NCBI GenBank assembly: GCA_965228895.1
Contig: OZ245842.1
Coordinates: 5,152,001-5,216,000 of the forward strand
Reading direction: 5' to 3'
Length of the DNA: 64,000 bases
DNA from: Alphaproteobacteria bacterium
Lineage (GTDB): Bacteria > Pseudomonadota > Alphaproteobacteria > SP197
A program made the translations under genes and the position numbers. This document shows, piece after piece, positions 1-64,000 of this stretch. The notes beneath the pieces were generated by a model. It saw only the letters and a list, made by a program, of their open reading frames with translations, had not been told where the DNA came from and did not search any database. Each line of letters begins with the position of its first letter. Positions within the stretch are counted from its first letter, which is position 1.

Positions 1-51
1 CCATGGGCGATGATATGCCGACGCGGCAAATCCGGTGAACAAGGCGCCTTG

Positions 52-1329
52 ATGGAGATTGTCGAAGAGAACAGCTCGGCCGTGTCGCGACATGTGGCGT
101 CGCTCGCGGCCGTAGCCCTGGGCGCATCGGTGCCGATCCTGATCCTTGGTCGCGCGGGCATGGCCATCGCGATCGCCATCGCGATTGTCGGCTTGCTGGC
201 GACCAGCGACCGCTCGCGCCTGGTTTTCGACGTCATAGCGGCGGTCAAGACGCCGTTGGGAACCGCCGTCGGGGTGACCTTCGCCCTATGGCTTGTCAGC
301 GTGATCGGATCGCCGGAAGTCGCGTTGTCGGCCAAGGTCTGGGCACGCATGGTCGCGCTGCTGGTGGCGGGTGTGGCACTGGCCAGCCTGATGCGTCGTT
401 CTCCGGCGCTCCATGGTCTCGCGCTGAAGAGTTTGATCGTGACGGCGTTGATGGGTGTCGGGATTGGTCTGGTCACCGTGCTGAAGTGGCCGGATCCGCT
501 GCTCTTGTTGCGCGGTCATGGCGCCAATCTGGATCAGGTGGGCCTCGCAGCATCGGTGCTGAAGTCCTATGGCACGGCGGTCGCGTGCGCCATGCCGGTT
601 GTCTTGTGGGCAGGATGGCGCGTGGGCACGCGCTGGCGCTTGCCGGCGATCATCTTTCAGTTTCTGGCACTGGCGCTGCTGATCGTGCTTGAGAGCCGCG
701 CCGGTCTGGTCGCCGCGGCTGTCGGCGCCGGGATCTTCACCTGTTGGTTTGCTTGGCGCCACGGTCGTTCGTGGCTGATCGGCGCGGTCGCTCTTGTCAT
801 GGTGGCGGTTGTCGCCATCGCGTTTGTCACCAATGTCCGGAACAACCAGATCGAAGCCGCGCTCGATCTGCCGGTCTGGTTGGTCGATGCCCATCGTCAG
901 GCGATCTGGGACGCCTCTCTGCAACGCTTTACCGAGGCGCCGATCTTCGGCTGGGGTATTGACGTTGTCGATAAACTGCCGGGCGCCAACGACATCGTGC
1001 CGGGATCCGGCGTCGAGTTCATCCCATCGCACCCGCATAACTGGGCGATTGAGGTGCTGGCCGAGACCGGTATTGTCGGCTTCGTCGCAATGTCGGTGAC
1101 GCTCATCATTTTGGCCGTTGGCGGCATTCGGGCCACGCGCCAGGACGGTGCGGCGGGCGCTTCGTTTTTAGCGGTGTGTGCTGTCTTCTTTCTGGTCTCG
1201 CTGATCAGTTATTCGTTCTGGGCGTTCTGGTGGCAGGCGACGTTTGTCCTGTTAGCGAGCCTGGTGATCGCGCCGTTGACGCCGGGTTTGGTGAGTTCCA
1301 GCCGGTCGCCTAAGCTGGCGGTGTCATGA
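52..1329 (+). CDS. O-antigen ligase family (WaaL/Wzy_C) membrane protein
   Basis: Many TM segments; 'SRAGLVA', 'R..IW......F.EAPIFGWG' and 'HPHNWAIEVLAETGIVG' Wzy_C motifs. Start uncertain (10 or 52). Confidence 0.85.
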   Translation: MEIVEENSSAVSRHVASLAAVALGASVPILILGRAGMAIAIAIAIVGLLATSDRSRLVFDVIAAVKTPLGTAVGVTFALWLVSVIGSPEVALSAKVWARMVALLVAGVALASLMRRSPALHGLALKSLIVTALMGVGIGLVTVLKWPDPLLLLRGHGANLDQVGLAASVLKSYGTAVACAMPVVLWAGWRVGTRWRLPAIIFQFLALALLIVLESRAGLVAAAVGAGIFTCWFAWRHGRSWLIGAVALVMVAVVAIAFVTNVRNNQIEAALDLPVWLVDAHRQAIWDASLQRFTEAPIFGWGIDVVDKLPGANDIVPGSGVEFIPSHPHNWAIEVLAETGIVGFVAMSVTLIILAVGGIRATRQDGAAGASFLAVCAVFFLVSLISYSFWAFWWQATFVLLASLVIAPLTPGLVSSSRSPKLAVS

Positions 1330-2354
1330 CGGCAAAACGTGGAAATCCGTTGGAAGCTGGGCGCGAGGTCCTGCGCGAGGCCGCCGCATGTCTGGGCCGC
1401 GCGGCCGATGGCCTGGGCGACGACTTCGTCCAGACAGCCCAGGCGCTCTCCCGCGACGACAGCTTCACCATCATCATCGGCGTCGGTAAGTCCGGCCACA
1501 TCGGCAACAAGCTCGCGGCGGGCTTGACCGGCGTCGGGCATCGCGCTGTGTTCATTCACCCGCAAGAGGCGCTGCACGGCGATCTCGGCATGGCCAGCCA
1601 CGCGACCCTCGCCGTCCTGCTCAGCCACTCCGGCACGACCGAAGAGTTGATGGTGCTGGCGCCGGCGCTGAAGGAATTCGGATGCCAGATCGCCCTGATC
1701 ACCGCGGTCAAGGAGTGCCCGCTTGCCGGCTATAGCGACTGGGTCATCGAAACGCTGGTCGACGAAGAGGCCGGCCTGCACCGTCTGGCCCCGACCTCGT
1801 CATCGACGACGACGCTGTCTATCGGCGACGCCTTGATGATTGCCAGTCTGAATCTGCGCGGTTTCACCGCCGACGAGTTCCGCCGCTTTCACCCGGGCGG
1901 CCTGCTGGGCAAGAAGCTCAAAAAGGTGCGTGACCTGATGACGCCGGTCGAGCGCCTGGCGTGGTTGAAACCCGATGACTCCATCTTCGACGTTCTGGAA
2001 AAAGTCGCGCTGGGCCGACGCGGTTTCGGTGTCGTTAGTCGTCGGCCGCACGGCGAAGCGGTTCGCGCCGATGAGGTCGGCGTTATCTCCGACGGCGACA
2101 TCCGCAACGCGGCACGCGACCGCGATGGTTTTCAAACCAAGACCGCAGCGGCCATCATGACGTCCAAGCCGACCGCGATCGACGCCGATGCCTTGATGGG
2201 CGATGCGCTCCGGCTGATGGAAACCCACCGCTTCACGTTCTTGTTGTGCACCGATGGCGACGGCATGCTGGTCGGCGCTGTCCAGATCCACGACCTCGTC
2301 GCCAGCGACCTGGATGTCACCGCGCGCGCCGATCGTTTGCCCAACGGTGATTGA
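1326..2354 (+). CDS. kpsF: KpsF/GutQ family arabinose-5-phosphate isomerase (SIS + CBS)
   Basis: 'GVGKSGHIG', 'EALHGDLG', 'SHSGTTEE', 'LAPTSSST', 'FHPGGLLG' and C-terminal CBS pair. Confidence 0.92.
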   Translation: MTAKRGNPLEAGREVLREAAACLGRAADGLGDDFVQTAQALSRDDSFTIIIGVGKSGHIGNKLAAGLTGVGHRAVFIHPQEALHGDLGMASHATLAVLLSHSGTTEELMVLAPALKEFGCQIALITAVKECPLAGYSDWVIETLVDEEAGLHRLAPTSSSTTTLSIGDALMIASLNLRGFTADEFRRFHPGGLLGKKLKKVRDLMTPVERLAWLKPDDSIFDVLEKVALGRRGFGVVSRRPHGEAVRADEVGVISDGDIRNAARDRDGFQTKTAAAIMTSKPTAIDADALMGDALRLMETHRFTFLLCTDGDGMLVGAVQIHDLVASDLDVTARADRLPNGD

Positions 2355-2357
2355 GTC

Positions 2358-2858
2358 ATGAAACGCTGGTACGTCGCCCACACACGTGCGCAGAGCGAGC
2401 GCCGGGCGTTCGACCATCTGACCAATCAGGGTTTCGAAGCGTGGCTGCCGGAGTTCAACAAACGGCGCCGTCACGCGCGCCGCACCGATTGGGTTCGCCG
2501 CCCGTTGTTCCCGCGCTATCTCTTTGTTCATCTGGATCTGGATGCCGAGCGTTGGCGCAGCGTGCTCGGCACCGTCGGTATACAGGCGTTGGTCGGTGGC
2601 GCAGAAAAGCCGACGCCGATGGCCGACGCGGTTGTCGAGGCGATCCGCGCCCGGGTCGATCAGGAAGGGCTGGTGCGGATCAATCCGGCCGAGACGCTCG
2701 AGGCCGGTGATGCCGTCAGGATTGCGGATGGACCGTTCGCCGATCTGGAAGGCATCTTTCTGGATATGGGCGATAACGAGCGGGTCGCGATCATGCTCAG
2801 CCTGTTGGGACGCGAGGTCAAAGTGACCGTCAGCGCCGACCATTTGGAGCGTGCCTGA
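2358..2858 (+). CDS. rfaH: RfaH-like NusG-paralog transcription antiterminator
   Basis: NGN domain ('WYVAHT', 'PLFPRYLFV') plus KOW ('GDAVRIADGPFADLEGIF'); located in a glycan locus rather than the secE-nusG-rplK context. Confidence 0.85.
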   Translation: MKRWYVAHTRAQSERRAFDHLTNQGFEAWLPEFNKRRRHARRTDWVRRPLFPRYLFVHLDLDAERWRSVLGTVGIQALVGGAEKPTPMADAVVEAIRARVDQEGLVRINPAETLEAGDAVRIADGPFADLEGIFLDMGDNERVAIMLSLLGREVKVTVSADHLERA

Positions 2859-2907
2859 CGCCACCCTGGATGGCGCGGTGCTGAATCACACGTATGTCGT
2901 GTACGAC

Positions 2908-2934
2908 TTGACATGAGTGTTCGATTTATGAACA
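2908..2934 (+). promoter_or_regulatory. Putative sigma70 -35 box plus palindromic operator upstream of the regulator gene
   Basis: TTGACA (2908-2913) followed by inverted repeat TGTTC-GATTTAT-GAACA (2918-2934); same geometry recurs at 6193-6219. Confidence 0.6.
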
Positions 2935-2997
2935 AGGTGCGCAGACGGACCGGAATCGTGGTGCCGGACCGCCCTTGAAACTGACGGACCGCAAACG

Positions 2998-3636
2998 GTG
3001 ACAACCCGGCGCGAAGCAAGCGAAGACGAGGCAATCCGCCAGATTCTGGATCGTATCGACAGCGACCAGAATATCTCGCAGCGCGATCTGGCCGATGAAC
3101 TCGGCGTCGCGTTGGGCATGGTCAACGCCTACATCAAGCGTTGCGTGCACAAAGGTCTGGTCAAGATCCAGCAGGTGCCGCGCCGGCGCTATCGGTACTA
3201 CCTGACGCCCCAGGGTTTTGCCGAAAAGAGCCGGCTGACAGCGCAATACCTGTCCGATTCCTTCGGTGCGCTCAGACGCGGTTTGAGCAGCTTCGATCGC
3301 CTTTACAGCGATCTGGCCGAAGCCGGACATCGCCGCATCATCCTGTGCGGCGACGATGCACTGATCGAGGTCGGGATCCTCTCCAGCCTCTCGACACCGA
3401 TCGACATTCTCGGAGTCTTCAATCCTCTGGGTAACAGTCACGCCGTGCGTGGCGTGCCGGCGATCGACCCTTCGGATCCGCCTGAGGCGGACCGCTGGGT
3501 CCTGGCCGTTGCCAAGAACGGCGAAGAGGCCTTCGCCAAGCTTGAACAGATCGTGCCGGCCGAGCGGATCATCATGCCGGACGTGCTGCGCCTCTACATG
3601 CTGCGCAGTTCATCGCGCGAGCGCGGCGCGGCCTGA
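2998..3636 (+). CDS. EPS-associated MarR-like winged-helix transcriptional regulator with C-terminal Rossmann-like domain
   Basis: 'ISQRDLADELGVALGMVNAYIKRCVHKGLVK...YYLTPQGFAEKSRLT' is characteristic of this polysaccharide-locus regulator family. Confidence 0.88.
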   Translation: MTTRREASEDEAIRQILDRIDSDQNISQRDLADELGVALGMVNAYIKRCVHKGLVKIQQVPRRRYRYYLTPQGFAEKSRLTAQYLSDSFGALRRGLSSFDRLYSDLAEAGHRRIILCGDDALIEVGILSSLSTPIDILGVFNPLGNSHAVRGVPAIDPSDPPEADRWVLAVAKNGEEAFAKLEQIVPAERIIMPDVLRLYMLRSSSRERGAA

Positions 3637-3638
3637 TA

Positions 3639-3775
3639 AGAGCAGATCCTGGTTTGATGGAATCGCGTTGCGATTCCGCCAAGACGGGTGAATCTGCTCT
3701 GTTTAGAGAGCGAGAGCGGATTCACGTGATGAGGTGGAACCGTGAACCGGTTTCACCTCATCACGATCCGCTCTA
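3639..3775. repeat. Double-hairpin palindromic intergenic repeat (CIR/RIME/BRU-RS-like)
   Basis: Hairpin 1: AGAGCAGAT(3639-3647)...ATCTGCTCT(3692-3700). Hairpin 2: AGAGCGGAT(3713-3721)...CGTGATGAGGTGGAACCG/CGGTTTCACCTCATCACG...ATCCGCTCT(3766-3774). Four GANTC sites; lies between convergent genes. Confidence 0.75.
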
Positions 3776-5134
3776 CTGGCTGGCAGCATAGGCGGCGAAC
3801 GCCACCGATGTCGGCGGCCCCAGACGTTCCAGCAAGAAAAACTCCCAGACTGGCACGGTAACAAGCCTTCCCGACACGAAGTCCGGCGCAAGCGGTGCGC
3901 GATAGTTGAAGGACGGCACGAACTCGTCCAGGCGCACACTTGATTCGAGCGCGGCGATCTGAAAGTTGGTCGCCTGGCGATCGGGCCTGACGGCGACGAC
4001 ATACGTGAAGAAACCATGGTTCACGAGTTCGTCGAACAACAGGAACCCGGCATCGCCGGACACCATGTCCAGCGGCAAGTCGTTGATGTGGACCGTGCGG
4101 TAGACCAGGCCGCCATGATCAAGGGGCGGCGATTGGCTAAGGCCGCCGGGTGCGAGCGTCGCCTGATCCTCCAGGCCACGGCTGTTCGTCTCGACCGTGA
4201 CCGGCGCCATATCGACGACGAGGGGCAAGTCCGGTGGCACGTGCTCCTGCAGCCAGGCACGCGCTTGAAGCCGCGTATCGTCCTGGACCATCAGCCACGC
4301 CATCCATCCGGCAGTGGCCAGCGGGTAGAGCAACGCGATGATGGCCAAGCCCGTGGTGAGAGCCGAGAGCGCGCGGCGTCCGGAAATCCACGCCGCGAGC
4401 CTTGCCGCGCCGCCGCCTGCGCCTAGCGCCAGGACGGGGAGCAGAAGAACCAGGGCGGCCTCGTCGCCGGAGAACCATTCGGCGCCGACCAAACCGATCG
4501 CGAAGACGGCGGCCAACACGACGGCGACGACCGGCCGCGAGGTGACGACCAGCAGCACCCCGGCGATGCCTGCCACGGTCAAGACCGGATCGGCACGCAG
4601 CAAAGACTGGATGTAGTCGAGAACCGTCAACGGTTCGCCAGCGACCGCGCCGCGCTCGAACGCGACCGTCGGGATCAACCAGACGGCAACGATGACGATG
4701 GCTAAGGCCAGCGCCACCAGCAGCGGGATAACGCCGGCGACACTTGGGCTGCCAAGCCAGCGGTGCACGCGCCAGACGATCAGCCAAATCGCGAACCCCG
4801 TCGCTGACCAGCCGAGCGCCAGATGCCCGAACACCACCGCATACCAGGATGTTGCCAGCAGCGCGGCAGCGACCAGGCCGGCGGCGGGGCTGGCGAAGAA
4901 ATCACCGGCCAGACGCCACAGCAGCCAAACCGTTGCGGTGGAAAGCAGCAGGCTCAAAAGGCGCCCGGCGGTGAGCAAGTCGGCGTCTGGCGTTGCCCCG
5001 GCAACGCCCGCCATTTCGCCGGGTATCAGGGCAAACGGCAGGCCATAGTCCAGACCGATCAGCCGCAAAGCCGCGGCGATGATCAGGATTGGCACGAGAA
5101 GCCAGACGTCTTTCCGGCCGGCGGGATGCGCCAT
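3773..5134 (-). CDS. GT-C fold (ArnT/PMT-like, GT39/GT83-like) membrane glycosyltransferase
   Basis: 'ALRLIGLDYGLP', 'GRLLSLLLSTATVWLLWRLA', 'AAALLATS', multiple TMs, then periplasmic 'DTRLQARAWLQEHVP'. Confidence 0.65.
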   Translation of the reverse strand: MAHPAGRKDVWLLVPILIIAAALRLIGLDYGLPFALIPGEMAGVAGATPDADLLTAGRLLSLLLSTATVWLLWRLAGDFFASPAAGLVAAALLATSWYAVVFGHLALGWSATGFAIWLIVWRVHRWLGSPSVAGVIPLLVALALAIVIVAVWLIPTVAFERGAVAGEPLTVLDYIQSLLRADPVLTVAGIAGVLLVVTSRPVVAVVLAAVFAIGLVGAEWFSGDEAALVLLLPVLALGAGGGAARLAAWISGRRALSALTTGLAIIALLYPLATAGWMAWLMVQDDTRLQARAWLQEHVPPDLPLVVDMAPVTVETNSRGLEDQATLAPGGLSQSPPLDHGGLVYRTVHINDLPLDMVSGDAGFLLFDELVNHGFFTYVVAVRPDRQATNFQIAALESSVRLDEFVPSFNYRAPLAPDFVSGRLVTVPVWEFFLLERLGPPTSVAFAAYAASQ

Positions 5135-5320
5135 GGCAGGCCCCGGAAACGATTCACCGGTGCCTGTTTACCATCGACACGCCGGACGACGAATAGGGAT
5201 GAATAGGGAATGGTTGCAGGGCGTGGTCAGCCGGCGGCCCATCGGATTGCTCGACATCCCGGTTGCGCCGTGGCATGCGGGGACTGGAAGCACGGCATCG
5301 CCAGCGGGGGACGACGGCAC

Positions 5321-6070
5321 GTGATGATCTTGTGGCGCAGCTTGGATCTGCCGCGGCGCGCGTTGCGCCGGCTAAAGGGCGACAAGCGCGATTACCGGCA
5401 CTTTCTGTTTGAGGACTTGAAGGCGCGGCTTGGCGAGCGGCGGGTTTCGAATGTGCTCGAAATCGGCCCCATGGAGGCCGACGATACCAAGCGCTTGCTG
5501 ACCTTGGCGCCGGATCGCCTGACGCTTGCGGAAATGCCGCAGTGGACGGAACACCTGGAAAAGAACCTGGCCGCCAAGGGCATCGCCGATAAGGTCGAGA
5601 TCCGTGTCGGCAATGTCATGTACGACACCATGTTCGACGACCTCGTGCCGTTCGACCTCATCTGGTGCACGGGCGTCCTCTATCACAATCCCGAACAGCT
5701 TCGCATGCTGGCGCGCCTGTACGATTGGCTGGCGCCCGACGGCCTGCTGGTGATGGAGACGGCGACGGCGCGCAGGGCTTTGATGCGTGACCGAAACTGC
5801 GTCGAGATTTGGCATGACGTGCCCAAGTCCGTCATGACGCGATCTCATTTGAGTGCCAATGTGACCCACGTTCCCTCGCGCAAGGCGGTTGGCGCCTGGC
5901 TCGCCATGGTCGGTTTTGACGACATCGTCCTGTCTTCCTGTCATGCCCGCCAATCGTTCAGTCTGGCGCAGAACCGGGTGGCCTACATCGCCCAGCGCGC
6001 CGGCGCGACCGAACCGGAAAGCTATTACATCCATTCCGGCCGCAGCTTCCCGATTGGCCGCGCGCTTTGA
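5321..6070 (+). CDS. Class I SAM-dependent methyltransferase
   Basis: 'VLEIGP', 'FDLIWCTGVLYH', 'LAPDGLLVMET'; GTG start preceded by GGGGGA. Confidence 0.8.
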   Translation: MMILWRSLDLPRRALRRLKGDKRDYRHFLFEDLKARLGERRVSNVLEIGPMEADDTKRLLTLAPDRLTLAEMPQWTEHLEKNLAAKGIADKVEIRVGNVMYDTMFDDLVPFDLIWCTGVLYHNPEQLRMLARLYDWLAPDGLLVMETATARRALMRDRNCVEIWHDVPKSVMTRSHLSANVTHVPSRKAVGAWLAMVGFDDIVLSSCHARQSFSLAQNRVAYIAQRAGATEPESYYIHSGRSFPIGRAL

Positions 6071-6192
6071 CGGCCGGTCGCGGAGCATGCGCAGGCGGCA
6101 TGTTTCGCCGAATTTCATGACCACATGCTGCAATGCAGTATGTCTGTTTATGGCCGATTTCGGCCATTTTTCTTAGTGTTCAAGAAATGAAC

Positions 6193-6223
6193 TTGACGTT
6201 GGCGTTCATTAACTGAACATTAT
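6193..6223 (+). promoter_or_regulatory. Putative promoter/operator of the long glycan operon
   Basis: TTGACG (6193-6198), then CGTTC-ATTAACT-GAACA (6203-6219); additional IR AATGAAC(6186-6192)/GTTCATT(6204-6210); AT-rich intergenic region. Confidence 0.6.
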
Positions 6224-6282
6224 GGCCGGGCTGGTGGCGCCAAGCGGTAGAAAATGCCGCGCACCCGGCCTGCGGTAGCATG
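6224..6282 (+). promoter_or_regulatory. JUMPstart/ops-like element in the pseB leader
   Basis: Stem GGCCGGG(6224-6230)/CCCGGCC(6264-6270) enclosing one GCGGTAG (6244), followed by TGCGGTAGCATG (6271-6282), one mismatch from ops consensus GGCGGTAGnnTG. Confidence 0.55.
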
Positions 6283-6320
6283 CCTAACGCCTTGATTTTA
6301 CTCACTTTATACCCTCAAAC

Positions 6321-7349
6321 ATGACCTTCCGACGTTTCGACACGCCGACGCCCGATCTGAACGGCGCCTCCATTCTGGTGACTGGCGGTACCGGCTCCTT
6401 CGGCCGCGCCTTCGTGAAGACGGTTTTGGAGCGGTATGAGCCCGCGCGGCTGGCGGTGCTGTCGCGCGACGAGCTGAAGCAATTCGAAATGCAGCAGGAT
6501 CCCCTTATCGGCAAAAAGCCCTGCATGCGGTTTTTTATCGGCGACGTGCGCGATGGCAGTCGCCTCGAAAGTGCCATGCGCGACGTTGACGTCGTCATTC
6601 ACGCGGCGGCTCTGAAGCAGATCACGACCGCCGAGTACAATCCCTTTGAGTGCGTGCACACCAATGTCATGGGTGCTGAGAATGTGGTCCAGGCGGCCAT
6701 CCGCATGGGTGTCAAAAAGGTTGTGGCGCTCTCCACCGATAAGGCGGCCAATCCGGTCAATCTCTACGGCGCCAGCAAGCTTGCTTCCGACAAGATATTC
6801 GTCGCCGGCAACAACATGAGTGGTTCGGTCGGCACACGATTTGCCGTGGTGCGCTACGGTAACGTTCTGGGTTCGCGCGGCAGCGTTGTGCCTGTGTTCC
6901 GCAATCTGCTGTCCGCCGGCGAAACCGAGCTTCCGGTGACCGACGCGCGCATGACGCGGTTCTGGATCACGCTGCAGCAGGGCGTCGACTTTGTTCTTTC
7001 CTCTCTGAAGATGATGACTGGCGGCGAGATCTTCGTACCGAAGATTCCCTCGACGAGTTTGATTGAATTGGCGCGCGCCATGGCGCCGGATGCCACCCAT
7101 CGGGTCATCGGCATCCGTCCGGGCGAAAAGCTCCATGAGATCATGATCACCGAAGACGACTCGCGTTCGACCGTCGAGCTGGCCGACCGCTACGTCATCG
7201 AACCCGCATTCAATTGGTGGGATCGCGATCCTTATCTTGAGAACGGCGCGACACGCGTTGACGACGGCTTTGTCTTCGCCAGCAACCGCAACAACGAGAC
7301 GCTGGATGCCAACGGCCTGGTTCGCCTGCTGACAGAGGCGGGCGTTTGA
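6321..7349 (+). CDS. pseB: UDP-N-acetylglucosamine 4,6-dehydratase (inverting)
   Basis: 'TGGTGSFG', 'SRDELKQ', 'HAAALKQ', 'ALSTDKAANPVNLYGASKL', 'RYGNVLGSRGSV', 'GIRPGEKLHE'. Confidence 0.97.
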   Translation: MTFRRFDTPTPDLNGASILVTGGTGSFGRAFVKTVLERYEPARLAVLSRDELKQFEMQQDPLIGKKPCMRFFIGDVRDGSRLESAMRDVDVVIHAAALKQITTAEYNPFECVHTNVMGAENVVQAAIRMGVKKVVALSTDKAANPVNLYGASKLASDKIFVAGNNMSGSVGTRFAVVRYGNVLGSRGSVVPVFRNLLSAGETELPVTDARMTRFWITLQQGVDFVLSSLKMMTGGEIFVPKIPSTSLIELARAMAPDATHRVIGIRPGEKLHEIMITEDDSRSTVELADRYVIEPAFNWWDRDPYLENGATRVDDGFVFASNRNNETLDANGLVRLLTEAGV

Positions 7350-8545
7350 CGGCAGAGCCGCACTTTCTGCCTTACGGCCGCCACACGATCGAGGCCGACG
7401 ACATTGCCGCTGTCAGCGCGGTCCTGCAAAGCGACTTTCTGACCACCGGTCCTGCCGTTGATGCGTTTGAATCGGCTTTTGCCGCGGCAACCGGCGCCCG
7501 GCACGCTGTTGCGCTCAGCAGCGGCACGGCGGCTCTGCACCTGGCCACACTTGCGCTTGGCCTCGGGCCAGGCGACGCGGCGGTCGTGCCGTCGATCACG
7601 TTTGTTGCGACCGCCAATGTCGCCGAACTGGTCGGCGCCCAGGTGTTGTTCGCCGATGTCGATGCCGCTACCGGGCTGATGACGCCCGCAACACTCGAGG
7701 CCGCATTATCGCGACGGGGCGATGCGACGCCGCGCGCGGTCTTTCCCGTCCACTTGAACGGCCAGTCGGTCGACATGGCAGGCCTTAAACACGTTGCGGA
7801 CCGCCATGATCTCAAGATCGTCGAGGACGCCTGTCATGCGCTTGGCGGTACGGTCGGCGGTCGACCGGTCGGCGATTGCGTGAACAGCGACATGGCGATG
7901 TTCTCGCTGCATCCTGTCAAGACGATCGCGATGGGCGAGGGCGGCGTCCTGACGACCAACGATGACGACGTTGCCGCGTCACTGCGCGGCCTAAGGAACC
8001 ACGGACTTGTCCGCGACGCCGCACTGTTTGAGAACACGGCAATGGCCTTTGACGACAACGGCGATGCCAATCCCTGGTACTACGAACTGCACGCGCCCGC
8101 TTTCAACTACAGGGCCAGTGACATCCATTGTGCGTTGGGAACCAGCCAGCTTGCGAAGCTCGAGCGGTTCGTCGAAGCGCGGCGCAAACTGGCAAAGACG
8201 TATGACGATGAACTAGCGGATCTTGCGCCGATGGTTCGGCCGGTTCCCCGCATCGACCATGGCGAGAGTGGCTGGCATCTCTATGTGGTGCAGATCGATT
8301 TCGACGCCATCGGCAGGGAACGTTCTGCGGTGATGCGTGATCTCAGGCAGAACGGCGTCGGCACCCAGGTGCACTACATTCCCATTCATCGCCAGCCCTA
8401 CTACCGCGAGCGCCATGGCAATCTGGATCTGCCCGGCGCCGACGCGTACTACCGGCGCTGCCTGTCGCTGCCTCTCTACCCGACGATGACGGAAACCGAT
8501 GTCGCGCGGGTGGTTTCGGCGCTTCGCGACGTAACGGGCGCCTGA
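7346..8545 (+). CDS. pseC: UDP-4-amino-4,6-dideoxy-N-acetyl-beta-L-altrosamine transaminase
   Basis: 'LPYGRH', 'SDFLTTGP', 'EDACHALG', 'FSLHPVKTIAMGEGG', 'GTQVHYIP'; follows pseB. Confidence 0.95.
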   Translation: MTAEPHFLPYGRHTIEADDIAAVSAVLQSDFLTTGPAVDAFESAFAAATGARHAVALSSGTAALHLATLALGLGPGDAAVVPSITFVATANVAELVGAQVLFADVDAATGLMTPATLEAALSRRGDATPRAVFPVHLNGQSVDMAGLKHVADRHDLKIVEDACHALGGTVGGRPVGDCVNSDMAMFSLHPVKTIAMGEGGVLTTNDDDVAASLRGLRNHGLVRDAALFENTAMAFDDNGDANPWYYELHAPAFNYRASDIHCALGTSQLAKLERFVEARRKLAKTYDDELADLAPMVRPVPRIDHGESGWHLYVVQIDFDAIGRERSAVMRDLRQNGVGTQVHYIPIHRQPYYRERHGNLDLPGADAYYRRCLSLPLYPTMTETDVARVVSALRDVTGA

Positions 8546-8557
8546 GAACACACGACA

Positions 8558-9718
8558 ATGGTTCGTTACTGCAAATCTTGCCTGTATCCGGATTCGAAAC
8601 CGGATCTAAGTTTCGATGAAGACGGCGTATGCAGCGCCTGTACGGCTTTTGACGCCCGCACCGAGATCGATTGGGAGGCAAGGCGGCAGGAGTTTCTTGA
8701 CATCGTCGCGCAGTATCGCAGCCGCGATGGCAGTAACTACGACTGCATTGTTCCGGTTTCAGGGGGCAAAGATTCAACCTACCAAGTGTTGCGTCTGCTG
8801 GAAGCTGATCTCAACCCTCTCTGCGTGACCGCCATGACAGATGCGCTGTCGGACATCGGCCGGCGTAACATCGAAAACATCAAGAGCCTTGGCGTTGACC
8901 ATATCGAAGTAACGATGAATCCGGTGATCCGCCGGCGTCTCAACAAGCTTGCGTTAACGCAAGTGGGTGATATCTCGTGGCCGGAGCACGTGACGATCTT
9001 TACGGTGCCCGTCCGTATCGCCGTGCAGCTCGGCATTCGCCTGATTGTATGGGGCGAAAATCCTCAGAACGAATACGGTGGCCCGGCCGCCGCGAGCGAG
9101 CACCAGACCTTAACCCGCCGGTGGCTGGAGGAGTTCGGTGGTCTGCTGGGCCTTCGTGTCAGTGATCTCGTCGAATTGGACGGTATCGAGCGGCGTCACC
9201 TCATCCAGTACGTCTACCCCAGCGACGACGCTCTTTCGGCTGCGGGCGTCACCGGAATTTTTCTGGGCCATTATTTTCCTTGGGATGGCTGGACAAACGC
9301 GCTGTTGGCACAAGCCCATGGTTTCGAGACGCTGCCTCATCTGGTTGAAGGCTCGCTCGCCAACTATGAGAACCTCGACAACCACCAAACCGGCATCCAC
9401 GACTACTTCAAGTTCTTGAAGTTTGGTTTCGGCCGCGCGACAGACATTGCCAATAACCACATTCGGCGTGGCCGTCTGTCGCGTGAGGACGCAGTCAGCA
9501 TCGTCAGGCGCCATGACGGTGCGTTCCCGCGGACCTGCCTGGGCCGGCCTCTCGAAGATATTCTGCGCGAGATCGATATGACGACGGAGGAGTTCCATCG
9601 GGTCTGCGATCAGTTCACCAACAAGCGCATCTTTGTCTGCGGCAACGATGGCCAACCGGTGCGCGACAAAGACGGCAACCTTAGACTTCTTGATGCGAGC
9701 TACGGATCGGACTCATGA
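8558..9718 (+). CDS. N-acetyl sugar amidotransferase (WbuX/PseA family)
   Basis: N-terminal CxxC...CxxC, PP-loop 'YDCIVPVSGGKDS', 'WGENPQNEYGG', 'YFKFLKFGFGRAT'. Confidence 0.92.
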   Translation: MVRYCKSCLYPDSKPDLSFDEDGVCSACTAFDARTEIDWEARRQEFLDIVAQYRSRDGSNYDCIVPVSGGKDSTYQVLRLLEADLNPLCVTAMTDALSDIGRRNIENIKSLGVDHIEVTMNPVIRRRLNKLALTQVGDISWPEHVTIFTVPVRIAVQLGIRLIVWGENPQNEYGGPAAASEHQTLTRRWLEEFGGLLGLRVSDLVELDGIERRHLIQYVYPSDDALSAAGVTGIFLGHYFPWDGWTNALLAQAHGFETLPHLVEGSLANYENLDNHQTGIHDYFKFLKFGFGRATDIANNHIRRGRLSREDAVSIVRRHDGAFPRTCLGRPLEDILREIDMTTEEFHRVCDQFTNKRIFVCGNDGQPVRDKDGNLRLLDASYGSDS

Positions 9719-10335
9719 CGTCCGTCGCCATCGTTGACTACGGTCTTTGCAATCTCGACTCGATAAGGCGTGCGACAGAAGAGTGTGGCGGCCAAGTCCG
9801 GGTTACCGACAAGCCCGACGATTTGGCTGACGCCGAGCGCATCATCCTGCCCGGCGTCGGATCGTTTGCGAAAGCCATGGAGAACCTTCACGCGCGGGGC
9901 TTTGCCGCGGCTCTAACAGAAGCTGTCAAGACGCGTCGGGTCCCGCTGTTGGGTATTTGTCTTGGCATGCACCTGCTTGGAGAAGAAGGCACCGAGGGCG
10001 GTCCATGCCCGGGCCTGGGTCTTTTGCGAGGCAGGATCACGCGCCTTAAACCAGCAAACGGCGCGGGAACCGAACGCGTTCCGCATATCGGCTGGAATGA
10101 TGTGCATCCGGCCGGCGTGTCATCGCTTTTCGACGGCGTTGCGCCCGGTACCGACTTTTACTTCGTGCACGGTTATCGGCTTGAAAGCCCGGCCGAAGAA
10201 ACACTGTGTACCGTCGACTACTGTGGCCAGACCGTTGCCGCCGCCGGCAACGCCCAAGTCATGGCTGTCCAGTTTCACCCGGAAAAAAGTCAGACCGCTG
10301 GTTTCCAGGTGCTGAAGAACTTCCTGATCTCGTGA
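9715..10335 (+). CDS. HisH-like glutamine amidotransferase (WbuY-like)
   Basis: 'LPGVGSF', 'LGICLGM', 'PHIGWN', 'FYFVHGY', 'QFHPEKS'. Confidence 0.93.
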   Translation: MTSVAIVDYGLCNLDSIRRATEECGGQVRVTDKPDDLADAERIILPGVGSFAKAMENLHARGFAAALTEAVKTRRVPLLGICLGMHLLGEEGTEGGPCPGLGLLRGRITRLKPANGAGTERVPHIGWNDVHPAGVSSLFDGVAPGTDFYFVHGYRLESPAEETLCTVDYCGQTVAAAGNAQVMAVQFHPEKSQTAGFQVLKNFLIS

Positions 10336-11094
10336 ATGCTGAAGCACCGCGTCATGCCGACGTTGCTCCTCAAAGAGGTGGGGTTGGTCAAGGGTGTCGC
10401 GTTCGACTCATGGCGGCGGGTCGGTGCGGCCATGCAGACGGTCAAGGTCTACAACATGCGACAGGTCGACGAGCTCGTCTTCCTGGACATCGCCGCGACG
10501 CCGAACGGCAACGCGCCGGACTTTCACCTTATCGACGAACTGGCTGATGCGTGTTTCATGCCCATGACGGTCGGCGGCGGTGTTCGTTCGGTGGATGATA
10601 TGCGGTCGCTGTTGGCCGTTGGCGCGGACAAGGTTGCGATCAACAGCGCGGCTGTTGAAGATCCTTCGCTGATATCCAAAGGCGCTGAAGAGTTCGGTTC
10701 GCAGTGCATCACCGTTTCCATCGATGTGAAGCGACAATCCGATGGCCGCACTGAAGTCGTCACGCGATGCGGTACCCATGAGACAGGCCTCGACCCCGTC
10801 GCGTGGGCACGCGATGTCGAGCAACGGGGTGGCGGCGAGATCCTGTTGGGATCGGTTGACCGGGATGGAACGATGTCCGGCTATGATGTCGACACGATAC
10901 GTGCGGTCAGCGATGCCGTCGGCATTCCGGTTATCGCATCTGGCGGCGCCGGCAGCTTCCAGGATATGGCCGACGCGATCAAGCAGGGCGGTGCTGATGC
11001 GGTCGCCGCTGCCAGCATCTTTCATTTTACCGAAATGACACCGAAAGAAGCCAAGCGTTACCTGCGCGACCAGGGCTTGCCGGTTCGCCTATGA
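10336..11094 (+). CDS. HisF-like cyclase-fold protein (WbuZ-like ammonia channel)
   Basis: 'DELVFLDI', 'VGGGVRS', 'GADKVAINSAA', 'DRDGTMSGYD', 'IASGGAG'; 'PTLLL' in place of canonical 'PCLD'. Confidence 0.92.
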   Translation: MLKHRVMPTLLLKEVGLVKGVAFDSWRRVGAAMQTVKVYNMRQVDELVFLDIAATPNGNAPDFHLIDELADACFMPMTVGGGVRSVDDMRSLLAVGADKVAINSAAVEDPSLISKGAEEFGSQCITVSIDVKRQSDGRTEVVTRCGTHETGLDPVAWARDVEQRGGGEILLGSVDRDGTMSGYDVDTIRAVSDAVGIPVIASGGAGSFQDMADAIKQGGADAVAAASIFHFTEMTPKEAKRYLRDQGLPVRL

Positions 11095-11822
11095 CCGCCG
11101 TGACCGCGATCATCGTCCAGGCCCGGCAGTCGTCGACGCGGCTTCCGGGAAAGGTGTTGTTGCCGCTGGGCGGTCAGACGGTGTTGTGGCATGTCCTGAC
11201 GCGATGCGGTGCTGTGGAAGCTGCCGATCTCGTTTGCTGCGCGATCCCTGAAAACGACATTGGCGGGCCGCTGGAACGGGAGGCCGATCGCGCGGGCGTT
11301 ACGGTCGCCGGCGGTTCCGAACACGACGTCCTCGCGCGCTATCGTGATGCCGCACGCGAAGTCGGTGCTGATGTCGTGATGCGTGTCACCAGCGACTGTC
11401 CCGTCATCGACCCGCACGTGTGCGACAGCGTGCTTGCTGCCCTAGCGGAGGCTGGTGCCGACTACGCATGCAACAACATGCCGCGCACCTGGCCACACGG
11501 CTTGGACTGCGAAGCCTTCACGCGCAGCATCCTCGAACGCGCTGCGGATATCGCGACGGACCCTTACGACCGTGAACATGTGACGCCCTGGTTGCGTCGC
11601 GATCCAGACGTGCGATGTGTCAATGTCGCTGGCCCAGGTGGTGAACTGGCGCATCAACGCTGGACACTCGACTATCCCGAAGATTACGCGTTCTTCGAGG
11701 CGCTCATGCCTCACCTGTCATCACGGTCACGCATGGCAGGCCATGCCGAGATCGCCGCGATTATTGAGGCGCATCCCGAGATTGCGGCGTTGAACGCCGG
11801 GCGCCGGATCGACGCTGCCTAA
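11091..11822 (+). CDS. pseF: SpsF/PseF-type cytidylyltransferase (CMP-pseudaminate synthetase candidate)
   Basis: 'IVQARQSSTRLPGKVL', 'GSEHDVLARY', 'RVTSDCP', 'REHVTP', 'WTLDYPED'. Confidence 0.8.
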   Translation: MTAVTAIIVQARQSSTRLPGKVLLPLGGQTVLWHVLTRCGAVEAADLVCCAIPENDIGGPLEREADRAGVTVAGGSEHDVLARYRDAAREVGADVVMRVTSDCPVIDPHVCDSVLAALAEAGADYACNNMPRTWPHGLDCEAFTRSILERAADIATDPYDREHVTPWLRRDPDVRCVNVAGPGGELAHQRWTLDYPEDYAFFEALMPHLSSRSRMAGHAEIAAIIEAHPEIAALNAGRRIDAA

Positions 11823-11833
11823 GGGACCTAACG

Positions 11834-12472
11834 TTGACTGACCCAATTCCTGAGACCGATCAGCTAAAGTTCTGGCGCGGCGAATTCGGCAACAATTATA
11901 CCGATCGCAATGCCAACACACAGGCGGAGATTCAAGCGCGTGTTGCGCTGTGGTCGACAATCATGGCGCGTCTTGTTGGCGCGCCGCCACAGAGCATCCT
12001 CGAGGTCGGGGCCAACATCGGCAACAACCTGCGGGCATTGCGGCAGCTCACGTCCGCGACATTCTTGGCGGTCGAGCCCAACGAAAAAGCACGGCAGACC
12101 CTGGTCGACGACGGCGTGGTGGACGCGAAGAACGTGCGCGGTGGATTCGCTGCGGCCATCGACTTGCCGACCGCTTCCGTGGATCTTGTCTTCACCAGCG
12201 GCGTACTCATCCATATTCATCCCGACGACCTCGCCGTATCATGCGCCGAGATCCATCGCGTCTGCCGACGTTATCTCTGCTGCGTCGAATATTTCGCCGA
12301 TAAGCCGGAGGAGCTCAGCTATCGCGGCCATAGCGAGCGCCTTTTCAAACGAGACTTCGGTGCCATGTGGCTCGACAATCACGATGACCTGCAGGTGGTC
12401 GACTACGGTTTTGTTTGGAAACCCATGACCGGTCTGGACAACCTGACCTGGTGGCTTTTCGAGAAACGCTAG
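11834..12472 (+). CDS. Pseudaminic acid biosynthesis-associated methylase
   Basis: 'FWRGEFGNNYTDRN', 'LEVGANIGNNL', 'FTSGVLIHIHP', 'YRGHSERLFKRDF'. Confidence 0.92.
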   Translation: MTDPIPETDQLKFWRGEFGNNYTDRNANTQAEIQARVALWSTIMARLVGAPPQSILEVGANIGNNLRALRQLTSATFLAVEPNEKARQTLVDDGVVDAKNVRGGFAAAIDLPTASVDLVFTSGVLIHIHPDDLAVSCAEIHRVCRRYLCCVEYFADKPEELSYRGHSERLFKRDFGAMWLDNHDDLQVVDYGFVWKPMTGLDNLTWWLFEKR

Positions 12473-12476
12473 CGAC

Positions 12477-13910
12477 ATGAGACATGCCGTCTTTCGCTGC
12501 CGCGCTGGCGCCCATATTGGCGGTGGTCATGTCGTGCGGTGTCTGGCTCTGGCCGACAGACTCGTGACGCTAGGCTGGCGCTGCAGCTTCGCGGTCAACA
12601 AGGAAGCTGTCGCTACGGTTGGTTCTCTGACGTCGGCATCCCTTGCGATCCATGATCTCGACGATTTTGACGGTGCCGACTTGTTGGTGATCGACGATTA
12701 CGACGCCGACGCTGTTACCGAGAGTAGCTTGCGCGATCGTGCCCGGCAGATCGTCTGTATCGATGATCTCGCAGATCGACCGCATCAATGTGATGTGCTG
12801 CTGGATCCAACGCTCGAGCGAACGAGCGACGACTATCAAGGTCTTGTGCAATCGTCTTGCCGCATGTTGCTGGGCCCAGACTACGCCCTGGTGCGCGAAG
12901 AGTTCACAGTGCGCCGCCACCAGGCGCTCGAGCGCGACGTCGGTGAAGTGCGTCGTGTCCTCGTAGCCCCAGGCCAGGTTGATCAGGCTGATCTTGCCGG
13001 TTTGGCGGTTGCCGCGGTCCGACAGGTCTTGCCCGATGCCGCCATCGATGTCGTGCTTGGCCAATCGGCGCCACACCGCCGGCGCGTTGCGGATCTGGCA
13101 GATGACAACGTAACCCTGCATGTCGATCTGGATGGTGCCGGCGTTGCCGATTTGATGACACGTGCTGATTTGGCGATCGGCGCCGGTGGCGGGGGGACGT
13201 GGGAACGATGTGTGCTCGGACTGCCGACGGTCGTTGTGGTGGTCGCGGACAACCAGGCGGGTATAGCGGCCGGCTTGGAACGAGCCGGCGCCGCCGTGGT
13301 AGCGGGCCGAATGGATGACGTCGATGCCGCCCGTTTGGGTGAACTGGTCGCCGGGATTGCCGGTCAACCACAAACACTTAGGCGAATCACCGAGAAGGCG
13401 GCTGCCCTGTGCGACGGTCGCGGCGTCTTCAGAACTGCGGTGGCAATAGTGCCGCATCTCGTTGCGGCCAACGATCATCATGTTCGGTTACGCGCGGCCG
13501 AGTTTGATGATTGCGCCCAGATGTATGATTGGCAGCGAGATCCGGATACAAGGCGCCACGCGCGCAACACCGACGTGCCGACCTGGCCTGAGCATCAGGC
13601 GTGGTTGCGTGGGAAGCTAGAAGACGAAAACTGCCTGTTCACGATTATCGAGCGCGATCAAGAGGCAGCCGGCGTGTTGCGGCTCGATCGGCGAGACGAC
13701 AGTTTCGAGGTTTCGATTGTTGTTGCGCCCGAGCACCGCGCTACCGGTGTAGGTGCAGCGGCCCTTCGGCTTGGACGCGACCTTGTGCCTGGTCACGCGT
13801 TGACCGCCTATGTCAAACCCCAGAACAAAGCGTCAGAACGGCTGTTTCGCCAGGCCGGGTATGAAGTCGACGGCGACGGCCTCTACCGCCAACTCCCCGA
13901 GGCGGCTTAG
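12477..13910 (+). CDS. pseG: Bifunctional PseG nucleotidase fused to PseH-like GNAT N-acetyltransferase
   Basis: N-terminal 'IGGGHVVRCLALA', 'IDDLADR', 'AIGAGGGGTWERC', 'ADNQ'; C-terminal GNAT ('EHQAW', 'G.GAAAL', 'N.ASERLF..AGY'). Confidence 0.9.
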   Translation: MRHAVFRCRAGAHIGGGHVVRCLALADRLVTLGWRCSFAVNKEAVATVGSLTSASLAIHDLDDFDGADLLVIDDYDADAVTESSLRDRARQIVCIDDLADRPHQCDVLLDPTLERTSDDYQGLVQSSCRMLLGPDYALVREEFTVRRHQALERDVGEVRRVLVAPGQVDQADLAGLAVAAVRQVLPDAAIDVVLGQSAPHRRRVADLADDNVTLHVDLDGAGVADLMTRADLAIGAGGGGTWERCVLGLPTVVVVVADNQAGIAAGLERAGAAVVAGRMDDVDAARLGELVAGIAGQPQTLRRITEKAAALCDGRGVFRTAVAIVPHLVAANDHHVRLRAAEFDDCAQMYDWQRDPDTRRHARNTDVPTWPEHQAWLRGKLEDENCLFTIIERDQEAAGVLRLDRRDDSFEVSIVVAPEHRATGVGAAALRLGRDLVPGHALTAYVKPQNKASERLFRQAGYEVDGDGLYRQLPEAA

Positions 13911-13915
13911 GACGC

Positions 13916-14989
13916 ATGGGACGTCAGGACCTTAACATCGCGGGACGACCGATCGGCCCCGGCCATCCGCCCTTTGTTATCGCGGAACTGTCCGGCAACC
14001 ATAACGGCAGCCTTGACCGCGCCATCGGGCTGGTCGAGGCCGCGGCAGCCGCCGGTGCGGACGCCGTTAAACTCCAGACCTATACGGCCGACACCATCAC
14101 AATCGACCATGATGGGCCGGAGTTCCGACTGACCGAGGGGCTTTGGGCCGGCCGCACGCTTCACGAGCTTTATCAGGAAGCCCATACGCCCTGGGAATGG
14201 CATGAGACCTTGTTTCGGCGTGGCCGTGACCTCGGGCTCATCGTGTTCAGCTCGCCGTTCGATCCAACGGCTATCGATTTTCTCGAAGCGCTCGATGCGC
14301 CCGCCTACAAGATCGCCTCGTTCGAGATTGTCGACCTTCCGTTGATAAGACATGCAGCGCGAACCGGAAAACCGTTGATCGTCTCAACCGGTATGGCGCG
14401 GCTCGACGAGATTGACGAAGCGATTGGGGCGGCGCGCGATGAAGGCAACGACAACATCGCGTTGCTGCATTGCGTCAGCGGCTATCCGACGCCGACAGAC
14501 GAGGCGAACCTAAGCACCATCGCCGATCTCGCCGAACGGTTCGATGTCACAGTCGGTCTTTCGGATCATACGCTGGGGATTGTTGTGCCCATTTGTGCCG
14601 TCAGCCTGGGTGCGACGATCATCGAAAAACACATGACCGGCGCGCGTGCCGATGGCGGTCCCGATGCGGCGTTCTCGCTTGAACCCGACGAGTTCAAGGC
14701 TCTGACGAAAGGGTGCCGCACGGCCTTTGGCGCGATCGGCACGGTCGACTATGACCTGAAGCCGAGCGAAGCGGATAACGTCATGCTAAGGCGCTCGCTT
14801 TACGCCGTCGATGATGTCGCCGAGGGCGAGGTCTTCACGGCGGAAAATGTACGCTCCATCCGTCCCGGCTTCGGTCTACAGCCCAAGTTTATGCCATTGG
14901 TGTTGGGCCGGCGGGCGACGGGTCCGATCCCGCGTGGGACCGCACTGCAAGAAGATCACGTTTCAGGACTGAGTGCGGATGCCAAGTAA
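13916..14989 (+). CDS. pseI: Pseudaminic acid synthase
   Basis: 'IAELSGNHNGSL', 'KLQTYTADTIT', 'AHTPWEWH', 'YKIASFE', 'GLSDHT', 'IEKH', SAF tail 'RRSLY...IRPGFG'. Confidence 0.96.
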   Translation: MGRQDLNIAGRPIGPGHPPFVIAELSGNHNGSLDRAIGLVEAAAAAGADAVKLQTYTADTITIDHDGPEFRLTEGLWAGRTLHELYQEAHTPWEWHETLFRRGRDLGLIVFSSPFDPTAIDFLEALDAPAYKIASFEIVDLPLIRHAARTGKPLIVSTGMARLDEIDEAIGAARDEGNDNIALLHCVSGYPTPTDEANLSTIADLAERFDVTVGLSDHTLGIVVPICAVSLGATIIEKHMTGARADGGPDAAFSLEPDEFKALTKGCRTAFGAIGTVDYDLKPSEADNVMLRRSLYAVDDVAEGEVFTAENVRSIRPGFGLQPKFMPLVLGRRATGPIPRGTALQEDHVSGLSADAK

Positions 14990-16268
14990 GCTTGCCTTGT
15001 TCGGCGGCGCGCCGGCCATCGATTACGAACTCAAACCCTATCGCACGATAGGCGAGGAAGAGCGCACGGCCGTCGACCAGGTCATGAAGACCGGCGAGCT
15101 CTCCGGTTTTGTCGGCGCATGGTGCGACGCCTTCAACGGCGGCCCGCAGGTTCAGGCGTTCGAAGCCGCCTGGCAGGAGAAATTCGGCGTACGCCATGCC
15201 ATATCGGTCAACTCGAACACATCCGGTTTGTTCGCCGCCATGGGCGCCATCGGGCTCGGGCCCGGCGACGAGGTGATTGTTCCGCCCTATACCATGTCGG
15301 CAACGGTCATGGCGCCGTTGATCTATGGCGGCATTCCGGTGTTTGTCGATATCGAGCCCGAAACCTTCTGTCTTGATATCGACCTCGTACGTCAGGCGAT
15401 CACACCGCGCACGCGTGCCATCTTGGTCGTCAACCTGTTCGGCCATCCCGCTGAACTGCATGGGCTGCGCGAACTCGCCGATGATCGGGGCATCGTGCTG
15501 ATCGAGGATAACGCCCAGGCTCCACTGGCGACCGAAGACGGAGTTATGACTGGCACGATCGGGCATATCGGCGTTTTCAGTCTGAACTACCACAAGCACT
15601 TTCACACCGGCGAAGGCGGCGTGTGCACGACCGACGACGACGACCTTGCCCAGCGGCTGAGGCTGATTCGCAATCATGGTGAAAACGTTGTCGAGCCGCT
15701 GGCGATCGACGATGCCACCAACCTGATCGGCTTCAACTATCGCCTGACGGAGTTGAGTGCGGCGGTCGGCATTGAACAGCTCAAGAAGGCCGATGCTCTC
15801 GTGTCCGGCCGCGAGTCCGTTTCGCTGCGCTTGTCGGACGGCGTACGCGGACTTCCCGGTCTAACGCCGCCTGCAGTCCGCGACGGTTGCCGCCATGTCT
15901 TCTATCACTGGGGCGCACGCTACGACGAGAGCGCCACAGGTGTTTCCAGGGAGACGGTGGCGCGCGCCTTGGCGGCGGAAGGCGTTCCGGTTTGGCAGGG
16001 TTATGTGGCGCCGCTCTACATGCTTCCAGTCTTTCAGCGGCGCCATGCCATCGGTCGGGACGGCTTTCCGTTCACCTTGACCGACCGACAATACGACCGC
16101 GGCCTCTGTCCAGTCGCCGAGCGATGTCACGAACGCGAGCTGTTGGAGTTCGCCGTTTGCGTGTTCGACATGTCGGATGCCGAAACAAACGCCGTTATCA
16201 ATGCGTTCCAAAAGGTCTTTGAGAACTTGTCTGATCTCTCCAATCTGGCCAGTGAGAAGGCGAGTTGA
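14979..16268 (+). CDS. DegT/DnrJ/EryC1/StrS PLP aminotransferase
   Basis: 'GPGDEVIVPPYTMSAT', 'IEDNAQA', 'FSLNYHKHFHTGEGG', 'RNHGE', 'GFNYRLTE'. Confidence 0.93.
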   Translation: MPSKLALFGGAPAIDYELKPYRTIGEEERTAVDQVMKTGELSGFVGAWCDAFNGGPQVQAFEAAWQEKFGVRHAISVNSNTSGLFAAMGAIGLGPGDEVIVPPYTMSATVMAPLIYGGIPVFVDIEPETFCLDIDLVRQAITPRTRAILVVNLFGHPAELHGLRELADDRGIVLIEDNAQAPLATEDGVMTGTIGHIGVFSLNYHKHFHTGEGGVCTTDDDDLAQRLRLIRNHGENVVEPLAIDDATNLIGFNYRLTELSAAVGIEQLKKADALVSGRESVSLRLSDGVRGLPGLTPPAVRDGCRHVFYHWGARYDESATGVSRETVARALAAEGVPVWQGYVAPLYMLPVFQRRHAIGRDGFPFTLTDRQYDRGLCPVAERCHERELLEFAVCVFDMSDAETNAVINAFQKVFENLSDLSNLASEKAS

Positions 16269-17029
16269 CCATGAGCCTGCGGATCATCGCAACGATTGAA
16301 GCACGCATGACGTCGTCGCGCCTGCCCGGCAAGGTGCTTATGCCGGCGGCAGGCCAGCCGCTGCTGGAGATTCTGCTACAACGTCTCGGGAAGACACCGA
16401 GCCTGGATGGCATCGTCATCGCGACAACCACCAACGAAGCCGACGATCCGATTGCGGCACTGGGCGACAGGATGGGCGTCGGCGTCTTTCGCGGTAGCGA
16501 GGACGATGTCCTCGGGCGTGTATGCGGGGCTCTGCGTTCGGCCCAAGCCGATATCTGTGTCGAGATTACCGGCGATTGTCCCTTGATCGATCCGGTGATT
16601 GTGCAGGAGGCGATCGACGCATTTCTCGAGACGTCGGACACCCACCCTTATGTCAGCAACTCCGATCCTTATCGCGCGGTGCCGGCAGGGTTGGACGTGC
16701 AGGTCTTCTTTGCCGAGGCACTTTATGATCTGGCATCGCAAACGACTGATCCGGCCGACAGGGAGCATGTTTCGCTGGGCTTCTACCGACCCGACAGCAA
16801 AGACAAATGGCGCCCCCGCTTTATCAGCCACGCATCATGCCGGGGCGCCCAAGACCTTCTCGTCACGCTCGACTACGCCGAAGACTATGAGCTCATTCGC
16901 CGCTTGCACGAAGCACTCAGTGTCGATGAACCGGATTATGGCGCCCATCAGATCGTTGACTGGATCCGCAGGCATCCCCGCCTTCAGGCGGCATGCCGGC
17001 AATGCCGGGCGCTCGAGCTGGCCTCATGA
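16265..17029 (+). CDS. Second SpsF-type cytidylyltransferase
   Basis: 'IEARMTSSRLPGKVL', 'FRGSEDDVLGRV', 'EITGDCPLIDP', 'TLDYAEDY'. Confidence 0.88.
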   Translation: MTMSLRIIATIEARMTSSRLPGKVLMPAAGQPLLEILLQRLGKTPSLDGIVIATTTNEADDPIAALGDRMGVGVFRGSEDDVLGRVCGALRSAQADICVEITGDCPLIDPVIVQEAIDAFLETSDTHPYVSNSDPYRAVPAGLDVQVFFAEALYDLASQTTDPADREHVSLGFYRPDSKDKWRPRFISHASCRGAQDLLVTLDYAEDYELIRRLHEALSVDEPDYGAHQIVDWIRRHPRLQAACRQCRALELAS

Positions 17030-18021
17030 ACGATCCGCTGATTGTTGGCGTCATGGGCGCCGGGCGAATGGCGCAAGGTTATGATAGCCCGGGCGACAAG
17101 AACATCTTGAGCCATGCCCATGCAATCCAGGCACATCCAAGACTTAGCCTGGGTGGATTCTTCGACTGCAATGAGAGCCGCGCCGCCTCGGCGGAAGATC
17201 GGTGGGATGCGCCCGCTACACCGCGCGACAGATCGGCATGGCTCGGTCAGCCATGGGATGTCGTCTGTATCGCGACGCCCGATGATCAGCACGCTCAGGA
17301 CTTGTCGGATGTTCTCGATCGGCGACCGCGTGCGGTGGTGGTGGAGAAGCCGCTGGCGACAGACCCCGATCAAGCCGAGCGTTTGCTGGAACGCGCCAGC
17401 GACGATGGCATCCCCGTTCTTGTCGATTTTCCGCGCCGCTATCACACCGGTGTCGCCGCGGTGGGAGAGCTGATCAGCGACGGGCACCTCGGCGATCCAC
17501 TGGCTGGATCTTTTGTCTTCTCCGGCACGCCGGCTCACGCGGCGATCCACATGCTGGATCTGTTTCATAGCTGGTGGGGCGGTGGATGGTCGCCACGGCC
17601 GATGGGCAGCGGATGCGACAGCGCAACCATCGAATTCGATCGTGATGGCAAAGCGGTCACGATCAACTTCACTTCGCTGCCGAGCGATCACCACTATGTG
17701 TGGGAGATGCACGTTTACTGTGAGCGCGGAAAAATAGCGCTGGCGTCGAGCCCGGAAGTCCTGTCGGTGGAACTGACCGGAAAACACCCGGTCTATACGG
17801 CTGTTGACGTGCTGGCGCCGCAGATGCGGTTTGACATGGAGAATGAGCCACTTCTGACCGGCCTGATGAACGCGGTTGTGGAAGCTGTCGAGACGCCGGA
17901 AAAAATTGGATTGCTGTTGGATCGGGAAATCGGCAGTCAGCGGTTCAGTGGAAGCGTGCTGCGCCTGCTGCGGTCGGCCGAAATCCATGTCGTTGATGCG
18001 GCGTCGCGATGCCGGGCCTAG
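17026..18021 (+). CDS. Gfo/Idh/MocA family NAD(P)-dependent oxidoreductase
   Basis: 'GVMGAGRMA', 'IATPDDQH', 'VEKPLA', 'PRRY', 'HMLDL'; ATGA overlap with upstream gene. Confidence 0.88.
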   Translation: MNDPLIVGVMGAGRMAQGYDSPGDKNILSHAHAIQAHPRLSLGGFFDCNESRAASAEDRWDAPATPRDRSAWLGQPWDVVCIATPDDQHAQDLSDVLDRRPRAVVVEKPLATDPDQAERLLERASDDGIPVLVDFPRRYHTGVAAVGELISDGHLGDPLAGSFVFSGTPAHAAIHMLDLFHSWWGGGWSPRPMGSGCDSATIEFDRDGKAVTINFTSLPSDHHYVWEMHVYCERGKIALASSPEVLSVELTGKHPVYTAVDVLAPQMRFDMENEPLLTGLMNAVVEAVETPEKIGLLLDREIGSQRFSGSVLRLLRSAEIHVVDAASRCRA

Positions 18022-19151
18022 CCGATGATCGAAAGCCCGACATCCTGTTGTTCGCAGAAGATCCCGGCGCGGCCAATCTTATCGCGCCTTTGCCGACGCA
18101 GCTTCGGCATGCCGGCCTCCATTGCCGCTTTTTCGCCGACCAACAGCTTGCCGGGTTTCTGAGCGACCGCATGATTGACGTCTGTTTGCTCGAAGACGAA
18201 CCCGGTGACGTGCTCGACGCGCTGGGCCCTCGTCTCGTGGCGTGCGGTACGTCGGAAAACCGCAACGGCAGCAGCCTGGCCATACTCGATGCCGCGCATG
18301 AGCGCGGCATAACGTCGCTGGGACTGGTCGATATGCTGGCGAATGCGAGGCATCGATTCCAAGGTGCCGGTGAGCACCCGCTGGAACACGCGCCCGACTG
18401 GATCGCCGTGCCCGACGCGCCGACCGCCCGTATCTATGTGGAGCTGGGATTTCCAGCGGACCGCATCGCCGTTTGCGGCCATCCCCATTACGACGTCGTT
18501 CGCGACAGACGCGAAGAGTTCTTGTGCCAGTCGCGCGATGCCATGCGTGGAGAACTGCTTCCCGATGCACCACCGGATCGACCGGTGCTGATTTTTCTTG
18601 CCGAAGGAGTCGACCAGCTTGATCCGGAAGCCAGCCGGGCGACAGCGGCCTATACATTGCGTGGCAGCGGCAACAGCAATGACCGGACAACCATCGTCTT
18701 GGAGGAGATCCTGGCAGCGGTCGACGAACTCAACCCAAGGCCTTATGTCGTTCTTCGTTTACATCCCAAAAATGCGGCGAGCGACTACCAGAGCCTTCGC
18801 CATAAGATCGACCTTGTGAGCCATGACGGGGATCCTCTTCCGCTCCTCTGGTGTGCGGATAGCGTTGTCGGCATGACGACGTTCTTGCTCGTCGAGGCTT
18901 CGTTGCTCGGGTTGCCGACCTTGTCGGTCTTGCCGCGGGCCGAGGAGGCCGAATGGCTGCCAACCACTGCGGACGGAACGACACCAGTTGTCACGGCAAG
19001 ACATTACCTGCGCAGAAAATTGCAGGAGATTCTGGATCGGTCCGTTCGCAATCAGCGCGAAGTCCAATTGCCGTCCGGCGCCGGACAGAACACTGCTGCG
19101 CTGATCAAACAATTGCTGGGCCACTCGCATGATGTGGCGGACACGGATTGA
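18009..19151 (+). CDS. GT-B fold protein, putative ulosonate glycosyltransferase (or NeuC-like)
   Basis: 'PDWIAVPD', 'CGHPHYD', 'LRLHPK', 'ADSVVGMTTFLLVEASLLGLPTLS' resemble CDP-glycerol/sialyltransferase/UDP-GlcNAc 2-epimerase-like GT-B proteins. Confidence 0.55.
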   Translation: MPGLADDRKPDILLFAEDPGAANLIAPLPTQLRHAGLHCRFFADQQLAGFLSDRMIDVCLLEDEPGDVLDALGPRLVACGTSENRNGSSLAILDAAHERGITSLGLVDMLANARHRFQGAGEHPLEHAPDWIAVPDAPTARIYVELGFPADRIAVCGHPHYDVVRDRREEFLCQSRDAMRGELLPDAPPDRPVLIFLAEGVDQLDPEASRATAAYTLRGSGNSNDRTTIVLEEILAAVDELNPRPYVVLRLHPKNAASDYQSLRHKIDLVSHDGDPLPLLWCADSVVGMTTFLLVEASLLGLPTLSVLPRAEEAEWLPTTADGTTPVVTARHYLRRKLQEILDRSVRNQREVQLPSGAGQNTAALIKQLLGHSHDVADTD

Positions 19152-19690
19152 TTAGGACACCGACAATAGAAACGTCACGTCTCGTGTTGCAGCCATTTGA
19201 TGATCGACATCTTACCGAGCGCTATGTCGCTTGGTTGAACGATCCGGTTGTCGTCCGCTTCAGTGAACAGCGGCATGCGCATCACACATTGGAAAGCTGC
19301 AAGATTTACTTTGATGGACTACTCGCTGGTGAGCACTTCTTCTGGGCCATCGAGTTGCAGGGCGCATCGCCAGTGCATATCGGGAACATGACGGCCTATC
19401 GGGATCGACCGAACAATGTAGCTGAAATCTCGATCTTGCTCGGTGACCGTGGACATCACGGAAATCACTATGGCAAGGAAGCTTGGTGTGCGGTGGTAGA
19501 CCACCTCATCGTCAGTGAGAATGTCAGGCGTGTCGAAGCGGGAGCTATGGAACTCAATGAGCCCATGCTTCGGATCTTCAAGGCAAGTGGCATGCACGAG
19601 GAGGGCCGTCAGAAAGGGCGTTTCCTTTTGGATGGCCAACCCGTTGATCTCGTTCATGCCAGCCGATTTGCAGAGAGCGGTGGGCGGTAG
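19148..19690 (+). CDS. GNAT N-acetyltransferase (RimJ/RimL-like)
   Basis: 'YVAWLND', 'HIGN', 'HGNHYGKEAW', 'NEPMLRIFKASGMHEEG'. Confidence 0.88.
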   Translation: MIRTPTIETSRLVLQPFDDRHLTERYVAWLNDPVVVRFSEQRHAHHTLESCKIYFDGLLAGEHFFWAIELQGASPVHIGNMTAYRDRPNNVAEISILLGDRGHHGNHYGKEAWCAVVDHLIVSENVRRVEAGAMELNEPMLRIFKASGMHEEGRQKGRFLLDGQPVDLVHASRFAESGGR

Positions 19691-19694
19691 TCTG
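19683..19694 (+). promoter_or_regulatory. Possible internal ops site
   Basis: Exact GGCGGTAGTCTG on the non-template strand, overlapping the GNAT stop codon and preceding a ~90 bp gap. Confidence 0.35.
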
Positions 19695-19780
19695 TCGACA
19701 TTCAACTCAATGTTGGGTTGCGCATGTAACCGGTGCGAGATTTGCCGTGCCAAGAGCATGAGAAAGTTGGATCCCTGATC

Positions 19781-21466
19781 ATGAGGCGACATGCACACGC
19801 GACGTTGGGCCTAGCCAAACGTGCCGTTGTGTCAGGGGTCCAGGTCGTTCGAGACACGATGCCGTCGAACCGCCGCCTCACTGCCGAACGAGAGGCTGTG
19901 CGTGAACGTGCGGAGACGTTAATGGCCAGCCTGGCGGTGGGCGGTACACCGGCCTTTGACGGCAAGGTCCTGCTCGACGGTATGTTTGACAACGCCAACT
20001 ACTGGTATCGCCTTTCTCTGCTGCGTGCCGCATTGGGACTTGGTCACGCAGACGAGACTGGCCTCTATGGTCCATACATGGCCAAGTACGCCCGCCGCAC
20101 GTTCGATAGGTTCGGCATAAAGCGCCACGTCGCCTTCGATGGTTTGTTGACACCAAGCGACAGAGACCATGCCAGACGCGAGGCGGAAAGACTTGTCGGC
20201 GAGACGTCGCGGCCGGATGACATCCTGTCCTGGCAGTTGCCGTTCGACGTACCGCCTGGGCTCGTCTATGACGGCATTCTCAAAGCACAACGTGCCCCAA
20301 GCGTCGACACCAAACTTCCTCTGTTCACCGACCAGGTTGAGCGTTGTCTTGTCGAAATCCTGGCCGCAGCAAGGTTGCTCGACCAGACCGAGCCGAACCT
20401 GGTTGTTCTGAGCCATAGCTGCAATGTCAGCGATGGGACGCTGTGCCATGTTGCGGCCCAACGCGGTGTGCCCACCATCGTCGCTTTTGGCAACTATGGT
20501 GTCCCGCGCTACTGCCGGACCGATCGGACGGACGAGTTGTTCGACCCGGTCGATCGACCGAGCGGTCACGACCTGGAGTCGCTGCCGGAAACGCGTGCCG
20601 ACGCGCTGGCGCAAGCAGGAAGACAGCATCTGCAAGCGCGCTTCGAGGGCGCTACAGATGATGTCGGCGGTCAGTACGCCTTTGCCAAAGCGAACGGTAA
20701 CCTGACGCGTGCCGGCGTTGCGGCGCAATTCGGCTGGGACCCGGACCGTCCGATCGTGGCTGTGTATGCCGCCAATTGGTTCGACTACCCCCACTACATG
20801 GGCATGTCCAACTTCCGCGACTTCGCCGATTTCATCACGACCACGGTTCAAATCGCAATCGAGTGCTCCGACGTCAACTGGTTGTTTCGCCGGCATCCGG
20901 CCGATGACTTTTATGGCGGCAAGACGCTTAAAGATGTCATGCCCGCAAACCTGCCGCCCCATGTCGCGCTTTCCCCCAACGCGTGGAACGGTTCGGAACT
21001 CATGGGCTGTATCGATGGTGCGGTGACCTACCATGGAACAATCGGGATAGAAGCCGCGACCATAGGAAAACCGGTCATCGTTGCCGACCGTGGCTGGTAT
21101 GATGATTGCGGTTTTGTCACCCGTCCCGACGATCGCGCAGCCTATTGCGCGGCGCTGAAAGACCGGCAGTGGCTCGATGTGGATGTCCAGACCCGTCGAC
21201 GGAACGCCGAAATTTTCGCCGGCTGGTACTTTACGGTGCCAAGCTGGCAGGGCCAGTTGATCTGCGGCGACGATAGCGGCCAATGGTCGAACTATGACCG
21301 ACTGTCACAACTGATGACGCAGGAGGGCGCCGCGATACAGCGTGAAGTCGCGCAGATTTCAGCATGGTGGTCATCGGGCGCTCGTTTCTATCACACCGAA
21401 AAGATGCGTCATGCCGATGCGTTCATGGTGAGCAATGTCCACCGCGGGCAGGCTGGCACGACATGA
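19781..21466 (+). CDS. Capsule polysaccharide biosynthesis (KpsS/Capsule_synth-like) GT-B protein
   Basis: 'WLFRRHPAD', 'AVTYHGTIGIEAATIGKPVI' C-terminal motif typical of Capsule_synth-like proteins. Start 19733 or 19781. Confidence 0.65.
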   Translation: MRRHAHATLGLAKRAVVSGVQVVRDTMPSNRRLTAEREAVRERAETLMASLAVGGTPAFDGKVLLDGMFDNANYWYRLSLLRAALGLGHADETGLYGPYMAKYARRTFDRFGIKRHVAFDGLLTPSDRDHARREAERLVGETSRPDDILSWQLPFDVPPGLVYDGILKAQRAPSVDTKLPLFTDQVERCLVEILAAARLLDQTEPNLVVLSHSCNVSDGTLCHVAAQRGVPTIVAFGNYGVPRYCRTDRTDELFDPVDRPSGHDLESLPETRADALAQAGRQHLQARFEGATDDVGGQYAFAKANGNLTRAGVAAQFGWDPDRPIVAVYAANWFDYPHYMGMSNFRDFADFITTTVQIAIECSDVNWLFRRHPADDFYGGKTLKDVMPANLPPHVALSPNAWNGSELMGCIDGAVTYHGTIGIEAATIGKPVIVADRGWYDDCGFVTRPDDRAAYCAALKDRQWLDVDVQTRRRNAEIFAGWYFTVPSWQGQLICGDDSGQWSNYDRLSQLMTQEGAAIQREVAQISAWWSSGARFYHTEKMRHADAFMVSNVHRGQAGTT

Positions 21467-22401
21467 TCGCCAAGGCGCTACGCAGCACGCTCGGCGACGC
21501 CCTTTGGCGTCACAGCTTACGTCGCCATCGCAGCAACATGGGTTGGCGCCAGGCGCCGCAGTACAATCGGTATCTCGATCGATGCAGAGCAAGCTTCCAG
21601 GGCGAACTCCCCGATATCGGAGATCTGGATCGAGCCGTCCATGAGTTCCAACATCAGGGCGTAACATCATTCTGCACGCCGGAGACAATCGCGATTGCTG
21701 AAGGGATCCGGCACAAGCTGGAAGCACGAGAGCAGTCGGGGCAAGGCGCATGGGGCGCCCGAACCACCGAGAGCGACGACGACACCTATATCGGCGATCT
21801 ATGGCACGACTTCCCCGAGGTCCAAGACCTGCTCAAGGGGATTCTCGGCGCATTTCTCTCCCACTACTACCAGTGCCCGCCGAAGTTCTACTTCGGTCTG
21901 TGTTATCGTTCGTTACGGCGTTCTGACAGACCGAGCGGATCGCAACTCTGGCATAGTGATTCCGGTCCAGGCATCTGCACCAACGTCATGGTCTATCTAA
22001 GCGATGTGGGCTCTGATGACGGGCCGCTCCAGGTGCTTCCCTGGCAGGACTCCCTGCCGATTTTCCTGCGTCAACGCGCGGTCATGCGACAGCGCCTGCG
22101 ACAAGCAGATGGGCATCTCGACAAGTTGGCGCAGCGTGAAATCCTGTGCAGCTACTACGCCGAAGCGATTGAACAGGGGCTGACAGAGCGCGTTCGAACC
22201 ATGACGGGTCCCGTCGGAACTGTCGTGCCGTTCTTCAACAACAGCCTTCACCGCGGCGGATTTCCCGAGGCCGGCCACACGCGCCGCGCGCTGGTTTTCC
22301 ACTGCTATCCGTCGCATCGCCCGACCGATTGGTCGATCTATGACAAGGACGGGCTCAAAAAGCGTGGCTCTTACCCGCACGATCCTTCTGAACCCTTTTG
22401 A
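21463..22401 (+). CDS. PhyH-like Fe(II)/2-oxoglutarate dioxygenase
   Basis: HxD 'QLWHSD', 'VYLSDV..DDGPLQVLP', distal His 'LHRGG' and 'RRAL'. Confidence 0.75.
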   Translation: MIAKALRSTLGDALWRHSLRRHRSNMGWRQAPQYNRYLDRCRASFQGELPDIGDLDRAVHEFQHQGVTSFCTPETIAIAEGIRHKLEAREQSGQGAWGARTTESDDDTYIGDLWHDFPEVQDLLKGILGAFLSHYYQCPPKFYFGLCYRSLRRSDRPSGSQLWHSDSGPGICTNVMVYLSDVGSDDGPLQVLPWQDSLPIFLRQRAVMRQRLRQADGHLDKLAQREILCSYYAEAIEQGLTERVRTMTGPVGTVVPFFNNSLHRGGFPEAGHTRRALVFHCYPSHRPTDWSIYDKDGLKKRGSYPHDPSEPF

Positions 22402-23207
22402 ACACCAACCGGTCCGACAAACACTTGCTTTCGCTCCTTCGCCAGTTGGCCAGTGCCATCATCCATCCCACCAAACCCCAAGGGCGTGTACGGCCTCTGC
22501 GGACCTTGTTGACGATGCCCGTGTTCTTTGACGTCACGGCATACCTGATTCAGGCGCGCGATCTGCTTCGTCCAACCCGTATTAGTGAGTACTCGGTGGC
22601 CGATGATGATCATCACCGCAAGGTCCACGACTACAATGCGGGCGTGACGGAAGCGAAACGCATTCACAGAACGCGTCGCACTGAACCGTACTACCAAATC
22701 CTCAACCTTCCGCCGCGTGACTTAGCCGACGAAAAGCTCCTCATCGTCGGACCGCGCAATGTCCTGGAACTCTATCTCGCTTGGCTTCATGGATTTCAAT
22801 GGTCGAACATTACCGGCATCGACCTCTACTCGACGAACCCAAAGATCGTCGAAATGAACATGGAGGCGATGACGTTTCCGGATGCGTCATTTGATGCGAT
22901 GTCCATGTCTGCCACGTTAGCCTATGCCGATGATACGAAGCAGGCACTGCGTGAAGCGTTTCGTGTGTTGAGACCGGGTGGTGTTTTTGCGTTCGGACAA
23001 ACCTATGTCTCGGAAACCACGGAGTGGCCTGGCAATCGCTTTAGCGGAGACGATCTCAAGGCGATGCTCGATGACATCGGGTTTCGTGTCTACTACTACC
23101 AACCAAGGCCGAAGATTAACTCGCTTGGCCAGCCTCAGACGTCCCACGTGTTTGGTGTCGTCAAACCCGATCCGAACGGGTTGGTGCACGATATCGTCAC
23201 GATGTAA
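22398..23207 (+). CDS. Class I SAM-dependent methyltransferase
   Basis: 'LIVGPR', 'GIDL', 'FPDASFD', 'EAFRVLRPGG'. Confidence 0.8.
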   Translation: MNTNRSDKHLLSLLRQLASAIIHPTKPQGRVRPLRTLLTMPVFFDVTAYLIQARDLLRPTRISEYSVADDDHHRKVHDYNAGVTEAKRIHRTRRTEPYYQILNLPPRDLADEKLLIVGPRNVLELYLAWLHGFQWSNITGIDLYSTNPKIVEMNMEAMTFPDASFDAMSMSATLAYADDTKQALREAFRVLRPGGVFAFGQTYVSETTEWPGNRFSGDDLKAMLDDIGFRVYYYQPRPKINSLGQPQTSHVFGVVKPDPNGLVHDIVTM

Positions 23208-23307
23208 ATGGCGCATGCCGCTGTAATGGTCGGAAGCTTCAAGTCACTTACGTCGGTTGCGACATCCGCCGTTTCGGACCGGCAGCTGTGGTCAACGACT
23301 TGACGTG

Positions 23308-25185
23308 ATGGCGACAACGCAAGGTAAACACGGTGACCGCCGCTTGGAGCCTTTGGCGGCCGTTACGGGCAGCGCTTCCTCGGTTCTGGGGATGTCTGTC
23401 TCGGCTTGGCGTCTGCTCGAACCGGGCGAGAAGGTAGCGACGACGTTCATTCTGATCGCATCCGTGATTTCGTCGGCGGTCGAACTGGCGGCACTGTCGA
23501 CGGCTGTGCCTTTTGTGGGATTGTTGGTCGACCCAGACTCGCTGGATCGCTTTCCCTTGATCGGCGAGTTTTTTGCGATGTTGGGTCTGTCGCTCGACAA
23601 CGATGCGGTTCTGCTGGCAGGTGTGCTCGTTATCGCAAGTTTGACAGTCGCCTTTCTGTTCCGCACGGCCATCTTCTTCGCGGTCGAGCGCTTTAGTGCA
23701 CGCTTTGCTAATCGGTTGGTCGACGACCTCATCCGAGGCTGCCTATTTGGCCCCTATGCGTGGCTGCGTACGCAGAACGGCGCGCTGCTGGCGCAGCGCC
23801 TGTCAATCGATGCTTCTTCTGTGGGCCATGGACTTCTGTCGAGCATCCTCGATCTGTCCTATAGCCTGTTCATTCTCATCATCGGCATTGTCGTCGTTGT
23901 CACGGCGTCTTCGTGGATGACGATCGTCGTTTTGGGTGTGTTTGCGGTCATTGTCGCCATTGCATTGTCGGTTTTGAACCCGCTTTCCGCCCGCCTGTCA
24001 TCCAAACAGCGACTGCATAACATCCGCAGCATGCAGGAAGGAATCGAGGCGCTTGAAGGGTCGAAGGTTCTGCGTGTCACCGGTACCGAAGGCTATTTCG
24101 TGAGGCGGTTTGTCGGCAGTTGGGGTTTGGCAAACTACGCGCGCATGAACCTCAATCTCGTCAACAAGCTAATCCCGACGACAATCCTTCTGATCGGTCA
24201 GATTGGCATGCTGACATTGGCGATGTCGCTCTTTGCGCTCGACTTACCCAATGAGCTCATCGTTACGCAGCTCACGTTTATTCTCTTGGTTCTTGTCCGC
24301 GTATTGCCTGCGGTGTCGTCCATAAGCGGATCGGTCAATCGCCTGGTCAAGCTTGAGCCTTTCTTCCGTGGATATGCTGAGCTACGCGAGCAGGTCCTGT
24401 CCTGGGGATCACAAGACGAACGAGAGGCGAAGCCGGGACGCCCGGTCGATCTGTCGTGGAGCACACTGACATTTGACAATGTTGAGTTTGGTTTTGCTGA
24501 TTCCGATCGTGTGCAGCTCAAGGCCATTTCGTTTTCGCTTCAGTATGGGCAGCACTATGGCTTTGTCGGGCCGTCCGGCGCCGGAAAGAGCACGTTGCTC
24601 GATATTCTACTCGGCCTTCTGGAGCCGACGAACGGGCGTGTTTTGCTCGACCAGCAACCGCTGCAGGGACGTTGCCGTGCGGCATGGCTTGCGGCGATCG
24701 GTTACGTGCCGCAGGAGCCGTTTATCATCGATGACTCGCTTCGCCGAAATGTCGCGTTCGGCATCGACGACGCCGATGTCAGCGATGACAAGATATGGAA
24801 AGCCCTTGAGCTTGCCGAACTTGCGAGCCTCGTGCGCGATTGGCCCGATGGCCTTGCGACGTCACTGGGAGACGGCGGGGCGAGGCTGTCCGGTGGCCAG
24901 CGCCAGAGGGTTGCCATTGCCCGCGCCCTCTATTTCGATCCCCAGATCCTGGTCTTTGACGAGGCGACGAGCGCGCTCGATCTTCCGACCGAAAACGCCA
25001 TCCGAAAAACGATCGCAAAGCTGAGCGGCCAGCGCACCACGGTCACGATTACCCACCGGCTTGCAACGCTTTCCGACTGTGATCGCATCTTTATCTTGGT
25101 CGATGGCGAGATATCGGCATCCGGCACATTTGAACAGCTGTCGCGCGAAAATCGGTCCTTTCAATTGTTGTCGAACTCACCATGA
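23308..25185 (+). CDS. PglK/MsbA-type fused ABC transporter (lipid-linked glycan flippase candidate)
   Basis: N-terminal TM domain; Walker A 'GPSGAGKST', 'GYVPQ', signature 'LSGGQRQR', Walker B 'LVFDEATSALD', 'THRL'. Confidence 0.92.
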   Translation: MATTQGKHGDRRLEPLAAVTGSASSVLGMSVSAWRLLEPGEKVATTFILIASVISSAVELAALSTAVPFVGLLVDPDSLDRFPLIGEFFAMLGLSLDNDAVLLAGVLVIASLTVAFLFRTAIFFAVERFSARFANRLVDDLIRGCLFGPYAWLRTQNGALLAQRLSIDASSVGHGLLSSILDLSYSLFILIIGIVVVVTASSWMTIVVLGVFAVIVAIALSVLNPLSARLSSKQRLHNIRSMQEGIEALEGSKVLRVTGTEGYFVRRFVGSWGLANYARMNLNLVNKLIPTTILLIGQIGMLTLAMSLFALDLPNELIVTQLTFILLVLVRVLPAVSSISGSVNRLVKLEPFFRGYAELREQVLSWGSQDEREAKPGRPVDLSWSTLTFDNVEFGFADSDRVQLKAISFSLQYGQHYGFVGPSGAGKSTLLDILLGLLEPTNGRVLLDQQPLQGRCRAAWLAAIGYVPQEPFIIDDSLRRNVAFGIDDADVSDDKIWKALELAELASLVRDWPDGLATSLGDGGARLSGGQRQRVAIARALYFDPQILVFDEATSALDLPTENAIRKTIAKLSGQRTTVTITHRLATLSDCDRIFILVDGEISASGTFEQLSRENRSFQLLSNSP

Positions 25186-27506
25186 ACGTCGCGACAATCG
25201 AGTTTGGCACCAAGGGAGAGACATTGGCCCGTCTGGCCCCCGTCGTGTCCGACGCCAAGTTCTGCGACCAGTTGCTTTTTAGTGTGGCCTGTTGGCGGGC
25301 GGATCAGCCGAACTGGGTTGCGCGTGTCCTTTCGATGTTTGGCGACAAACTTCTCGTCGTTCGATCAAGCAGCCTCGCAGAAGATGGCCTCGCAGCGTCG
25401 ATGGCTGGTGTTTTTGTAAGTGTCGTGTCCGTTGAGTCGAATGAGGACGCTATCATTCAGGCGGTCGAACGCGTGATTGACAGTTATGGTACAGGGCCCG
25501 CTGAGAATCAGGTCCTGATACAACCCATGGTCGACGGCGTTGAAATTTCCGGTGTCGTCGTGACCCGAGAGCTGACCACCGGCGGCCCCTACTACGTCAT
25601 CAACTATGATGACTTCTCGGGCCGCACCGATACGGTGACGAGTGGTGCGGAAAGCAAGACACTTCTCATCCACCACTCGTCCACGGCTGATCTCCATTCA
25701 CCGAGGTTCTCGCGCCTGATCAGGATCGTCGAGACACTTCAACGTGTTTGCTGTAACGACCTTCTGGATATCGAGTTCTGTATCGCAGGCGATGACGTCT
25801 ACATATTGCAAGTGCGCCCGTTGACGATGCAGGCACGCTGGCGCGCCGCCCCAGACGACAAGGTTTCCGAGAGCCTGAACGGCATCAGGCAACTCATTGG
25901 CGGACGTGCCGCCGGGACCGGCCCGATCGTCGGCGATAGTCCTGTCTACAGTGACATGGCGGACTGGAATCCGGCGGAAATGATCGGCCAAACGCCGCGA
26001 CCTCTGGCCATGTCTCTTTACCGCTATCTGATTACAGATCAAATTTGGTGCACGGCCCGCCAAGCGATGGGATATCGGCAGTTTGCGCCCGAACCGCTTC
26101 TCGTTTCACTGGGCGGCCGGCCCTATATCGATGTCCGTCTAAGCCTGAACTCGCTTCTGCCCGAAGGGCTTGATCGCGGTACCGCCGATGCGATTGTGAC
26201 GAGCCAGCTTGCCATGTTGCGGGAACGCCGTGACCTCCATGACAAGTTTGAGTTCGAGGTCGCCGTCTCCAGTCTCGATTTCATGTTCCACGAAAAGGTG
26301 AGTGTGCTCAGATCCGAGGGACTTGGCGCCGTCCAGCTTGACGATCTGGAAGACCGCCTACGAAACCTGACCAACATGTGCCTGGCAACCCGGCGGGGCG
26401 AGCTTCAGCGTCTCGTCGCGCTGACAAACCGTCTTCACGATGGCATCGACGACGGCCTTGCGCCGAAAGATCGCGCCGCGCAGTTGCTCGACAACTGCCG
26501 CGACTTCGGAACCTATCCTTTCTCCATTGTTGCCAGGCATGCATTCATCGCCATGGCGTTTGTCAAAGCGATGGTGGCGCGTGGCGCCGTCGACCCGTCG
26601 TCGACGGCCCACCTGATGGGTGGCATTCACACTGTCGCTGCGACCATTGTCGAGGGCATGCACGACGTTTCAACCGGCGCCATGGCGCTCGATCAGTTCC
26701 TGGCGTTTTGCGGTCACTTGCGGCCAGGTACCTATGACATTCTGTCGCCGCGTTACGACGCCGCACCCGAGCTCTATTTGAAGGACAGCATTGCTGAGCC
26801 GGCACCGGTTGAGCCGTTCATGTGGTCCAGTGAGGAAGAACGGGTCCTGAAAGGCCTGCTCGACGAAAACCGTTTGGACATCGATCCAAAGGGGCTAATG
26901 GATTACATCGAACAAAGCGTTGTGGGTCGAGAGCAGGTCAAGTTTGATTTCACGCGCAACATTTCAGAGTCTCTCGAAAACATCGCCCAGTGGGGTGAGA
27001 CCCTGGGGCTCAGTCGTGATGATCTGTCGTTTCTCTCCATCGATACGATTCTTGGCAGCACGGTTGGAGATCCCGGCCTCCTGAGAGATCTGGTCGCTCA
27101 CCAGCGCGAGGAGCATGCTGTAACGCTGACGGCGCGGTTGCCGGAAGTCGTTACCGGCATCGACGATATTGGTGTCGTTCGCATGCCGCTCGGCAAGCCG
27201 ACATTCGTCACGCAGCAGGTGGTGACGGCACGTTTGGTCGACTTGGAGCGCGACGGTGCCGACAATCTGCAGGGCGCTATCGTGCTGATCGAAGCGGCTG
27301 ATCCGGGGTATGACTGGATTTTGTCCCACGGCGTTGCGGCGTTGGTCACAAAGTTCGGCGGTGCCAACTCTCACATTGCCATTCGGTGTTCGGAGTTCGA
27401 TCTGCCGGCAGCAATTGGCTGCGGCGAACGTCTGTTTGATGCGTTGCGGGTTGGTACGGTGATCGAGTTGGATTGTGCCACTCGTTCCCTGCGAGCTATC
27501 GCATGA
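25182..27506 (+). CDS. L-glutamine kinase (Cj1418-like; PEP-utilising swivel-His domain)
   Basis: 774 aa; 'GTKGETL', 'VRSSS..ED', 'LIQPMV', 'DIEF', 'LQVRPL', 'DWNPAEMIG', 'GHLRPGTYDI', C-terminal 'ADPGYDW...GGANSHIAIR'. Confidence 0.85.
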   Translation: MNVATIEFGTKGETLARLAPVVSDAKFCDQLLFSVACWRADQPNWVARVLSMFGDKLLVVRSSSLAEDGLAASMAGVFVSVVSVESNEDAIIQAVERVIDSYGTGPAENQVLIQPMVDGVEISGVVVTRELTTGGPYYVINYDDFSGRTDTVTSGAESKTLLIHHSSTADLHSPRFSRLIRIVETLQRVCCNDLLDIEFCIAGDDVYILQVRPLTMQARWRAAPDDKVSESLNGIRQLIGGRAAGTGPIVGDSPVYSDMADWNPAEMIGQTPRPLAMSLYRYLITDQIWCTARQAMGYRQFAPEPLLVSLGGRPYIDVRLSLNSLLPEGLDRGTADAIVTSQLAMLRERRDLHDKFEFEVAVSSLDFMFHEKVSVLRSEGLGAVQLDDLEDRLRNLTNMCLATRRGELQRLVALTNRLHDGIDDGLAPKDRAAQLLDNCRDFGTYPFSIVARHAFIAMAFVKAMVARGAVDPSSTAHLMGGIHTVAATIVEGMHDVSTGAMALDQFLAFCGHLRPGTYDILSPRYDAAPELYLKDSIAEPAPVEPFMWSSEEERVLKGLLDENRLDIDPKGLMDYIEQSVVGREQVKFDFTRNISESLENIAQWGETLGLSRDDLSFLSIDTILGSTVGDPGLLRDLVAHQREEHAVTLTARLPEVVTGIDDIGVVRMPLGKPTFVTQQVVTARLVDLERDGADNLQGAIVLIEAADPGYDWILSHGVAALVTKFGGANSHIAIRCSEFDLPAAIGCGERLFDALRVGTVIELDCATRSLRAIA

Positions 27507-28195
27507 CGATGCCGCCGCGTTTTGCCGTTTCGATGCGTGTTCAATCGGCGGTCGGTTACTACGAACCGCGCGACGCGATTAGTCATGATTGGCTTGATCA
27601 GATCCGTGCCTGGGGTGGCTCGCCGCTACCGGTCCCTAATCTGGAGAAGCACGTCGACGTCTGGCTCGCCGATTTGAAGCCTGCTGTTTTGATTTTGACC
27701 GGTGGCAACGATGTCATCCTTCGCAATGACCAGCCTGACGATCGCTCACCGGTACGCGATGCCACGGAGTTTGCTTCTATCGATTGGGCGCGCCGCCACG
27801 ATGTGCCGATCTTTGCGACCTGCCGCGGCCTCCACGTGTTGAACCAGTATTTTGGCGGCAGCGTCCATGACATTTCCAACGCCGGCAGTCACGTTGCACG
27901 AGATCACGATGTGCGACTTTTTCCGCCGCTCTCAACGCTCGCCGGTGCTGACACTGTGACCGTAAACTCGTTTCACAACCTGGGCATCGGCGAGGACGAA
28001 GTCGGTGACGGTCTGACCATTTGTGCGATGTCGCAAGCCGACGGCCTCGTAGAAGCCGTGGTTCATGACAGTGAACCGATTGCCGCACTTCAATGGCACC
28101 CCGAGCGACGGCGAGGGGACAAAATCGGTGTCGATGACACGTTGTTTTGTCGCCTGTCGTCCGAGGGGGCATTCTGGAGGGATGCGATCGTATGA
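27503..28195 (+). CDS. gamma-glutamyl-CDP-amidate hydrolase (Cj1417-like; peptidase C26 / class I GATase)
   Basis: 'ILTGGND', nucleophile 'TCRGL', 'VNSFHN', 'QWHPER'; follows the glutamine kinase. Confidence 0.82.
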   Translation: MTMPPRFAVSMRVQSAVGYYEPRDAISHDWLDQIRAWGGSPLPVPNLEKHVDVWLADLKPAVLILTGGNDVILRNDQPDDRSPVRDATEFASIDWARRHDVPIFATCRGLHVLNQYFGGSVHDISNAGSHVARDHDVRLFPPLSTLAGADTVTVNSFHNLGIGEDEVGDGLTICAMSQADGLVEAVVHDSEPIAALQWHPERRRGDKIGVDDTLFCRLSSEGAFWRDAIV

Positions 28196-28992
28196 AGGCT
28201 CTTATTGTTGCGGCGGGCCGGGGATCGCGTCTTGGCGACCTCAGCGACCAAACGCCGAAGTGCCTCACGCCTTTTGCCGGGTCGCGCTTGTTGGATATGC
28301 AACTGGGTGTTCTGCGTGGTGCCGGTCTCGACAATATACACTTGGTCAGAGGTTACCTCGGCGAACAGTTGGATGGATTGGGCCTCAGCCTGTGGGACAA
28401 TCCCGATTGGGCCTCGACAAACATGGTGGCGTCGATGCTGTGCGCCCGCCCGTTGCTCGAGGAGGACGATGACCTGATCGTGGCCTATGGCGACATCGTC
28501 TACGAGCGTCGCGTTTTGCAGGCGCTCTTGAACGATAGGAGCGGCGCCGGAGTTGTCGTCGACCGAAAGTGGCTCGATCTATGGAACCTGCGGAGCGATT
28601 CGCCGCTGGCGGATGCGGAAAGCCTGCGACTTGATCAGGCCGGCAACATCATCGACATCGGCAAGAAGGTCTCCGGTCTTGAGGAAATCGAGGCCCAGTA
28701 TATCGGCCTGATGCGATTCTCCGCCGACACCCGGTCTCAGCTGCTTGGCCTGCTTGATCAGGCGCAAGGGACGACCGACGGCGTCAACGGTAAGCCTGTC
28801 GAAAACTGCTACATGACCGACCTGCTTCAGGCCTATGTCGACATCGGTGGCCTTCTTCATGCGGTGCCGATAGACGGCGGCTGGCTCGAATTCGATACGG
28901 CCGACGATATTGCCCGCTATGCTGAACAGATACGCGGCGGATCCATGGCAAGTTACTGTGATGTCGAGACGTTGGCCGCAGAACAGGCATGA
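28192..28992 (+). CDS. CTP:phosphoglutamine cytidylyltransferase (Cj1416/LicC-like)
   Basis: 'AAGRGSRL', 'PKCL', 'TNMVASM', 'YGDIVY', 'ESL', 'QYIGL', 'WLEFDT..D'. Confidence 0.85.
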   Translation: MKALIVAAGRGSRLGDLSDQTPKCLTPFAGSRLLDMQLGVLRGAGLDNIHLVRGYLGEQLDGLGLSLWDNPDWASTNMVASMLCARPLLEEDDDLIVAYGDIVYERRVLQALLNDRSGAGVVVDRKWLDLWNLRSDSPLADAESLRLDQAGNIIDIGKKVSGLEEIEAQYIGLMRFSADTRSQLLGLLDQAQGTTDGVNGKPVENCYMTDLLQAYVDIGGLLHAVPIDGGWLEFDTADDIARYAEQIRGGSMASYCDVETLAAEQA

Positions 28993-29011
28993 CCGGACGC
29001 GTTGGATAATC

Positions 29012-30250
29012 TTGGCGGGACTGATTGAAGGTGTGGCGATCGCCGTTGTCGTGCTTGTCGTCGTGGAAGCGACGACGTGGCTCGCGGTGTTTCGATTCCG
29101 TCGCGGATTTCCCTGGCTCATTACGCCTCGGGATATCGAGCCGACGATCGATCGGGAGGTCGTTCAGAAGTACGCCCGCGTCAGCTTCGATGCCGATCTC
29201 GGCTGGTGCCGGAAACCGGGAACCCGTGGCGTCGACTCGTCACCCGAAGGTGATGCCAGCTTTTCGATTGATCAGAATGGCGCCCGAAGGAACCCTGAAT
29301 TTGAGGGCGCGGAACCTTATGTCGCAGTCTACGGTGATTCCTACGCCTTTTGTCGCTTGGTCAACGACAACGAAACATGGCCGCATCGATTGTCCGTCAT
29401 GCTCCAGCGCAATGTCGGCAACTTCGGCGTTGGCAATTACGGCTTGGATCAGGCGCTGCTTCGCTATGAGCGCGAAGCCGCAGACCTGGCTGCGCGCGTC
29501 GTCATTCTGGCAGTTGTGCCAGAAACGGTGGCCAGGGTTCACTCCTATTGGAAGCACTATTTCGAGTACGGCAACACGCTGGCGTTCAAGCCCATGTTTG
29601 TGTTGAAGGACGATGACTTGGACCATCTTGCGCCTGCGGTTTCGTGTGCCGAGGACATTGTCGAGCCGACACGCTGGCGCGACAACGTTCGGCGCCTTGA
29701 CCGGTTTTACAAGGAGAAGTTCCTGCCTGACGTGATCCGTTTCCCCGCCATTGTCTCGATCCTCGGACGGTTTTCGCGACATGGGCGCATTCTAGGGATT
29801 CTGCTGCGGGGTGCCTTGTTCGGTCATTCCCAAGATGCGCGTCGGCGTGCCTTTGATGTTGTTCTCGACGAGAACCACAGGCATCAATGTCGCTTGTTCG
29901 CCGATTCCCACGCAACCAAACTCCTGACGTTGATTACCCGGCGCTTTGCTGATGTTTGCGAGGCTCACGGTTCGATACCCAGATTGGTAATCATCCCGCA
30001 ACCCCGCGACTTGAAGGATTACGTGGACCAGAGATGCGCCCACGAGAGTTTCCTGCGAGGTCTAAGCGATGTCGTGCCGGTGCTTGATCTTACGGCGACG
30101 CTTGCGCGCGAGGGCGACCGCATTGCGATATACAAGGAGGGAAATCTGGGCCCCCACACCAGCGCCGCCGCCAACGATGTAATCGCCTCTGAGATCTACC
30201 AATGGCTCGATGGTGACGGATTGCTTTCAGCCCAGGCAAACGGTTCATAA
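29012..30250 (+). CDS. Membrane-anchored SGNH/GDSL hydrolase-family protein
   Basis: N-terminal TM; block I 'YGDSYAF', 'NFGVGNYGLDQ', C-terminal 'GPHTSAAAN'. Start uncertain (28961, 29012 or 29033). Confidence 0.75.
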   Translation: MAGLIEGVAIAVVVLVVVEATTWLAVFRFRRGFPWLITPRDIEPTIDREVVQKYARVSFDADLGWCRKPGTRGVDSSPEGDASFSIDQNGARRNPEFEGAEPYVAVYGDSYAFCRLVNDNETWPHRLSVMLQRNVGNFGVGNYGLDQALLRYEREAADLAARVVILAVVPETVARVHSYWKHYFEYGNTLAFKPMFVLKDDDLDHLAPAVSCAEDIVEPTRWRDNVRRLDRFYKEKFLPDVIRFPAIVSILGRFSRHGRILGILLRGALFGHSQDARRRAFDVVLDENHRHQCRLFADSHATKLLTLITRRFADVCEAHGSIPRLVIIPQPRDLKDYVDQRCAHESFLRGLSDVVPVLDLTATLAREGDRIAIYKEGNLGPHTSAAANDVIASEIYQWLDGDGLLSAQANGS

Positions 30251-30253
30251 TGG

Positions 30254-32086
30254 ATGGGCGTTAACGGCATGGCGACCAGCAACACACGCCTCGCGCTTTC
30301 GAAGTTCAAGGAATTTTGTCGCAACGCGCTTGTCCCACCGGCGATATGGAGCTGGCTTGCCGCATCGGCGCAGGCGCTGCGTCGCAGGACAAAACCGGAC
30401 CATAAGAGCAAGACCCAGTTTCCCTATGTCTGGGACGGCGACGCGTTTGAACTCAAGCATGCCCTGCGTCACATCGAACTTACGGATGAAGTACCGGCGG
30501 TCGGCATCACGCGAGGCCGCGATACGCGGCCTTCGGTCGAGATCTTCAAAGGACGAGGCGTGACACTTGGTCCTTTTCCTGCCGACACGAAGTCGGTGGC
30601 GTTGGCGGTCGCGCAAGACAGAATGGATCTTCCCTACAGCGACTTGACCGTGATGCTCAACGGACAGGTGGTGACGGAGATCAAGGGGTCGCTGATTGCC
30701 GAAACCTGGAACAACTTCCGGCTGCCGATTGCTGATCCATTAAGCGCTGTAACGCTGGAGCTGACCTGGACCGGAGAGCGTCTGTTCCTGTCGGAGCCGG
30801 TGCCTGAACGCGGCATGTCGACAAGCGACAGTCAGAGGCCGAACTTCATCGTGTTGGTGCTCGATTCAATGGTTCCGGAAACTGTCGGCAGTATGTCGGG
30901 CGCTTCGCCAGACGAGTCGTTCACGCCGCACATTGATCGCTATTTCCGCGACGGCCGTCTCTACACGAACGCCTATAGCCAGAGCGAATACACCATGCCT
31001 TCGCTCGCCACCATGATGACGGGGCTCTATCCCATTCAACATGGTGTTTTTACCCATGATCGATGCCAGCGCACTATTCCGCCGCAAACGCCAACGTTGG
31101 CGGAGTTTCTGCAAGAGGCGGGTTATCGCACATTCTGCTATTCGACCGGCCGCCGGTTTGTGCCGCCCTATGGACACTACCGCGGGTTCGAGCGGTTTCA
31201 TTTTCACAATCAAAGCCTGACGCTTACTTCCGACACGGTCGTCGACCGGGCCATGGAGTTTATCGAAACACATAAGAGCTCGCCGACATTCTGTTTTCTC
31301 CACATCATCGATCCGCATCCCCCGTTTGCGCTGCCGACATACTTCTCCGAGCTGAACTCGGGCGCCATGCGATGGGGCGACAGCCGCAGCCTCTACGACG
31401 CCTTCAAGCTGCATCGCGACAGCCGCGAACGTGTCGCCGAACTGCGAGAAATGGAACGGGTTATGGTGCGAAACCTGGATTTCATTCTCGGCAAGCTGTT
31501 CGCCTATCTGGAGCGCGAAGGGCTGGACGAGAAGACACACGTCATGATTCTCGCCGATCACGGTCGCGAATACATGAAGGGTTCGCCGCTGCTGACACGG
31601 CGTTTGACACATATCCCGTTTCTGCTTTCCGGCCCGGGCGTCAGCTCGGGGATGTGTGACAAATTTATTGAGCCGCCGGTGGACCTCTACCCTTCAATCG
31701 CAGCATTGTCGGGTCTTGCGCCGCCGCCTCATCTCGCTGGGCGCGATGTTGTCGATCCGAAAGCCGGTTACCGTGAGGTCTGCCTCTCTGAATCGTTGTT
31801 CCGTTTCAGCGGCGAAATCGCTTTGCGTACAGACGACCGGATCTATGCGCTGCGTTTTCCGTTGGATGATTACGAAGGCAAAGGTGACCTTGACGCTCCG
31901 GAAGGCGAATGGCTCTTCCGTCGCGACCCCGTAACCAAGGACGAAGCAAGCGAGGAAAATCTGATCGACAGCGAACCTGAGCGCGTCGACGAGTTTCGTC
32001 GCCTGGCGCGTACACACTATGACGGCATCGATAGGTATTTCTCGAACGACAACGTGATCGCATCAACAAGGGAGTACCCGAGATAG
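30254..32086 (+). CDS. Sulfatase-like / alkaline-phosphatase-superfamily hydrolase-transferase with non-canonical nucleophile motif
   Basis: 'PNFIVLVLDS', 'TPHID', 'YTMPSLATMMTGLYP', 'HIIDPHPP', 'ADHG', 'HIPF'; lacks C/SxPxR. Confidence 0.8.
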   Translation: MGVNGMATSNTRLALSKFKEFCRNALVPPAIWSWLAASAQALRRRTKPDHKSKTQFPYVWDGDAFELKHALRHIELTDEVPAVGITRGRDTRPSVEIFKGRGVTLGPFPADTKSVALAVAQDRMDLPYSDLTVMLNGQVVTEIKGSLIAETWNNFRLPIADPLSAVTLELTWTGERLFLSEPVPERGMSTSDSQRPNFIVLVLDSMVPETVGSMSGASPDESFTPHIDRYFRDGRLYTNAYSQSEYTMPSLATMMTGLYPIQHGVFTHDRCQRTIPPQTPTLAEFLQEAGYRTFCYSTGRRFVPPYGHYRGFERFHFHNQSLTLTSDTVVDRAMEFIETHKSSPTFCFLHIIDPHPPFALPTYFSELNSGAMRWGDSRSLYDAFKLHRDSRERVAELREMERVMVRNLDFILGKLFAYLEREGLDEKTHVMILADHGREYMKGSPLLTRRLTHIPFLLSGPGVSSGMCDKFIEPPVDLYPSIAALSGLAPPPHLAGRDVVDPKAGYREVCLSESLFRFSGEIALRTDDRIYALRFPLDDYEGKGDLDAPEGEWLFRRDPVTKDEASEENLIDSEPERVDEFRRLARTHYDGIDRYFSNDNVIASTREYPR

Positions 32087-32111
32087 TGTCGTCTGGCCGG
32101 CAGCTTGCGTC

Positions 32112-32642
32112 ATGATCATCTGGTTGATCGGCATGTCGGGCGCCGGCAAGACGACCATTGGGCGCGGTGTCTGGCAACGCTGGCGGGTACGCGACCAAGC
32201 CACGTTGTTCTTGGATGGCGATACGTTGCGCGATGTCTGGGGCGACCAGTTGTCTCACGACATCGAGGGACGCGCGCGCAATGCACATCGGATTTCGCAT
32301 TTGTGTCGGATGCTTGATGAACAAGGAATCAATGCCGTCGCAGCGGTCTTGTCGATCTTCCCCGAATGGCAGGCGTGGAACCGGCAGACATTCTCATCCT
32401 ATTATGAGGTGTTCATCGATCTGCCGATGTCCGTGTTGCAGGCGCGTGATCCCAAGGGTATTTACGCCGCCCAAGAGCGTGGCGAAATGACGAATGTCGT
32501 CGGTTGTGACATCCCGTTTCCGCGCCCACCGAAACCTGACTTGATCCTTGATGAACATGACATGTTGGCGCCGCCGGAAGAGCTTGCTGCTCGGATACTG
32601 CGGGAGTCCGGCGTTATGCCCGACGCGCATGGAGCGCCATGA
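32112..32642 (+). CDS. CysC-like kinase, probable cytidine diphosphoramidate 3'-kinase (Cj1415-like)
   Basis: 'GMSGAGKTT', 'LDGD..R', 'RDPKGIY', 'NVVGCDIPF..P'; near Cj1418/17/16 homologs with no cysN/cysD in the window. Confidence 0.8.
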   Translation: MIIWLIGMSGAGKTTIGRGVWQRWRVRDQATLFLDGDTLRDVWGDQLSHDIEGRARNAHRISHLCRMLDEQGINAVAAVLSIFPEWQAWNRQTFSSYYEVFIDLPMSVLQARDPKGIYAAQERGEMTNVVGCDIPFPRPPKPDLILDEHDMLAPPEELAARILRESGVMPDAHGAP

Positions 32643-32681
32643 TGGCGTACGTTTTGTTTTGAGCCGAATGGAGAAGGCTTC

Positions 32682-33761
32682 TTGAAAGTAAAAATCTTTG
32701 GAGCCGGCTCGATCGGTAACCATCTGGCACACGCTTCGCGAAGCCTGGATTGGCACGTCGATGTCGTCGACATTGATCCTGCCGCCTTGGCGCGCATGCG
32801 CGAGGAGATCTATCCCGGCCGCTATGGTGCCTGGGATGACGCCATCAGCCAGTTTGACCCACAGGACGCGCCCTCGGACGGTTACGGCCTCATCATCATC
32901 GGTACGCCGCCGGATCACCATGTCGCCTTAGCGCGCCAAGCCATTGCTGAAAAGCCGACCGCCCTGCTGATTGAAAAGCCGCTGTCGACACCCGACCTGG
33001 AAGGCCTGGCGGAACTGCATGCTGAGGCACGCGATGCCGGTGTCGCCGTCTTTACCGGCTACGACCACGTTGTCGGCGAGGCAAGCAGCCAGATGAGCCA
33101 GGCGCTGTCGACGGGATCGCTGGGGGTGCTGCAGACCCTGGATGTCGAGTTTCGGGAGCACTGGGGCGGCATCTTCGCGGCCCATCCCTGGCTCGCCGGT
33201 CCGACCGATACCTATCTGGGTTTTTGGCGGCGTGGCGGCGGCGCCAGCGGTGAACACTCTCATGCTGCCAATCTTTGGCAGCACTTCGCCCACGAAGCGG
33301 GTGAGGGCCACGTGACCGATGTTGCCGCGACGCTCGATTACATCGACGACGATGGCGCCGATTATGACCGGCTATGTCTGTTGAACTTGACCACCGAAAC
33401 CGGATTCACGGGCCGGGTCGTGCAGGACGTCGTGACCAAGCCGGCGCGCAAGTGGGCGCGTGCCCAGGGCAGCGCCGGCGCGGCCGAGTGGCGCTGCGGT
33501 TTCGAGCCGGGCCGCGATGCCTTCGTCCCCGAAGGCGCCGAGCCGACGGTCATTGAGAAGACCCGACCTGACGACTTCATCCGCGAACTCCGTCATATTG
33601 CCGACGCAATGACTGCAAACTCTGCGGCGGCCAGCCCGATTTCGCTGGAACGCGGCCTTGATACGATGCTGGTGGTCGCGGCCGCCCATAAATCTCACGC
33701 TGAACGCCGTGTCGTGCGAATCGATCGTTCGTTCGGCTACGGTCCCGACGCCCTTGTCTGA
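32682..33761 (+). CDS. Gfo/Idh/MocA family oxidoreductase
   Basis: 'FGAGSIG', 'GTPPDHH', 'IEKPL', 'GGGASGEHSH'. Confidence 0.88.
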   Translation: MKVKIFGAGSIGNHLAHASRSLDWHVDVVDIDPAALARMREEIYPGRYGAWDDAISQFDPQDAPSDGYGLIIIGTPPDHHVALARQAIAEKPTALLIEKPLSTPDLEGLAELHAEARDAGVAVFTGYDHVVGEASSQMSQALSTGSLGVLQTLDVEFREHWGGIFAAHPWLAGPTDTYLGFWRRGGGASGEHSHAANLWQHFAHEAGEGHVTDVAATLDYIDDDGADYDRLCLLNLTTETGFTGRVVQDVVTKPARKWARAQGSAGAAEWRCGFEPGRDAFVPEGAEPTVIEKTRPDDFIRELRHIADAMTANSAAASPISLERGLDTMLVVAAAHKSHAERRVVRIDRSFGYGPDALV

Positions 33762-33791
33762 ACTTCACTCTGCCGAAACGAGCCTTTTGCC

Positions 33792-35336
33792 ATGATGCCT
33801 CGCGACGAAACACCGTTTGATTTCAATGACTTGTTCATACTGGACTTGGCCAACAACCACCAGGGTGATGTCGAGCACGGGCGCCGCGTCATCCGCGAGC
33901 ACGGGACGGTCATCGCACGCCATGGCGTGCGCGGCGTCATCAAGTTTCAGTTCCGCGATCTCGATAGTTTCATCCACGTCAGCCATCTGGAGAGCAGCGA
34001 CAACAAACACGTGCCTCGCTTCCTCAGCACGCGGCTCGATCGCGAAGGTTTTCAGGCACTGTTGGACGAGGTTCGCGCTCAAGGCTTGTTGGCGGCTTGT
34101 ACGCCGTTCGACGAAAATTCGGTCGGCGTCATCGAAGACATGGGTTTTGACATCATCAAGATTGCGAGTTGCTCGGCAAAGGATTGGCCGCTTCTGGAGC
34201 GCATAGCCGATTCTGCCCGGCCGGTTATCGCGTCGACCGGCGGGCTGCTGCAGTCCGACATGGATGCGCTGGTCAGTTTCCTCGATCATCGCGGCGTCGA
34301 CTTCGCGCTGATGCACTGCGTTTCCGTCTACCCGACGCCCGATGAGATGTGCCATCTCAACAACATCGCGACGATGGTGGAGCGTTACGGCGGCCGCCCG
34401 GTCGGCTGGTCGACCCACGAGGATCCTGCGGACATCGTGCCCGTCGGGCTTGCTCGGGCAAAGGGCGCACGGCTTTTTGAGCGTCATGTCGGCGTGCCGA
34501 CCGACACGATCAAACTCAATGCCTATTCATCGACACCTGAACAGTGTGATGCCTGGGTCGGCGCGTGGCACAAGGCGGGCGCGTTGTTGGGCGAGGCAGA
34601 ACGTCAACCACCAACCGCCGACGAGGCCGTGGCGATTGCTGGTCTAAGTCGTGGCGTCTTTGCCAGGCATGATCTGGAACCCGGCCACACGGTCACCCGT
34701 GACGACGTCTACTTCGCCTTTCCACTGCCCGCGGGCGGACTGGAAAGCGGTCAGTGGCGTGATGGTGTGGTGACGAAAAGTGCGATTGGCGTCGATGACT
34801 CTCTGGCGCTTGACAAGGTCGAGGTTCCGGATCGCTCTGACGTGCAGGTCTTGAAGCAGGCCGTGCACGAGGTAAAGGGGCTGCTCAACAAAGCGCGCGT
34901 CGAACTGGGCAGCGAGTTCGAGGTCGAGTACTCCCATCACTACGGTCCAGCCAATTTTCGCGAGACCGGCGTCGTCATCGTCAATTGCATCAACCGCGAA
35001 TACTGCAAAAAGGTTCTGATCCAGCTCGCCGGTCAGAAGCACCCGTCGCACTTTCACAAACGCAAGGAAGAGACCTTTCATGTTCTGTGGGGCGAGTTGC
35101 ACAGCGAGTTGGATGGACGGGAACGAACGCTGGGTCCCGGTGATACGCTCCTCGTCCTGCCCGGCGTCTGGCATCGGTTCTGGACCGACACCGGCTGCGT
35201 CTTTGAGGAGATTTCAACGACCCACTACAACAACGACTCGGTCTATCGGGATCCGCAGATCAAGGCCATGGAGCGGTCGGATCGCAAGACCGTGGTCGAC
35301 CACTGGGGTCGGTTCCAGTTGACGGACAGTGCCTAG
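33792..35336 (+). CDS. NeuB-family ulosonate synthase fused to SAF and C-terminal cupin (D-lyxose/mannose isomerase-like)
   Basis: 'DLANNHQG', 'KFQFR', 'TPFDE', 'KIASCS', 'HCVSVYPT', 'GWSTHE', 'FERH'; SAF region; cupin 'HPSHFHKRKEETF...WHRF...EEIST'. Confidence 0.88.
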   Translation: MMPRDETPFDFNDLFILDLANNHQGDVEHGRRVIREHGTVIARHGVRGVIKFQFRDLDSFIHVSHLESSDNKHVPRFLSTRLDREGFQALLDEVRAQGLLAACTPFDENSVGVIEDMGFDIIKIASCSAKDWPLLERIADSARPVIASTGGLLQSDMDALVSFLDHRGVDFALMHCVSVYPTPDEMCHLNNIATMVERYGGRPVGWSTHEDPADIVPVGLARAKGARLFERHVGVPTDTIKLNAYSSTPEQCDAWVGAWHKAGALLGEAERQPPTADEAVAIAGLSRGVFARHDLEPGHTVTRDDVYFAFPLPAGGLESGQWRDGVVTKSAIGVDDSLALDKVEVPDRSDVQVLKQAVHEVKGLLNKARVELGSEFEVEYSHHYGPANFRETGVVIVNCINREYCKKVLIQLAGQKHPSHFHKRKEETFHVLWGELHSELDGRERTLGPGDTLLVLPGVWHRFWTDTGCVFEEISTTHYNNDSVYRDPQIKAMERSDRKTVVDHWGRFQLTDSA

Positions 35337-35344
35337 CCCACGCC

Positions 35345-35983
35345 GTGATCCGTCACCTTGTATTCGATTTTGACGGGACGCTTGTGCCGTCGAACGCCTT
35401 GAAGCGCGATGCCTTTTTCGCCTGCGTCGACCATGTCGAGGGAGCTGCGGCCTTGATACGCAGCATGTTGCTTGTCGACCCGACCCGCGACCGCTACGCG
35501 GTCTTCTCGGAGCTCGCTGAGCACTATCCTGAGTGCGGTGACGCCGACGACTTGGCGTTGGAATACGCAACAATCTGCCACGAACGCATCGTCGCCATGC
35601 TCAAGGACGGTGGACCCGACGAACTTTTTCGATTGCTGCGGGCTAACGGACTGGGACTTCATCTGAGTTCGGGTACGCCGCGCGATGCGTTGGTCGGGAT
35701 CATCCGGGATGCCGGTTGGCAGTCGCTGGTGGACAGTGTCCACGGCGCGCCCACGAGCAAGGCGCAGACATTGCAGGCTTTGATGACGCAACATCGCCTG
35801 GTACCCCAGCAGCTGGCCGTTATCGGCGACGGTGCATCCGACGAGGCCGCGGCCGTAAACGCGGGTTGCCGTTTTCTGCGCGTGGCTGACGATGCCAGCG
35901 ATCTCTACAAGCGCGATGCAGTCGACGCCTTTGCGTTTCTGGCAACGCAGTTGGGGTTGGATCGCTGCGAAACAAGAGTTTGA
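35345..35983 (+). CDS. HAD family phosphatase
   Basis: Motif I 'FDFDGTL', motif II 'SSGTP', motif III 'K', motif IV 'IGDGASD'. Confidence 0.9.
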   Translation: MIRHLVFDFDGTLVPSNALKRDAFFACVDHVEGAAALIRSMLLVDPTRDRYAVFSELAEHYPECGDADDLALEYATICHERIVAMLKDGGPDELFRLLRANGLGLHLSSGTPRDALVGIIRDAGWQSLVDSVHGAPTSKAQTLQALMTQHRLVPQQLAVIGDGASDEAAAVNAGCRFLRVADDASDLYKRDAVDAFAFLATQLGLDRCETRV

Positions 35984-35986
35984 TCA

Positions 35987-36868
35987 GTGATGCCCGGCCC
36001 AGCTGACCTGGCTGCGCGGCTCGTGGCGCCGCTTGGGCGTGACAGCTTCACGTTGCTGCGGTCGGGCGTTCACGATGACCCCGCCATCGACGTTTACATC
36101 AATGAGCAGCGTGACTTTGCCGTGCTCGATCCCATGCCGGTTATGGACTATGGCTCCTACGAGCGGCGCTATGAGAAGCTGGGCCTGAAGACCTATGCCC
36201 GCAGCCTTAGTGGACCTGAGGGACGCCTGAAGAAGATCCGGCATCTCATACCAGAGGGCGGTCGTGCTCTTGAAATTGGCGCGGCGGACGGCTCGTTCCT
36301 GAAACTTGCGAAGCAAGCTTTGCCGGAATGCGCGTTCAGCGCCGTGGAGCCGGACCAGCACACGAAGCCGGCGCGCGATGATCTGCCATGGCTCGTTCAG
36401 TTCGAGACTGTTGGCCATGCGATTGAACAAGGTGTCACGTTCGACCTCGTGATGCTGTTCCACGTGTTCGAGCACGTTTTGGTCCCTGCCGCGTTCTTGG
36501 CTGAGGTGCAGCAGATCCTGGCGCCCGGCGGTGCGCTCTTGATCGAGGTGCCAAGTCTCCACGATCCGCTCTTGTCTCTCTATGAGAACTCAGCCTATCA
36601 AGCCTTCTACTTTCAACGCCAGCACCCCTATGTCTATTCGGCTCCATCGCTTGAGCGCGTGTTGGAGAACGGCGGCTTCACGACCCGCCGCGTCATCTCC
36701 TATCAGCGTTATGGGCTCGAGAACCATTTGCAGTGGCTAGCCAAAGGCAGTCCAGGCGGGAACGAACGCTATCGTGCTCTGTTTGCTGAAAGCGATGCTT
36801 CCTATCGCGCGGCATTGGAGGCGGCCGGCACGACTGACACGGTCATCGTCGAGGCGGTTGTCTCATGA
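35987..36868 (+). CDS. Class I SAM-dependent methyltransferase
   Basis: 'LEIGAADG', 'VEPD', 'FHVFEH', 'LAPGGALLIEVP', 'QRYGLENHLQWL..G.PGG'. Confidence 0.85.
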   Translation: MMPGPADLAARLVAPLGRDSFTLLRSGVHDDPAIDVYINEQRDFAVLDPMPVMDYGSYERRYEKLGLKTYARSLSGPEGRLKKIRHLIPEGGRALEIGAADGSFLKLAKQALPECAFSAVEPDQHTKPARDDLPWLVQFETVGHAIEQGVTFDLVMLFHVFEHVLVPAAFLAEVQQILAPGGALLIEVPSLHDPLLSLYENSAYQAFYFQRQHPYVYSAPSLERVLENGGFTTRRVISYQRYGLENHLQWLAKGSPGGNERYRALFAESDASYRAALEAAGTTDTVIVEAVVS

Positions 36869-37584
36869 CACCCGGTGGTCACCGCGTTCTCGCCGTGTGT
36901 CCGGCACGGGGCGGCAGCAAGGGCATTGCGCTTAAGAACCTGCGTCCTGTCGGCGGCATACCGATGGTAGCGCGTGTCGGCCAGTTGTGCCGTGAGTTGG
37001 ATTGGCTGGATCGCGCCGTGGTGTCGACGGACCATGAGGAGATTGCCTCCGTCGCGGAAGCAAGCGGCCTGTCGGCGCCCTTTCGAAGGCCCGAGGCGCT
37101 ATCCGGCGACCGCATCGGGGACTTGGACGTCCTACATCATGCTCTCACGACATGCGAGGCCGTGGACGACATCGCCTACGACATTGTCGTCATGCTGCAA
37201 CCAACATCACCGCTGCGCCGGGCTGAGCATGTCACGGGCGCCGTTGATGCGCTGGCAGACGGCGACTGGGATGCGTGCTGGACCGTGTCGGAGACTGACT
37301 CCAAGGCGCACCCGCTGAAGCAACTGATCATCGAAAGCGATCAACTCGACTATTACGACGCCGATGGCGCCAACATTGTCGCGCGCCAGCAACTGTCACC
37401 GGTCTATCACCGCAACGGTCTGGCCTATGCCGTGACGCGATCCTGTATCATCGACCAAAAAACGATCATGGGACGTCGAACCAGGGCTCTGGTAACACCC
37501 GGACACTTCGTCAGCATCGACACGGAATACGACATCGCCCTCGTCGAGTTCCTCATGGCGCGGGGACAAGAAGCAAACGTGTGA
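36865..37584 (+). CDS. neuA: Acylneuraminate (CMP-ulosonate) cytidylyltransferase
   Basis: 'PARGGSKGIALKN', 'VSTD', 'RPEALSGD', 'LQPTSPLR', 'RNGLAY', 'SIDTEYD'. Confidence 0.9.
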   Translation: MTPGGHRVLAVCPARGGSKGIALKNLRPVGGIPMVARVGQLCRELDWLDRAVVSTDHEEIASVAEASGLSAPFRRPEALSGDRIGDLDVLHHALTTCEAVDDIAYDIVVMLQPTSPLRRAEHVTGAVDALADGDWDACWTVSETDSKAHPLKQLIIESDQLDYYDADGANIVARQQLSPVYHRNGLAYAVTRSCIIDQKTIMGRRTRALVTPGHFVSIDTEYDIALVEFLMARGQEANV

Positions 37585-38951
37585 AAATCCTCATCTTTAT
37601 CGACGCGGATCTCGTGGTCCGTCACTTCATCATGAGCTTTGCCTTCAGGGAACTCATAGCCCAACATGATGTTACTTTCGTGTTCCCGCAGTCGGGGCAT
37701 GAGCGCATGGGAAAGGTGCGGCCCGAAACGTTGGACCTTTGCGGCGCGGACTACGAGGAGTTGCCAATCGACGCCAAGCGTGTGCGGTTATGGAGTGAAC
37801 TCTTCACCATCGACCGCCTGCGGCTGCGGCCCGGCCGTCAGTTCAAGGCGATCCGCCAGATTTATCGTGGCGCACAGTCGTGGAAGGGTCGTCTTCTTTA
37901 TCAGTCGCTCGCGCTGCCTGGCCTGCGCCAGGTGTTCACGTGGCTCCAATATCGTCGGTTGGCGGCGAACCCCAATCGCGCGATGGAGGCATTGTTCGAT
38001 CGATCCGGCCCCGATCTCGTTGTGCATCCGACGGTGTTGAGCGGACTTTTTATCAACGATCTCGTTCAGCTTGGCGGCCAGCGTCACATTCCACATGTCC
38101 AGATCATGAACTCCTGGGACAACCCATCCAGCAAACAAGCCATTGTCGGGCAGCCCGACCTGTTGCTGGTCTGGGGCGAGCAGACCGAGCAGCACGCTAT
38201 CGCCTATATGGGCATGCCCAAAGACCGTCTCCGCCGCTTCGGTGCGGCCCAGTTTGAGGTCTACAACGAGCCGCCGCGGATGGACCGCGCCGCGTTCTGC
38301 CGGATCCACAACATCGAGCCCGGCCAGCGCATCCTGCTCTACGCCGGATCCAGCAAGGAGACCGACGAGTTCGGGCATTTGACGGCGATCGACGACCTGA
38401 TCGAGCGCGGCGAACTGCCGGCGACGACCGTCGTCTACCGCCCCCATCCCTGGGGCGATGGCGGTCGTGGCGGTCACCGCATCATCGATCACAACTGGAA
38501 ACACGTGCGGCTGGAGCACTCGATGCTCGGCTACCTCGAGCAGGTCAAGGCGGGCAATACGCAGAAGTCGCTGCCTGACTACCGCGACACCCGCGACCTG
38601 CTGTGCAACATCGACGCGCTGGTGTCGCCGCTCTCGACGATCATTGTCGAAGCAGCGCGATTGGGCCGCGCCGTCCTGTGTTTTCTGCCCGAGGACGAGG
38701 TCGAGGAAGCCCAACACCTGCGCATCGCCATGCCCAGCGTCCACTTCGACGCGATGTACGCCATGCCCGGCGTGCTTGTCGCACGCAGCCGCGACGCCAT
38801 GCTTCACTCGCTTCCCGAGCTGCTCGACAACGCCGGCGATGCCGTGAAGATGCAGGCGCTGAAGCAGGCGACCGACACGGTTGTCGAACCTTTTGACGAA
38901 CCTTGGGGCAAACGCTTTGTGCGCCTGGCCGAAGACATGGTGGCCGCATGA
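37581..38951 (+). CDS. GT-B fold protein, putative ulosonate glycosyltransferase
   Basis: 'NSWDNPSSK', 'LVWGEQ', 'GAAQFE', 'YRPHP', 'STIIVEAARLGRAV'; directly follows neuA. Confidence 0.6.
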   Translation: MKILIFIDADLVVRHFIMSFAFRELIAQHDVTFVFPQSGHERMGKVRPETLDLCGADYEELPIDAKRVRLWSELFTIDRLRLRPGRQFKAIRQIYRGAQSWKGRLLYQSLALPGLRQVFTWLQYRRLAANPNRAMEALFDRSGPDLVVHPTVLSGLFINDLVQLGGQRHIPHVQIMNSWDNPSSKQAIVGQPDLLLVWGEQTEQHAIAYMGMPKDRLRRFGAAQFEVYNEPPRMDRAAFCRIHNIEPGQRILLYAGSSKETDEFGHLTAIDDLIERGELPATTVVYRPHPWGDGGRGGHRIIDHNWKHVRLEHSMLGYLEQVKAGNTQKSLPDYRDTRDLLCNIDALVSPLSTIIVEAARLGRAVLCFLPEDEVEEAQHLRIAMPSVHFDAMYAMPGVLVARSRDAMLHSLPELLDNAGDAVKMQALKQATDTVVEPFDEPWGKRFVRLAEDMVAA

Positions 38952-39925
38952 CGTCGCGTCTTGCCGGCGCCACCTGCGCCGTTACCGGCGGCGCTGGGCT
39001 GATCGGATCCTTCCTCGCCGACCAGCTCGTTGATGCCGGTGCTAAGGTCGTGGTCGTCGACGATTTCTCCAAGGGCTCACGCGACAACATCGCCCACCTC
39101 GATGGCACGATCGACGTTCGCGAGGTCGATCTGGAGGTCATGGAATCGGCCCGCGACGCACTTGCCGGCGCCGACATCGTGTTTCATCTGGCCAGCCGCG
39201 CCTACGGTGTCGGCCATGGTGCCGGGCGTCATGGTGAGATCCTGCGCCATAACGAACGCATTACCGACAACGTTCTGGACGCCATCGTGACGTCACCGCC
39301 TGCGCACCTGCTGGTGACGTCGTCGTCGTGTGTCTATTCCGACGATGGCCCCGACACGGTCCCGGAACTGCCGCTTTTCTGCGGTGAGCCGGAGGCCGCC
39401 AACCGCGGTTATGGCTGGGCCAAACGGTTCCTGGAGCAAAAGGCGATCTTAGCTTCAGAGGAGACGGATGTGCCGATCACCATCGTCCGGCCGTTCAACA
39501 TTTATGGCGAGCGCTATGCCTGGGTCGGCGACTCCAGCCAGGCGATCCCGATGCTGGTCAAGAAGGTGATGGACGGCAACGACCCCGTGGTTATCTGGGG
39601 GTCGGGCGAACAGCGGCGCACCTATCTGCATGCCGCCGATTGTGCGCTCATCATGCGGCGTCTGGTTGAGCTGAGTTACACAGACGGTCCGGTCAACATC
39701 GGCCTCAAGGACACCGTGTCGGTGCGCGAGCTTGTCGAGAACATCTGCCGGCTTGCTGAACGACGTCCGGTTCTGACCTGCGACCGGTCGAAACCGGAGG
39801 GCCGTTTCGTCAAGAGCAGCGATCCCACGAGGCTCTTACAGGCCGTGCCGGGATTCGCACCGACCGTTGGCCTCGACGACGGCCTGAACCGCATGATCGG
39901 CTGGTATCGATCGACCTTTTCATGA
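38948..39925 (+). CDS. NAD-dependent nucleotide-sugar epimerase/dehydratase (GDP-mannose 3,5-epimerase-like)
   Basis: 'TGGAGLIGS', 'SSSCVY', 'YGWAK', 'RPFNIYG', 'IWGSGEQRR'. Confidence 0.88.
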   Translation: MTSRLAGATCAVTGGAGLIGSFLADQLVDAGAKVVVVDDFSKGSRDNIAHLDGTIDVREVDLEVMESARDALAGADIVFHLASRAYGVGHGAGRHGEILRHNERITDNVLDAIVTSPPAHLLVTSSSCVYSDDGPDTVPELPLFCGEPEAANRGYGWAKRFLEQKAILASEETDVPITIVRPFNIYGERYAWVGDSSQAIPMLVKKVMDGNDPVVIWGSGEQRRTYLHAADCALIMRRLVELSYTDGPVNIGLKDTVSVRELVENICRLAERRPVLTCDRSKPEGRFVKSSDPTRLLQAVPGFAPTVGLDDGLNRMIGWYRSTFS

Positions 39926-41097
39926 ACCTGGTTCCCGACGGGGCTGCCGGCCGCCTTGGGCGCGGCACGGCGGCCATTCAGCTCTTTACCAAGGGTGATT
40001 TCGGTCAGCGCCTCATCGGTGCCGGTGAAGGCAGCGTACCCCGAGACTTTTTCTATGGTTTCTTGGGAATGGTCGCGCGGGGTTATGACGCACGCTGGCA
40101 GCGCACCGATGGCGCGTATACGGGCGCCGGTGCGTCGATCGATCATCTGCGTGAACGTTTGGTCAGCCGGTTGACCGGCTTAAGCCGCCGCCAAAGGGTG
40201 CTCAAGGAAATGGCCGGCGACTGGCGCCAGGCGAAGGCCGCCGTCAGCTTCACCGATCATTTCAGCCTGACTCTCGGTGACTATCTGGGCCGGCAGACAC
40301 AACGGCCGTTCGCGGCCGGCCTGTTCCATGGCCTCTCGGATATCCAGAACCGGCTGCCGGCGCTCGGACAGATGACGGGCGACCGTTACATCCGCCGCGC
40401 GCTGGCCGGCCTCGACCATGTCGGCTTCTTTGGCCCGGCTGATCGCGATGAAGCGGTGCGGCGTTATGGGCTTGATCCGGAGCAGACCAGCATCTACCCG
40501 TTTGGCATCGATACGGATTTCTGGTCGCCGGGCAACGTCGATACGCGGTCCGATCCGAACGTGCTGTCGGTCGGTTCGGATCCCAGCCGTGACTTCGCCA
40601 CGCTCGCCGCTGCACCGATCGATGCGCCGGTGCGCATCATCACCCGTCTCAAGGTGGATGTTCCGGCCGGACGTGAGGTCGAGGTCACCAGCGGACACTA
40701 CTTCGAAAGCCCGCTCGACGATGTCGGGCTGCGCGACCTCTACCGCAAGGCGTCGGTGGTGGTGGTGACATTGAAGGACGTCTTTCAGCCGACCGGTTAC
40801 AGCGTCTGCCTGCAGGCGATGGCGTGCGGTCGTCCCGTGGTTCTCTCCGATATCAAAGGTCTGTGGGCGCCGGGGCTCTATAAGGACGGCGAGCACTGCT
40901 TGCTGGTACCGCCGGGCGATCCGCGTGCCATGGCCGGGGCGGTCAACCGTCTGCTCGGCGATGCCGAGCTATGTGAACGTCTGGGCAAGGCGGCGCGTCA
41001 GGTGACGCTCGATCATTTTCCGCTGGCGCGCATGGATGACGGCCTCGAGGCGCTGGTGTTGCGGGCGCCTGGAATGGAGCGGCCGTGCCGGACCTGA
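39922..41097 (+). CDS. Glycosyltransferase family 4
   Basis: 'FGIDTDFW', 'RDFATL', 'QAMACGRPVV', 'LVPPGDP'. Confidence 0.88.
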   Translation: MNLVPDGAAGRLGRGTAAIQLFTKGDFGQRLIGAGEGSVPRDFFYGFLGMVARGYDARWQRTDGAYTGAGASIDHLRERLVSRLTGLSRRQRVLKEMAGDWRQAKAAVSFTDHFSLTLGDYLGRQTQRPFAAGLFHGLSDIQNRLPALGQMTGDRYIRRALAGLDHVGFFGPADRDEAVRRYGLDPEQTSIYPFGIDTDFWSPGNVDTRSDPNVLSVGSDPSRDFATLAAAPIDAPVRIITRLKVDVPAGREVEVTSGHYFESPLDDVGLRDLYRKASVVVVTLKDVFQPTGYSVCLQAMACGRPVVLSDIKGLWAPGLYKDGEHCLLVPPGDPRAMAGAVNRLLGDAELCERLGKAARQVTLDHFPLARMDDGLEALVLRAPGMERPCRT

Positions 41098-42113
41098 CCG
41101 TCGCCATTGGTTACCACGTGCAGGATGGTCCCTGGGGCGGCGGCAACCGTTTCGCCAAGGCGCTGGGCGCGGCGTTGGAGGCGCGGGGCGACCGGGTTGT
41201 CTACGATCTCAACGATCCGGCGATCGACGCCATCCTTCTGACAGATCCACGCGCCAGAAGCGCCAATGTCTCGTTCGCCGCCGGCAAGGTCCTGCGTTAC
41301 CTGGCGCGCCGGCCGGAAGCGATCGTCTTTCATCGCATCAACGAGTGCGATGAGCGTAAGGGTACCCGCAACATGAACAAGAGGCTGAAGCGCGCCAATT
41401 ATGTTGCCGACCACACGATCTTCATTGCGTCCTGGCTTCAGGACCTGGATGTCTGGCGACGCGAAACGCCGTCATCGGTGGTGCTTAACGGCGGTGATAC
41501 CGCGATCTTCAACAGCCGGGGCGCCGAATTGTGGGACCATCGCGGGCCGCTCCGGCTTGTGACGCACCATTGGGGCGGCAACCGCATGAAGGGGTTCGAC
41601 GTCTATGAAGAAGTCGACCGCCTGATCGGTACGCCGACGTGGAAAGACCACCTTGACTTCACCTATATCGGCAACCTGCCGCGCGACTTCACGTTTAAGA
41701 ACGCGCGTCATCTGCCGCCGATGGACGGCGACATGCTGGCTGATGAGATCCGCGGCCACCACGTCTACCTGACCGCGTCGATCAACGAACCGGCGGGTAT
41801 GCATCACATCGAAGGCGCGCTGTGCGGCCTGCCCCTGCTTTACCGTGACTCCGGTGCGCTGCCCGAATACTGCACGGGCTTCGGCGAGATGTTTAGCGAT
41901 GTGCGCACGTTCCATCATGCGCTCGGCCGTATGATCCAAGCTTACGACGAGCACCGGGCGTCGCTCGGTGACTACGACCACACGGCGGAGCGGATGTGCC
42001 GGGGCTATCTGGACGTGATCGATCGTCAGATGGCCGATCGCGATGCGGTGGTTGCCCAGCGCCGCCTGTGGCGCCAGCCCAGGGTCGCCATCGCCAACCG
42101 GGTATCGGGCTAG
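41085..42113 (+). CDS. GT4-like glycosyltransferase
   Basis: 'GPWGGGN', 'HRINE', 'NGGDTAIF', 'KGFDVY', 'EPAGMHHIEGALCGLP' (Ex7E). Confidence 0.8.
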   Translation: MPDLTVAIGYHVQDGPWGGGNRFAKALGAALEARGDRVVYDLNDPAIDAILLTDPRARSANVSFAAGKVLRYLARRPEAIVFHRINECDERKGTRNMNKRLKRANYVADHTIFIASWLQDLDVWRRETPSSVVLNGGDTAIFNSRGAELWDHRGPLRLVTHHWGGNRMKGFDVYEEVDRLIGTPTWKDHLDFTYIGNLPRDFTFKNARHLPPMDGDMLADEIRGHHVYLTASINEPAGMHHIEGALCGLPLLYRDSGALPEYCTGFGEMFSDVRTFHHALGRMIQAYDEHRASLGDYDHTAERMCRGYLDVIDRQMADRDAVVAQRRLWRQPRVAIANRVSG

Positions 42114-42116
42114 GCC

Positions 42117-44009
42117 ATGTGCGGTATCGCCGGCCTGATCGACTGGCAGACGCGTATGGGTCCGGACGCGGTCCGTCGCGCGGTCGAGGCGATGACGGAG
42201 CGCCTGGTCCATCGCGGGCCCGACGCCGCGGGTCTGTGGCATGACGCCGACGGTGTCGCGACGCTGGGCCATCGCCGGCTTTCGATTATCGACCTCAGCG
42301 AAACCGGCGCCCAACCCATGGTCTCAGGCAATAGTGACCTCGTGATCACCTATAACGGCGAGCTCTATAACTACCGCGACATTGCCGACGATCTGCGCGC
42401 CCAGGGTGTTGTGCTGAGAGGCGCGTCCGACACGGAGGTCCTGCTTGAAGCGATTTCGCTGTGGGGTCTTGAGACGGCGTTGAAACGATCGGTCGGTATG
42501 TTTGCTTTCGCGCTGTGGTCGCGTTCGCGGCGTGAACTCGTGCTGGCCCGCGACCGGCTCGGCAAGAAACCGCTCTATTGGTCATCTCATGGTAATCGGC
42601 TTGCCTTTGCGTCGGAGCTAACCGCGTTGCTCACCCTCGACACCATGCCGCGCGACATCGACCGCGACGCGTTGACTCTCTACATGCGCCATGCCTGCGT
42701 GCCGGCGCCGCGCACCATCCTTGCCGGCGTCAACAAGCTGATGCCTGGTCACACCATGACCTTCCGCGATGGTGAGCAGAAGAGTGGCTGTTTTTGGGAT
42801 CTGCGCGCGATCGCGCGCCAGGGTGCGCGCCAGCCGCTCGACGTTACGCCAGACGAAGCGGTGAAGACGCTCGACGGGTTGGTCGACGACGCGGTCGCCA
42901 AACGCATGATCGCCGACGTGCCGCTTGGCGCGTTCCTTTCCGGGGGCATTGATTCCTCGCTCATGGTGGCCACCATGCAGGCAAGAAGCCGCACGCCGAT
43001 CAAGACCTTTACCATCGCCTTCGACGAAGAAGGCTGGGACGAGGGCGGCTACGCGCGCGATGTCGCCGAGCGGCTGGGCACCGATCATCGGGAACTGCGC
43101 CTGGCGCCGGATACCGGCCTTGCCATGGTCGACGATGTCGCGGCGTTCTACGACGAGCCGTTTGCCGATGCGTCCCAGCTGGCGACCTGGTTGGTCAGCC
43201 GGCTGGCCCGCGAGGACGTGATCGTCGCGCTATCCGGTGATGGCGGCGACGAGCTGTTCGCCGGTTATTCACGTTATGCGTGGGCGACGGCTGCTCACCA
43301 CCGCTTTCAGCGCGTGCCGCAAGGCGCGCGCCGCGCCGCCGCGGCGCTGCTGGCCGACGCGCCGTTGCCCGGCCACTGGGGCGACCGGCTGCGCCATCAC
43401 GCCGGCATGGCGGACGCCGGCGACACCGACGAACTCTACCGCCGCCTTGTCAGCGCGTGGCGTGAGCCCTCCGGTGTTGTTACCGATGCAACGGAGCCGA
43501 CGGGCGTGTTATGGGACCGCACCCTGACCGGTGATGTGCCGGACCCGATCGCCCGCATGCAGTTGCTCGATGCCATGACCTTCCTGCCCGACGACATTCT
43601 GACCAAACTCGACCGGGCCTCGATGGCGGTCAGCCTGGAAGCGCGCACGCCGCTGCTGGACCATCGCATTGCCGAGTATGCCTTTGCCTTGCCGCGCCAT
43701 GTCATGCGCCTCGACGGCGAGGGCAAGTGGCCGCTGCGCCAACTGCTCTATCGTCACTTGCCCAAGGAGCTGTTCGACCGGCCCAAGCGCGGGTTCTCCG
43801 TGCCGGTCGGCGCCTGGTTGCGCGGTCCCTTAAAGGCATGGGCCGAACGTTTGATCGACCGGCGCCGGCTTAACGATGCCGGCCTGCTCAACGCTCGCGC
43901 GGTCGAGGGCGCTTGGCGCCGACACCAGGCAGGGCGCAGCGGCTGGGCCAACGCGCTCTGGGCGGTCCTGATGTTCGAAGCGTGGCGCGACAGCCACGGT
44001 TTCGCCTGA
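42117..44009 (+). CDS. asnB: Asparagine synthase-like glutamine amidotransferase (sugar amidation)
   Basis: 'MCGIAG', 'HRGPD', 'HRRLSIID', 'NGELYN', 'LSGGIDS', 'SGDGGDELFAGY', 'EARTPLLD'. Confidence 0.93.
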   Translation: MCGIAGLIDWQTRMGPDAVRRAVEAMTERLVHRGPDAAGLWHDADGVATLGHRRLSIIDLSETGAQPMVSGNSDLVITYNGELYNYRDIADDLRAQGVVLRGASDTEVLLEAISLWGLETALKRSVGMFAFALWSRSRRELVLARDRLGKKPLYWSSHGNRLAFASELTALLTLDTMPRDIDRDALTLYMRHACVPAPRTILAGVNKLMPGHTMTFRDGEQKSGCFWDLRAIARQGARQPLDVTPDEAVKTLDGLVDDAVAKRMIADVPLGAFLSGGIDSSLMVATMQARSRTPIKTFTIAFDEEGWDEGGYARDVAERLGTDHRELRLAPDTGLAMVDDVAAFYDEPFADASQLATWLVSRLAREDVIVALSGDGGDELFAGYSRYAWATAAHHRFQRVPQGARRAAAALLADAPLPGHWGDRLRHHAGMADAGDTDELYRRLVSAWREPSGVVTDATEPTGVLWDRTLTGDVPDPIARMQLLDAMTFLPDDILTKLDRASMAVSLEARTPLLDHRIAEYAFALPRHVMRLDGEGKWPLRQLLYRHLPKELFDRPKRGFSVPVGAWLRGPLKAWAERLIDRRRLNDAGLLNARAVEGAWRRHQAGRSGWANALWAVLMFEAWRDSHGFA

Positions 44010-44022
44010 GGCCGGTCAAGGT

Positions 44023-44829
44023 ATGCGCAAGGATATGATCGCCAGCGCCGACTTTTCCGGCCTCGCCGAACCGGATTTTGTCGAGCGTTATTGGACCGAA
44101 GTCTGGCAGCGTCAGGGAACGTCCGATAGTGCGGTGGCCAAGATCCCGACGAAGCCGGAATTCCGCGTCATGACGCCCTATCTGGATGCGCTGCCCCAGG
44201 GCGCGCGCATCGTCGACGGCGGCTGCGGGTTGGGCGACTGGGTGGTGTGCTTGAAGCAGCGCGGCTTCGATGTTCTGGGTATCGATATCAGCCGCGAGAC
44301 CGTCGCTATTCTCAAGGAACGCTTTCCCGATGTCGCCTTCGAGGTCGGCGACATCAGAGAGACCGGTTTGCCCGAGGCAAGCGTCGACGTCTATTTCTCC
44401 TGGGGTGTCTTCGAACACTTCGAGGAAGGGTTGGGCCGCTGTATCGACGAGGCGCTCAGGATCCTAAAGCCCGGTGGTCATCTCTTCATCACCGTGCCTT
44501 TCGACAACATCCGCATGTCACTCAAGGCTTCGTTCGGCAGTCCCGGCGCCTACCGTGAGGCGCGCGACGACGAGCGTTTCTATCAATGGCGGTTGACCCG
44601 CGAGGAGTTGGCGCGCGAACTCTCCCACGGCGGATTCGAAGTCCTCGACGTCATGCCGATGCATAAACGCCAGGGCATGCTGCGTTCGCTGCATCACGAG
44701 TTCGGCCTGCCCTATGGCTGGCTCTTGACGCGCGGCCTTGCGTTCGGTCTGGCGCCCGTCGTGCCTGGACGCGTTGTCGCCCACATGCTGATGGCCGTGG
44801 CGCGCCGTCCGGACGAAACGGCGGGCTGA
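44023..44829 (+). CDS. Class I SAM-dependent methyltransferase
   Basis: 'VDGGCGLG', 'GIDIS', 'GVFEHF', 'LKPGG'. Confidence 0.88.
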   Translation: MRKDMIASADFSGLAEPDFVERYWTEVWQRQGTSDSAVAKIPTKPEFRVMTPYLDALPQGARIVDGGCGLGDWVVCLKQRGFDVLGIDISRETVAILKERFPDVAFEVGDIRETGLPEASVDVYFSWGVFEHFEEGLGRCIDEALRILKPGGHLFITVPFDNIRMSLKASFGSPGAYREARDDERFYQWRLTREELARELSHGGFEVLDVMPMHKRQGMLRSLHHEFGLPYGWLLTRGLAFGLAPVVPGRVVAHMLMAVARRPDETAG

Positions 44830-44834
44830 GCCGG

Positions 44835-45644
44835 ATGGGCGAGATCTGTGGCGATGGCGCGATGTCGGCGGGCGCGCGTGTGGCCTATCTCCTCTGCAAT
44901 GCCGGACGCAACATGGCTGGCGCGTTTGTGCCGCTAAAGGTCGAACGTTGGCGCTTGCCACATGCCGAAATCGGCCGGGCTCGCCATCGCCTGACGTCGC
45001 CGTCGCGCATCGTTTCCGAACACGCGCTGTCATCCGTTCTACGCGCGTGGGCGCCCGATCGCCCGATTACGATCATCGATATCGGTTGTGGCAGCGGCGG
45101 CGCGCGTGAGATGTTTGCCGCCGCCGGACTTCATGGCACCTATGTTGGCGTCGATGTCGACGATCGCTTTCAGCCCGACGGCTGGCCGATGTTCGAAAGC
45201 CGTTTCGTCCAGGCCGACGCCCATGCTGCCGACCTGCCCCAGGCCGATCTGATCTTCTCCTTCTCGGCTCTCGAACACATCCCTGACGACAACCGCCTGA
45301 TCGAACGGTTGCGTGGTTTCGTCAAACCGGACGGCCTTCAGCTCCACATCGTGCCGGCCGGCTGGGCGCTCGCCGCCTATCTGTGGCACGGCTATCGCCA
45401 GTACTCGAGAGCCGCGGTTCGCCGGCGTTTCGACCGCGCGACCACCCGTGTCATCGCCGCCGGCGGCGTGCCCAGTCTGCTGCTCCATGTCTTCGGTATC
45501 GCCGTGCCGGAGATCCTCCTTCGCCGGAACCTTCGCCGCCGTTGGCCTCAAGCCTTCGGTCGCGCCTTGGCTGCTGGCCTGGGCGCCGACCGGTGGCTCG
45601 CCATCGCCCCGACCAACTATGTCGTCGTCGAGCGCGCCGCTTGA
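44835..45644 (+). CDS. Class I SAM-dependent methyltransferase
   Basis: 'IDIGCGSG', 'GVD', 'SALEHIPD', 'KPDG'. Confidence 0.85.
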   Translation: MGEICGDGAMSAGARVAYLLCNAGRNMAGAFVPLKVERWRLPHAEIGRARHRLTSPSRIVSEHALSSVLRAWAPDRPITIIDIGCGSGGAREMFAAAGLHGTYVGVDVDDRFQPDGWPMFESRFVQADAHAADLPQADLIFSFSALEHIPDDNRLIERLRGFVKPDGLQLHIVPAGWALAAYLWHGYRQYSRAAVRRRFDRATTRVIAAGGVPSLLLHVFGIAVPEILLRRNLRRRWPQAFGRALAAGLGADRWLAIAPTNYVVVERAA

Positions 45645-45712
45645 GGATGGGTTTTGCGTGCGGCCGCGATCCGCTCTAAAAGGCCGCATCACATCCGCTC
45701 TTCGCAGTAATC

Positions 45713-46681
45713 ATGACACAACGGACGGCCCTTATCTTCGGCATCAGCGGTCAGGACGGTGCCTATCTGACGCAACGCCTGATCGACCATGGTTATGCCG
45801 TGCACGGCGCCTCGCGCGATGTTGCCAACCGGGATTTCGATGGCCTTGCGGCGTTGGGCATCAAGGATCACGTCACACTTCATTCGGTCTCGACGCTGGA
45901 TCGCGAGCAGGTGGGCCGGTTGGTGGCGGACGTAGCGCCGGACGAGATCTACAACCTGGGCGGCCAGAGTTCGGTCGGCCTGTCGTTCGAACAACCGCTT
46001 GAGACATTCCACAGCAACGTCACCGGCACCGCCAACCTGCTTGAGACCATCCGGTTATCGAGACCGGACACCCGTTTCTACAACGCCTGCTCAGGCGAGT
46101 GTTTTGGTGATCTGGGCGACGGCGAGGCCGCTGACGAAACGACGGCGTTTCGACCTGTCAGCCCCTATGCCGGGGCCAAGGCCACGGCCTTTTGGATGGT
46201 CGTTTGTTATCGTGAAACCTATGGCCTGCACGCCTCATCCGGCATCCTTTTCAACCATGAATCGCCGCTGCGTCCCGCCCGTTTTGTGACACGGAAGGTC
46301 GTCGCTGCCGCCGCCAGGATCGCCGCCGGATCCGATGAGAAGCTGACGCTTGGCGATACCACGATACGCCGTGATTGGGGTTGGGCGCCCGAATACATGG
46401 AGGCGGTGCGGCGCATGGTGCAGCTCGACACACCCGAAGACTTTGTTATCGCCACCGGTGTCCCGCACAGCCTTCAGGAGTTTGTCGAAACGGCGTTCGA
46501 TCACTTCGGCCTCGACTGGGCCGACCATGTGATGACCGACCCGTCACTGTTCCGTCCGTCGGAAATACGCCAGAACGCCGGAAATGCCGCCAAGGCCGCG
46601 CGGCTTCTGGACTGGCGGGCCACGGTGACCATGCCCGAGGTCGTCGTGCGCATGGCGGAGGCCGAATCGGCGCGTCGTTGA
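45713..46681 (+). CDS. gmd: GDP-mannose 4,6-dehydratase
   Basis: 'GISGQDGAYL', 'PDEIYNL', 'SPYAGAK', 'GILFNHESPLR', 'FVTRK', 'RDWGWA'. Confidence 0.9.
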   Translation: MTQRTALIFGISGQDGAYLTQRLIDHGYAVHGASRDVANRDFDGLAALGIKDHVTLHSVSTLDREQVGRLVADVAPDEIYNLGGQSSVGLSFEQPLETFHSNVTGTANLLETIRLSRPDTRFYNACSGECFGDLGDGEAADETTAFRPVSPYAGAKATAFWMVVCYRETYGLHASSGILFNHESPLRPARFVTRKVVAAAARIAAGSDEKLTLGDTTIRRDWGWAPEYMEAVRRMVQLDTPEDFVIATGVPHSLQEFVETAFDHFGLDWADHVMTDPSLFRPSEIRQNAGNAAKAARLLDWRATVTMPEVVVRMAEAESARR

Positions 46682-47799
46682 GCGAACTGCGACAACTTGC
46701 CGCCCGGAACTTGAGGGCCGGGCGCTGCGCCTGGCGGCGTGGACTCCATGTCTGCGGTCTCTACCGTCCGCAACTGGCGCCGGTGAACATTGTTGTCGAG
46801 CGTGCCGACTGGGTGCTCAAACGTTTTGGCGAAGAGATCGTCGAACACGTCAACGACTCCCATCCGGGCACGGCAGCTGTTACTACGGCGCCCGACCTGA
46901 TGGTTGATACGACCGTGCACTTTGCATCGCAGTACATGTGGCTAACTTGGGGTCAGCACATGTCGCGGTCAAATCGCTTCGTCGTCTCCTTCTTTCACGG
47001 CAAGCGCGAAGACGGCGACAATATCGACCGTCACATCGATCTTTTCCTGGAGTCGGTGCCCCGACTATCCCGCATTGTGACGGCCGCCAGCATTATCGAG
47101 GAACGCCTGACCTCATGGGGCGTCGATCCCCAGCGGATCGTGCGCATTCCCCTCGGTGTCGATGCCGAGGTCTTTCGGTTTCCCGACGCGGCGCAACGGA
47201 CGGCGGCGCGCCGGCGCTTCGGCGTGCCGGATGGCGCCTTGTGCATCGGGTCCTTCCAGAAGGACGGTGTCGGCTGGGGTGAGGGCGTCGAGCCGAAACT
47301 GATCAAAGGACCCGATCTTTTTGTCGAAGCGGTCGCGCGGATTGCGCGTGAGAGGCCGGTGCATGTTCTCCTGACCGGCCCGGCGCGGGGTTTTGTCAAA
47401 CAAGGACTCGAATCACACGGCATTTCCTTTCACCACGAATACCTCAAAGACCAGCGTGAACTCACTGCCTGTTACCATGCGCTCGACCTCTATCTCGTCA
47501 CGTCGAGAGAGGAGGGCGGGCCGCTGGCTTTGCTGGAGAGCATGGCGACTGGCGTGCCGGTCGTTTCGACACCGGTGGGCATGTCACCGGACGTCATTGA
47601 GGACGGTAGGACAGGCGGTCTTGCCGACGTCGATGCCGACAGCCTTGGTCAACGTGCTCTCGACCTGCTGGCTGACGATGATGCGCTCACGGCGCTTAAA
47701 CATAACGCGCGCCAACGGGTGCTTGCCTGTGATTGGCGCGAGGTCGCACGCCAGCACTATGACAAGGTCTACAAACCCTTGATCGGTGGGCCCTCGTGA
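46678..47799 (+). CDS. Glycosyltransferase family 4
   Basis: TTG start overlapping gmd stop; 'GSFQKDG', 'KGPD', 'SREEGGPLALLESMATGVPVV'. Confidence 0.88.
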   Translation: MSELRQLAARNLRAGRCAWRRGLHVCGLYRPQLAPVNIVVERADWVLKRFGEEIVEHVNDSHPGTAAVTTAPDLMVDTTVHFASQYMWLTWGQHMSRSNRFVVSFFHGKREDGDNIDRHIDLFLESVPRLSRIVTAASIIEERLTSWGVDPQRIVRIPLGVDAEVFRFPDAAQRTAARRRFGVPDGALCIGSFQKDGVGWGEGVEPKLIKGPDLFVEAVARIARERPVHVLLTGPARGFVKQGLESHGISFHHEYLKDQRELTACYHALDLYLVTSREEGGPLALLESMATGVPVVSTPVGMSPDVIEDGRTGGLADVDADSLGQRALDLLADDDALTALKHNARQRVLACDWREVARQHYDKVYKPLIGGPS

Positions 47800-48893
47800 C
47801 CGCACTGCGCGATCCGCTGACCAAACGCTTGGCGCGGAGCGCCTATCGGTTTGGTCTCGGTGTCGAAGTACTGTCCCGATCGGGCGGGCGGTCCGGTGAG
47901 CCACGTTTGTTCTATGGCGGCACGCGGCCCGGCAACAGTGGTGGTGCGCTGGTCAAGATGCAGCGTCTGGTCGAGTACTTCCCGGAGGATCGTAAGCGCT
48001 ACAACTTGGTCTACCTGATGAGCAACACCCCTTACCTGCCGCCGTTTGCGCTCGACGCGCTCAAACGCCGTGGCGTGCCGATCGTATTGAATCAGAACGG
48101 CGTTTTCTATGGTGGCTGGTTCGCCGGCGACTGGCAGGCGAAGAACCGCGAGATGGCGGTCGCCTATCACGCCGCCGATCATGTCTTCTGGCAAAGCGCG
48201 TTCTGCCGCCGGTCTGCCGACCGATTTCTCGGCGAGCGGGATGGCGCGGGCGAGGTGCTCTTCAACGCCGTCGACACCGACCATTTCTCGCCCGCAACCG
48301 AACGCCCTGAACGCCCGCTGACCTTTCTGGTCGCGGGTAAGATCGACCAGCATCTTTTCTATCGTATTGACTCAAGCCTCAGGGGTTTTGCCGAGGCGCG
48401 CCGGCGCGGTTTGGATGCCGCCATGATCATTGCGGGTTTGCTCGATACGCGAATCGACGGGATGACACGCGCGCTCATCGATGACCTGAGACTTGGCGAA
48501 CGGGTCTCCGTCACCGGTGGCTATCGTCAGGCTGACGCACCGTCGGTCTATCGCCAGGCGGACATCTATCTCATGACCAAACACAACGACCCCTGCCCGA
48601 ACACGGTCCTGGAAGCCATGGCATCCGGCCTGCCGGTGATCTATTCGGCGACCGGCGGTGTGCCGGAGCTGGTTGGCGAGGAGGCCGGCATCGGACTGGC
48701 TTGCGCGGAAAGCTGGGACGAACCGCATTGGCCCGCGCCTGACGCGTTGGCGCAGGCCATGTTGCAGGCTGCCGAAGCGCGAGAGACGATGGCGTCGGCC
48801 GCGCGTGATCGCGCCGTCGCCCGGTTCGGCATCGAACACTGGATCGGCCGTCATCGCGCGGTCTTCGAGTCGTTGCTGGAAAACCGCGCATGA
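47796..48893 (+). CDS. Glycosyltransferase family 4
   Basis: 'NAVDTDHF', 'DPCPNTVLEAMASGLPVI...GGVPELV'. Confidence 0.88.
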   Translation: MTALRDPLTKRLARSAYRFGLGVEVLSRSGGRSGEPRLFYGGTRPGNSGGALVKMQRLVEYFPEDRKRYNLVYLMSNTPYLPPFALDALKRRGVPIVLNQNGVFYGGWFAGDWQAKNREMAVAYHAADHVFWQSAFCRRSADRFLGERDGAGEVLFNAVDTDHFSPATERPERPLTFLVAGKIDQHLFYRIDSSLRGFAEARRRGLDAAMIIAGLLDTRIDGMTRALIDDLRLGERVSVTGGYRQADAPSVYRQADIYLMTKHNDPCPNTVLEAMASGLPVIYSATGGVPELVGEEAGIGLACAESWDEPHWPAPDALAQAMLQAAEARETMASAARDRAVARFGIEHWIGRHRAVFESLLENRA

Positions 48894-49678
48894 GCCCGGG
48901 AACGAAACGCCTGATCCTCGGTATCGCCGGCGTCTTGGCGTTGCCGCTACATTTGATTCCGGCACGCTTGCGCCGCGGACTTTTGTTCGGCGCCATAACT
49001 CTTGAATCGCGTCTCGGCACGCCGGCGGAGAGCCTCAAGCGACTCTATGGTCTGAGCGACGATCTCGAACGTGTCATCGCTGACCGCGCGATGGCGCTGG
49101 GTGACGGCATCCACCCCAAGCACCGGCTGACCAACTACCATGACTTTTTTGTCGCGCGCATCGATGACGGCAAGCGCGTGCTGGATATTGGCTGTGGCTA
49201 TGGCGAAGTCGCGCGTTCGATTGCGCGGGCGCGCCCGTCTTCGATGGTCACCGGCATCGACATTGAAGCGCCGCTGATCGATCAGGCCAAGGCGGCGGAT
49301 AATCCCGCCAACCTGACCTTTGTCCTGGGTGATGCGCTCAAGGATTTGCCGGACGGCCATTGCGACGTCATCGTGCTCTCCAATGTGCTGGAGCATCTGG
49401 AACATCGTATCGAATTCTTGAAGGGTTTGAGGACACGGCTGACGCCCGAGCGTGTCTTGATCCGCGTGCCGCTTTATGAACGCTCCTGGCATGTGCCGAT
49501 GCGCGATGAGCTTGGCATCACCTATTTTTCCGACCGAACGCACTTCATCGAACACCGCCTGAGGGAATTCGAAGATGAGGTGACAGAGGCTGGCTTCGTC
49601 ATCGTCGAATGTCAGACGTTCTGGGGTGAAATCTGGGCCGACTGCCGGTCTGCCCAAGACAGAAAGCAAAGTGACTGA
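48890..49678 (+). CDS. Class I SAM-dependent methyltransferase
   Basis: 'VLDIGCGYG', 'GIDI', 'SNVLEH'. Confidence 0.88.
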   Translation: MSPGTKRLILGIAGVLALPLHLIPARLRRGLLFGAITLESRLGTPAESLKRLYGLSDDLERVIADRAMALGDGIHPKHRLTNYHDFFVARIDDGKRVLDIGCGYGEVARSIARARPSSMVTGIDIEAPLIDQAKAADNPANLTFVLGDALKDLPDGHCDVIVLSNVLEHLEHRIEFLKGLRTRLTPERVLIRVPLYERSWHVPMRDELGITYFSDRTHFIEHRLREFEDEVTEAGFVIVECQTFWGEIWADCRSAQDRKQSD

Positions 49679-50523
49679 TGCCTGACGTCAGCGTCGTTCT
49701 GCCCTGTTTCAACGCGCATGCGTTTCTCGATCGCGCGCTGGACAGCGTGAGAGCGCAGACCGTCGCTGACCTCGAAGTCCTGATTGTTGACGATGGCTCG
49801 ACCGATCCCGACACCGTTGCCTATCTGGATGCGCTTGATCCGGCTATCCGCGTCGTCCGTCAGGAGAACCGCGGGCTTGCCGGTGCGCGCAACCGGGCGT
49901 TCGAGGAAGCGCAAGGGCGTTTTGTGCTGCCGCTGGACTGCGACGACTGGATCGCGCCTGACTTTATCGCCAAGGCTCTTGCCGTGGTCGGTGATAACGA
50001 CAACGCTTTCGCATTTGCCTGGCTTGATGTCTTCGGCGACTTCTCGGCGGTTCTTCAGAAAAACTGGAACCTCTACGAGCAGCTTTTCTTCAACCAACTG
50101 CCTTACTGCATGTTGATCCCGAAGGCATTGTGGGCGCGCGTCGGCGGTTATGATGAGACCATGCGTTGGGGTTATGAGGACTGGGACTTCAACATCCGCC
50201 TGGGTCTGGCTGGCGCCGAGGGTCATGTCGTTGCCGAGCCGTTGTTTCACTATTACGCCAGCGGTGGCGGCATGTTGCAGACCATGTCGAACCGCCGCTA
50301 TGCGGAATTGTGGGCGGGTATCCAGGTGAAACATTCGGAGACCTATCGGCTTGGTTCCTTGCTGGCGCTCAAGAAAGCGTGGGCGGGCAAACCGTCGACC
50401 TACCCGCCGGCGCTGTTGCTTGTTTGGTGGTTTGCCTTTCGGACCCTGCCGCGCCCGCTGTTTCAGGCGCTATTCGACCGCCTCTTGCGTCATTCTCACG
50501 TGCGGCGCACGGCTGGCGTCTGA
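49678..50523 (+). CDS. Glycosyltransferase family 2
   Basis: 'VSVVLPCFN', 'VDDGSTD', 'NRGLAGARN', 'LDCDD', 'YEDWDF'. Confidence 0.92.
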   Translation: MPDVSVVLPCFNAHAFLDRALDSVRAQTVADLEVLIVDDGSTDPDTVAYLDALDPAIRVVRQENRGLAGARNRAFEEAQGRFVLPLDCDDWIAPDFIAKALAVVGDNDNAFAFAWLDVFGDFSAVLQKNWNLYEQLFFNQLPYCMLIPKALWARVGGYDETMRWGYEDWDFNIRLGLAGAEGHVVAEPLFHYYASGGGMLQTMSNRRYAELWAGIQVKHSETYRLGSLLALKKAWAGKPSTYPPALLLVWWFAFRTLPRPLFQALFDRLLRHSHVRRTAGV

Positions 50524-50532
50524 CGTCACGCC

Positions 50533-52416
50533 ATGTGCGGTGTTACCGGCCAAGTCAACCTTGATGGTCTCGATCGCGATGCGATAGCGCCCCGGCTTGA
50601 TCGGGCGGTGGCACGCCTCAGGGCGCGCGGACCGGACGCCAACGGCACGTGGTTCGACCGATGCGCCGCGCTCGGTCACACTCGCCTTGCCATCATCGAT
50701 CTGAGCGAAGCCGGCGCCCAGCCAATGACCGATGACGGTCTGGCGCTGGTCTATAACGGCGAGATCTACAATCACGCCGACCTCCGGCGGGAACTGGAAA
50801 CGCTCGGCCACCGGTTCCGTGGCCAGTCCGATACCGAGGTGCTTTTGAAGGCATGGCGCCAATGGGGCGCCGCCGTGCTGCCGCGCCTGAACGGCATGTT
50901 CGCCTTCGCTCTGTGGGATGGTCGCGAGCTCATTCTCGCCCGCGACCGCTTCGGCAAGAAACCACTGCTTTATGCCAGCGACGGTCGGCAGCTCACCTTT
51001 GCCTCCGACCTCGTCGCGCTCGAGCATCTCGAAGCGACGCAACGCCCGGTCGATCCGGCCGCTCTGCGACTCTTCTTCGCGCTGCGCTATCTGCCGGAAC
51101 CCTGGTCGATCGCCCAGGGCGTGCGTCATTTGGCGCCCGGTCACGTCGCGCGTTTTTCGCAAGACGGGCTCCAGGTTGAGAGCTGGGTCTCACCATCTCC
51201 CGCCGGCCCCTATGCGGACGAGGCCGAGGCTGCGCGCGATTTGGCCGATCGTTTCGACGCCGCCGTTGCCGCGCGTCTGGTTGCCGATGTGCCGGTTGGC
51301 GCGTATCTCTCAGGCGGTGTCGACTCCGGTCTCGTGACCGCGGCCATGGTGCGTCACGCGCGCGATGTCAGGAGTTTCACGGTCGGTTTCGCCGGCGTTC
51401 CCGACTATTACGAGGAACGTCCGGCCGCGCGCCGTGTCGCCGATCATCTGGGTCTCGACCACTCGGAGATCGAGGTCAGTCCGGACGACGCACTTGCCGC
51501 GATCGAACCGATGTTCGACGGCCTCGACGAACCGTTCGCCGATTCCTCCGCGCTACCGTCCTACATTCTGGCCCGCGAAACCCGCCGGCACGTGACCGTG
51601 GCGCTGTCCGGTGACGGCGGCGACGAGGTCTTTGGCGGCTACCGCATGTATCAAGGGGAATTTTGGGCCGGGCGTTATGGCGCCTTGCCCGGTTGGCTGC
51701 GCCGGGGCCTGATCGAGCCGATGGTCGGCGCCATGCCGGACGGCAAGGGCTCGCGGCTGACCGATCATGCGCGGCGCCTCAAACGTTTTGTCGATCACGG
51801 CGCCAAACCGGCGATCGCACGGCGTGCCGGCCTGGCGCGGCTGCTGGACGAACATGAGCTCGACGCCTTGATGGCCGTGCCCAGCGAAGCACCGACCGTC
51901 GAACAACTGTTCGCCATCGCGCGGCGCGACGCACCGGCCGACGATCCGTTGACCGCCCTTTTGATCGGTGATCAGGTCCTCGGTCTGCCCGGCGACATGC
52001 TGGCCAAGGTCGACCGCACGTCGATGGCGGTCAGTCTGGAGGTCCGCTCGCCGTTTCTCGATCCCAGTGTCGTCGCATCGGCGAATGCCATGCCGGGTCC
52101 CTGGAAGCTCAAACCCGGTCAGGGTAAGGCAATCCTAAAGAAGGCGTTCTCGGACTGGCTGCCGGACGACGTGTTCAGTTTGCCGAAGAAGGGTTTCGAA
52201 CTGCCGATCGACCGTTGGCTAACGGGACCGCTGGACGATCTCACGCGCCGCGCCATTGACCGCGGGCGGCTGGAGCGCCAGGGTCTGATCAAACCTGACT
52301 TGCCGGCGCGCTGGTATGACGATCTGAACTCTGGCCGCCGCGATACGGCTTGGCACCTGTGGGCGATGATCAGCTTCGCCGCCTGGTCGGAACGCCGCGA
52401 GGCCGGTTGGTCATGA
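50533..52416 (+). CDS. asnB: Second asparagine synthase-like glutamine amidotransferase
   Basis: 'MCGVTG', 'RGPD', 'NGEIYN', 'LSGGVDS', 'SGDGGDEVFGGY', 'EVRSPFLD'. Confidence 0.93.
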   Translation: MCGVTGQVNLDGLDRDAIAPRLDRAVARLRARGPDANGTWFDRCAALGHTRLAIIDLSEAGAQPMTDDGLALVYNGEIYNHADLRRELETLGHRFRGQSDTEVLLKAWRQWGAAVLPRLNGMFAFALWDGRELILARDRFGKKPLLYASDGRQLTFASDLVALEHLEATQRPVDPAALRLFFALRYLPEPWSIAQGVRHLAPGHVARFSQDGLQVESWVSPSPAGPYADEAEAARDLADRFDAAVAARLVADVPVGAYLSGGVDSGLVTAAMVRHARDVRSFTVGFAGVPDYYEERPAARRVADHLGLDHSEIEVSPDDALAAIEPMFDGLDEPFADSSALPSYILARETRRHVTVALSGDGGDEVFGGYRMYQGEFWAGRYGALPGWLRRGLIEPMVGAMPDGKGSRLTDHARRLKRFVDHGAKPAIARRAGLARLLDEHELDALMAVPSEAPTVEQLFAIARRDAPADDPLTALLIGDQVLGLPGDMLAKVDRTSMAVSLEVRSPFLDPSVVASANAMPGPWKLKPGQGKAILKKAFSDWLPDDVFSLPKKGFELPIDRWLTGPLDDLTRRAIDRGRLERQGLIKPDLPARWYDDLNSGRRDTAWHLWAMISFAAWSERREAGWS

Positions 52417-53543
52417 AGATCTGTCAGCTCTGCGCGGTCGACTTCACGATGTACCGGTTCCTGCTGCCGTTGTGCCTGGCCATACAGGAGGCTGGTCACG
52501 AGGTCGTTGCCGTGTGTTCGCCGGGCCCGCTGCTCGACCGGGTCGAAGCCGCCGGCATTCGCTGCCGTCCGGTCGTCATCGAGCGCAGCATGAATCCGTT
52601 CGCGCAGAGACGCGCGGCACGTGCTCTAAAGCGCCTGTTCGAAGAAGAGGCATTCGATATCGTTCATGTCCATACGCCGGTCGCCAGTCTGGTTGGACGT
52701 TATGCGGCATGGCGCGCCGGCGTGCCGTGCGTCGTCTACACCGCCCACGGTTTCTATTTTCACGAAAACATGGCGTGGCCGAAGCGCAACCTGATCATCG
52801 CGCTGGAATGGTTGGCGGGCCGCGTCACCGATGTGCTGCTGACGCAATCCGAGGAAGACGCCCAGACCGCGCGTCGCTTGAAGCTGACCCGTGCGCGTGT
52901 CGTTGCGGCGATCGGCAACGGCGTCGACACCACGCGCTTTTCGCCTGGTGATGACGCCGTGCGCCGACGACTGCGCGGCGAGCTCGAGACGCCGGAGGAT
53001 GCGGTTGTCATCATGATGACCGGCCGTTTGGTTGCCGAGAAAGGCTATCCCGAGCTGTTTCGCGCGATGGCGGGTGTCGACGCGCACTTGTGGGTCGCCG
53101 GCGACCGTTTGGCCAGCGACCACGCCGATGCCATCGATGACGCGCTGGACGAGGTATCGGCGGACCCGCTGCTGGCGCCGCGCGTTCACCTGTTGGGCCA
53201 ACGCGACGATGTCCCCGACCTGCTGCGTGCCGCCGATATCTTCACGCTGCCGTCCCATCGCGAAGGCATGCCGCGTTCGATCATCGAAGCCATGATGACC
53301 GGCCTGCCAGTTGTCGCGACCGATATCAGGGGCAGCCGCGAGGAGGTGGTCGATGGCGAGACCGGGCTTCTTGTGCCGGTCAAGGATACGAGGTCGCTGC
53401 AGAGTGCCCTGGCGCGTCTTGCCGACGACCCGGCGCTTCGCGCGCGCATGGGCGAGGCCGGGCGCGCGCGGGCGCTAGAGATCTACGACGAAAAACTGGT
53501 TATCGAACGGCAGTTAGACTTGCTGGATTTGCGGGCAGTCTAG
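52413..53543 (+). CDS. Glycosyltransferase family 4 (WbuB/CapM-like)
   Basis: 'HVHTP', 'YTAHGF', 'GRLVAEKG', 'PSHREGMPRSIIEAM'; ATGA overlap. Confidence 0.92.
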   Translation: MKICQLCAVDFTMYRFLLPLCLAIQEAGHEVVAVCSPGPLLDRVEAAGIRCRPVVIERSMNPFAQRRAARALKRLFEEEAFDIVHVHTPVASLVGRYAAWRAGVPCVVYTAHGFYFHENMAWPKRNLIIALEWLAGRVTDVLLTQSEEDAQTARRLKLTRARVVAAIGNGVDTTRFSPGDDAVRRRLRGELETPEDAVVIMMTGRLVAEKGYPELFRAMAGVDAHLWVAGDRLASDHADAIDDALDEVSADPLLAPRVHLLGQRDDVPDLLRAADIFTLPSHREGMPRSIIEAMMTGLPVVATDIRGSREEVVDGETGLLVPVKDTRSLQSALARLADDPALRARMGEAGRARALEIYDEKLVIERQLDLLDLRAV

Positions 53544-53550
53544 GCAGCGG

Positions 53551-55263
53551 TCACGCGTCGTCTTTGTCGCCGGCGGGCTTCTTTTTCCGCCGGCTTTTCT
53601 TTTCCTTGGGCAGGACGGTGATCGCCCACTTGATGGTCGTCGACTCGCCATTCAGGCCACCGGAAACAACGATCTGGCTGGAACGCCGCATGGTGCCGCC
53701 ACCCAGATAGATCGAGTCGGCAACGGAGACCACGCCGCCCTGGGCGCGGAAACGCCAGCCTTCGCCCGACGCCAGACGCATCAGGACGCTGGCGCCGTCG
53801 CGGATCGCGGCGGCCTGGACATCCGGATGCAGGTGAAAGCGCAGCGTGAACTGTTCGCCGCCGGGACCGTCGGCAATGTCCTCGCCGCGCAAATCGGTGC
53901 CGTCGGCGTTCATGAAAAGACGTCGGCGATGGATCAACCGGCTGTTCGCCCGGTAGCCGTCATGGCTCAGGGTAAGCCAGGTCGCGCCTTCCTGCTCGTC
54001 CCGCTCGACGGTGACCTCTTTGGGCGCGCGGCCCAACGTGCCGTCGGCGCGGAATTCGACGGCATTGTTGTCGTCGATGCCCAGGGTCGAATGCGCCGCT
54101 GTCGCACGGCACGCCGCGCGCCATTCGCTGTTCGGGCCGTGATAGGCACCGACGTTCACGATCAGACGTTCGCGGCCGATACTCATCTCAAAGCTCAAGG
54201 GTCCTGCCTGGGCCTCGCCGGCAAAATCAGCCGGTGGCGGGGTGCCGGTATCGACCAGCATCAAGGTGCGCCGGGCGACGATCCGTTCGTAGCCGGTCTG
54301 CAGCGCGCGCGATGTCGGTTTGCCCGTCGCCTGACCCAGCGCCAGAACGTTGTCGATCAGTTCGGCCTGTTCCTCCGACGACCCGTTGAACAGCGCCAGG
54401 CCGCCATCGCCGTGACGGTAGAAGCGCAGCATCGGCGCGGTGCGGTCGATCGCCAGCTGCAGCCAGTCCGGGGTCGGTTTCTTCGTGGCGATCAGGGCGA
54501 AGCGGATCTCGACGAGATCGCGCATGAGCTGGAACTGCACGCTGGCGTTGCGTTCAGCCTGCCCGCCGTCAGGCAGGGATTGGCGGTCGAGCTCGTGCTC
54601 CAGCAGCCGAAGGCCCTGGGGCAGCCGGCGTTCGGCGCCCGGCAGGGTCATGCCGGCATAGATCAGCGCTTTGACCGCCGCGATTCGGCCGATGCCCTCG
54701 GGCCCATGACCGACGACGCGGGCGAGGTGGCGCGTCTGTTCGGCGAGGCTTTGCAGGAAGCGGCGGCGAAACAGGATATCGGAGCCGTTGAGCAGGAAAC
54801 CGCCATGGGTCAGCCATGCCGCCAGCCGCCGGCCCAGGATGTCCGGGCGCCAGCAGAAGCGTTCCCAGCTGCCGCATTCGGCCATCCAGTTGGCGCAGGC
54901 ATGGCGCGCCGCGCCACGGGCGTCACCGCCCAGCTCTCTGAGGTCGCGCAGCCACTGGAAGCCATGCAGTTCGGCGACCCAGCCGTCCCACGCCTCCGTC
55001 GGATACCAGTCGACGCTGCCCGGTTTGCCGTCGAATTGCAGGGTCTGGCCGGCAAACCGCCAGGTCCCCTTCATGATCTGGCGCGCGCGGTCGGCATCGC
55101 CGGGCCACGGGTCGGTCGGCGCCTGGGCCAACCGCTCGGGCTGACGCCCGCCCAAGGTAAAGCGATAGAGCGGGCTGGCATACGCCACCGCGCGCAGTGA
55201 ATCGATGGGTCCACGCATGGCACGCCGACGGCGCCGCGTGATGTCGCCTCCGCTGGCCATCAA
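53551..55263 (-). CDS. Heparinase II/III family protein
   Basis: 'LHGFQWLRDL', 'DGGQAERN', 'RHGDGGLALFNG', 'AGPLSFE', 'RATAAHST', 'HDGY', 'RFHLHP'; usual alphaproteobacterial context next to rsmB/rpe. Confidence 0.88.
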   Translation of the reverse strand: MMASGGDITRRRRRAMRGPIDSLRAVAYASPLYRFTLGGRQPERLAQAPTDPWPGDADRARQIMKGTWRFAGQTLQFDGKPGSVDWYPTEAWDGWVAELHGFQWLRDLRELGGDARGAARHACANWMAECGSWERFCWRPDILGRRLAAWLTHGGFLLNGSDILFRRRFLQSLAEQTRHLARVVGHGPEGIGRIAAVKALIYAGMTLPGAERRLPQGLRLLEHELDRQSLPDGGQAERNASVQFQLMRDLVEIRFALIATKKPTPDWLQLAIDRTAPMLRFYRHGDGGLALFNGSSEEQAELIDNVLALGQATGKPTSRALQTGYERIVARRTLMLVDTGTPPPADFAGEAQAGPLSFEMSIGRERLIVNVGAYHGPNSEWRAACRATAAHSTLGIDDNNAVEFRADGTLGRAPKEVTVERDEQEGATWLTLSHDGYRANSRLIHRRRLFMNADGTDLRGEDIADGPGGEQFTLRFHLHPDVQAAAIRDGASVLMRLASGEGWRFRAQGGVVSVADSIYLGGGTMRRSSQIVVSGGLNGESTTIKWAITVLPKEKKSRRKKKPAGDKDDA

Positions 55264-55269
55264 AACGGC

Positions 55270-55929
55270 TTAGCCGCGCAATGTGGCGATATTGGTCGCG
55301 TAAGCCGCCGTGTCGCCCGTGAAGACGGCGCTGCCGGCAACCAGCACATCGGCGCCGGCCGCAATCGCCTGGGGTGCGGTTTCAGGGGTGATGCCGCCGT
55401 CGACTTCCAGGTCAATCGTACGTCCGGTCGCGTCGATCTTTGCCCGCAGCGCCTTGATCTTGTCGAGCGCCGCCGGAATGAAGCTTTGACCGCCAAAGCC
55501 GGGATTGACGCTCATGACCAGCACCAGGTCGACCAATTCGAGTACGTGGTCGACCGCGTCGACCGGTGTTGCCGGGTTGAGCGAGATGCCGGCCTTCTTG
55601 CCGAGCGCCTTGATGCGCTGCAGCGAACGGTGCACGTGGGGACCGGCTTCGGGATGCACGGTCAAGATATCCGCGCCCGCCTCGGCGAAGGCGTCGAGCA
55701 GCGGGTCGACCGGCGTGATCATCAGGTGCACATCGAAGGTCTTGGCGCTGTGCGGGCGCAGCTTGGCGACCACCGGCGGTCCGATCGTGAGGTTCGGCAC
55801 GAAGTGACCGTCCATCACATCGACATGGATATAGTCCGCGCCGGCCTTGTCGACGGCCCGGATCTCCTCGCCCATGGCGGCGAAGTCGGCCGCCAGGATG
55901 GAAGGCGCGATGCGAATACCTTGTGGCAT
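55270..55929 (-). CDS. rpe: Ribulose-phosphate 3-epimerase
   Basis: 'IAPSIL', '[12 protein letters not shown]', 'DVHLM', '[10 protein letters not shown]', 'EVDGG', 'VAGSA'. Confidence 0.97.
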
Positions 55930-55946
55930 GACGATGAGGTAACAGG

Positions 55947-57233
55947 TTAGCAAATCCGCCGCAAGCGAACGGCATAGAAGCCGTCCAGACCGCCGCGCTC
56001 GGGCCAGTGGCAGGGTAGGGTCCGCAGCGCGCCCCGGCCGTCGATAAGGCCAGGATCGCCGCCGGTTTCAGGTGGTGTCACGGGGACGATCTCGACATCG
56101 TCGCGACGCGCGAAGAGCGCGTCGGTCTGTGCCGTGCCTTCCTCTTCTTGCAGCGAGCAGACGGCATAGACGACCAGCCCGCCGGGTCGCACCATGGTGA
56201 GCGCATTGTCGATCAGGCGTTTCTGCAGATCCGCCAGACGGGCCACGTCGTCGGGCCTTTTGGTGCGGGCGATATCGGGATGGCGCCGGATCGTGCCGGT
56301 GCCGCTGCATGGCGCATCGATCAGCACGGCATCGGCGGGTGTCTCGGGCTGCCACGTCGTGGCATCAGCGCTGACCGGCGCCGCGGTAAGCGAGAGCCGC
56401 TTGAGGTTTGCCTCAAGTCGAGCGAGGCGTCTGTCGGACAGATCGACCGCAGTGACCCCACCGCCGGCCGCGGCGAGTTGGGCGGTCTTGCCGCCCGGCG
56501 CCGCGCACAGGTCGATCACCGATTGGCCGGTGACATCGCCGAGCAGGCGGGCCGGCATCGCCGCGGCGGCGTCCTGCACCCACCATTGACCGTCCTCAAA
56601 GCCATCGAGCGCGGTGACATCGCCGCCTGGTTCGAGGCGCAGGGAGCCGGTCGGCAAACGCTCGGCCTCCAGTCGGTGCGCCCAGTCGTCGCTATCGCCC
56701 ATGACACTCAGGTCAAGCGGCGCCCGGGTCAGATGGGCCGCGCCGATCGCGCGTGCGGTGGCCTCGCTATAGGCCGCCGTCCAGCTTTCGAACAACCACT
56801 CGGGCGTGTTGAGCAGGATGGCGTCCTGGGTCTCGATCTTAGCCGCACCTTCCCGCTGCAGGCGGCGCAGGACGGCATTGACCAGCTTGGCGAAGGGCGG
56901 ACACATCTGTTTCGCCAAATCGACCGAGGTCGAGATCGCGGCGTGGGGCGCCAGGTCCAGAAACAGGAGCTGCGCGACACCGATACGCAACACCTGGCGC
57001 GCCATCAACGCGCGCTTGGGCAGGCGGCGCTCCAGGCAGGAGCGGATGAGATCGTCGATCTGGCCCAGGCGGCGCAGGGTGTCCGAGGCGATGGCGCGCG
57101 CCAGCGCCCGGTCGCGCGGCTCGAGTCCGCCGAAGACCTTGTCGTTCTCCAGAACATCATCGAGCGGTCGGCGGTGATCGAGCACGGACCCGAGGGCGGC
57201 GAGCGCCACCGCCCGGGCGTTCTCAGGCGTCAC
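55947..57233 (-). CDS. rsmB: RsmB/NOP2 (Sun) family RNA m5C methyltransferase with NusB-like N-terminus
   Basis: 'LVNAVLR', 'VQDAAA', '[10 protein letters not shown]', '[13 protein letters not shown]', 'Y.VCSL..EEG', 'DGFY'. Confidence 0.92.
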
Positions 57234-58327
57234 GCGCCGCCCTGGCGCATGGCGAGGTAACCGAGCTCGCTCCAGGGCGCATAGACCTCGCATTCGGCGA
57301 GGTAGGCCATGTGGGAGTCATAGACGCGGCGGGTCAGGTCGTCGGTCGCGGCGAGCGCCTCCAGGACGGCCGCCGTTTCTTCGCGCACCCGCTCGATAAT
57401 CTCGGGCGGAAAGTGGCGGATCTCGACCTCCGGGTCGTCGGCAAGCGCCGGAAACGTCTTGGTGTTGTGGTACTGGAAGTCGGCCGTCGTCTCGAGCGCC
57501 GTGGCGTCGGCGGCGGCCGCCACGATGACTTGCAGGTCATCGGGCAGGGCCTTGAGTTTGTCCTGCCGGACGATGATCTCCAACGACGGGCCGGGTTCAT
57601 GGAAGCCGGGCAAATAATAGTAGCCGGCGACCTTGTTGAGGCCGAACGCAAGATCGTTCCATGGCCCGACCCAGTCGGCGCCGTCGATCGCGCCGGAGGT
57701 CAGGCTGGAGAAGATATCGCCGGGCGGTATCAGCACCGGCTCGACGCCGAGACGCTTCAGAACGTCGGCGCTAAGCCCGGCGATACGGAAGCGCAGGCCG
57801 CGCAGGTCATCCAGCGTCTCGATCGGGCGCTTGAACCAGCCGCCGGCCTGGACGCCGCTGGAGCCGGCATAAAACGGCGTGACGCCAAAGCTGTCATAGA
57901 CCTCCTGCCATAAGGCTTGGCCGCCGCCGAAACGCAGCCAGCTCGTAAACTCCAGGGCCGTCATGCCGAACGGCACGCCGGTGAAGAAGTGCAGCACGGG
58001 CGCTTTGCCCGCCCAGTAATAGGGCGTGCCGTGGGCGAGGTCCGCCGTGCCCTGCTGGACCGCGTCCAGGCTCTCGAACGGCGGCACCAGTTCGCCGGCG
58101 GCATGCAGGTCGATGGTCAGGCGCCCGCCGGACATGGCGCCGACCCGGTCGGCAAAGCGCTGCGCGTTGACGCCGACCCCCGGCGCGCCACGCGGCCAGG
58201 CCGTCACCATGTTCCACACAATCGAATCCTGAGCCCGCGCGACAGCCGGAGCGGCGAGCGGGACGGCCGCGGTCGCGGCCAGAATGCGGCGCCGGCTGAC
58301 GCGGCTTTTGGCTGATAAGCTTGTCAT
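57230..58327 (-). CDS. dctP: TRAP transporter substrate-binding protein (DctP/TakP type), Tat-exported
   Basis: 'SRRRIL...LAAPAVARA' Tat signal; 'SGGRL', 'GELVP', 'YYWAGK', 'GGWFK', 'FRIAG', 'WVGPWND', 'PGFHEP'. Confidence 0.9.
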   Translation of the reverse strand: MTSLSAKSRVSRRRILAATAAVPLAAPAVARAQDSIVWNMVTAWPRGAPGVGVNAQRFADRVGAMSGGRLTIDLHAAGELVPPFESLDAVQQGTADLAHGTPYYWAGKAPVLHFFTGVPFGMTALEFTSWLRFGGGQALWQEVYDSFGVTPFYAGSSGVQAGGWFKRPIETLDDLRGLRFRIAGLSADVLKRLGVEPVLIPPGDIFSSLTSGAIDGADWVGPWNDLAFGLNKVAGYYYLPGFHEPGPSLEIIVRQDKLKALPDDLQVIVAAAADATALETTADFQYHNTKTFPALADDPEVEIRHFPPEIIERVREETAAVLEALAATDDLTRRVYDSHMAYLAECEVYAPWSELGYLAMRQGGA

Positions 58328-58367
58328 GGCGCCATACTGACGCGACAGCTCGTGCTCGACCAGCCTG

Positions 58368-59216
58368 TTAACCCCAAGGCCCGGCGGCGCCGGCCATCTC
58401 GCGCAGGCGCGCGACGCGTTCGGCGGTGCGCGGGTGGGTGCTGAACAGTCCGTCGATGTTGTGGGCGTGCAGCGGGTTGACGATGAACATATGGGCGGTC
58501 GCCGGGTTGTCTTCGGCTTCGCGGTTGTCGATGCGCGAGCCGCGCTCAAGTTTCTCCAGTGCCGAGGCAAGCCACAGGGGATGACCGCAGATCTCCGCGC
58601 CGATCTTGTCGGCCTCGTATTCCCGGGTCCGGCTGATCGCCATCTGTACAAGCGCCGCGGCCAGCGGCGCCAGGATCATCATCAAGATGACGCCGATCAG
58701 CCCAAGCGGATTGTTGCGGCTGCCGCCAAAGAAGATCGCGAAGTTGGCCAACAGTGTCAACGCGCCCGCGATGGTCGCCGTGATCGTCATGATCAAGGTG
58801 TCGCGGTTCTTCACGTGGGCGAGTTCGTGCGCCATGACGCCGGCGATCTCCTCCGACGTCATGTTTTTCAGGAGACCGGTCGTTGCCGCGACCGCCGCGT
58901 TCTCCGGGTTGCGGCCGGTGGCGAAGGCGTTCGGCTGCGGCGTGTCGATGACATAGACCTTGGGCATCGGCAGATCGGCGCGTTGGGCCATTTGTTCGAC
59001 AAGGCCATAGAAGTCCGGGGCGTTCTGGCGGTTGACCTCGCGCGCCTTGTACATCTTCAGCACCATGGAACCGGAGTTCCACCAGGCGAACAGGTTCATG
59101 CCGCAGGCGGCCACCAACGCGATCAGCATGCCGGCCTCACCGGCCAGCATGAATCCGGCGCCGATAAACAGGGCGGTCATCGCCGCCATCAGCATGAAGG
59201 TCTTGATTTGGTTCAT
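58368..59216 (-). CDS. htpX: Zinc metalloprotease HtpX
   Basis: '[10 protein letters not shown]', 'GVMAHELAH', '[10 protein letters not shown]', 'FSTHP'. Confidence 0.96.
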
Positions 59217-59256
59217 ATTCTCTACCGTTCCTTTGCCCTCGTGTGGCCCCGCATGC

Positions 59257-59286
59257 ATGTGGGGATGGCAGTCCCCAGCGGTCAAG
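59257..59286 (-). promoter_or_regulatory. Putative RpoH (sigma32) promoter of htpX
   Basis: Minus strand CTTGAC-N16-CCCCACAT about 40 bp upstream of the htpX ATG. Confidence 0.45.
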
Positions 59287-59352
59287 ATGCAGGGCCCTCG
59301 ATTGGACCCACGGGCCCGAATCCACTACCCTGGCGCGGAAGCGAGAGGGGCC

Positions 59353-59706
59353 ATGCCTCAAGAGAACGTTGAGGAGAAGCTACGCAAACGACGCGACGAA
59401 GCAGCCATGCTGCGCCGGGCGGCGCGTTCGACGACGCCCAGGGCCTACCAGACACGCAAGGTCGAGCGGCCTGTGACGTTCGAGCATGACCCGACCATCG
59501 ATGCCCAGGAGACCTACACCAATCTTTTCGGTGCCTTCACCAGCGGCACCACCATGCGCGAACATATTGCCAACGCGATGGTGCTGGGTGCCAATCTCTT
59601 CGCTTATCTCCTGCTCGCCACCGTTTTGAGCGTGGCGCAATGCTCTCTGTGGTATGAACCCGGCATGTATTCCGATCCCGATCGCGTTCAATCAACGGGC
59701 CGCTGA
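59353..59706 (+). CDS. Hypothetical protein with C-terminal TM segment
   Basis: ATG preceded by GAGAGGGG; ends 2 bp before the DUF1674 gene; hydrophobic '[18 protein letters not shown]'. Confidence 0.55.
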
Positions 59707-59708
59707 AC

Positions 59709-59873
59709 ATGAGTGACAACAAGCAAAAGACAGACGAGACGGGCAAGAAACCCGCGACCAAACGAGTGGGACCGGACGGCAAGCCGTTGCCTGAAGAAAT
59801 CGGTGGGCCGAAAGGGCCGGAACCCACACGTTATGGCGACTGGGAGGTCAACGGCCGGGTCTCCGACTTCTGA
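59709..59873 (+). CDS. DUF1674 / SDHAF4-like small protein (54 aa)
   Basis: Hand translation: [54 protein letters not shown]; hallmark '[19 protein letters not shown]'. Below the ORF-track cutoff. Confidence 0.93.
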
Positions 59874-59878
59874 CCGGG

Positions 59879-60817
59879 ATGAACCGCGTCGAGCGCCTTT
59901 GCCGCTGGGGCCTGCTGGCGGCGATGCTGGTGCTGGGCGCCTGCGCCGACAGACTTTCCGATGCCTCGCTGCCGGACAACCCGGATGTTCAGGAGACCGT
60001 GCGCCTGGCGCGCGAAGGCGATCCCATCGCCCAGACGGTCATGGGCAATCTTTATGAGACCAACGTGTTCGGTGCGCCCGACTACCGGCGCGCGGCGGCC
60101 TGGTACATGGAAGCCGCACGCCAGGACGACGCGCTCGCCAGGTATTTTCTCGGCAACCTTTATGAGCGCGGCCTCGGTGTCGATCGCGACTACGCGACGG
60201 CTGCGGCGCTCTACAAGTCCGCCGCCGATGGCGGCAACACCAGCGCGGCGTTCAAGCTCGGCTACTTTCACGAAAAGGGCCTGGGTGTCGCCCAGGACTT
60301 TGCAGCAGCCCGGCGCTGGTACGACGTGGCCGAGCAGGGCTGGACCGGCCAGCGGGTTCAGCCGTTGCAGCCGGAATATTTGGTCGTTGCGCCGGCCGCT
60401 GGCCCAGCCGAACCGGAGACCATAACGCTGGTGCCGGTCGCCAGCTTGGCGTCGCTGCCGGTCACCTTTCAGCCGGCCGATAGCGCGACGCCCGCGGACG
60501 TTGCCACCGCCGGTACCACGGTTGCCGACGTCGCGCCTTCGCCGGCGGCGGCACCTGGGTTCTATCTTCATCTGGCGTCGCAGCGCGACCAGAACGAGGC
60601 GCTTGCCGCCTGGCAGGACGCCCATGACCGGTTCCCGGATTTGCTGGATGGCCTGACCGTGGCGCTTGCCAAACTCGATCTCGGCGCCGGTGCGGGCGTC
60701 TACTATCAGGTGCTGGCTGGGCCGATCGCGGCGGAAGAAGACGCGGACATTATCTGCGCGCGCCTTCAACCACAGGACCAGTACTGCGATCCCATACCGC
60801 TGACTGACCTTCCCTAA
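59879..60817 (+). CDS. Sel1-repeat + SPOR domain lipoprotein
   Basis: Lipobox 'LGAC'; Sel1 repeats ('LGNLYERGLGVDRDY', 'LGYFHEKGLGVAQD'); Pro/Ala linker; SPOR-like 'YLHLAS...GVYYQVLAGP...C..L'. Confidence 0.85.
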   Translation: MNRVERLCRWGLLAAMLVLGACADRLSDASLPDNPDVQETVRLAREGDPIAQTVMGNLYETNVFGAPDYRRAAAWYMEAARQDDALARYFLGNLYERGLGVDRDYATAAALYKSAADGGNTSAAFKLGYFHEKGLGVAQDFAAARRWYDVAEQGWTGQRVQPLQPEYLVVAPAAGPAEPETITLVPVASLASLPVTFQPADSATPADVATAGTTVADVAPSPAAAPGFYLHLASQRDQNEALAAWQDAHDRFPDLLDGLTVALAKLDLGAGAGVYYQVLAGPIAAEEDADIICARLQPQDQYCDPIPLTDLP

Positions 60818-61781
60818 TCAGCGCTACGGTCCCGCCGCCGGCGGAGACCATCTGCAGCATGACTGGATGAAGCCATGCGGCGGCATCATCGCAATAGAGG
60901 ATAGGCTGTGATGTTGTCGTCAAATCGCCAGCCTCGAGCGCGATGTCATAGGTTGTGATAGCCCGCGGCGCCGAGACGTCCGCTGCCGTCTGCTCACAAT
61001 CAAACGCCTCCGGCGCCATGACATAGAGTACCGGTAAAACGTCGAAGGGCCGAAAACCGTCGGCCCAGAAGACGTATCGCCAAACGAGTAGCCAGGGTTC
61101 GCTTATCTCGGCGAGTTCGCGGGCAAAGCCACCTCGGTGTTCAAGCTGCGCCAGATCGTCTGTCGTCACAACGATCTCGGCGCTCGCGCTGAACGCGATG
61201 ACCGTCAGGGGAATGCCGCTGGCCAGCACGGTCCGAACGGCCTCGGGGTCTTTGCGCACATTCATGTCGTGCAGATGCATCAGGGGATTGTCACCGACGC
61301 CGAACACCTCGCCCGGCCGGCGCCCCATGACTGCGACAATCTGTGAGATCCCTTGCGCCGCTTGAGGATGGTTGCGGATGAGCGTCGCAATATTGGTCAA
61401 AGGACCAAGCGCAAGAACGGTCAGGGGTTGCTGCTCCAACGCCGTCACCATGGCATCGACTGCAGGACTGGATTCGCCGGAAGTGGCCTCCGCAGCGCCA
61501 CGATGGATGGCGAGGACGCCATCTGGCTGTGACAGGTCAAGCATGCGCAGGGCCGACTGATGGGTGCGGGCGATATCCGCGTTGCCAAACACCGTGCTGA
61601 TGCCGCGAACGTCGAGATCCCCGGACTTGAGCGCTAGACCGAGCGCCCAGCAGTCGTCGACATCTTGGAACCACTCCTTATCGCAGGCCGCATCGGTGTC
61701 GATCCATACCGGCAGATCAGCATGCGCGGATGTCGGCCACACAAGAGAAATGGCAACAACGGCGGCGCCCAGCCGTGTCAT
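60750..61781 (-). CDS. Inosine/uridine-preferring nucleoside hydrolase family, with signal peptide
   Basis: 'IDTD...DVDD', 'ISTVFGN', 'LGPLTNIA', 'NVRKDPEA'; N-terminal signal peptide ending 'AHA'. Confidence 0.85.
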   Translation of the reverse strand: MTRLGAAVVAISLVWPTSAHADLPVWIDTDAACDKEWFQDVDDCWALGLALKSGDLDVRGISTVFGNADIARTHQSALRMLDLSQPDGVLAIHRGAAEATSGESSPAVDAMVTALEQQPLTVLALGPLTNIATLIRNHPQAAQGISQIVAVMGRRPGEVFGVGDNPLMHLHDMNVRKDPEAVRTVLASGIPLTVIAFSASAEIVVTTDDLAQLEHRGGFARELAEISEPWLLVWRYVFWADGFRPFDVLPVLYVMAPEAFDCEQTAADVSAPRAITTYDIALEAGDLTTTSQPILYCDDAAAWLHPVMLQMVSAGGGTVALIREGQSAVWDRSTGPVVEGARR

Positions 61782-62464
61782 GGTTCGGGCTCCGGCCGCT
61801 TGCCGATGACGCAGATTGCCGCGGGTGATAGCTCCTGCAGGGTCTCGATCTGAATGGCGATGAGACCCGCGCGACGCATGTCGTCGGCCATTGCATCGCC
61901 GGCCGCCCGCACCGCAGCGTCCGTCTGTTCGCCCATGCGCGGCTGGAAGGTGAGCAGGGTTTCTCCGCCAGGCGCCAGGCGCTTGCTAAGCGCCGTCAGT
62001 ACTTCGACCGGGTCGCGCCAGAACATGGCGACGTTAATGCCGAAGATTCGATCGAATGGACCGGTGAGTGCAGGGTCGCGCCATGCGACGTCATCGCCGA
62101 CCGTGCCGACAAAAAGGCGCAGTCTTCCGTTTGCAACCATGTGCCGGTTGCGCCTTGCGGCCATGGCGCGCATCGCCGGCGCGTGATCGATGCCGACCGC
62201 CGTGCCGCGATCCAAAAAACGGCAGGCTTCTTTCAGCGCAATTCCCGGTCCAAATCCGACCTCCAGAACCCGATGCTCCGGTTCCAGCCCCATCAGCTCG
62301 ACCGTCCAGATGTTGCGCCGGCGGTTCGACGAGCGCCGGGCCATGATCAATCCGGCGACCCTGCCCATGACGCCATGGGGTTGACGGAACTGGCCGATCA
62401 CGTATCGCTTGATCGCTCCGCGCGGGTTGGCGCGTTGCGGGTCCGGTTGGGCCACGTCAGTCAT
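61778..62464 (-). CDS. Class I SAM-dependent methyltransferase
   Basis: 'QFRQPHG..GR..G..M', 'VLEVGFGPG', 'GIDH', 'FWRDP', 'LAPGG'. Confidence 0.88.
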   Translation of the reverse strand: MTDVAQPDPQRANPRGAIKRYVIGQFRQPHGVMGRVAGLIMARRSSNRRRNIWTVELMGLEPEHRVLEVGFGPGIALKEACRFLDRGTAVGIDHAPAMRAMAARRNRHMVANGRLRLFVGTVGDDVAWRDPALTGPFDRIFGINVAMFWRDPVEVLTALSKRLAPGGETLLTFQPRMGEQTDAAVRAAGDAMADDMRRAGLIAIQIETLQELSPAAICVIGKRPEPEP

Positions 62465-62699
62465 GGCGGCGGTGTCCCGCGCCAACGCGCACCAGGAAGC
62501 CGACAAGGCCCGCGAACATGACCATGCCCAGAGCCTGTTTCATGCGCAGATCCGGCGCGCCGAAAAGGTCGGGCGCGAACATGTTCCATGAAACGTGGGT
62601 CAGAACTGCCAGGCCGAGACCGATCGCGATGATCTTCGCCGTTGCTAGAGCGTATCGTTTGATCGGGCGGTTGCTGGTGATGTGATGGGTGTCGGTCAT
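62457..62699 (-). CDS. Small two-TM membrane protein
   Basis: 80 aa with two hydrophobic helices; 7 bp gap to the MarR gene and 8 bp overlap with the methyltransferase. Confidence 0.65.
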   Translation of the reverse strand: MTDTHHITSNRPIKRYALATAKIIAIGLGLAVLTHVSWNMFAPDLFGAPDLRMKQALGMVMFAGLVGFLVRVGAGHRRHD

Positions 62700-62706
62700 G
62701 GATCGG

Positions 62707-63189
62707 TCACTCCTCTTTGTGTGGTTGGGTGGCGCAGATGGCGCGCCATGCGGGACTGTCGAGGGCAGCGCCCAGGCTCCGTAGAACGGCGGTCGCCGAC
62801 GCCATCTGCTCTGGCGTCAGATCAAGGTCTAAACGCTTAAAGGCGCCTGCCTCGCGAGCGCGCATTGCGGCGAACGTCGTGCGGCCGTGTTCGGTGGGCG
62901 AGACCAGCACCGAACGTTTATGGGCGGGGTTCTCAAGCGTTTCCACGTAACCGCCTTCCAGGAGCTCGTTCACCAGAACCTGGATGTGTTGGCGGCTTAC
63001 CGGTCGGACCCGTGCCATCTGCGGCACGGTTTGGGGGCCACCTTCGATGACACTTTCCAGAACCGCGCGCATGCCTGCCGAGACGTCGCCGTCCCCGTGC
63101 AGGGTGCTGACGGCATGGCTGAGCTTGTGAAACAGCCGGCGCACCGCCAAGGCCAGGGGATACAAACCTTCGATTTGTTCTCTGTTCAT
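62707..63189 (-). CDS. MarR family transcriptional regulator
   Basis: 'GPQTVPQMAR...VSRQHIQ..VNEL...G.V....NPAHKRS.LV..T..G'. Confidence 0.92.
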   Translation of the reverse strand: MNREQIEGLYPLALAVRRLFHKLSHAVSTLHGDGDVSAGMRAVLESVIEGGPQTVPQMARVRPVSRQHIQVLVNELLEGGYVETLENPAHKRSVLVSPTEHGRTTFAAMRAREAGAFKRLDLDLTPEQMASATAVLRSLGAALDSPAWRAICATQPHKEE

Positions 63190-63218
63190 GCTGTTCCCGC
63201 TCGACCACGCAGCATATT

Positions 63219-63255
63219 TGACAATTAACATGTCGTTATGACAATGTTATTGTCA
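63219..63255. promoter_or_regulatory. Tandem palindromic operators (probable MarR autoregulation)
   Basis: Perfect-arm TGACAAT-GTT-ATTGTCA (63239-63255) and degenerate TGACAAT-TAA-CATGTCG (63219-63235), 20 bp apart, 30-66 bp upstream of the MarR start. Confidence 0.7.
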
Positions 63256-63268
63256 AGTGGTGTTTGAC

Positions 63269-63300
63269 AAAAAAGACCCTCGGCTTGCAACGCCGGGGCC
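63269..63300 (-). terminator. Rho-independent terminator
   Basis: Minus strand GGCCCCGGC-GTTGCAA-GCCGAGGGTC followed by TTTTTT, downstream of the PNPOx-like gene. Confidence 0.7.
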
Positions 63301-63324
63301 CCGCAGTCTGTTGAGTACTGGGTC

Positions 63325-63978
63325 TTAGCCGAACGCGATCTTGGCCAGATGCTCCGGTTGCGCGACGCCTGCCTTCAGCCGCTCGTCGTCGATCGGCGGG
63401 TCGATCACCGTGCGCACCGGCACGACGCCCGCCCAGATATCGAGCGCGTAATCCTCCTCGTCATCGGACGGGCCACCGACACGGATCTTGGCCGAGGCTT
63501 CGTCGATCTCCATGGCGACCACCGTCGTCGCCTTGAGTTCCTGGTCCAACACGGGCCTTAAGGTCGGCCAGCGTCCGGGCGTGATGTGATCGACAAAGGC
63601 CTCCAGCGCGGCGAGCTTGGCGGCCTTGTCCTCCACGATGTGGGCATGGCCGAACAAGGTTGCCGAGCGATAGTTGATGCTGGAATGCATGCCGGACCGC
63701 GCCAACACCAAGCCGTCCAGATGGAAGATGTTGACGCAGACCGGAATGCCCGTCTTCACCGTGCGCAGCATGCGGCTTGCCGACGACCCGTGCCAATAAA
63801 GCTGATCACCTTCACGCCACATGCTGGTCGGCGTCAGGTAGGGCTCGTCGTCGATGATGTAGCCGACCGTGCCCATGATCGCGGCATCGATAACCGTATA
63901 GAGCGTGTCGCGATCATAGTGGCCGCGTTCGTGCAGGCGCTTGACCCGCGTCTTCTTGCTGGGGGTGAAGTCGTTCAT
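63325..63978 (-). CDS. Pyridoxamine 5'-phosphate oxidase-like FMN-binding protein (NimA-like)
   Basis: 'RGHYD', 'YWHGSSASRM', 'DGLVLARS..HSSINYRS', 'PGRW..LRP....ELKAT', 'WAGVVP'. Confidence 0.9.
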   Translation of the reverse strand: MNDFTPSKKTRVKRLHERGHYDRDTLYTVIDAAIMGTVGYIIDDEPYLTPTSMWREGDQLYWHGSSASRMLRTVKTGIPVCVNIFHLDGLVLARSGMHSSINYRSATLFGHAHIVEDKAAKLAALEAFVDHITPGRWPTLRPVLDQELKATTVVAMEIDEASAKIRVGGPSDDEEDYALDIWAGVVPVRTVIDPPIDDERLKAGVAQPEHLAKIAFG

Positions 63979-64000
63979 GCGTTCATCCAGGTTTGCGGCC

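Follow-up and report, generated by a model that had tools for sequence, protein, structure and literature searches.

Five overlapping genes behind pseI

In the 64,000-nucleotide stretch of DNA analysed here (the window), a pathway for pseudaminic acid (Pse) lies on the + strand at 6321–14989 and comprises pseB, pseC, wbuX-hisH-wbuZ, a cytidylyltransferase gene (CT1, 11091–11822, +; PF02348, 6.9e-20), a Pse-associated methylase gene, a pseG-GNAT fusion and pseI. In NCBIfam scans its products score above the equivalog cut-offs for PseB (509 bits), PseC (497), WbuX (324), Pse_Me-ase (182), PseG (230) and PseI (489). The wbuX-hisH-wbuZ genes of this core locus are acetamidino genes.

Immediately behind pseI (13916–14989, +; TIGR03586, 489 bits with a cut-off of 340), the ORF list and family scans place five overlapping + strand genes at 14973–19690, as an earlier note on this DNA had described. 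They encode a long DegT/DnrJ/EryC1-family PLP aminotransferase of 431 aa (DegT2, 14973–16268; PF01041, 1e-81), an SpsF-type cytidylyltransferase (CT2, 16265–17029; PF02348 CTP_transf_3, 2.9e-23), a divergent Gfo/Idh/MocA NAD(P) oxidoreductase (GFO2, 16993–18021; PF01408, 4e-14), a protein of predicted GT-B fold from the Epimerase_2 superfamily (GTB, 18009–19151) and an Acetyltransf_3-type N-acyltransferase (GNAT2, 19148–19690; PF13302, 1.1e-17). From pseI through GNAT2 the ORFs overlap by 17, 4, 37, 13 and 4 bases, in that order. Behind them lies o577 (19733–21466, +), which encodes a candidate CMP-ulosonate glycosyltransferase resembling KpsS/KpsC. The note had called the module synthase-less and lacking a 4,6-dehydratase. 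This holds within 14973–19690, where family scans found no NeuB-family and no SDR dehydratase gene, but the synthase claim does not extend to the locus: 14 kb downstream of the cassette is a second, cupin-fused NeuB-family gene (33792–35336) together with a HAD phosphatase gene and a third CTP_transf_3 gene (CT3, 36865–37584). PseI and the cupin-fused NeuB are the only synthases of this genome. None of the five cassette members reached a Leg or Pse equivalog model in the NCBIfam scan, and the window's core Pse pathway needs none of them to be complete. Since the set of pseB/C/G-H/I and a cytidylyltransferase gene is already present, the cassette is supernumerary, as the note had supposed.

DegT2 probably starts at ATG 14979 and carries the PLP-lysine motif SLNYHK, with K208 as the lysine. 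Its best NCBIfam match is PseC at 197 bits, far below the cut-off of 423.5, and it shares 31% identity with the PseC of the window. Its best solved relatives are Fic25 (8gyh, 2.9e-54), a perosamine synthetase (3.7e-51), scyllo-inosose aminotransferases and KdnA (5k8b, 8.3e-41); WbpE chains (3.8e-34) rank far behind other aminotransferases. Homologues of DegT2 among the matches listed are 63–91% identical to it. CT2 is a full-length paralogue of CT1 (37% identity) with only marginal similarity to CT3; its best solved relative is the 'cytidylyltransferase' 6oew (7.6e-30), and KdsB chains follow at about 1e-9. For GFO2 the sequence suggests a later start at ATG 17026, which gives a 4-base overlap with CT2. 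Its PF01408 match is limited to the N-terminal Rossmann part, no Pfam domain matches the C-terminal part, and solved relatives align only to residues ~38–178 (best E 2.6e-07). These solved matches, taken to E 0.01, include no WbpB/WlbA chain, and a model of archaeal UDP-GlcNAc 3-dehydrogenase matched weakly (3.3e-09). The EKP motif of GFO2 (118–120) is present in 61/61 cassette homologues and H186 in 60/61, and an HMM built from the 61 matched no more than 4 ORFs in the genome of the window. As far as sequence can tell, the catalytic motifs are intact both in GFO2 (EKP) and in DegT2 (PLP-lysine). Across loci GFO2 is conserved at about 25–50% identity, far below DegT2 at about 45–90%. GNAT2 gave no PseH match in NCBIfam and does not resemble the GNAT part of the PseG-GNAT fusion.

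The GT-B-fold protein

GTB has no Pfam or NCBIfam match. With its AF2 model (pLDDT 91.8), the top Foldseek matches are all 2-epimerases, including UDP-2,3-diacetamido-2,3-dideoxy-glucuronate 2-epimerases, and VIA-align Z scores are 24.1–27.5 for five 2-epimerases compared to at most 22.3 for glycosyltransferases and 17.9 for TagF/TarL. PF02350 was matched weakly by 10 of 20 family members, and hhalign of the GTB family with six canonical epimerases gave Prob 93.7 (E 1.9e-07). In that alignment T81 and N112 of GTB fall on the epimerase GD and HVEAG carboxylates, respectively, which we take to be the catalytic residues. The HP motifs that the note had seen are there (GHPHYD 157–162 and LHPKN 251–255), and the N-terminal region has an E-D-P-G motif. 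When the GTB profile was compared with solved sequences, the best hit was to KpsC, a CMP-Kdo transferase, over its HP-motif region at a non-significant E of 0.09, and the Atlas neighbours include clusters with a minority of Glyphos_transf (23%) or polysialyltransferase (13%) members. Fourteen residues of the N-terminal (acceptor-side) domain are invariant in carriers from many phyla, and members of the family turn up in loci of two kinds, flagellar (L005, L054) and polysaccharide-type (L047, L012 and the window). One small substrate fits these invariant residues and mixed contexts better than varied acceptors would. Fused forms exist with a GNAT (P0031), with GFO2 and with a 330-aa methyltransferase-like tail. 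Profile and model comparisons thus describe GTB as a relative of UDP-GlcNAc 2-epimerase with a remodelled active site and as no demonstrable sialyltransferase.

Distribution of the cassette

Of 96 GTB relatives found, the best 80 loci were fetched, and 68 had enough flanking sequence. In this GTB-selected sample, a DegT2-type gene is present in 67/68 loci, a CTP_transf_3 gene in 60/68, a GFO2 homologue in 50/68 (64/69 by phmmer on ORFs) and a NeuB-family gene inside the locus in 46/68. In 46/68 loci GTB has a GNAT2 homologue no more than 4.6 kb away, and in the other 22 it has none; this acetyltransferase is an optional member. The recurrence of the same five families around GTB homologues elsewhere marks the cassette as more than chance; it is widespread, present in many phyla and without earlier characterisation. 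Of five loci without a nearby synthase, four have one on the same strand, 2–20 kb farther upstream. Among 50 carrier genomes, whose loci were hand-picked out of the best 80 fetched, 49 have NeuB, compared to 6 of 14 control genomes. The cassette sits almost always in nonulosonate (NulO) loci, often directly after the NeuB gene with overlapping ORFs. Nine of the 50 carriers, including the isolate Paludibacterium yongneupense (L023), have a single NeuB match. PseG matches are missing from 14, and four of these, one of them a complete chromosome, lack Epimerase_2 as well. Further DegT-family genes were found in all 10 carrier genomes tested; in one set of five of these, one such gene shares the cassette's contig at a distance of about 9–11 kb.

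In loci L032 to L034 the CT-GFO-DegT2 trio is separate from GTB, which occupies the 'PseG slot' ahead of CT1 and pseI. The trio occurs without GTB in a same-genus genome (DegT2 86% identical) and in L105. This trio is the constant part of the cassette, and GTB is the most constant partner of DegT2: in a DegT2-selected sample, a GTB-family protein is matched in 13 of 16 alphaproteobacterial genomes, and in 12 of these it is no more than 10 kb away.

A possible tailoring route and its alternatives

From the gene families, intact motifs, conservation and genomic association described above, we infer every chemical step, substrate and position in what follows. The cassette most likely adds one further (acetyl)amino group to a sialic-acid-like surface sugar, whose proposed destination is an LPS or capsule polymer built by the host locus. 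Tentatively, we favour a route that acts after condensation, at the nine-carbon stage, by oxidation, transamination, optional acetylation and activation by a dedicated CMP activator. Pseudaminic acid has two free secondary alcohols, and GFO2 would oxidise one of them, perhaps that at C8 in the side chain beside the 7-acetamido group, our preference, or as plausibly that at C4; DegT2 would convert the ketone to an amine, which GNAT2 would acylate where present, giving a 5,7,8- (or 4,5,7-) triamino nonulosonate. CT2 may make the CMP form at the start, so that CMP would serve as the handle suggested for ElaB and ElaA, or may come in at the end as an activator specific to the product, in the manner of the Kdo8N route. 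GTB could be a pathway enzyme that binds a nucleotide-linked sugar and works at or after amination, a 2-epimerase descendant that would have kept the nucleotide-binding motifs and lost the epimerase carboxylates, and would not be the final glycosyltransferase. The note had proposed much the same oxidation, amination and acetylation; its extra cassette and its link to nonulosonates stand, the acetylation step is reduced to an optional one, and the transferase role of the GT-B protein is judged improbable.

Completeness of the core Pse pathway by equivalogs makes the cassette extra and hence favours tailoring. The nine carriers with one NeuB match would have no second synthase for a parallel nonulosonate, and the full-length identity of CT2 to CT1 fits a closely related substrate. 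The N-acetyl sugar of the hexose stage is the substrate of the synthase; absence of GNAT2 from about one third of loci would be tolerable for a late decoration and intolerable at the hexose stage. An amine at C8 or C4 could be introduced only after condensation, because NulO C8 would correspond to hexose C5, the ring-oxygen carbon, and C4 would be made by the aldol reaction. An 8-amino Pse-like sugar is known in nature, its genes are not (PMC3210612, PMC9796276), and Fic25 aminates a ketone on an open polyol chain and uses no hexose nucleotide (PMC11726168).

In the Kdo8N route (KdnB, KdnA), too, a finished ulosonic acid is oxidised and then transaminated, by an enzyme that resembles DegT2. 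This route of Shewanella runs through oxidation, DegT-family transamination and then CTP_transf_3 activation, and KdsB prefers Kdo8N. It has no GT-B or GNAT partner, and KdnB, which the note had rightly cited as a Kdo 8-oxidase, is an iron alcohol dehydrogenase acting on the primary alcohol of an eight-carbon sugar (PMC5125639), whereas the cassette dehydrogenase is of the Gfo/Idh/MocA type and would target a secondary alcohol of a nine-carbon sugar. The other precedent named in the note is borne out by PMC13656337: ElaA (Gfo/Idh/MocA), ElaB (CTP-transferase) and ElaC (SDR) are proposed to epimerise C8 of CMP-Leg, with ElaA oxidising a side-chain alcohol of the CMP-sugar, and the activity of ElaA is argued from genetics, structures and docking. 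ElaA-ElaB-ElaC of Acinetobacter baumannii KL49 and Vibrio vulnificus is the equivalent of PtmF-LegF-PtmA in Leg loci. As in that system, a Gfo/Idh/MocA dehydrogenase adjoins a CTP_transf_3 cytidylyltransferase in a nonulosonate locus, but the place of the SDR reductase is taken in the cassette by three proteins, the long DegT2, the 2-epimerase-like GTB and GNAT2, and GFO2 is far more divergent than ElaA, with no chain named ElaA among its solved matches.

The main alternative, which we regard as unlikely, is a second, divergent Leg/Pse-type branch at the hexose stage. The shared PseB dehydratase would supply UDP-4-keto-6-deoxy-HexNAc, to which DegT2 would add the amine and GNAT2 the acetyl group. 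GTB would then cleave off the nucleotide, taking the part of LegG/PseG. Condensation of the sugar with PEP would fall to the shared synthase and activation of the isomeric nonulosonate to CT2, and GFO2 would correspond to the PtmF-type oxidoreductase found in Leg loci. In Bacillus subtilis, spsM lies far from spsABCDEF on the chromosome. PMC4481668 and PMC7439481 describe a comparable enzyme set (aminotransferase, acetyltransferase, GT-B nucleotide-sugar hydrolase/epimerase, SpsF/LegF-type cytidylyltransferase, oxidoreductase) in one operon for Leg loci (LegB/C/H/G/I/F plus PtmE/F/A) and B. subtilis sps, with the dehydratase gene spsM listed outside the spsABCDEF block; the cassette, unlike these, has no dehydratase or synthase, and its neighbour is a core pathway in which these functions are already covered. 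Its families correspond one-to-one to LegC, LegH (in function only), LegG, LegF and PtmF of the P. shigelloides locus (PMC4481668) and match SpsC/D/G/F as well, and counterparts of all five in Leg and WbpB/E/D/I systems weaken the tailoring reading. So does GTB, which receives no defined step there although it is the steadiest partner of DegT2, and whose superfamily, that of LegG/NeuC, acts on UDP-hexosamines; its GNAT2 fusion mirrors the PseG-GNAT of the window, its GFO2 fusion points the same way, and in the four carriers without PseG and Epimerase_2 it may be a hexose-stage nucleotide-sugar hydrolase. The 'PseG slot' position also suits the hexose-stage branch, as does the rank of PseC as top NCBIfam match of DegT2, which again weakens tailoring; tailoring is weakened too by the lower conservation of GFO2 than of DegT2 and by the consideration that CMP-Pse chemistry would need no two cytidylyltransferases. 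Against the branch, single-NeuB carriers would need one synthase to accept two different sugars, and the genome of the window offers only PseI and the cupin-fused NeuB beside its HAD phosphatase. Further arguments against it are the additional DegT-family genes of carriers, the loci missing GNAT2, T81 and N112 in place of the epimerase carboxylates, the congener that keeps the trio without GTB, and the want of a step for GFO2, which is in 64/69 loci and even fused to GTB.

It is very improbable that the cassette works like WbpB/WbpE/WbpD/WbpI (WlbA/C/B/D; UDP-ManNAc3NAcA) on UDP-HexNAc or UDP-HexNAcA by 3-oxidation, 3-amination, N-acetylation and 2-epimerisation, yielding a di-N-acetylated hexose for the same polymer, unrelated to nonulosonates, with CT2 as a mere operon neighbour; the note itself had named hexose-nucleotide chemistry of this kind as the counter-reading. 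A Gfo/Idh/MocA dehydrogenase, a DegT aminotransferase, an acetyltransferase and an Epimerase_2 relative do co-occur in both, and the diacetamido-glucuronate 2-epimerases near GTB, the WbpE matches of DegT2 and the 3-dehydrogenase match of GFO2 agree with such a route. However, the Wbp route uses a UDP-hexuronate and no cytidylyltransferase, so that the CTP_transf_3 gene inside the cassette in 60/68 loci would be roleless; its acetyltransferase is of another fold, a left-handed beta-helix enzyme rather than a GNAT; GTB has other residues where the epimerase carboxylates align; NeuB genes accompany the cassette; WbpE ranks low for DegT2; and GFO2 found no WbpB/WlbA chain. We also doubt strongly that GTB is a dedicated CMP-nonulosonate glycosyltransferase acting after the same oxidation, amination and acetylation, as the note had it. 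Its GT-B fold, HP and E-D-P-G motifs, KpsC hit and Atlas neighbours are compatible with that role, and GTB rarely occurs without DegT2 while DegT2 sometimes occurs without GTB, as expected if the GTB enzyme needs an aminated sugar. Yet its nearest folds and sole significant profile match are 2-epimerases, the N-terminal invariance suits one small substrate, and its fusion partners, which are a dehydrogenase, a GNAT and a tail resembling methyltransferases, suggest that it is an enzyme of tailoring.

A KpsS/C-like gene, moreover, already follows the cassette. The o577 product has no Pfam match; in its nearest Atlas clusters 27%, 24% and 63% of the members have PF05159 Capsule_synth, which we treat as a lead only. 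Judged by these relatives it seems a likelier glycosyltransferase candidate than GTB. In locus L012 the post-cassette ORF matches PF05159 (4.9e-08), and o577 homologues often follow the cassette, as they do in L001, L002, L003, L009, L010, L014, L036, L037, L050 and L070.

Gene organisation of the locus

The cassette studied here lies among the co-directional genes of a glycan locus that spans about 48 kb, in a genome assembled as one contig (5.53 Mb, 98.7% complete). At the upstream end of the locus lies a Wzy_C O-antigen-ligase-like gene (10–1329). Then come, on the plus strand and in this order, a methyltransferase, pseB, pseC, the acetamidino genes wbuX-hisH-wbuZ, the cytidylyltransferase gene of the core pseudaminic acid (Pse) pathway (CT1), a Pse-associated methylase, a pseG-GNAT fusion and pseI. 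Each of these Pse genes scores above its own NCBIfam equivalog cut-off. In the fusion, PseG and a C-terminal GNAT domain form one protein of 477 aa (12477–13910), which reaches 230 bits against the PseG model and only 22.8 against that of PseH. Together with the ligase-like gene, a KpsF-like SIS+CBS gene and a NusG/RfaH-like paralogue frame the locus upstream (10–2858), and a heparinase II/III-like gene on the minus strand (53551–55263) lies at its far end.

Five plus-strand genes make up the cassette. The first gene after pseI is DegT2, a DegT aminotransferase (14973–16268, with an ATG at 14979), and it is followed by CT2, a cytidylyltransferase (16265–17029, PF02348), GFO2, of the Gfo/Idh/MocA family (16993–18021, PF01408), GTB, a protein of GT-B fold (18009–19151), and GNAT2, a GNAT acetyltransferase (19148–19690). 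From pseI through GNAT2 the successive genes overlap by 17, 4, 37, 13 and 4 bases. The five gene families are those named in the earlier note, the HP motifs are present, and the note's description of a module free of synthase and dehydratase holds, as neither gene type lies within it. In the syntenic locus L003 the pseG-GNAT fusion gene is absent and a radical-SAM/SPASM gene stands between pseI and DegT2.

CT2, which is paralogous to CT1 over its full length (37% identity), is the odd one out in a locus that counts three cytidylyltransferases against two synthases. The genome has exactly two matches to the nonulosonate (NulO) synthase family NeuB, both inside the window, together with one PseG and no Epimerase_2 gene. 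The second NeuB (33792–35336) is fused to a cupin (514 aa), and its neighbours (32682–37584) are a Gfo/Idh/MocA gene, a HAD phosphatase, a methyltransferase and the third CTP_transf_3 gene (36865–37584). This set looks like an ulosonate pathway of its own that would pass through a phosphorylated intermediate, and it may be Kdn-like. A comparable GNAT-NeuB fusion and a HAD gene adjoin the cassette in another locus, L008.

Distribution and make-up of the cassette

Among the candidates scored, 256 relatives of GTB were found at E ≤ 0.001, those listed being all 'hypothetical'. A scan of one genome per species, searched by two peptide patterns, gave 96 GTB relatives, of which the best 80 were used. 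These 80 place GTB in more than 10 phyla, coming from Alpha- and Betaproteobacteria, Desulfobacterota, Melainabacteria and cyanobacteria, Nitrospirota, Chlorobium, Planctomycetota, Verrucomicrobiota, Acidobacteriota, Marinimicrobia and Myxococcota; no Tenacibaculum was present among the best 80 of 96 loci of this two-pattern scan. Counts were made on the 68 loci in which GTB had 4.6 kb or more of sequence on its upstream side and 1.5 kb or more on its downstream side; of the other 12, 11 fell short of this and one gave no adequate match. Within 4.6 kb of GTB, a DegT2-type gene is present in 67 of the 68 loci, CTP_transf_3 in 60, a GFO2 homologue in 50 by tblastn (64/69 by phmmer on ORFs) and a GNAT2 homologue in 46. 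All five genes occur together in 28/68 loci by tblastn and in 36/69 by phmmer, the recurrent orders being DegT2-CT2-GFO2-GTB-GNAT2 and CT2-GFO2-DegT2-GTB-GNAT2.

The cassette is not rare: apart from this spread of GTB, a sample of 301 alphaproteobacterial genomes contained 17 with a DegT2-type gene (E ≤ 1e-100). Thirteen of the 16 other genomes with DegT2 also have a GTB-family match, which lies within 10 kb of DegT2 in 12. Among 33 genomes of the taxonomic order to which the window belongs, DegT2 was found in nine, GTB in nine and both in eight, a patchy occurrence for such close relatives. One genome of the window's genus (locus L099, G055:C24:6000-25999, positions 9100–15200) has a DegT2 of 86% identity and no GTB, in the gene order CT, another type of Gfo/Idh/MocA gene, DegT2, two unknown ORFs, a WbqC-like gene and a GNAT; a second locus, L105, likewise has the CT-GFO-DegT2 trio without GTB. 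This trio is thus the constant part of a gene set that is real, conserved and uncharacterised, and it can stand without GTB.

The cassette is closely tied to nonulosonate loci. A NeuB-family gene lies inside the fetched locus in 46 of the 68 cases, and for four of five loci without one it is found 2–20 kb further upstream on the same strand. In 50 genomes with the cassette (carriers; 50 loci hand-picked out of the 80), NeuB is present in 49, compared with 6 of 14 control genomes at the same threshold. The core beside the cassette is either of Pse type, as in the window, or legionaminic acid (Leg)-like, with a NeuB_NnaB-like synthase, an SDR, another DegT, a GNAT, a cytidylyltransferase and a canonical Gfo/Idh/MocA gene, to which a formyltransferase and a deacetylase are often added. 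Some loci are flagellar, such as L005 with a flagellin and L054 with a TPR-glycosyltransferase, FliK and FlgD; others, including that of the window, are of polysaccharide type. In the Leg-like cores of L089 and L093, which lie upstream of L054 and L030, a formyltransferase and a polysaccharide deacetylase follow the synthase. A 2026 preprint links such a pairing to CMP-nonulosonates with free amines and N-formyl groups in Ca. Kuenenia (10.64898/2026.04.20.719630).

Relationships of GTB and a candidate transferase

The predicted fold of GTB is confident (pLDDT 91.8), and Foldseek ranks only 2-epimerases, of UDP-GlcNAc or UDP-ManNAc3NAcA, at the top of its matches (E 6e-14 at best, TM about 0.6–0.68, 13–18% identity). 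VIA-align, which is independent of Foldseek, also puts five 2-epimerases in the lead (Z 27.5–24.1; best 4nes, Z 27.5, rmsd 3.4, 320 aligned), followed by GT4 glycosyltransferases (Z ≤ 22.3) and TagF/TarL (Z 17.9), and no sialyltransferase is found among the best 50 fold matches. With hhalign, the GTB profile matches six canonical epimerases (Prob 93.7, E 1.9e-07, 312 columns). Weak matches to PF02350 (Epimerase_2) were obtained for 10 of 20 family members (best 1.7e-08) and none for the GTB of the window. The GD and HVEAG columns of the epimerases, whose acidic residues are the catalytic carboxylates, correspond to T81 and N112, both conserved in the GTB family; the HP histidine (H252) and, C-terminally, the ribose-binding glutamate position (E296) are retained. 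Since fold and profile matches go together with replaced carboxylates and a kept histidine and glutamate, GTB is a descendant of the 2-epimerases in which nucleotide binding is kept and the active site is different. Its family comprises 2-epimerase-like enzymes without an assigned reaction.

The earlier note had taken the GT-B protein for a transferase, and this one of its five assignments has to be corrected, as GTB, with its kinship to 2-epimerases, is no demonstrable sialyltransferase. GTB does carry an HP motif, with E-D-P-G in place of the D/E-D/E-G of HP-motif transferases, and among CMP-sugar transferases its sequence resembles KpsC alone, at a level short of significance (E 0.09). Fourteen residues in its N-terminal domain are invariant in carriers from many phyla and, as GTB is present in flagellar and polysaccharide loci alike, we read this as action on one small substrate rather than on varied acceptors. 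Natural fusions join GFO2 to GTB (P0247, 759 aa) and GTB to GNAT2 (P0031, 561 aa), and in P0246 (690 aa) GTB carries a tail of 330 aa in which a methyltransferase signal is faintly visible.

A better candidate for the NulO transferase is o577, the gene that follows the cassette (19733–21466, 577 aa), which has no Pfam hit. Capsule_synth (KpsS/C-like) is found on 24–63% of the members of its Atlas neighbours, which is a lead only; some ten loci have a conserved version of the gene on the downstream side of the cassette, and its counterpart in the Chlorobium locus matches Capsule_synth.

Possible reaction and neighbouring genes

The best available hypothesis, which we put at somewhat below an even chance, is that the cassette would tailor a nonulosonate at the nine-carbon stage by oxidation, amination and optional acetylation. 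The chemistry put forward in the earlier note is to this extent the one we favour, on account of the complete Pse core, the tie to NeuB and the family make-up of the trio. The Pse pathway needs none of the cassette's genes to be complete, only one synthase match is present in 9 of the 50 carriers, the CT-GFO-DegT2 trio is constant with or without GTB, and GNAT2 is dispensable (absent from 22 of the 68 loci), all of which argues for this stage. By aldol carbon bookkeeping, we infer, an amino group at C8 or C4 could not be introduced before condensation, which favours insertion after it. The families of the trio are those of ElaB and ElaA with the reductase swapped for an aminotransferase (PMC13656337), and they also match the Kdo8N route (PMC5125639). 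The best solved relative of DegT2 is Fic25, an enzyme of amination of a ketone in an open polyol chain (PMC11726168). Finally, an 8-amino Pse-like sugar occurs in nature (PMC3210612), for which the genetics are given as not known (PMC9796276).

As in ElaABC, a Gfo/Idh/MocA gene is paired with a CTP_transf_3 gene, GFO2 overlapping CT2 directly after pseI; however, ElaABC has an SDR reductase, ElaC, that is proposed to return hydride to the 8-keto group, where the cassette has an aminotransferase. No adh_short/SDR gene lies within 14973–19690, and no chain attributable to ElaA is among the matches of GFO2 to solved structures, which speaks neither for nor against a kinship of the two. As regards the Kdo8N route (KdnB/KdnA/KdsB), DegT2 is of the DegT family with a PLP-lysine motif and matches KdnA at 8.3e-41, eighth among solved chains, whereas the dehydrogenase KdnB is an iron-containing alcohol dehydrogenase and that of the cassette is Gfo/Idh/MocA. 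Against the canonical Pse enzymes, DegT2 scores 197 bits (PseC cut-off 423.5), the PseG model does not match GTB nor the PseH model GNAT2, and the hits of CT2 are weak ones to KdsB. Two marginal hits were all that GNAT2 gave against solved structures. A GFO2 paralogue at 1636493–1637485, the second hit of the GFO2 HMM in the genome, was set aside, being in no sugar locus.

The main rival is a second, Leg-like branch acting at the hexose stage, which we regard as rather doubtful. If GTB is counted, the five families map one to one on LegC/LegF/PtmF/LegG/LegH (PMC4481668), and GTB, the most faithful partner of DegT2, is without a step in the nine-carbon scheme. Moreover, PseG is absent from 14 of the 50 carriers, four of which (one a complete chromosome) also lack Epimerase_2; in such carriers GTB may be a hexose-stage hydrolase. 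In L032 to L034 GTB occupies the place where pseG would be expected. A hexose-stage role would be favoured if DegT2 were the sole aminotransferase, but all ten genomes checked hold several DegT genes, and in five of them another lies on the contig of the cassette at a distance of about 9–11 kb. Two further hexose schemes were rejected. Amination at C3 of a hexose feeding the synthase would, by our reckoning, place nitrogen at C6 of the NulO, which must bear the ring oxygen. Oxidation of UDP-GlcNAc at C4 without dehydration would use all five genes and was judged unlikely, as it needs its own synthase, missing in single-NeuB carriers. A Wbp-like UDP-hexose route is very improbable: the five families, GTB included, also map onto WbpB/E/D/I, but the acetyltransferase there is a left-handed beta-helix and that of the cassette a GNAT, and no WbpB/WlbA chain is among the 34 solved matches of GFO2. 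That GTB transfers the new sugar, as the earlier note proposed, is unlikely in view of its 2-epimerase kinship. About a fifth of the probability we leave to some other explanation.

Within the nine-carbon reading we lean towards C8 rather than C4 because of the natural precedent, the ElaA proposal and the chemistry; with a keto group at C4, a CMP-linked 3-deoxy-ulosonate would, in our reasoning, be prone to lose its CMP. Tentatively, and as a possibility well short of an even chance, the cassette would be the first triamino-nonulosonate route, converting Pse- or Leg-type sugars, as CMP-sugar or free acid, to 8-amino (or 4-amino) products such as the unexplained O-chain sugar of Tenacibaculum maritimum, with GTB a new 2-epimerase offshoot for a CMP-linked ulosonate. 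GTB might act by elimination and re-addition across C2–C3, leading to CMP release or a change of anomer; we know of no enzyme that does this on a CMP-linked ulosonate. In the 2026 preprint, CMP-nonulosonates with free amines or formyl groups and one molecular species with an extra nitrogen are described from other bacteria, so tailoring at the level of the CMP-sugar does happen (10.64898/2026.04.20.719630). The earlier note had named no characterised pathway, and our search agrees: no description of the cassette or of a triamino-nonulosonate pathway was found in the literature searched (supplements and most subscription journals lay outside it), the relevant find being a structure review only, and two papers on T. 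maritimum yielded no gene-level information on its nonulosonate.

Nonulosonic acids are found on flagella, capsules and LPS, where they shape recognition by phages and immune systems. Stereochemistry and the acyl groups on N5 and N7 account for the diversity known among them. If the nine-carbon reading is true, a conserved and portable cassette adding a third nitrogen would extend this chemistry, give genes to an orphan sugar structure and provide enzymes for the synthesis of new sialic-acid analogues. Two carriers, Paludibacterium yongneupense DSM 18731 and Elstera litoralis Dia-1, are cultured isolates, which makes the idea directly testable.

Other modification genes are found near the cassette. 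Around it in L030, L047 and some other loci lie AsnB-like genes and several paralogous WbuX-like amidotransferases, as many as three or four; in L047 one protein of 880 aa is a fusion of a WbuX-like domain with an amidase. In the window, genes at 25182–28992 and 32112–32642 resemble a phosphoramidate (MeOPN-type) pathway, which is linked to Cj1415-Cj1418. They include a PRK05849 PEP-utilising enzyme (808 bits, cut-off 501), an amidotransferase like gamma-glutamyl-CDP-amidate hydrolase (78 bits, below the cut-off), an NTP_transf_3 nucleotidyltransferase and an APS-kinase-like gene, and the set recurs after the cassette in L062.

Follow-up and report, generated by a model that had tools for sequence, protein, structure and literature searches.

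The protein P0001, encoded within a 64,000-nucleotide stretch of an alphaproteobacterial genome (positions 5,152,001 to 5,216,000 of contig OZ245842.1; hereafter the window), stands out as a good, though still hypothetical, candidate for the enzyme that attaches phosphoramidate to a surface sugar. We find that its best explanation is a transferase dedicated to a phosphoramidate cassette, acting through Thr247 on a nucleotide donor, and we put the probability of this reading at roughly 45%. The original prediction, which had proposed such a transferase from the motifs and gene order of the window, is thus partly supported.

Even in Campylobacter, the enzymology by which sugars receive their phosphoramidate awaits elucidation, and a passage of a 2025 article still lists the decoration step as future work (PMC12409886). 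In the literature that we searched, no sulfatase-like enzyme is connected with the transfer of phosphoramidate. With a soluble protein that has an obvious candidate nucleophile, and an operon that also supplies the donor enzymes, the transfer step becomes directly testable in this system.

P0001 and its operon

The operon is tightly packed and co-directional, in the order Cj1418-like, Cj1417-like, Cj1416-like, SGNH protein, P0001 and Cj1415-like (table 1), with gaps of 3–4 bases before P0001 and 25–26 bases between its stop and the start of the kinase, which bears out the earlier placement of the gene immediately before the Cj1415-like kinase. Starting from the second ATG gives a 605-residue form, which is the version found in the protein collection.

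Table 1. Positions of the P0001 gene, its predicted functional parts and neighbouring genes in the window.
Feature	Position	Strand	Basis or remark
Methyltransf_11 methyltransferase upstream of cassette, possible O-methylation step	22398..23207	+	not conserved in L001–L004
PglK/MsbA-type ABC exporter	23257..25185	+	first gene of block conserved with L001–L004
Cj1418-like L-glutamine kinase homolog	25182..27506	+	NF004508, 808 bits, cut-off 501
Cj1417-like amidohydrolase, Peptidase_C26/GATase	27473..28195	+	weak gamma-glutamyl-CDP-amidate hydrolase match, 78 bits, below cut-off 250
Cj1416-like nucleotidyltransferase	28147..28992	+	NTP_transf_3
orf412 (P0067), membrane-anchored SGNH/GDSL-fold protein, invariant G-D-S, rival candidate	29012..30250	+	
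P0001, Thr-type sulfatase-fold protein, 610 aa	30254..32086	+	open reading frame; alternative start 30269
N-terminal helix pair, residues 1–55	30254..30418	+	low model confidence, too weakly hydrophobic for membrane span
Family-specific beta-sandwich, residues ~60–190	30431..30823	+	AlphaFold model, pLDDT ~85–94
Alkaline-phosphatase-superfamily catalytic domain and sulfatase-type C-terminal subdomain, residues 191–610	30824..32083	+	
Asp204 codon, predicted metal ligand, invariant	30863..30865	+	alignments
Thr247 codon, predicted nucleophile, formylglycine position	30992..30994	+	alignments
Asp435-His436 codons (ADHG), predicted metal ligands	31556..31561	+	alignments
Cj1415-like kinase	32112..32642	+	APS_kinase, E 5.6e-30
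Ulosonic-acid-type sugar genes co-conserved with cassette: GFO oxidoreductase, NeuB-cupin fusion, HAD phosphatase, Methyltransf_23, CMP-sugar cytidylyltransferase	32682..37584	+	

All of the metal-ligand motifs quoted in the original prediction (LDS, HIIDPH and ADHG) are present in the translation, as L-D-S at residues 203–205, L-H-I-I-D-P-H-P-P at 349–357 and A-D-H-G at 434–437, and T247 lies within the stretch S-E-Y-T-M-P-S-L-A. When P0001 is aligned to solved sulfatases with phmmer, T247 falls on the formylglycine-forming Cys/Ser and L251 on the Arg of the C/S-x-P-x-R motif. T247, D204 and H355 are invariant across the 17 full-length family members, in which D435 and H436 are conserved at 90% or more, and T247 and D204 are again invariant in 17/17 rows of a second alignment that extends down to ~20% identity; the agreement of both alignments indicates that a threonine at the formylglycine position is not a matter of chance. 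Because the threonine is present and the arginine is missing, P0001 cannot be a formylglycine sulfatase, as had been anticipated from its T-M-P-S-L sequence, and it retains the acid/Thr/Asp/His metal-site pattern.

Pfam Sulfatase (PF00884) matches residues 196–487 (E 1.3e-33, 117 bits, cut-off 25), whereas all NCBIfam matches, including those to arylsulfatase and choline-sulfatase models, score far below their cut-offs, the best being NF010322 (69.8 bits vs 481), with TIGR03417 at 46.9 bits vs 433. The nucleotide pyrophosphatase/phosphodiesterase profile PF01663 reaches 49.3 bits (cut-off 23), with its best stretch confined to residues 199–267 (profile positions 2–64 of 342), and an ESM Atlas look-up returned only generic sulfatase-family clusters.

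The AlphaFold model (pLDDT 81) resolves the extra N-terminal domain that had been noticed in the sequence into low-confidence helices at residues 5–45 and a confident beta-sandwich. Residues 191–609 superpose on S1 sulfatases with Z 30–34 and rmsd 2.6–3.4 over 339–370 residues (VIA-align), and the Foldseek E value to the two-subdomain alpha/beta fold of sulfatases is ~1e-19. The structural comparison with LtaS, EptA and sulfatases that had been suggested does not discriminate, however: S1 sulfatases, YejM/PbgA, 3lxq and phosphonate monoester hydrolases all lie at Z 28–34, and a ranking by fold does not tell sulfatase-like relatives from LtaS/YejM-like ones. Neither a signal peptide nor a membrane helix was detected in P0001, in agreement with the original prediction: the highest Kyte-Doolittle mean over 19 residues within the first 70 is 0.91, and the corresponding value is ≤1.11 in 16 of the 17 family members and 1.61 in the other. 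P0001 thus looks cytoplasmic, and the missing hydrophobic N-terminus in 16/17 members would put nucleotide donors within reach.

Relatives, gene neighbourhoods and candidate alternative transferases

The P0001 family is small (17 clusters among 5.8 billion proteins), and eleven of its members are represented by protein sequence alone. No member was found in 40 relatives or in 400 other genomes of the phylum, no orphan copy was found, and none of 29 pattern matches on viral contigs was confirmed. Five loci whose proteins share ~70% identity with P0001 (L001–L005) are syntenic with the window; L001/L004 and L002/L003 are near-duplicates and together with L005 form one syntenic clade, which reduces the separate cases to L006, L013 and L037. 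At L006 (43% identity) the gene order is Cj1418-like, Cj1417-like, Cj1416-like and then the sulfatase-like gene, and at L013 (~25% identity) a Cj1415-like gene, two methyltransferases and the sulfatase-like gene are followed by Cj1418-, Cj1417- and Cj1416-like genes. At L037 a divergent Thr-type protein, more distant than the L013 relative, adjoins a Cj1418-like gene, and no cassette gene lies on the 4.5-kb contig of L007 (34% identity). The family is therefore tied to phosphoramidate-donor genes beyond its close kin, and the proposed association of this subfamily with Cj1418-type genes recurs in L001–L006, L013 and L037.

Sister branches, as placed by a quick tree that carries long-branch warnings, neighbour other pathways built on activated anhydrides, for PAPS synthesis or for phosphonate activation. 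A P0001-like gene stands beside ATP sulfurylase at L008, beside APS kinase at L010 and beside APS kinase, ATP sulfurylase and TauE at L011, and at L012 a sulfatase-like gene accompanies a PEP mutase-cytidylyltransferase and 2-aminoethylphosphonate (AEP) genes.

The original prediction also held that P0001 replaces the Campylobacter transferases. DUF2972 (PF11186), the domain of Cj1421/Cj1422, has no match in P0001 and 17 neighbours at E ≤ 0.01, nor any genome-wide in a search run without a positive control, and to this extent the proposal stands. However, Sulfotransfer_1/3 genes occur in 10 of 15 other sampled Cj1418-like loci, in all 15 of which a six-frame family-profile search with positive controls found no P0001 family member, and the family is thus a rare alternative rather than the general solution outside Campylobacter. 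Conversely, no sulfotransferase-like ORF was found in the window or in L001–L013, eleven cassette-linked sulfotransferase-like phmmer queries had no hit with E ≤ 1 in the window, and P0001 has no match to the sulfotransferase domains PF00685 and PF13469. This complementary pattern fits displacement of one transferase by another. We also considered a remote sulfotransferase from an array at 5.02 Mb in the same genome; four relatives without the cassette retain this array, which is therefore unlikely to serve the cassette.

Proposed transfer step and competing explanations

We hypothesize that P0001 belongs to the alkaline phosphatase superfamily as a soluble enzyme that faces the cytoplasm and depends on metal, with Thr247 in place of formylglycine as the nucleophile on a sulfatase-type scaffold, and that it is dedicated to a phosphoramidate cassette that was acquired horizontally. 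The other cassette enzymes should make 3'-phospho-cytidine-5'-diphosphoramidate, like Cj1418, Cj1416, Cj1417 and Cj1415, the last of which was reportedly the subject of work by Taylor and Raushel in 2018. Metal-activated Thr247 would attack the terminal (amidate) phosphorus of this PAPS-like donor, with 3'-phospho-CMP as the leaving group, and the resulting covalent Thr-O-phosphoramidyl enzyme would pass the group, in preference to hydrolysis, to one of the hydroxyls on the glycan that the island specifies, perhaps on the ulosonic-acid-type sugar whose genes lie just downstream. The N-terminal beta-sandwich would hold the acceptor, transfer would precede export through the adjacent ABC transporter, and O-methylation of the phosphoramidate group by a methyltransferase may follow.

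The neighbouring gene offers another candidate for the same step. orf412, a 412-residue protein, went unmentioned in the original prediction. It may install the group itself or be an obligatory pathway partner, in which case P0001 would have another task specific to the cassette, for example to trim or edit the phospho-group on the glycan; we regard this reading as unlikely. The G-D-S motif of orf412 is intact and its His invariant, its SGNH-fold model is confident (pLDDT 94.6) and an N-terminal membrane helix is predicted. Just two homologs at E ≤ 1e-30 occur in 401 genomes, both inside phosphoramidate cassettes (that of G000 and L036 in G182), and at L036 the homolog directly follows a Cj1415-like gene with the P0001 family absent. 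orf412 is thus no less specific to the cassette than P0001. The orf412 family is much the larger (243 hits vs 17) and includes relatives in Streptomyces, and five relatives of P0001 match orf412 relatives in longest-contig size (12611, 74439, 12428, 62456 and 13804), which suggests that they may share contigs. Set against this, the fold matches of orf412 are acyl esterases or acyltransferases, and we know of no phosphoryl-transferring SGNH member; orf412 is missing between the Cj1416-like and sulfatase-like genes of L006 and within 21 kb at L013; and a TPR-sulfotransferase gene lies 4 kb upstream at L036. BLASTP of orf412 against two sulfotransferase-like proteins of L024 gave no similarity, and a complex prediction for P0001 (56–610) with orf412 (31–412) speaks neither for nor against binding (score 0.01, mark 0.32).

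Transfer of the group by P0001 must also be weighed against hydrolytic roles. PAPS and the phosphoramidate donor both leave a 3',5'-bisphosphate nucleotide, by established chemistry, and P0001 could be a phosphomonoesterase that removes the 3'-phosphate of by-product 3'-phospho-CMP (PAP in the sister branches), relieving product inhibition as CysQ does in sulfation. The combination of threonine and metal site is typical of phosphatase chemistry, and the APS-kinase-type genes that adjoin relatives in the window, L001–L005, L010, L011 and L013 would be expected beside a 3'-phosphonucleotide phosphatase as well. We nonetheless consider this role improbable: a canonical CysQ is already present in the genome (276.9 bits, cut-off 228.8), L037 lacks a Cj1415-like gene within ~10 kb, the 10 sulfotransferase-bearing cassettes manage without the P0001 family, and the seven ORFs annotated around the L012 sulfatase-like gene include no 3'-kinase, such that the pathway there should yield plain CMP. 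Moreover, 610 residues with a 130-residue beta-sandwich seem excessive for a nucleotide phosphatase. A by-product phosphatase would be a modest addition to a known superfamily. Since P0001 is matched best, in both sequence and fold, by sulfatases, PehA and phosphonate monoester hydrolases, an ordinary hydrolase (sulfatase, phosphonate monoester hydrolase or phosphodiesterase) with an external or unrelated substrate might have come to lie in the island by chance, yet the subthreshold NCBIfam scores, the absence of both formylglycine motif and export signal, the tight operon placement and the recurrence of the association at 43% and ~25% identity make this very improbable. Less credible still is a role in binding or scaffolding without catalysis, as in the AP-fold periplasmic domain of YejM/PbgA (which matches P0001 at Z 28.6–29.6): the nucleophile and every predicted metal ligand stay invariant, or almost so, throughout the family, and a degenerate site would not be expected to show such conservation.

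If P0001 is indeed a phosphoramidate transferase, it would suggest how to interpret other sulfatase-like genes, both those that have long been known from phosphonate clusters and those that we found in sulfation clusters. More tentatively, and with more doubt than confidence, we suggest that the sulfotransferase problem was solved a second time, by convergence, in the clade that carries the signature S-Q-S-E-[YW]-T-x-P-S: mostly cytoplasmic Thr-nucleophile enzymes of sulfatase fold that would take the terminal group of PAPS, 3'-phospho-CDP-amidate or CMP-aminoethylphosphonate onto the threonine and then pass it to glycans, with sulfation, phosphoramidylation or phosphonylation set by the accompanying donor genes.

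Comparison with known systems

The place in the pathway that we propose for P0001 is the one presumed for Cj1421/Cj1422 in Campylobacter jejuni, whose deletion, according to an excerpt of one study, abolishes MeOPN on GalfNAc and heptose (PMC11800397). The two are unrelated to P0001: part of another article presents DUF2972 as the mark of Campylobacter MeOPN transferases and Cj1421/Cj1422 as its carriers (PMC5808241), and P0001 is without this domain. The sulfotransferase-fold genes, often TPR-fused, that stand beside Cj1418-like cassettes of other Pseudomonadota in 10/15 sampled loci could draw on this PAPS-like donor as well; they differ from P0001 in fold and never occur together with its family in the loci examined.

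AEP clusters are described, in an excerpt from the literature, as accompanied by uncharacterised sulfatase-like genes, and Metcalf is said to have made a similar remark in 2012 on a sulfatase-like gene in the Nitrosopumilus methylphosphonate cluster. L012 is a further case of a sulfatase-family gene in a phosphonate cluster, where the role of the sulfatase-like protein is likewise putative and a CMP-phosphonate, in place of 3'-phospho-CDP-amidate, would act as donor.

S1 sulfatases and phosphonate monoester hydrolases (6hr5, 7stt, 5g2t, 2vqr and 2w8s) share their two-subdomain fold with P0001 (Z 28–34, 340–370 residues) and have the first Asp, the P-H-x-P His, the D-H-G pair and the following Lys at matching positions. 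P0001 differs in having Thr for the formylglycine Cys/Ser, Leu for the motif Arg and Ser for the second Asp, in its extra N-terminal beta-sandwich and predicted cytoplasmic location, and in scoring far under the curated equivalog cut-offs.

EptA/LptA, LtaS and OpgB, which also belong to PF00884, transfer groups onto envelope glycans through a covalent phospho-Thr intermediate, and P0001 has in common with them the predicted Thr nucleophile and the acid/Thr/Asp/His pattern of the metal site. These enzymes have multi-span membrane domains and use phospholipid donors; indeed, all characterised Thr-type transferases of the superfamily known to us (EptA, LtaS and OpgB) are membrane-anchored, extracytoplasmic and dependent on lipid donors. 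P0001, in contrast, has a soluble beta-sandwich in place of any membrane span and nucleotide-donor genes at its side, and, if the transferase reading is correct, would be the first transferase of the alkaline phosphatase superfamily known to work in the cytoplasm with a nucleotide donor.

A threonine-type site on a sulfatase fold

The Pfam Sulfatase domain covers residues 196–487 of the Thr-type protein P0001 (E 1.3e-33), with a short Phosphodiest match at residues 199–267, and NCBIfam models match only below threshold (arylsulfatase at 69.8 bits vs a cut-off of 481, as well as PehA and choline-sulfatase). The motifs LDS, HIIDPH and ADHG quoted in the original prediction are found in the protein, and its claim that T-M-P-S-L replaces C/S-x-P-x-R is borne out: phmmer comparison with solved sulfatases aligns S-E-Y-T-M-P-S-L-A with their C/S-x-P-S-R motif, placing T247 (codon verified) at the formylglycine-forming position and L251 at that of the arginine. 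A threonine on the metal, with neither formylglycine nor arginine, suggests phosphoryl-type chemistry at the predicted site, in place of that of a sulfatase. The lack of a clear signal peptide, noted from the sequence, agrees with hydropathy, 16 of the 17 family members having neither membrane span nor signal peptide.

The AlphaFold model, built on a 17-row alignment (pLDDT 81, pTM 0.84), comprises two helices at residues 5–45 (low confidence), a confident beta-sandwich at residues ~60–190, corresponding to the extra N-terminal part of ~190 residues that had been proposed, and then the catalytic domain. Residues 191–609 fall on S1 sulfatases at Z 30–34 (Foldseek, VIA-align), followed by YejM/PbgA, 3lxq and phosphonate monoester hydrolases at Z 28–29.6. 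The structural comparison suggested as a check thus recovers the sulfatase fold, but with Z 28–34 for all these proteins alike, fold alone is indecisive between hydrolase and transferase.

Searching 5.8 billion clustered proteins gave 65 matches among 8000 scored candidates, including 17 full-length relatives (P0002–P0018; 540–616 aa, 36–100% identity, 379–1405 bits); the next match scored 118 bits. In the family alignment (P0001 and P0003–P0018; P0002, the window's own protein with a later start, was excluded), D204, T247, S250, H350 and H355 are invariant and D435, G437 and K442 are ≥90% conserved, and the N-terminal 190 residues are likewise conserved (P57, W60, G62, G145, W152 and G174 invariant). 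T247 and D204 remain invariant (17/17) in a second alignment with extra distant proteins from metagenome loci and TPR-fused "arylsulfatase A-like" proteins, which makes the threonine a feature shared by the clade and not a chance substitution in one protein. In a quick tree, which carries long-branch warnings, the family groups together (SH-aLRT 97) and forms with its sister rows a clade of 18 (support 86), separate from the TPR-type proteins. Of 41 genomes of relatives, the window's own included, only the window's genome yielded a full-length member (next best 59.5 bits), and at E <= 1e-25 no member at all came from 400 further genomes of the phylum.

Operon and glycan island

The P0001 gene lies in a tightly packed, co-directional run (table), directly before the Cj1415-like kinase gene as originally described. 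[quoted passage not shown] The location of P0001 and its operon both suggest a nucleotide donor; a canonical APS kinase is encoded elsewhere in the genome. The run belongs to a single very large glycan island, where lower third-position GC, together with the cassette not being found in the two same-genus genomes, suggests horizontal acquisition. Among 41 relatives' genomes, a Cj1418-like gene exceeds the cut-off in two, the window's genome (G000) and G032.

Features of the window, its genome and compared loci (window positions unless a contig or locus is named)
Feature	Coordinates	Strand	Description
Gene 1 of run			ABC exporter, PglK/MsbA-type
Gene 2			Cj1418-like kinase (NF004508, 808 bits, cut-off 501)
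Gene 3			GATase/Peptidase_C26 protein; weak match to gamma-glutamyl-CDP-amidate hydrolase
Gene 4			nucleotidyltransferase (NTP_transf_3)
Gene 5, orf412 (P0067)	29012-30250		412 aa; membrane-anchored SGNH/GDSL-fold protein
Gene 6, P0001	30254-32086	+	open frame, 610 aa
P0001, alternative ATG	30269	+	605 aa; form entered in the protein collection
Gene 7			APS-kinase-family protein
Downstream of gene 7			GFO oxidoreductase, NeuB-cupin fusion, HAD phosphatase, methyltransferase, CMP-sugar cytidylyltransferase, glycosyltransferases
Glycan island	1-53543		also Wzy_C ligase, KpsF-like SIS-CBS protein, NusG/RfaH-like protein; two NeuB-type synthases (one cupin-fused), three CMP-sugar cytidylyltransferases, HisH/HisF-like pair; two asparagine-synthase-like genes, at least 8 methyltransferases
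Island ORFs of lower third-position GC	8558-37584		0.64-0.73 (flanks 0.75-0.85)
Sulfotransferase array	C1:5,021,202-5,028,013		eight tandem paralogs, ~125 kb upstream of window
Further sulfotransferase gene	C1:5,096,199-5,096,933		~55 kb upstream of window
L008	3104-4741		B12-binding radical SAM gene after the sulfatase-like gene
L011	12354-14393		pyruvate-kinase barrel domain paired with ATP sulfurylase, glycan cluster
L024	9138-11192		the same two fused, glycan cluster
L012	7854-15683		Thr-type sulfatase-like gene between PEP mutase-cytidylyltransferase fusion and GT9 gene, nucleotidyltransferase nearby; looks like a phosphonoglycan set
L036	13176-14408		orf412 homolog, immediately after Cj1415-like gene
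L037	8841-11888	-	glutamine-kinase homolog, 1015 aa; N-terminal extension resembles Cj1416-like nucleotidyltransferase (23% over 218 residues, E 2e-7); separate Cj1416-like gene too

Loci of P0001 relatives and of Cj1418-like cassettes

Of the 13 loci with P0001 relatives confirmed by pattern scans (L001–L013), three come from a set of 185,579 species genomes and ten from metagenomes. Synteny from the ABC gene to orf342 is kept in L001–L005 (~70% identity), where L001/L004 and L002/L003 are near-duplicates, so that the five are essentially one clade. L006 (43%) reads Cj1418-like, Cj1417-like, Cj1416-like, P0001-type gene, directly before the contig end; L013 (~25%, catalytic domain only) reads ABC exporter, Cj1415-like, formyltransferase, methyltransferase, P0001-like, Cj1418-like, Cj1417-like, Cj1416-like; and no cassette gene was seen within the 4.5-kb contig of L007 (34%). 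The sulfatase-like gene adjoins a divergent, upstream ATP sulfurylase gene in L008, APS kinase in L009/L010 (one protein from two samples), TauE, APS kinase and ATP sulfurylase in L011, and an aminoethylphosphonate set (PEP mutase-cytidylyltransferase fusion, TPP decarboxylase and aminotransferase) in L012. Sister branches placed beside PAPS and CMP-phosphonate genes suggest that the role is one of group transfer, with activated anhydrides as substrates.

NF004508 exceeded its cut-off in 14 of 401 phylum-wide sampled genomes, the window's included. Across 15 other Cj1418-like loci (L024–L038; 14 places in 13 other genomes plus the G032 locus, <=10 kb each side), a six-frame search with the P0001 profile found nothing, while recovering all 13 positive controls (L001–L013). 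Ten of the 15 (L024, L026, L027, L030, L031, L033, L034, L035, L036 and L038) have Sulfotransfer_1 or Sulfotransfer_3 genes, many with a TPR fusion, which are obvious candidate users of the PAPS-like donor and seem unstudied; no sulfotransferase-like ORF occurs in the window or in L001–L013. The complementary distribution of P0001-type and sulfotransferase-fold genes again points to group transfer on activated anhydrides. The association with Cj1418 homologs suggested as a check is found in L001–L006 and L013. L037 encodes a more distant sulfatase-family protein with threonine at the nucleophile position (profile alignment, probability 96%), and a TagF-like gene lies nearby; among annotated ORFs of L025, L028, L029 and L032 there is no sulfotransferase, sulfatase-family, TagF-like or orf412-type gene. 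A UbiE-like (Methyltransf_11) methyltransferase gene (~250 aa) directly adjoins the Cj1418-like gene in L025, L027, L028, L029, L032 and L033, and probably corresponds to the O-methylation step.

Candidate transferases and known systems

Site chemistry, location and operon, complementary distribution and sister-branch contexts together lead us to keep, as the best explanation, the mechanism originally predicted: P0001 would be a putative phosphoramidate transferase acting from a nucleotide donor via phospho-Thr, to which we give a probability of about 0.45. A less probable arrangement, though one to be taken seriously, makes orf412 the transferase and leaves P0001 an editing role. The orf412 protein begins with a hydrophobic helix followed by R-F-R-R, its family has G-D-S and one histidine invariant, and its model (pLDDT 94.6) matches GDSL esterases, TesA and the O-acetyltransferase PatB. 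The family is large (243 matches, many from actinomycetes), and the only two homologs in the 401-genome sample each lie inside a phosphoramidate cassette (window and L036); orf412 thus equals P0001 in pathway specificity and is more widespread.

That P0001 is instead a 3'-phosphatase acting on the by-product is unlikely, being weakened by a canonical CysQ in the genome and by L012 and L037. We consider an unrelated hydrolase very unlikely and a non-catalytic scaffold slightly less likely again. Elsewhere in the genome lie nine sulfotransferase genes (table), of which the tandem array is retained in four relatives (G001–G004, 4–11 copies), all without the cassette.

Our literature search found no paper linking a sulfatase-like enzyme with phosphoramidate transfer; sulfatase genes are noted in phosphonate clusters with no function given there (PMC8942020), and a 2025 paper still leaves decoration with methyl phosphoramidate to future work (PMC12409886). 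DUF2972, which the Campylobacter MeOPN transferases are described as carrying (PMC5808241), was not found in the neighbours of P0001 or in the genome, the latter in a search without a positive control. In Campylobacter, MeOPN groups are reported to be lost on deletion of Cj1421 or Cj1422 (PMC11800397).
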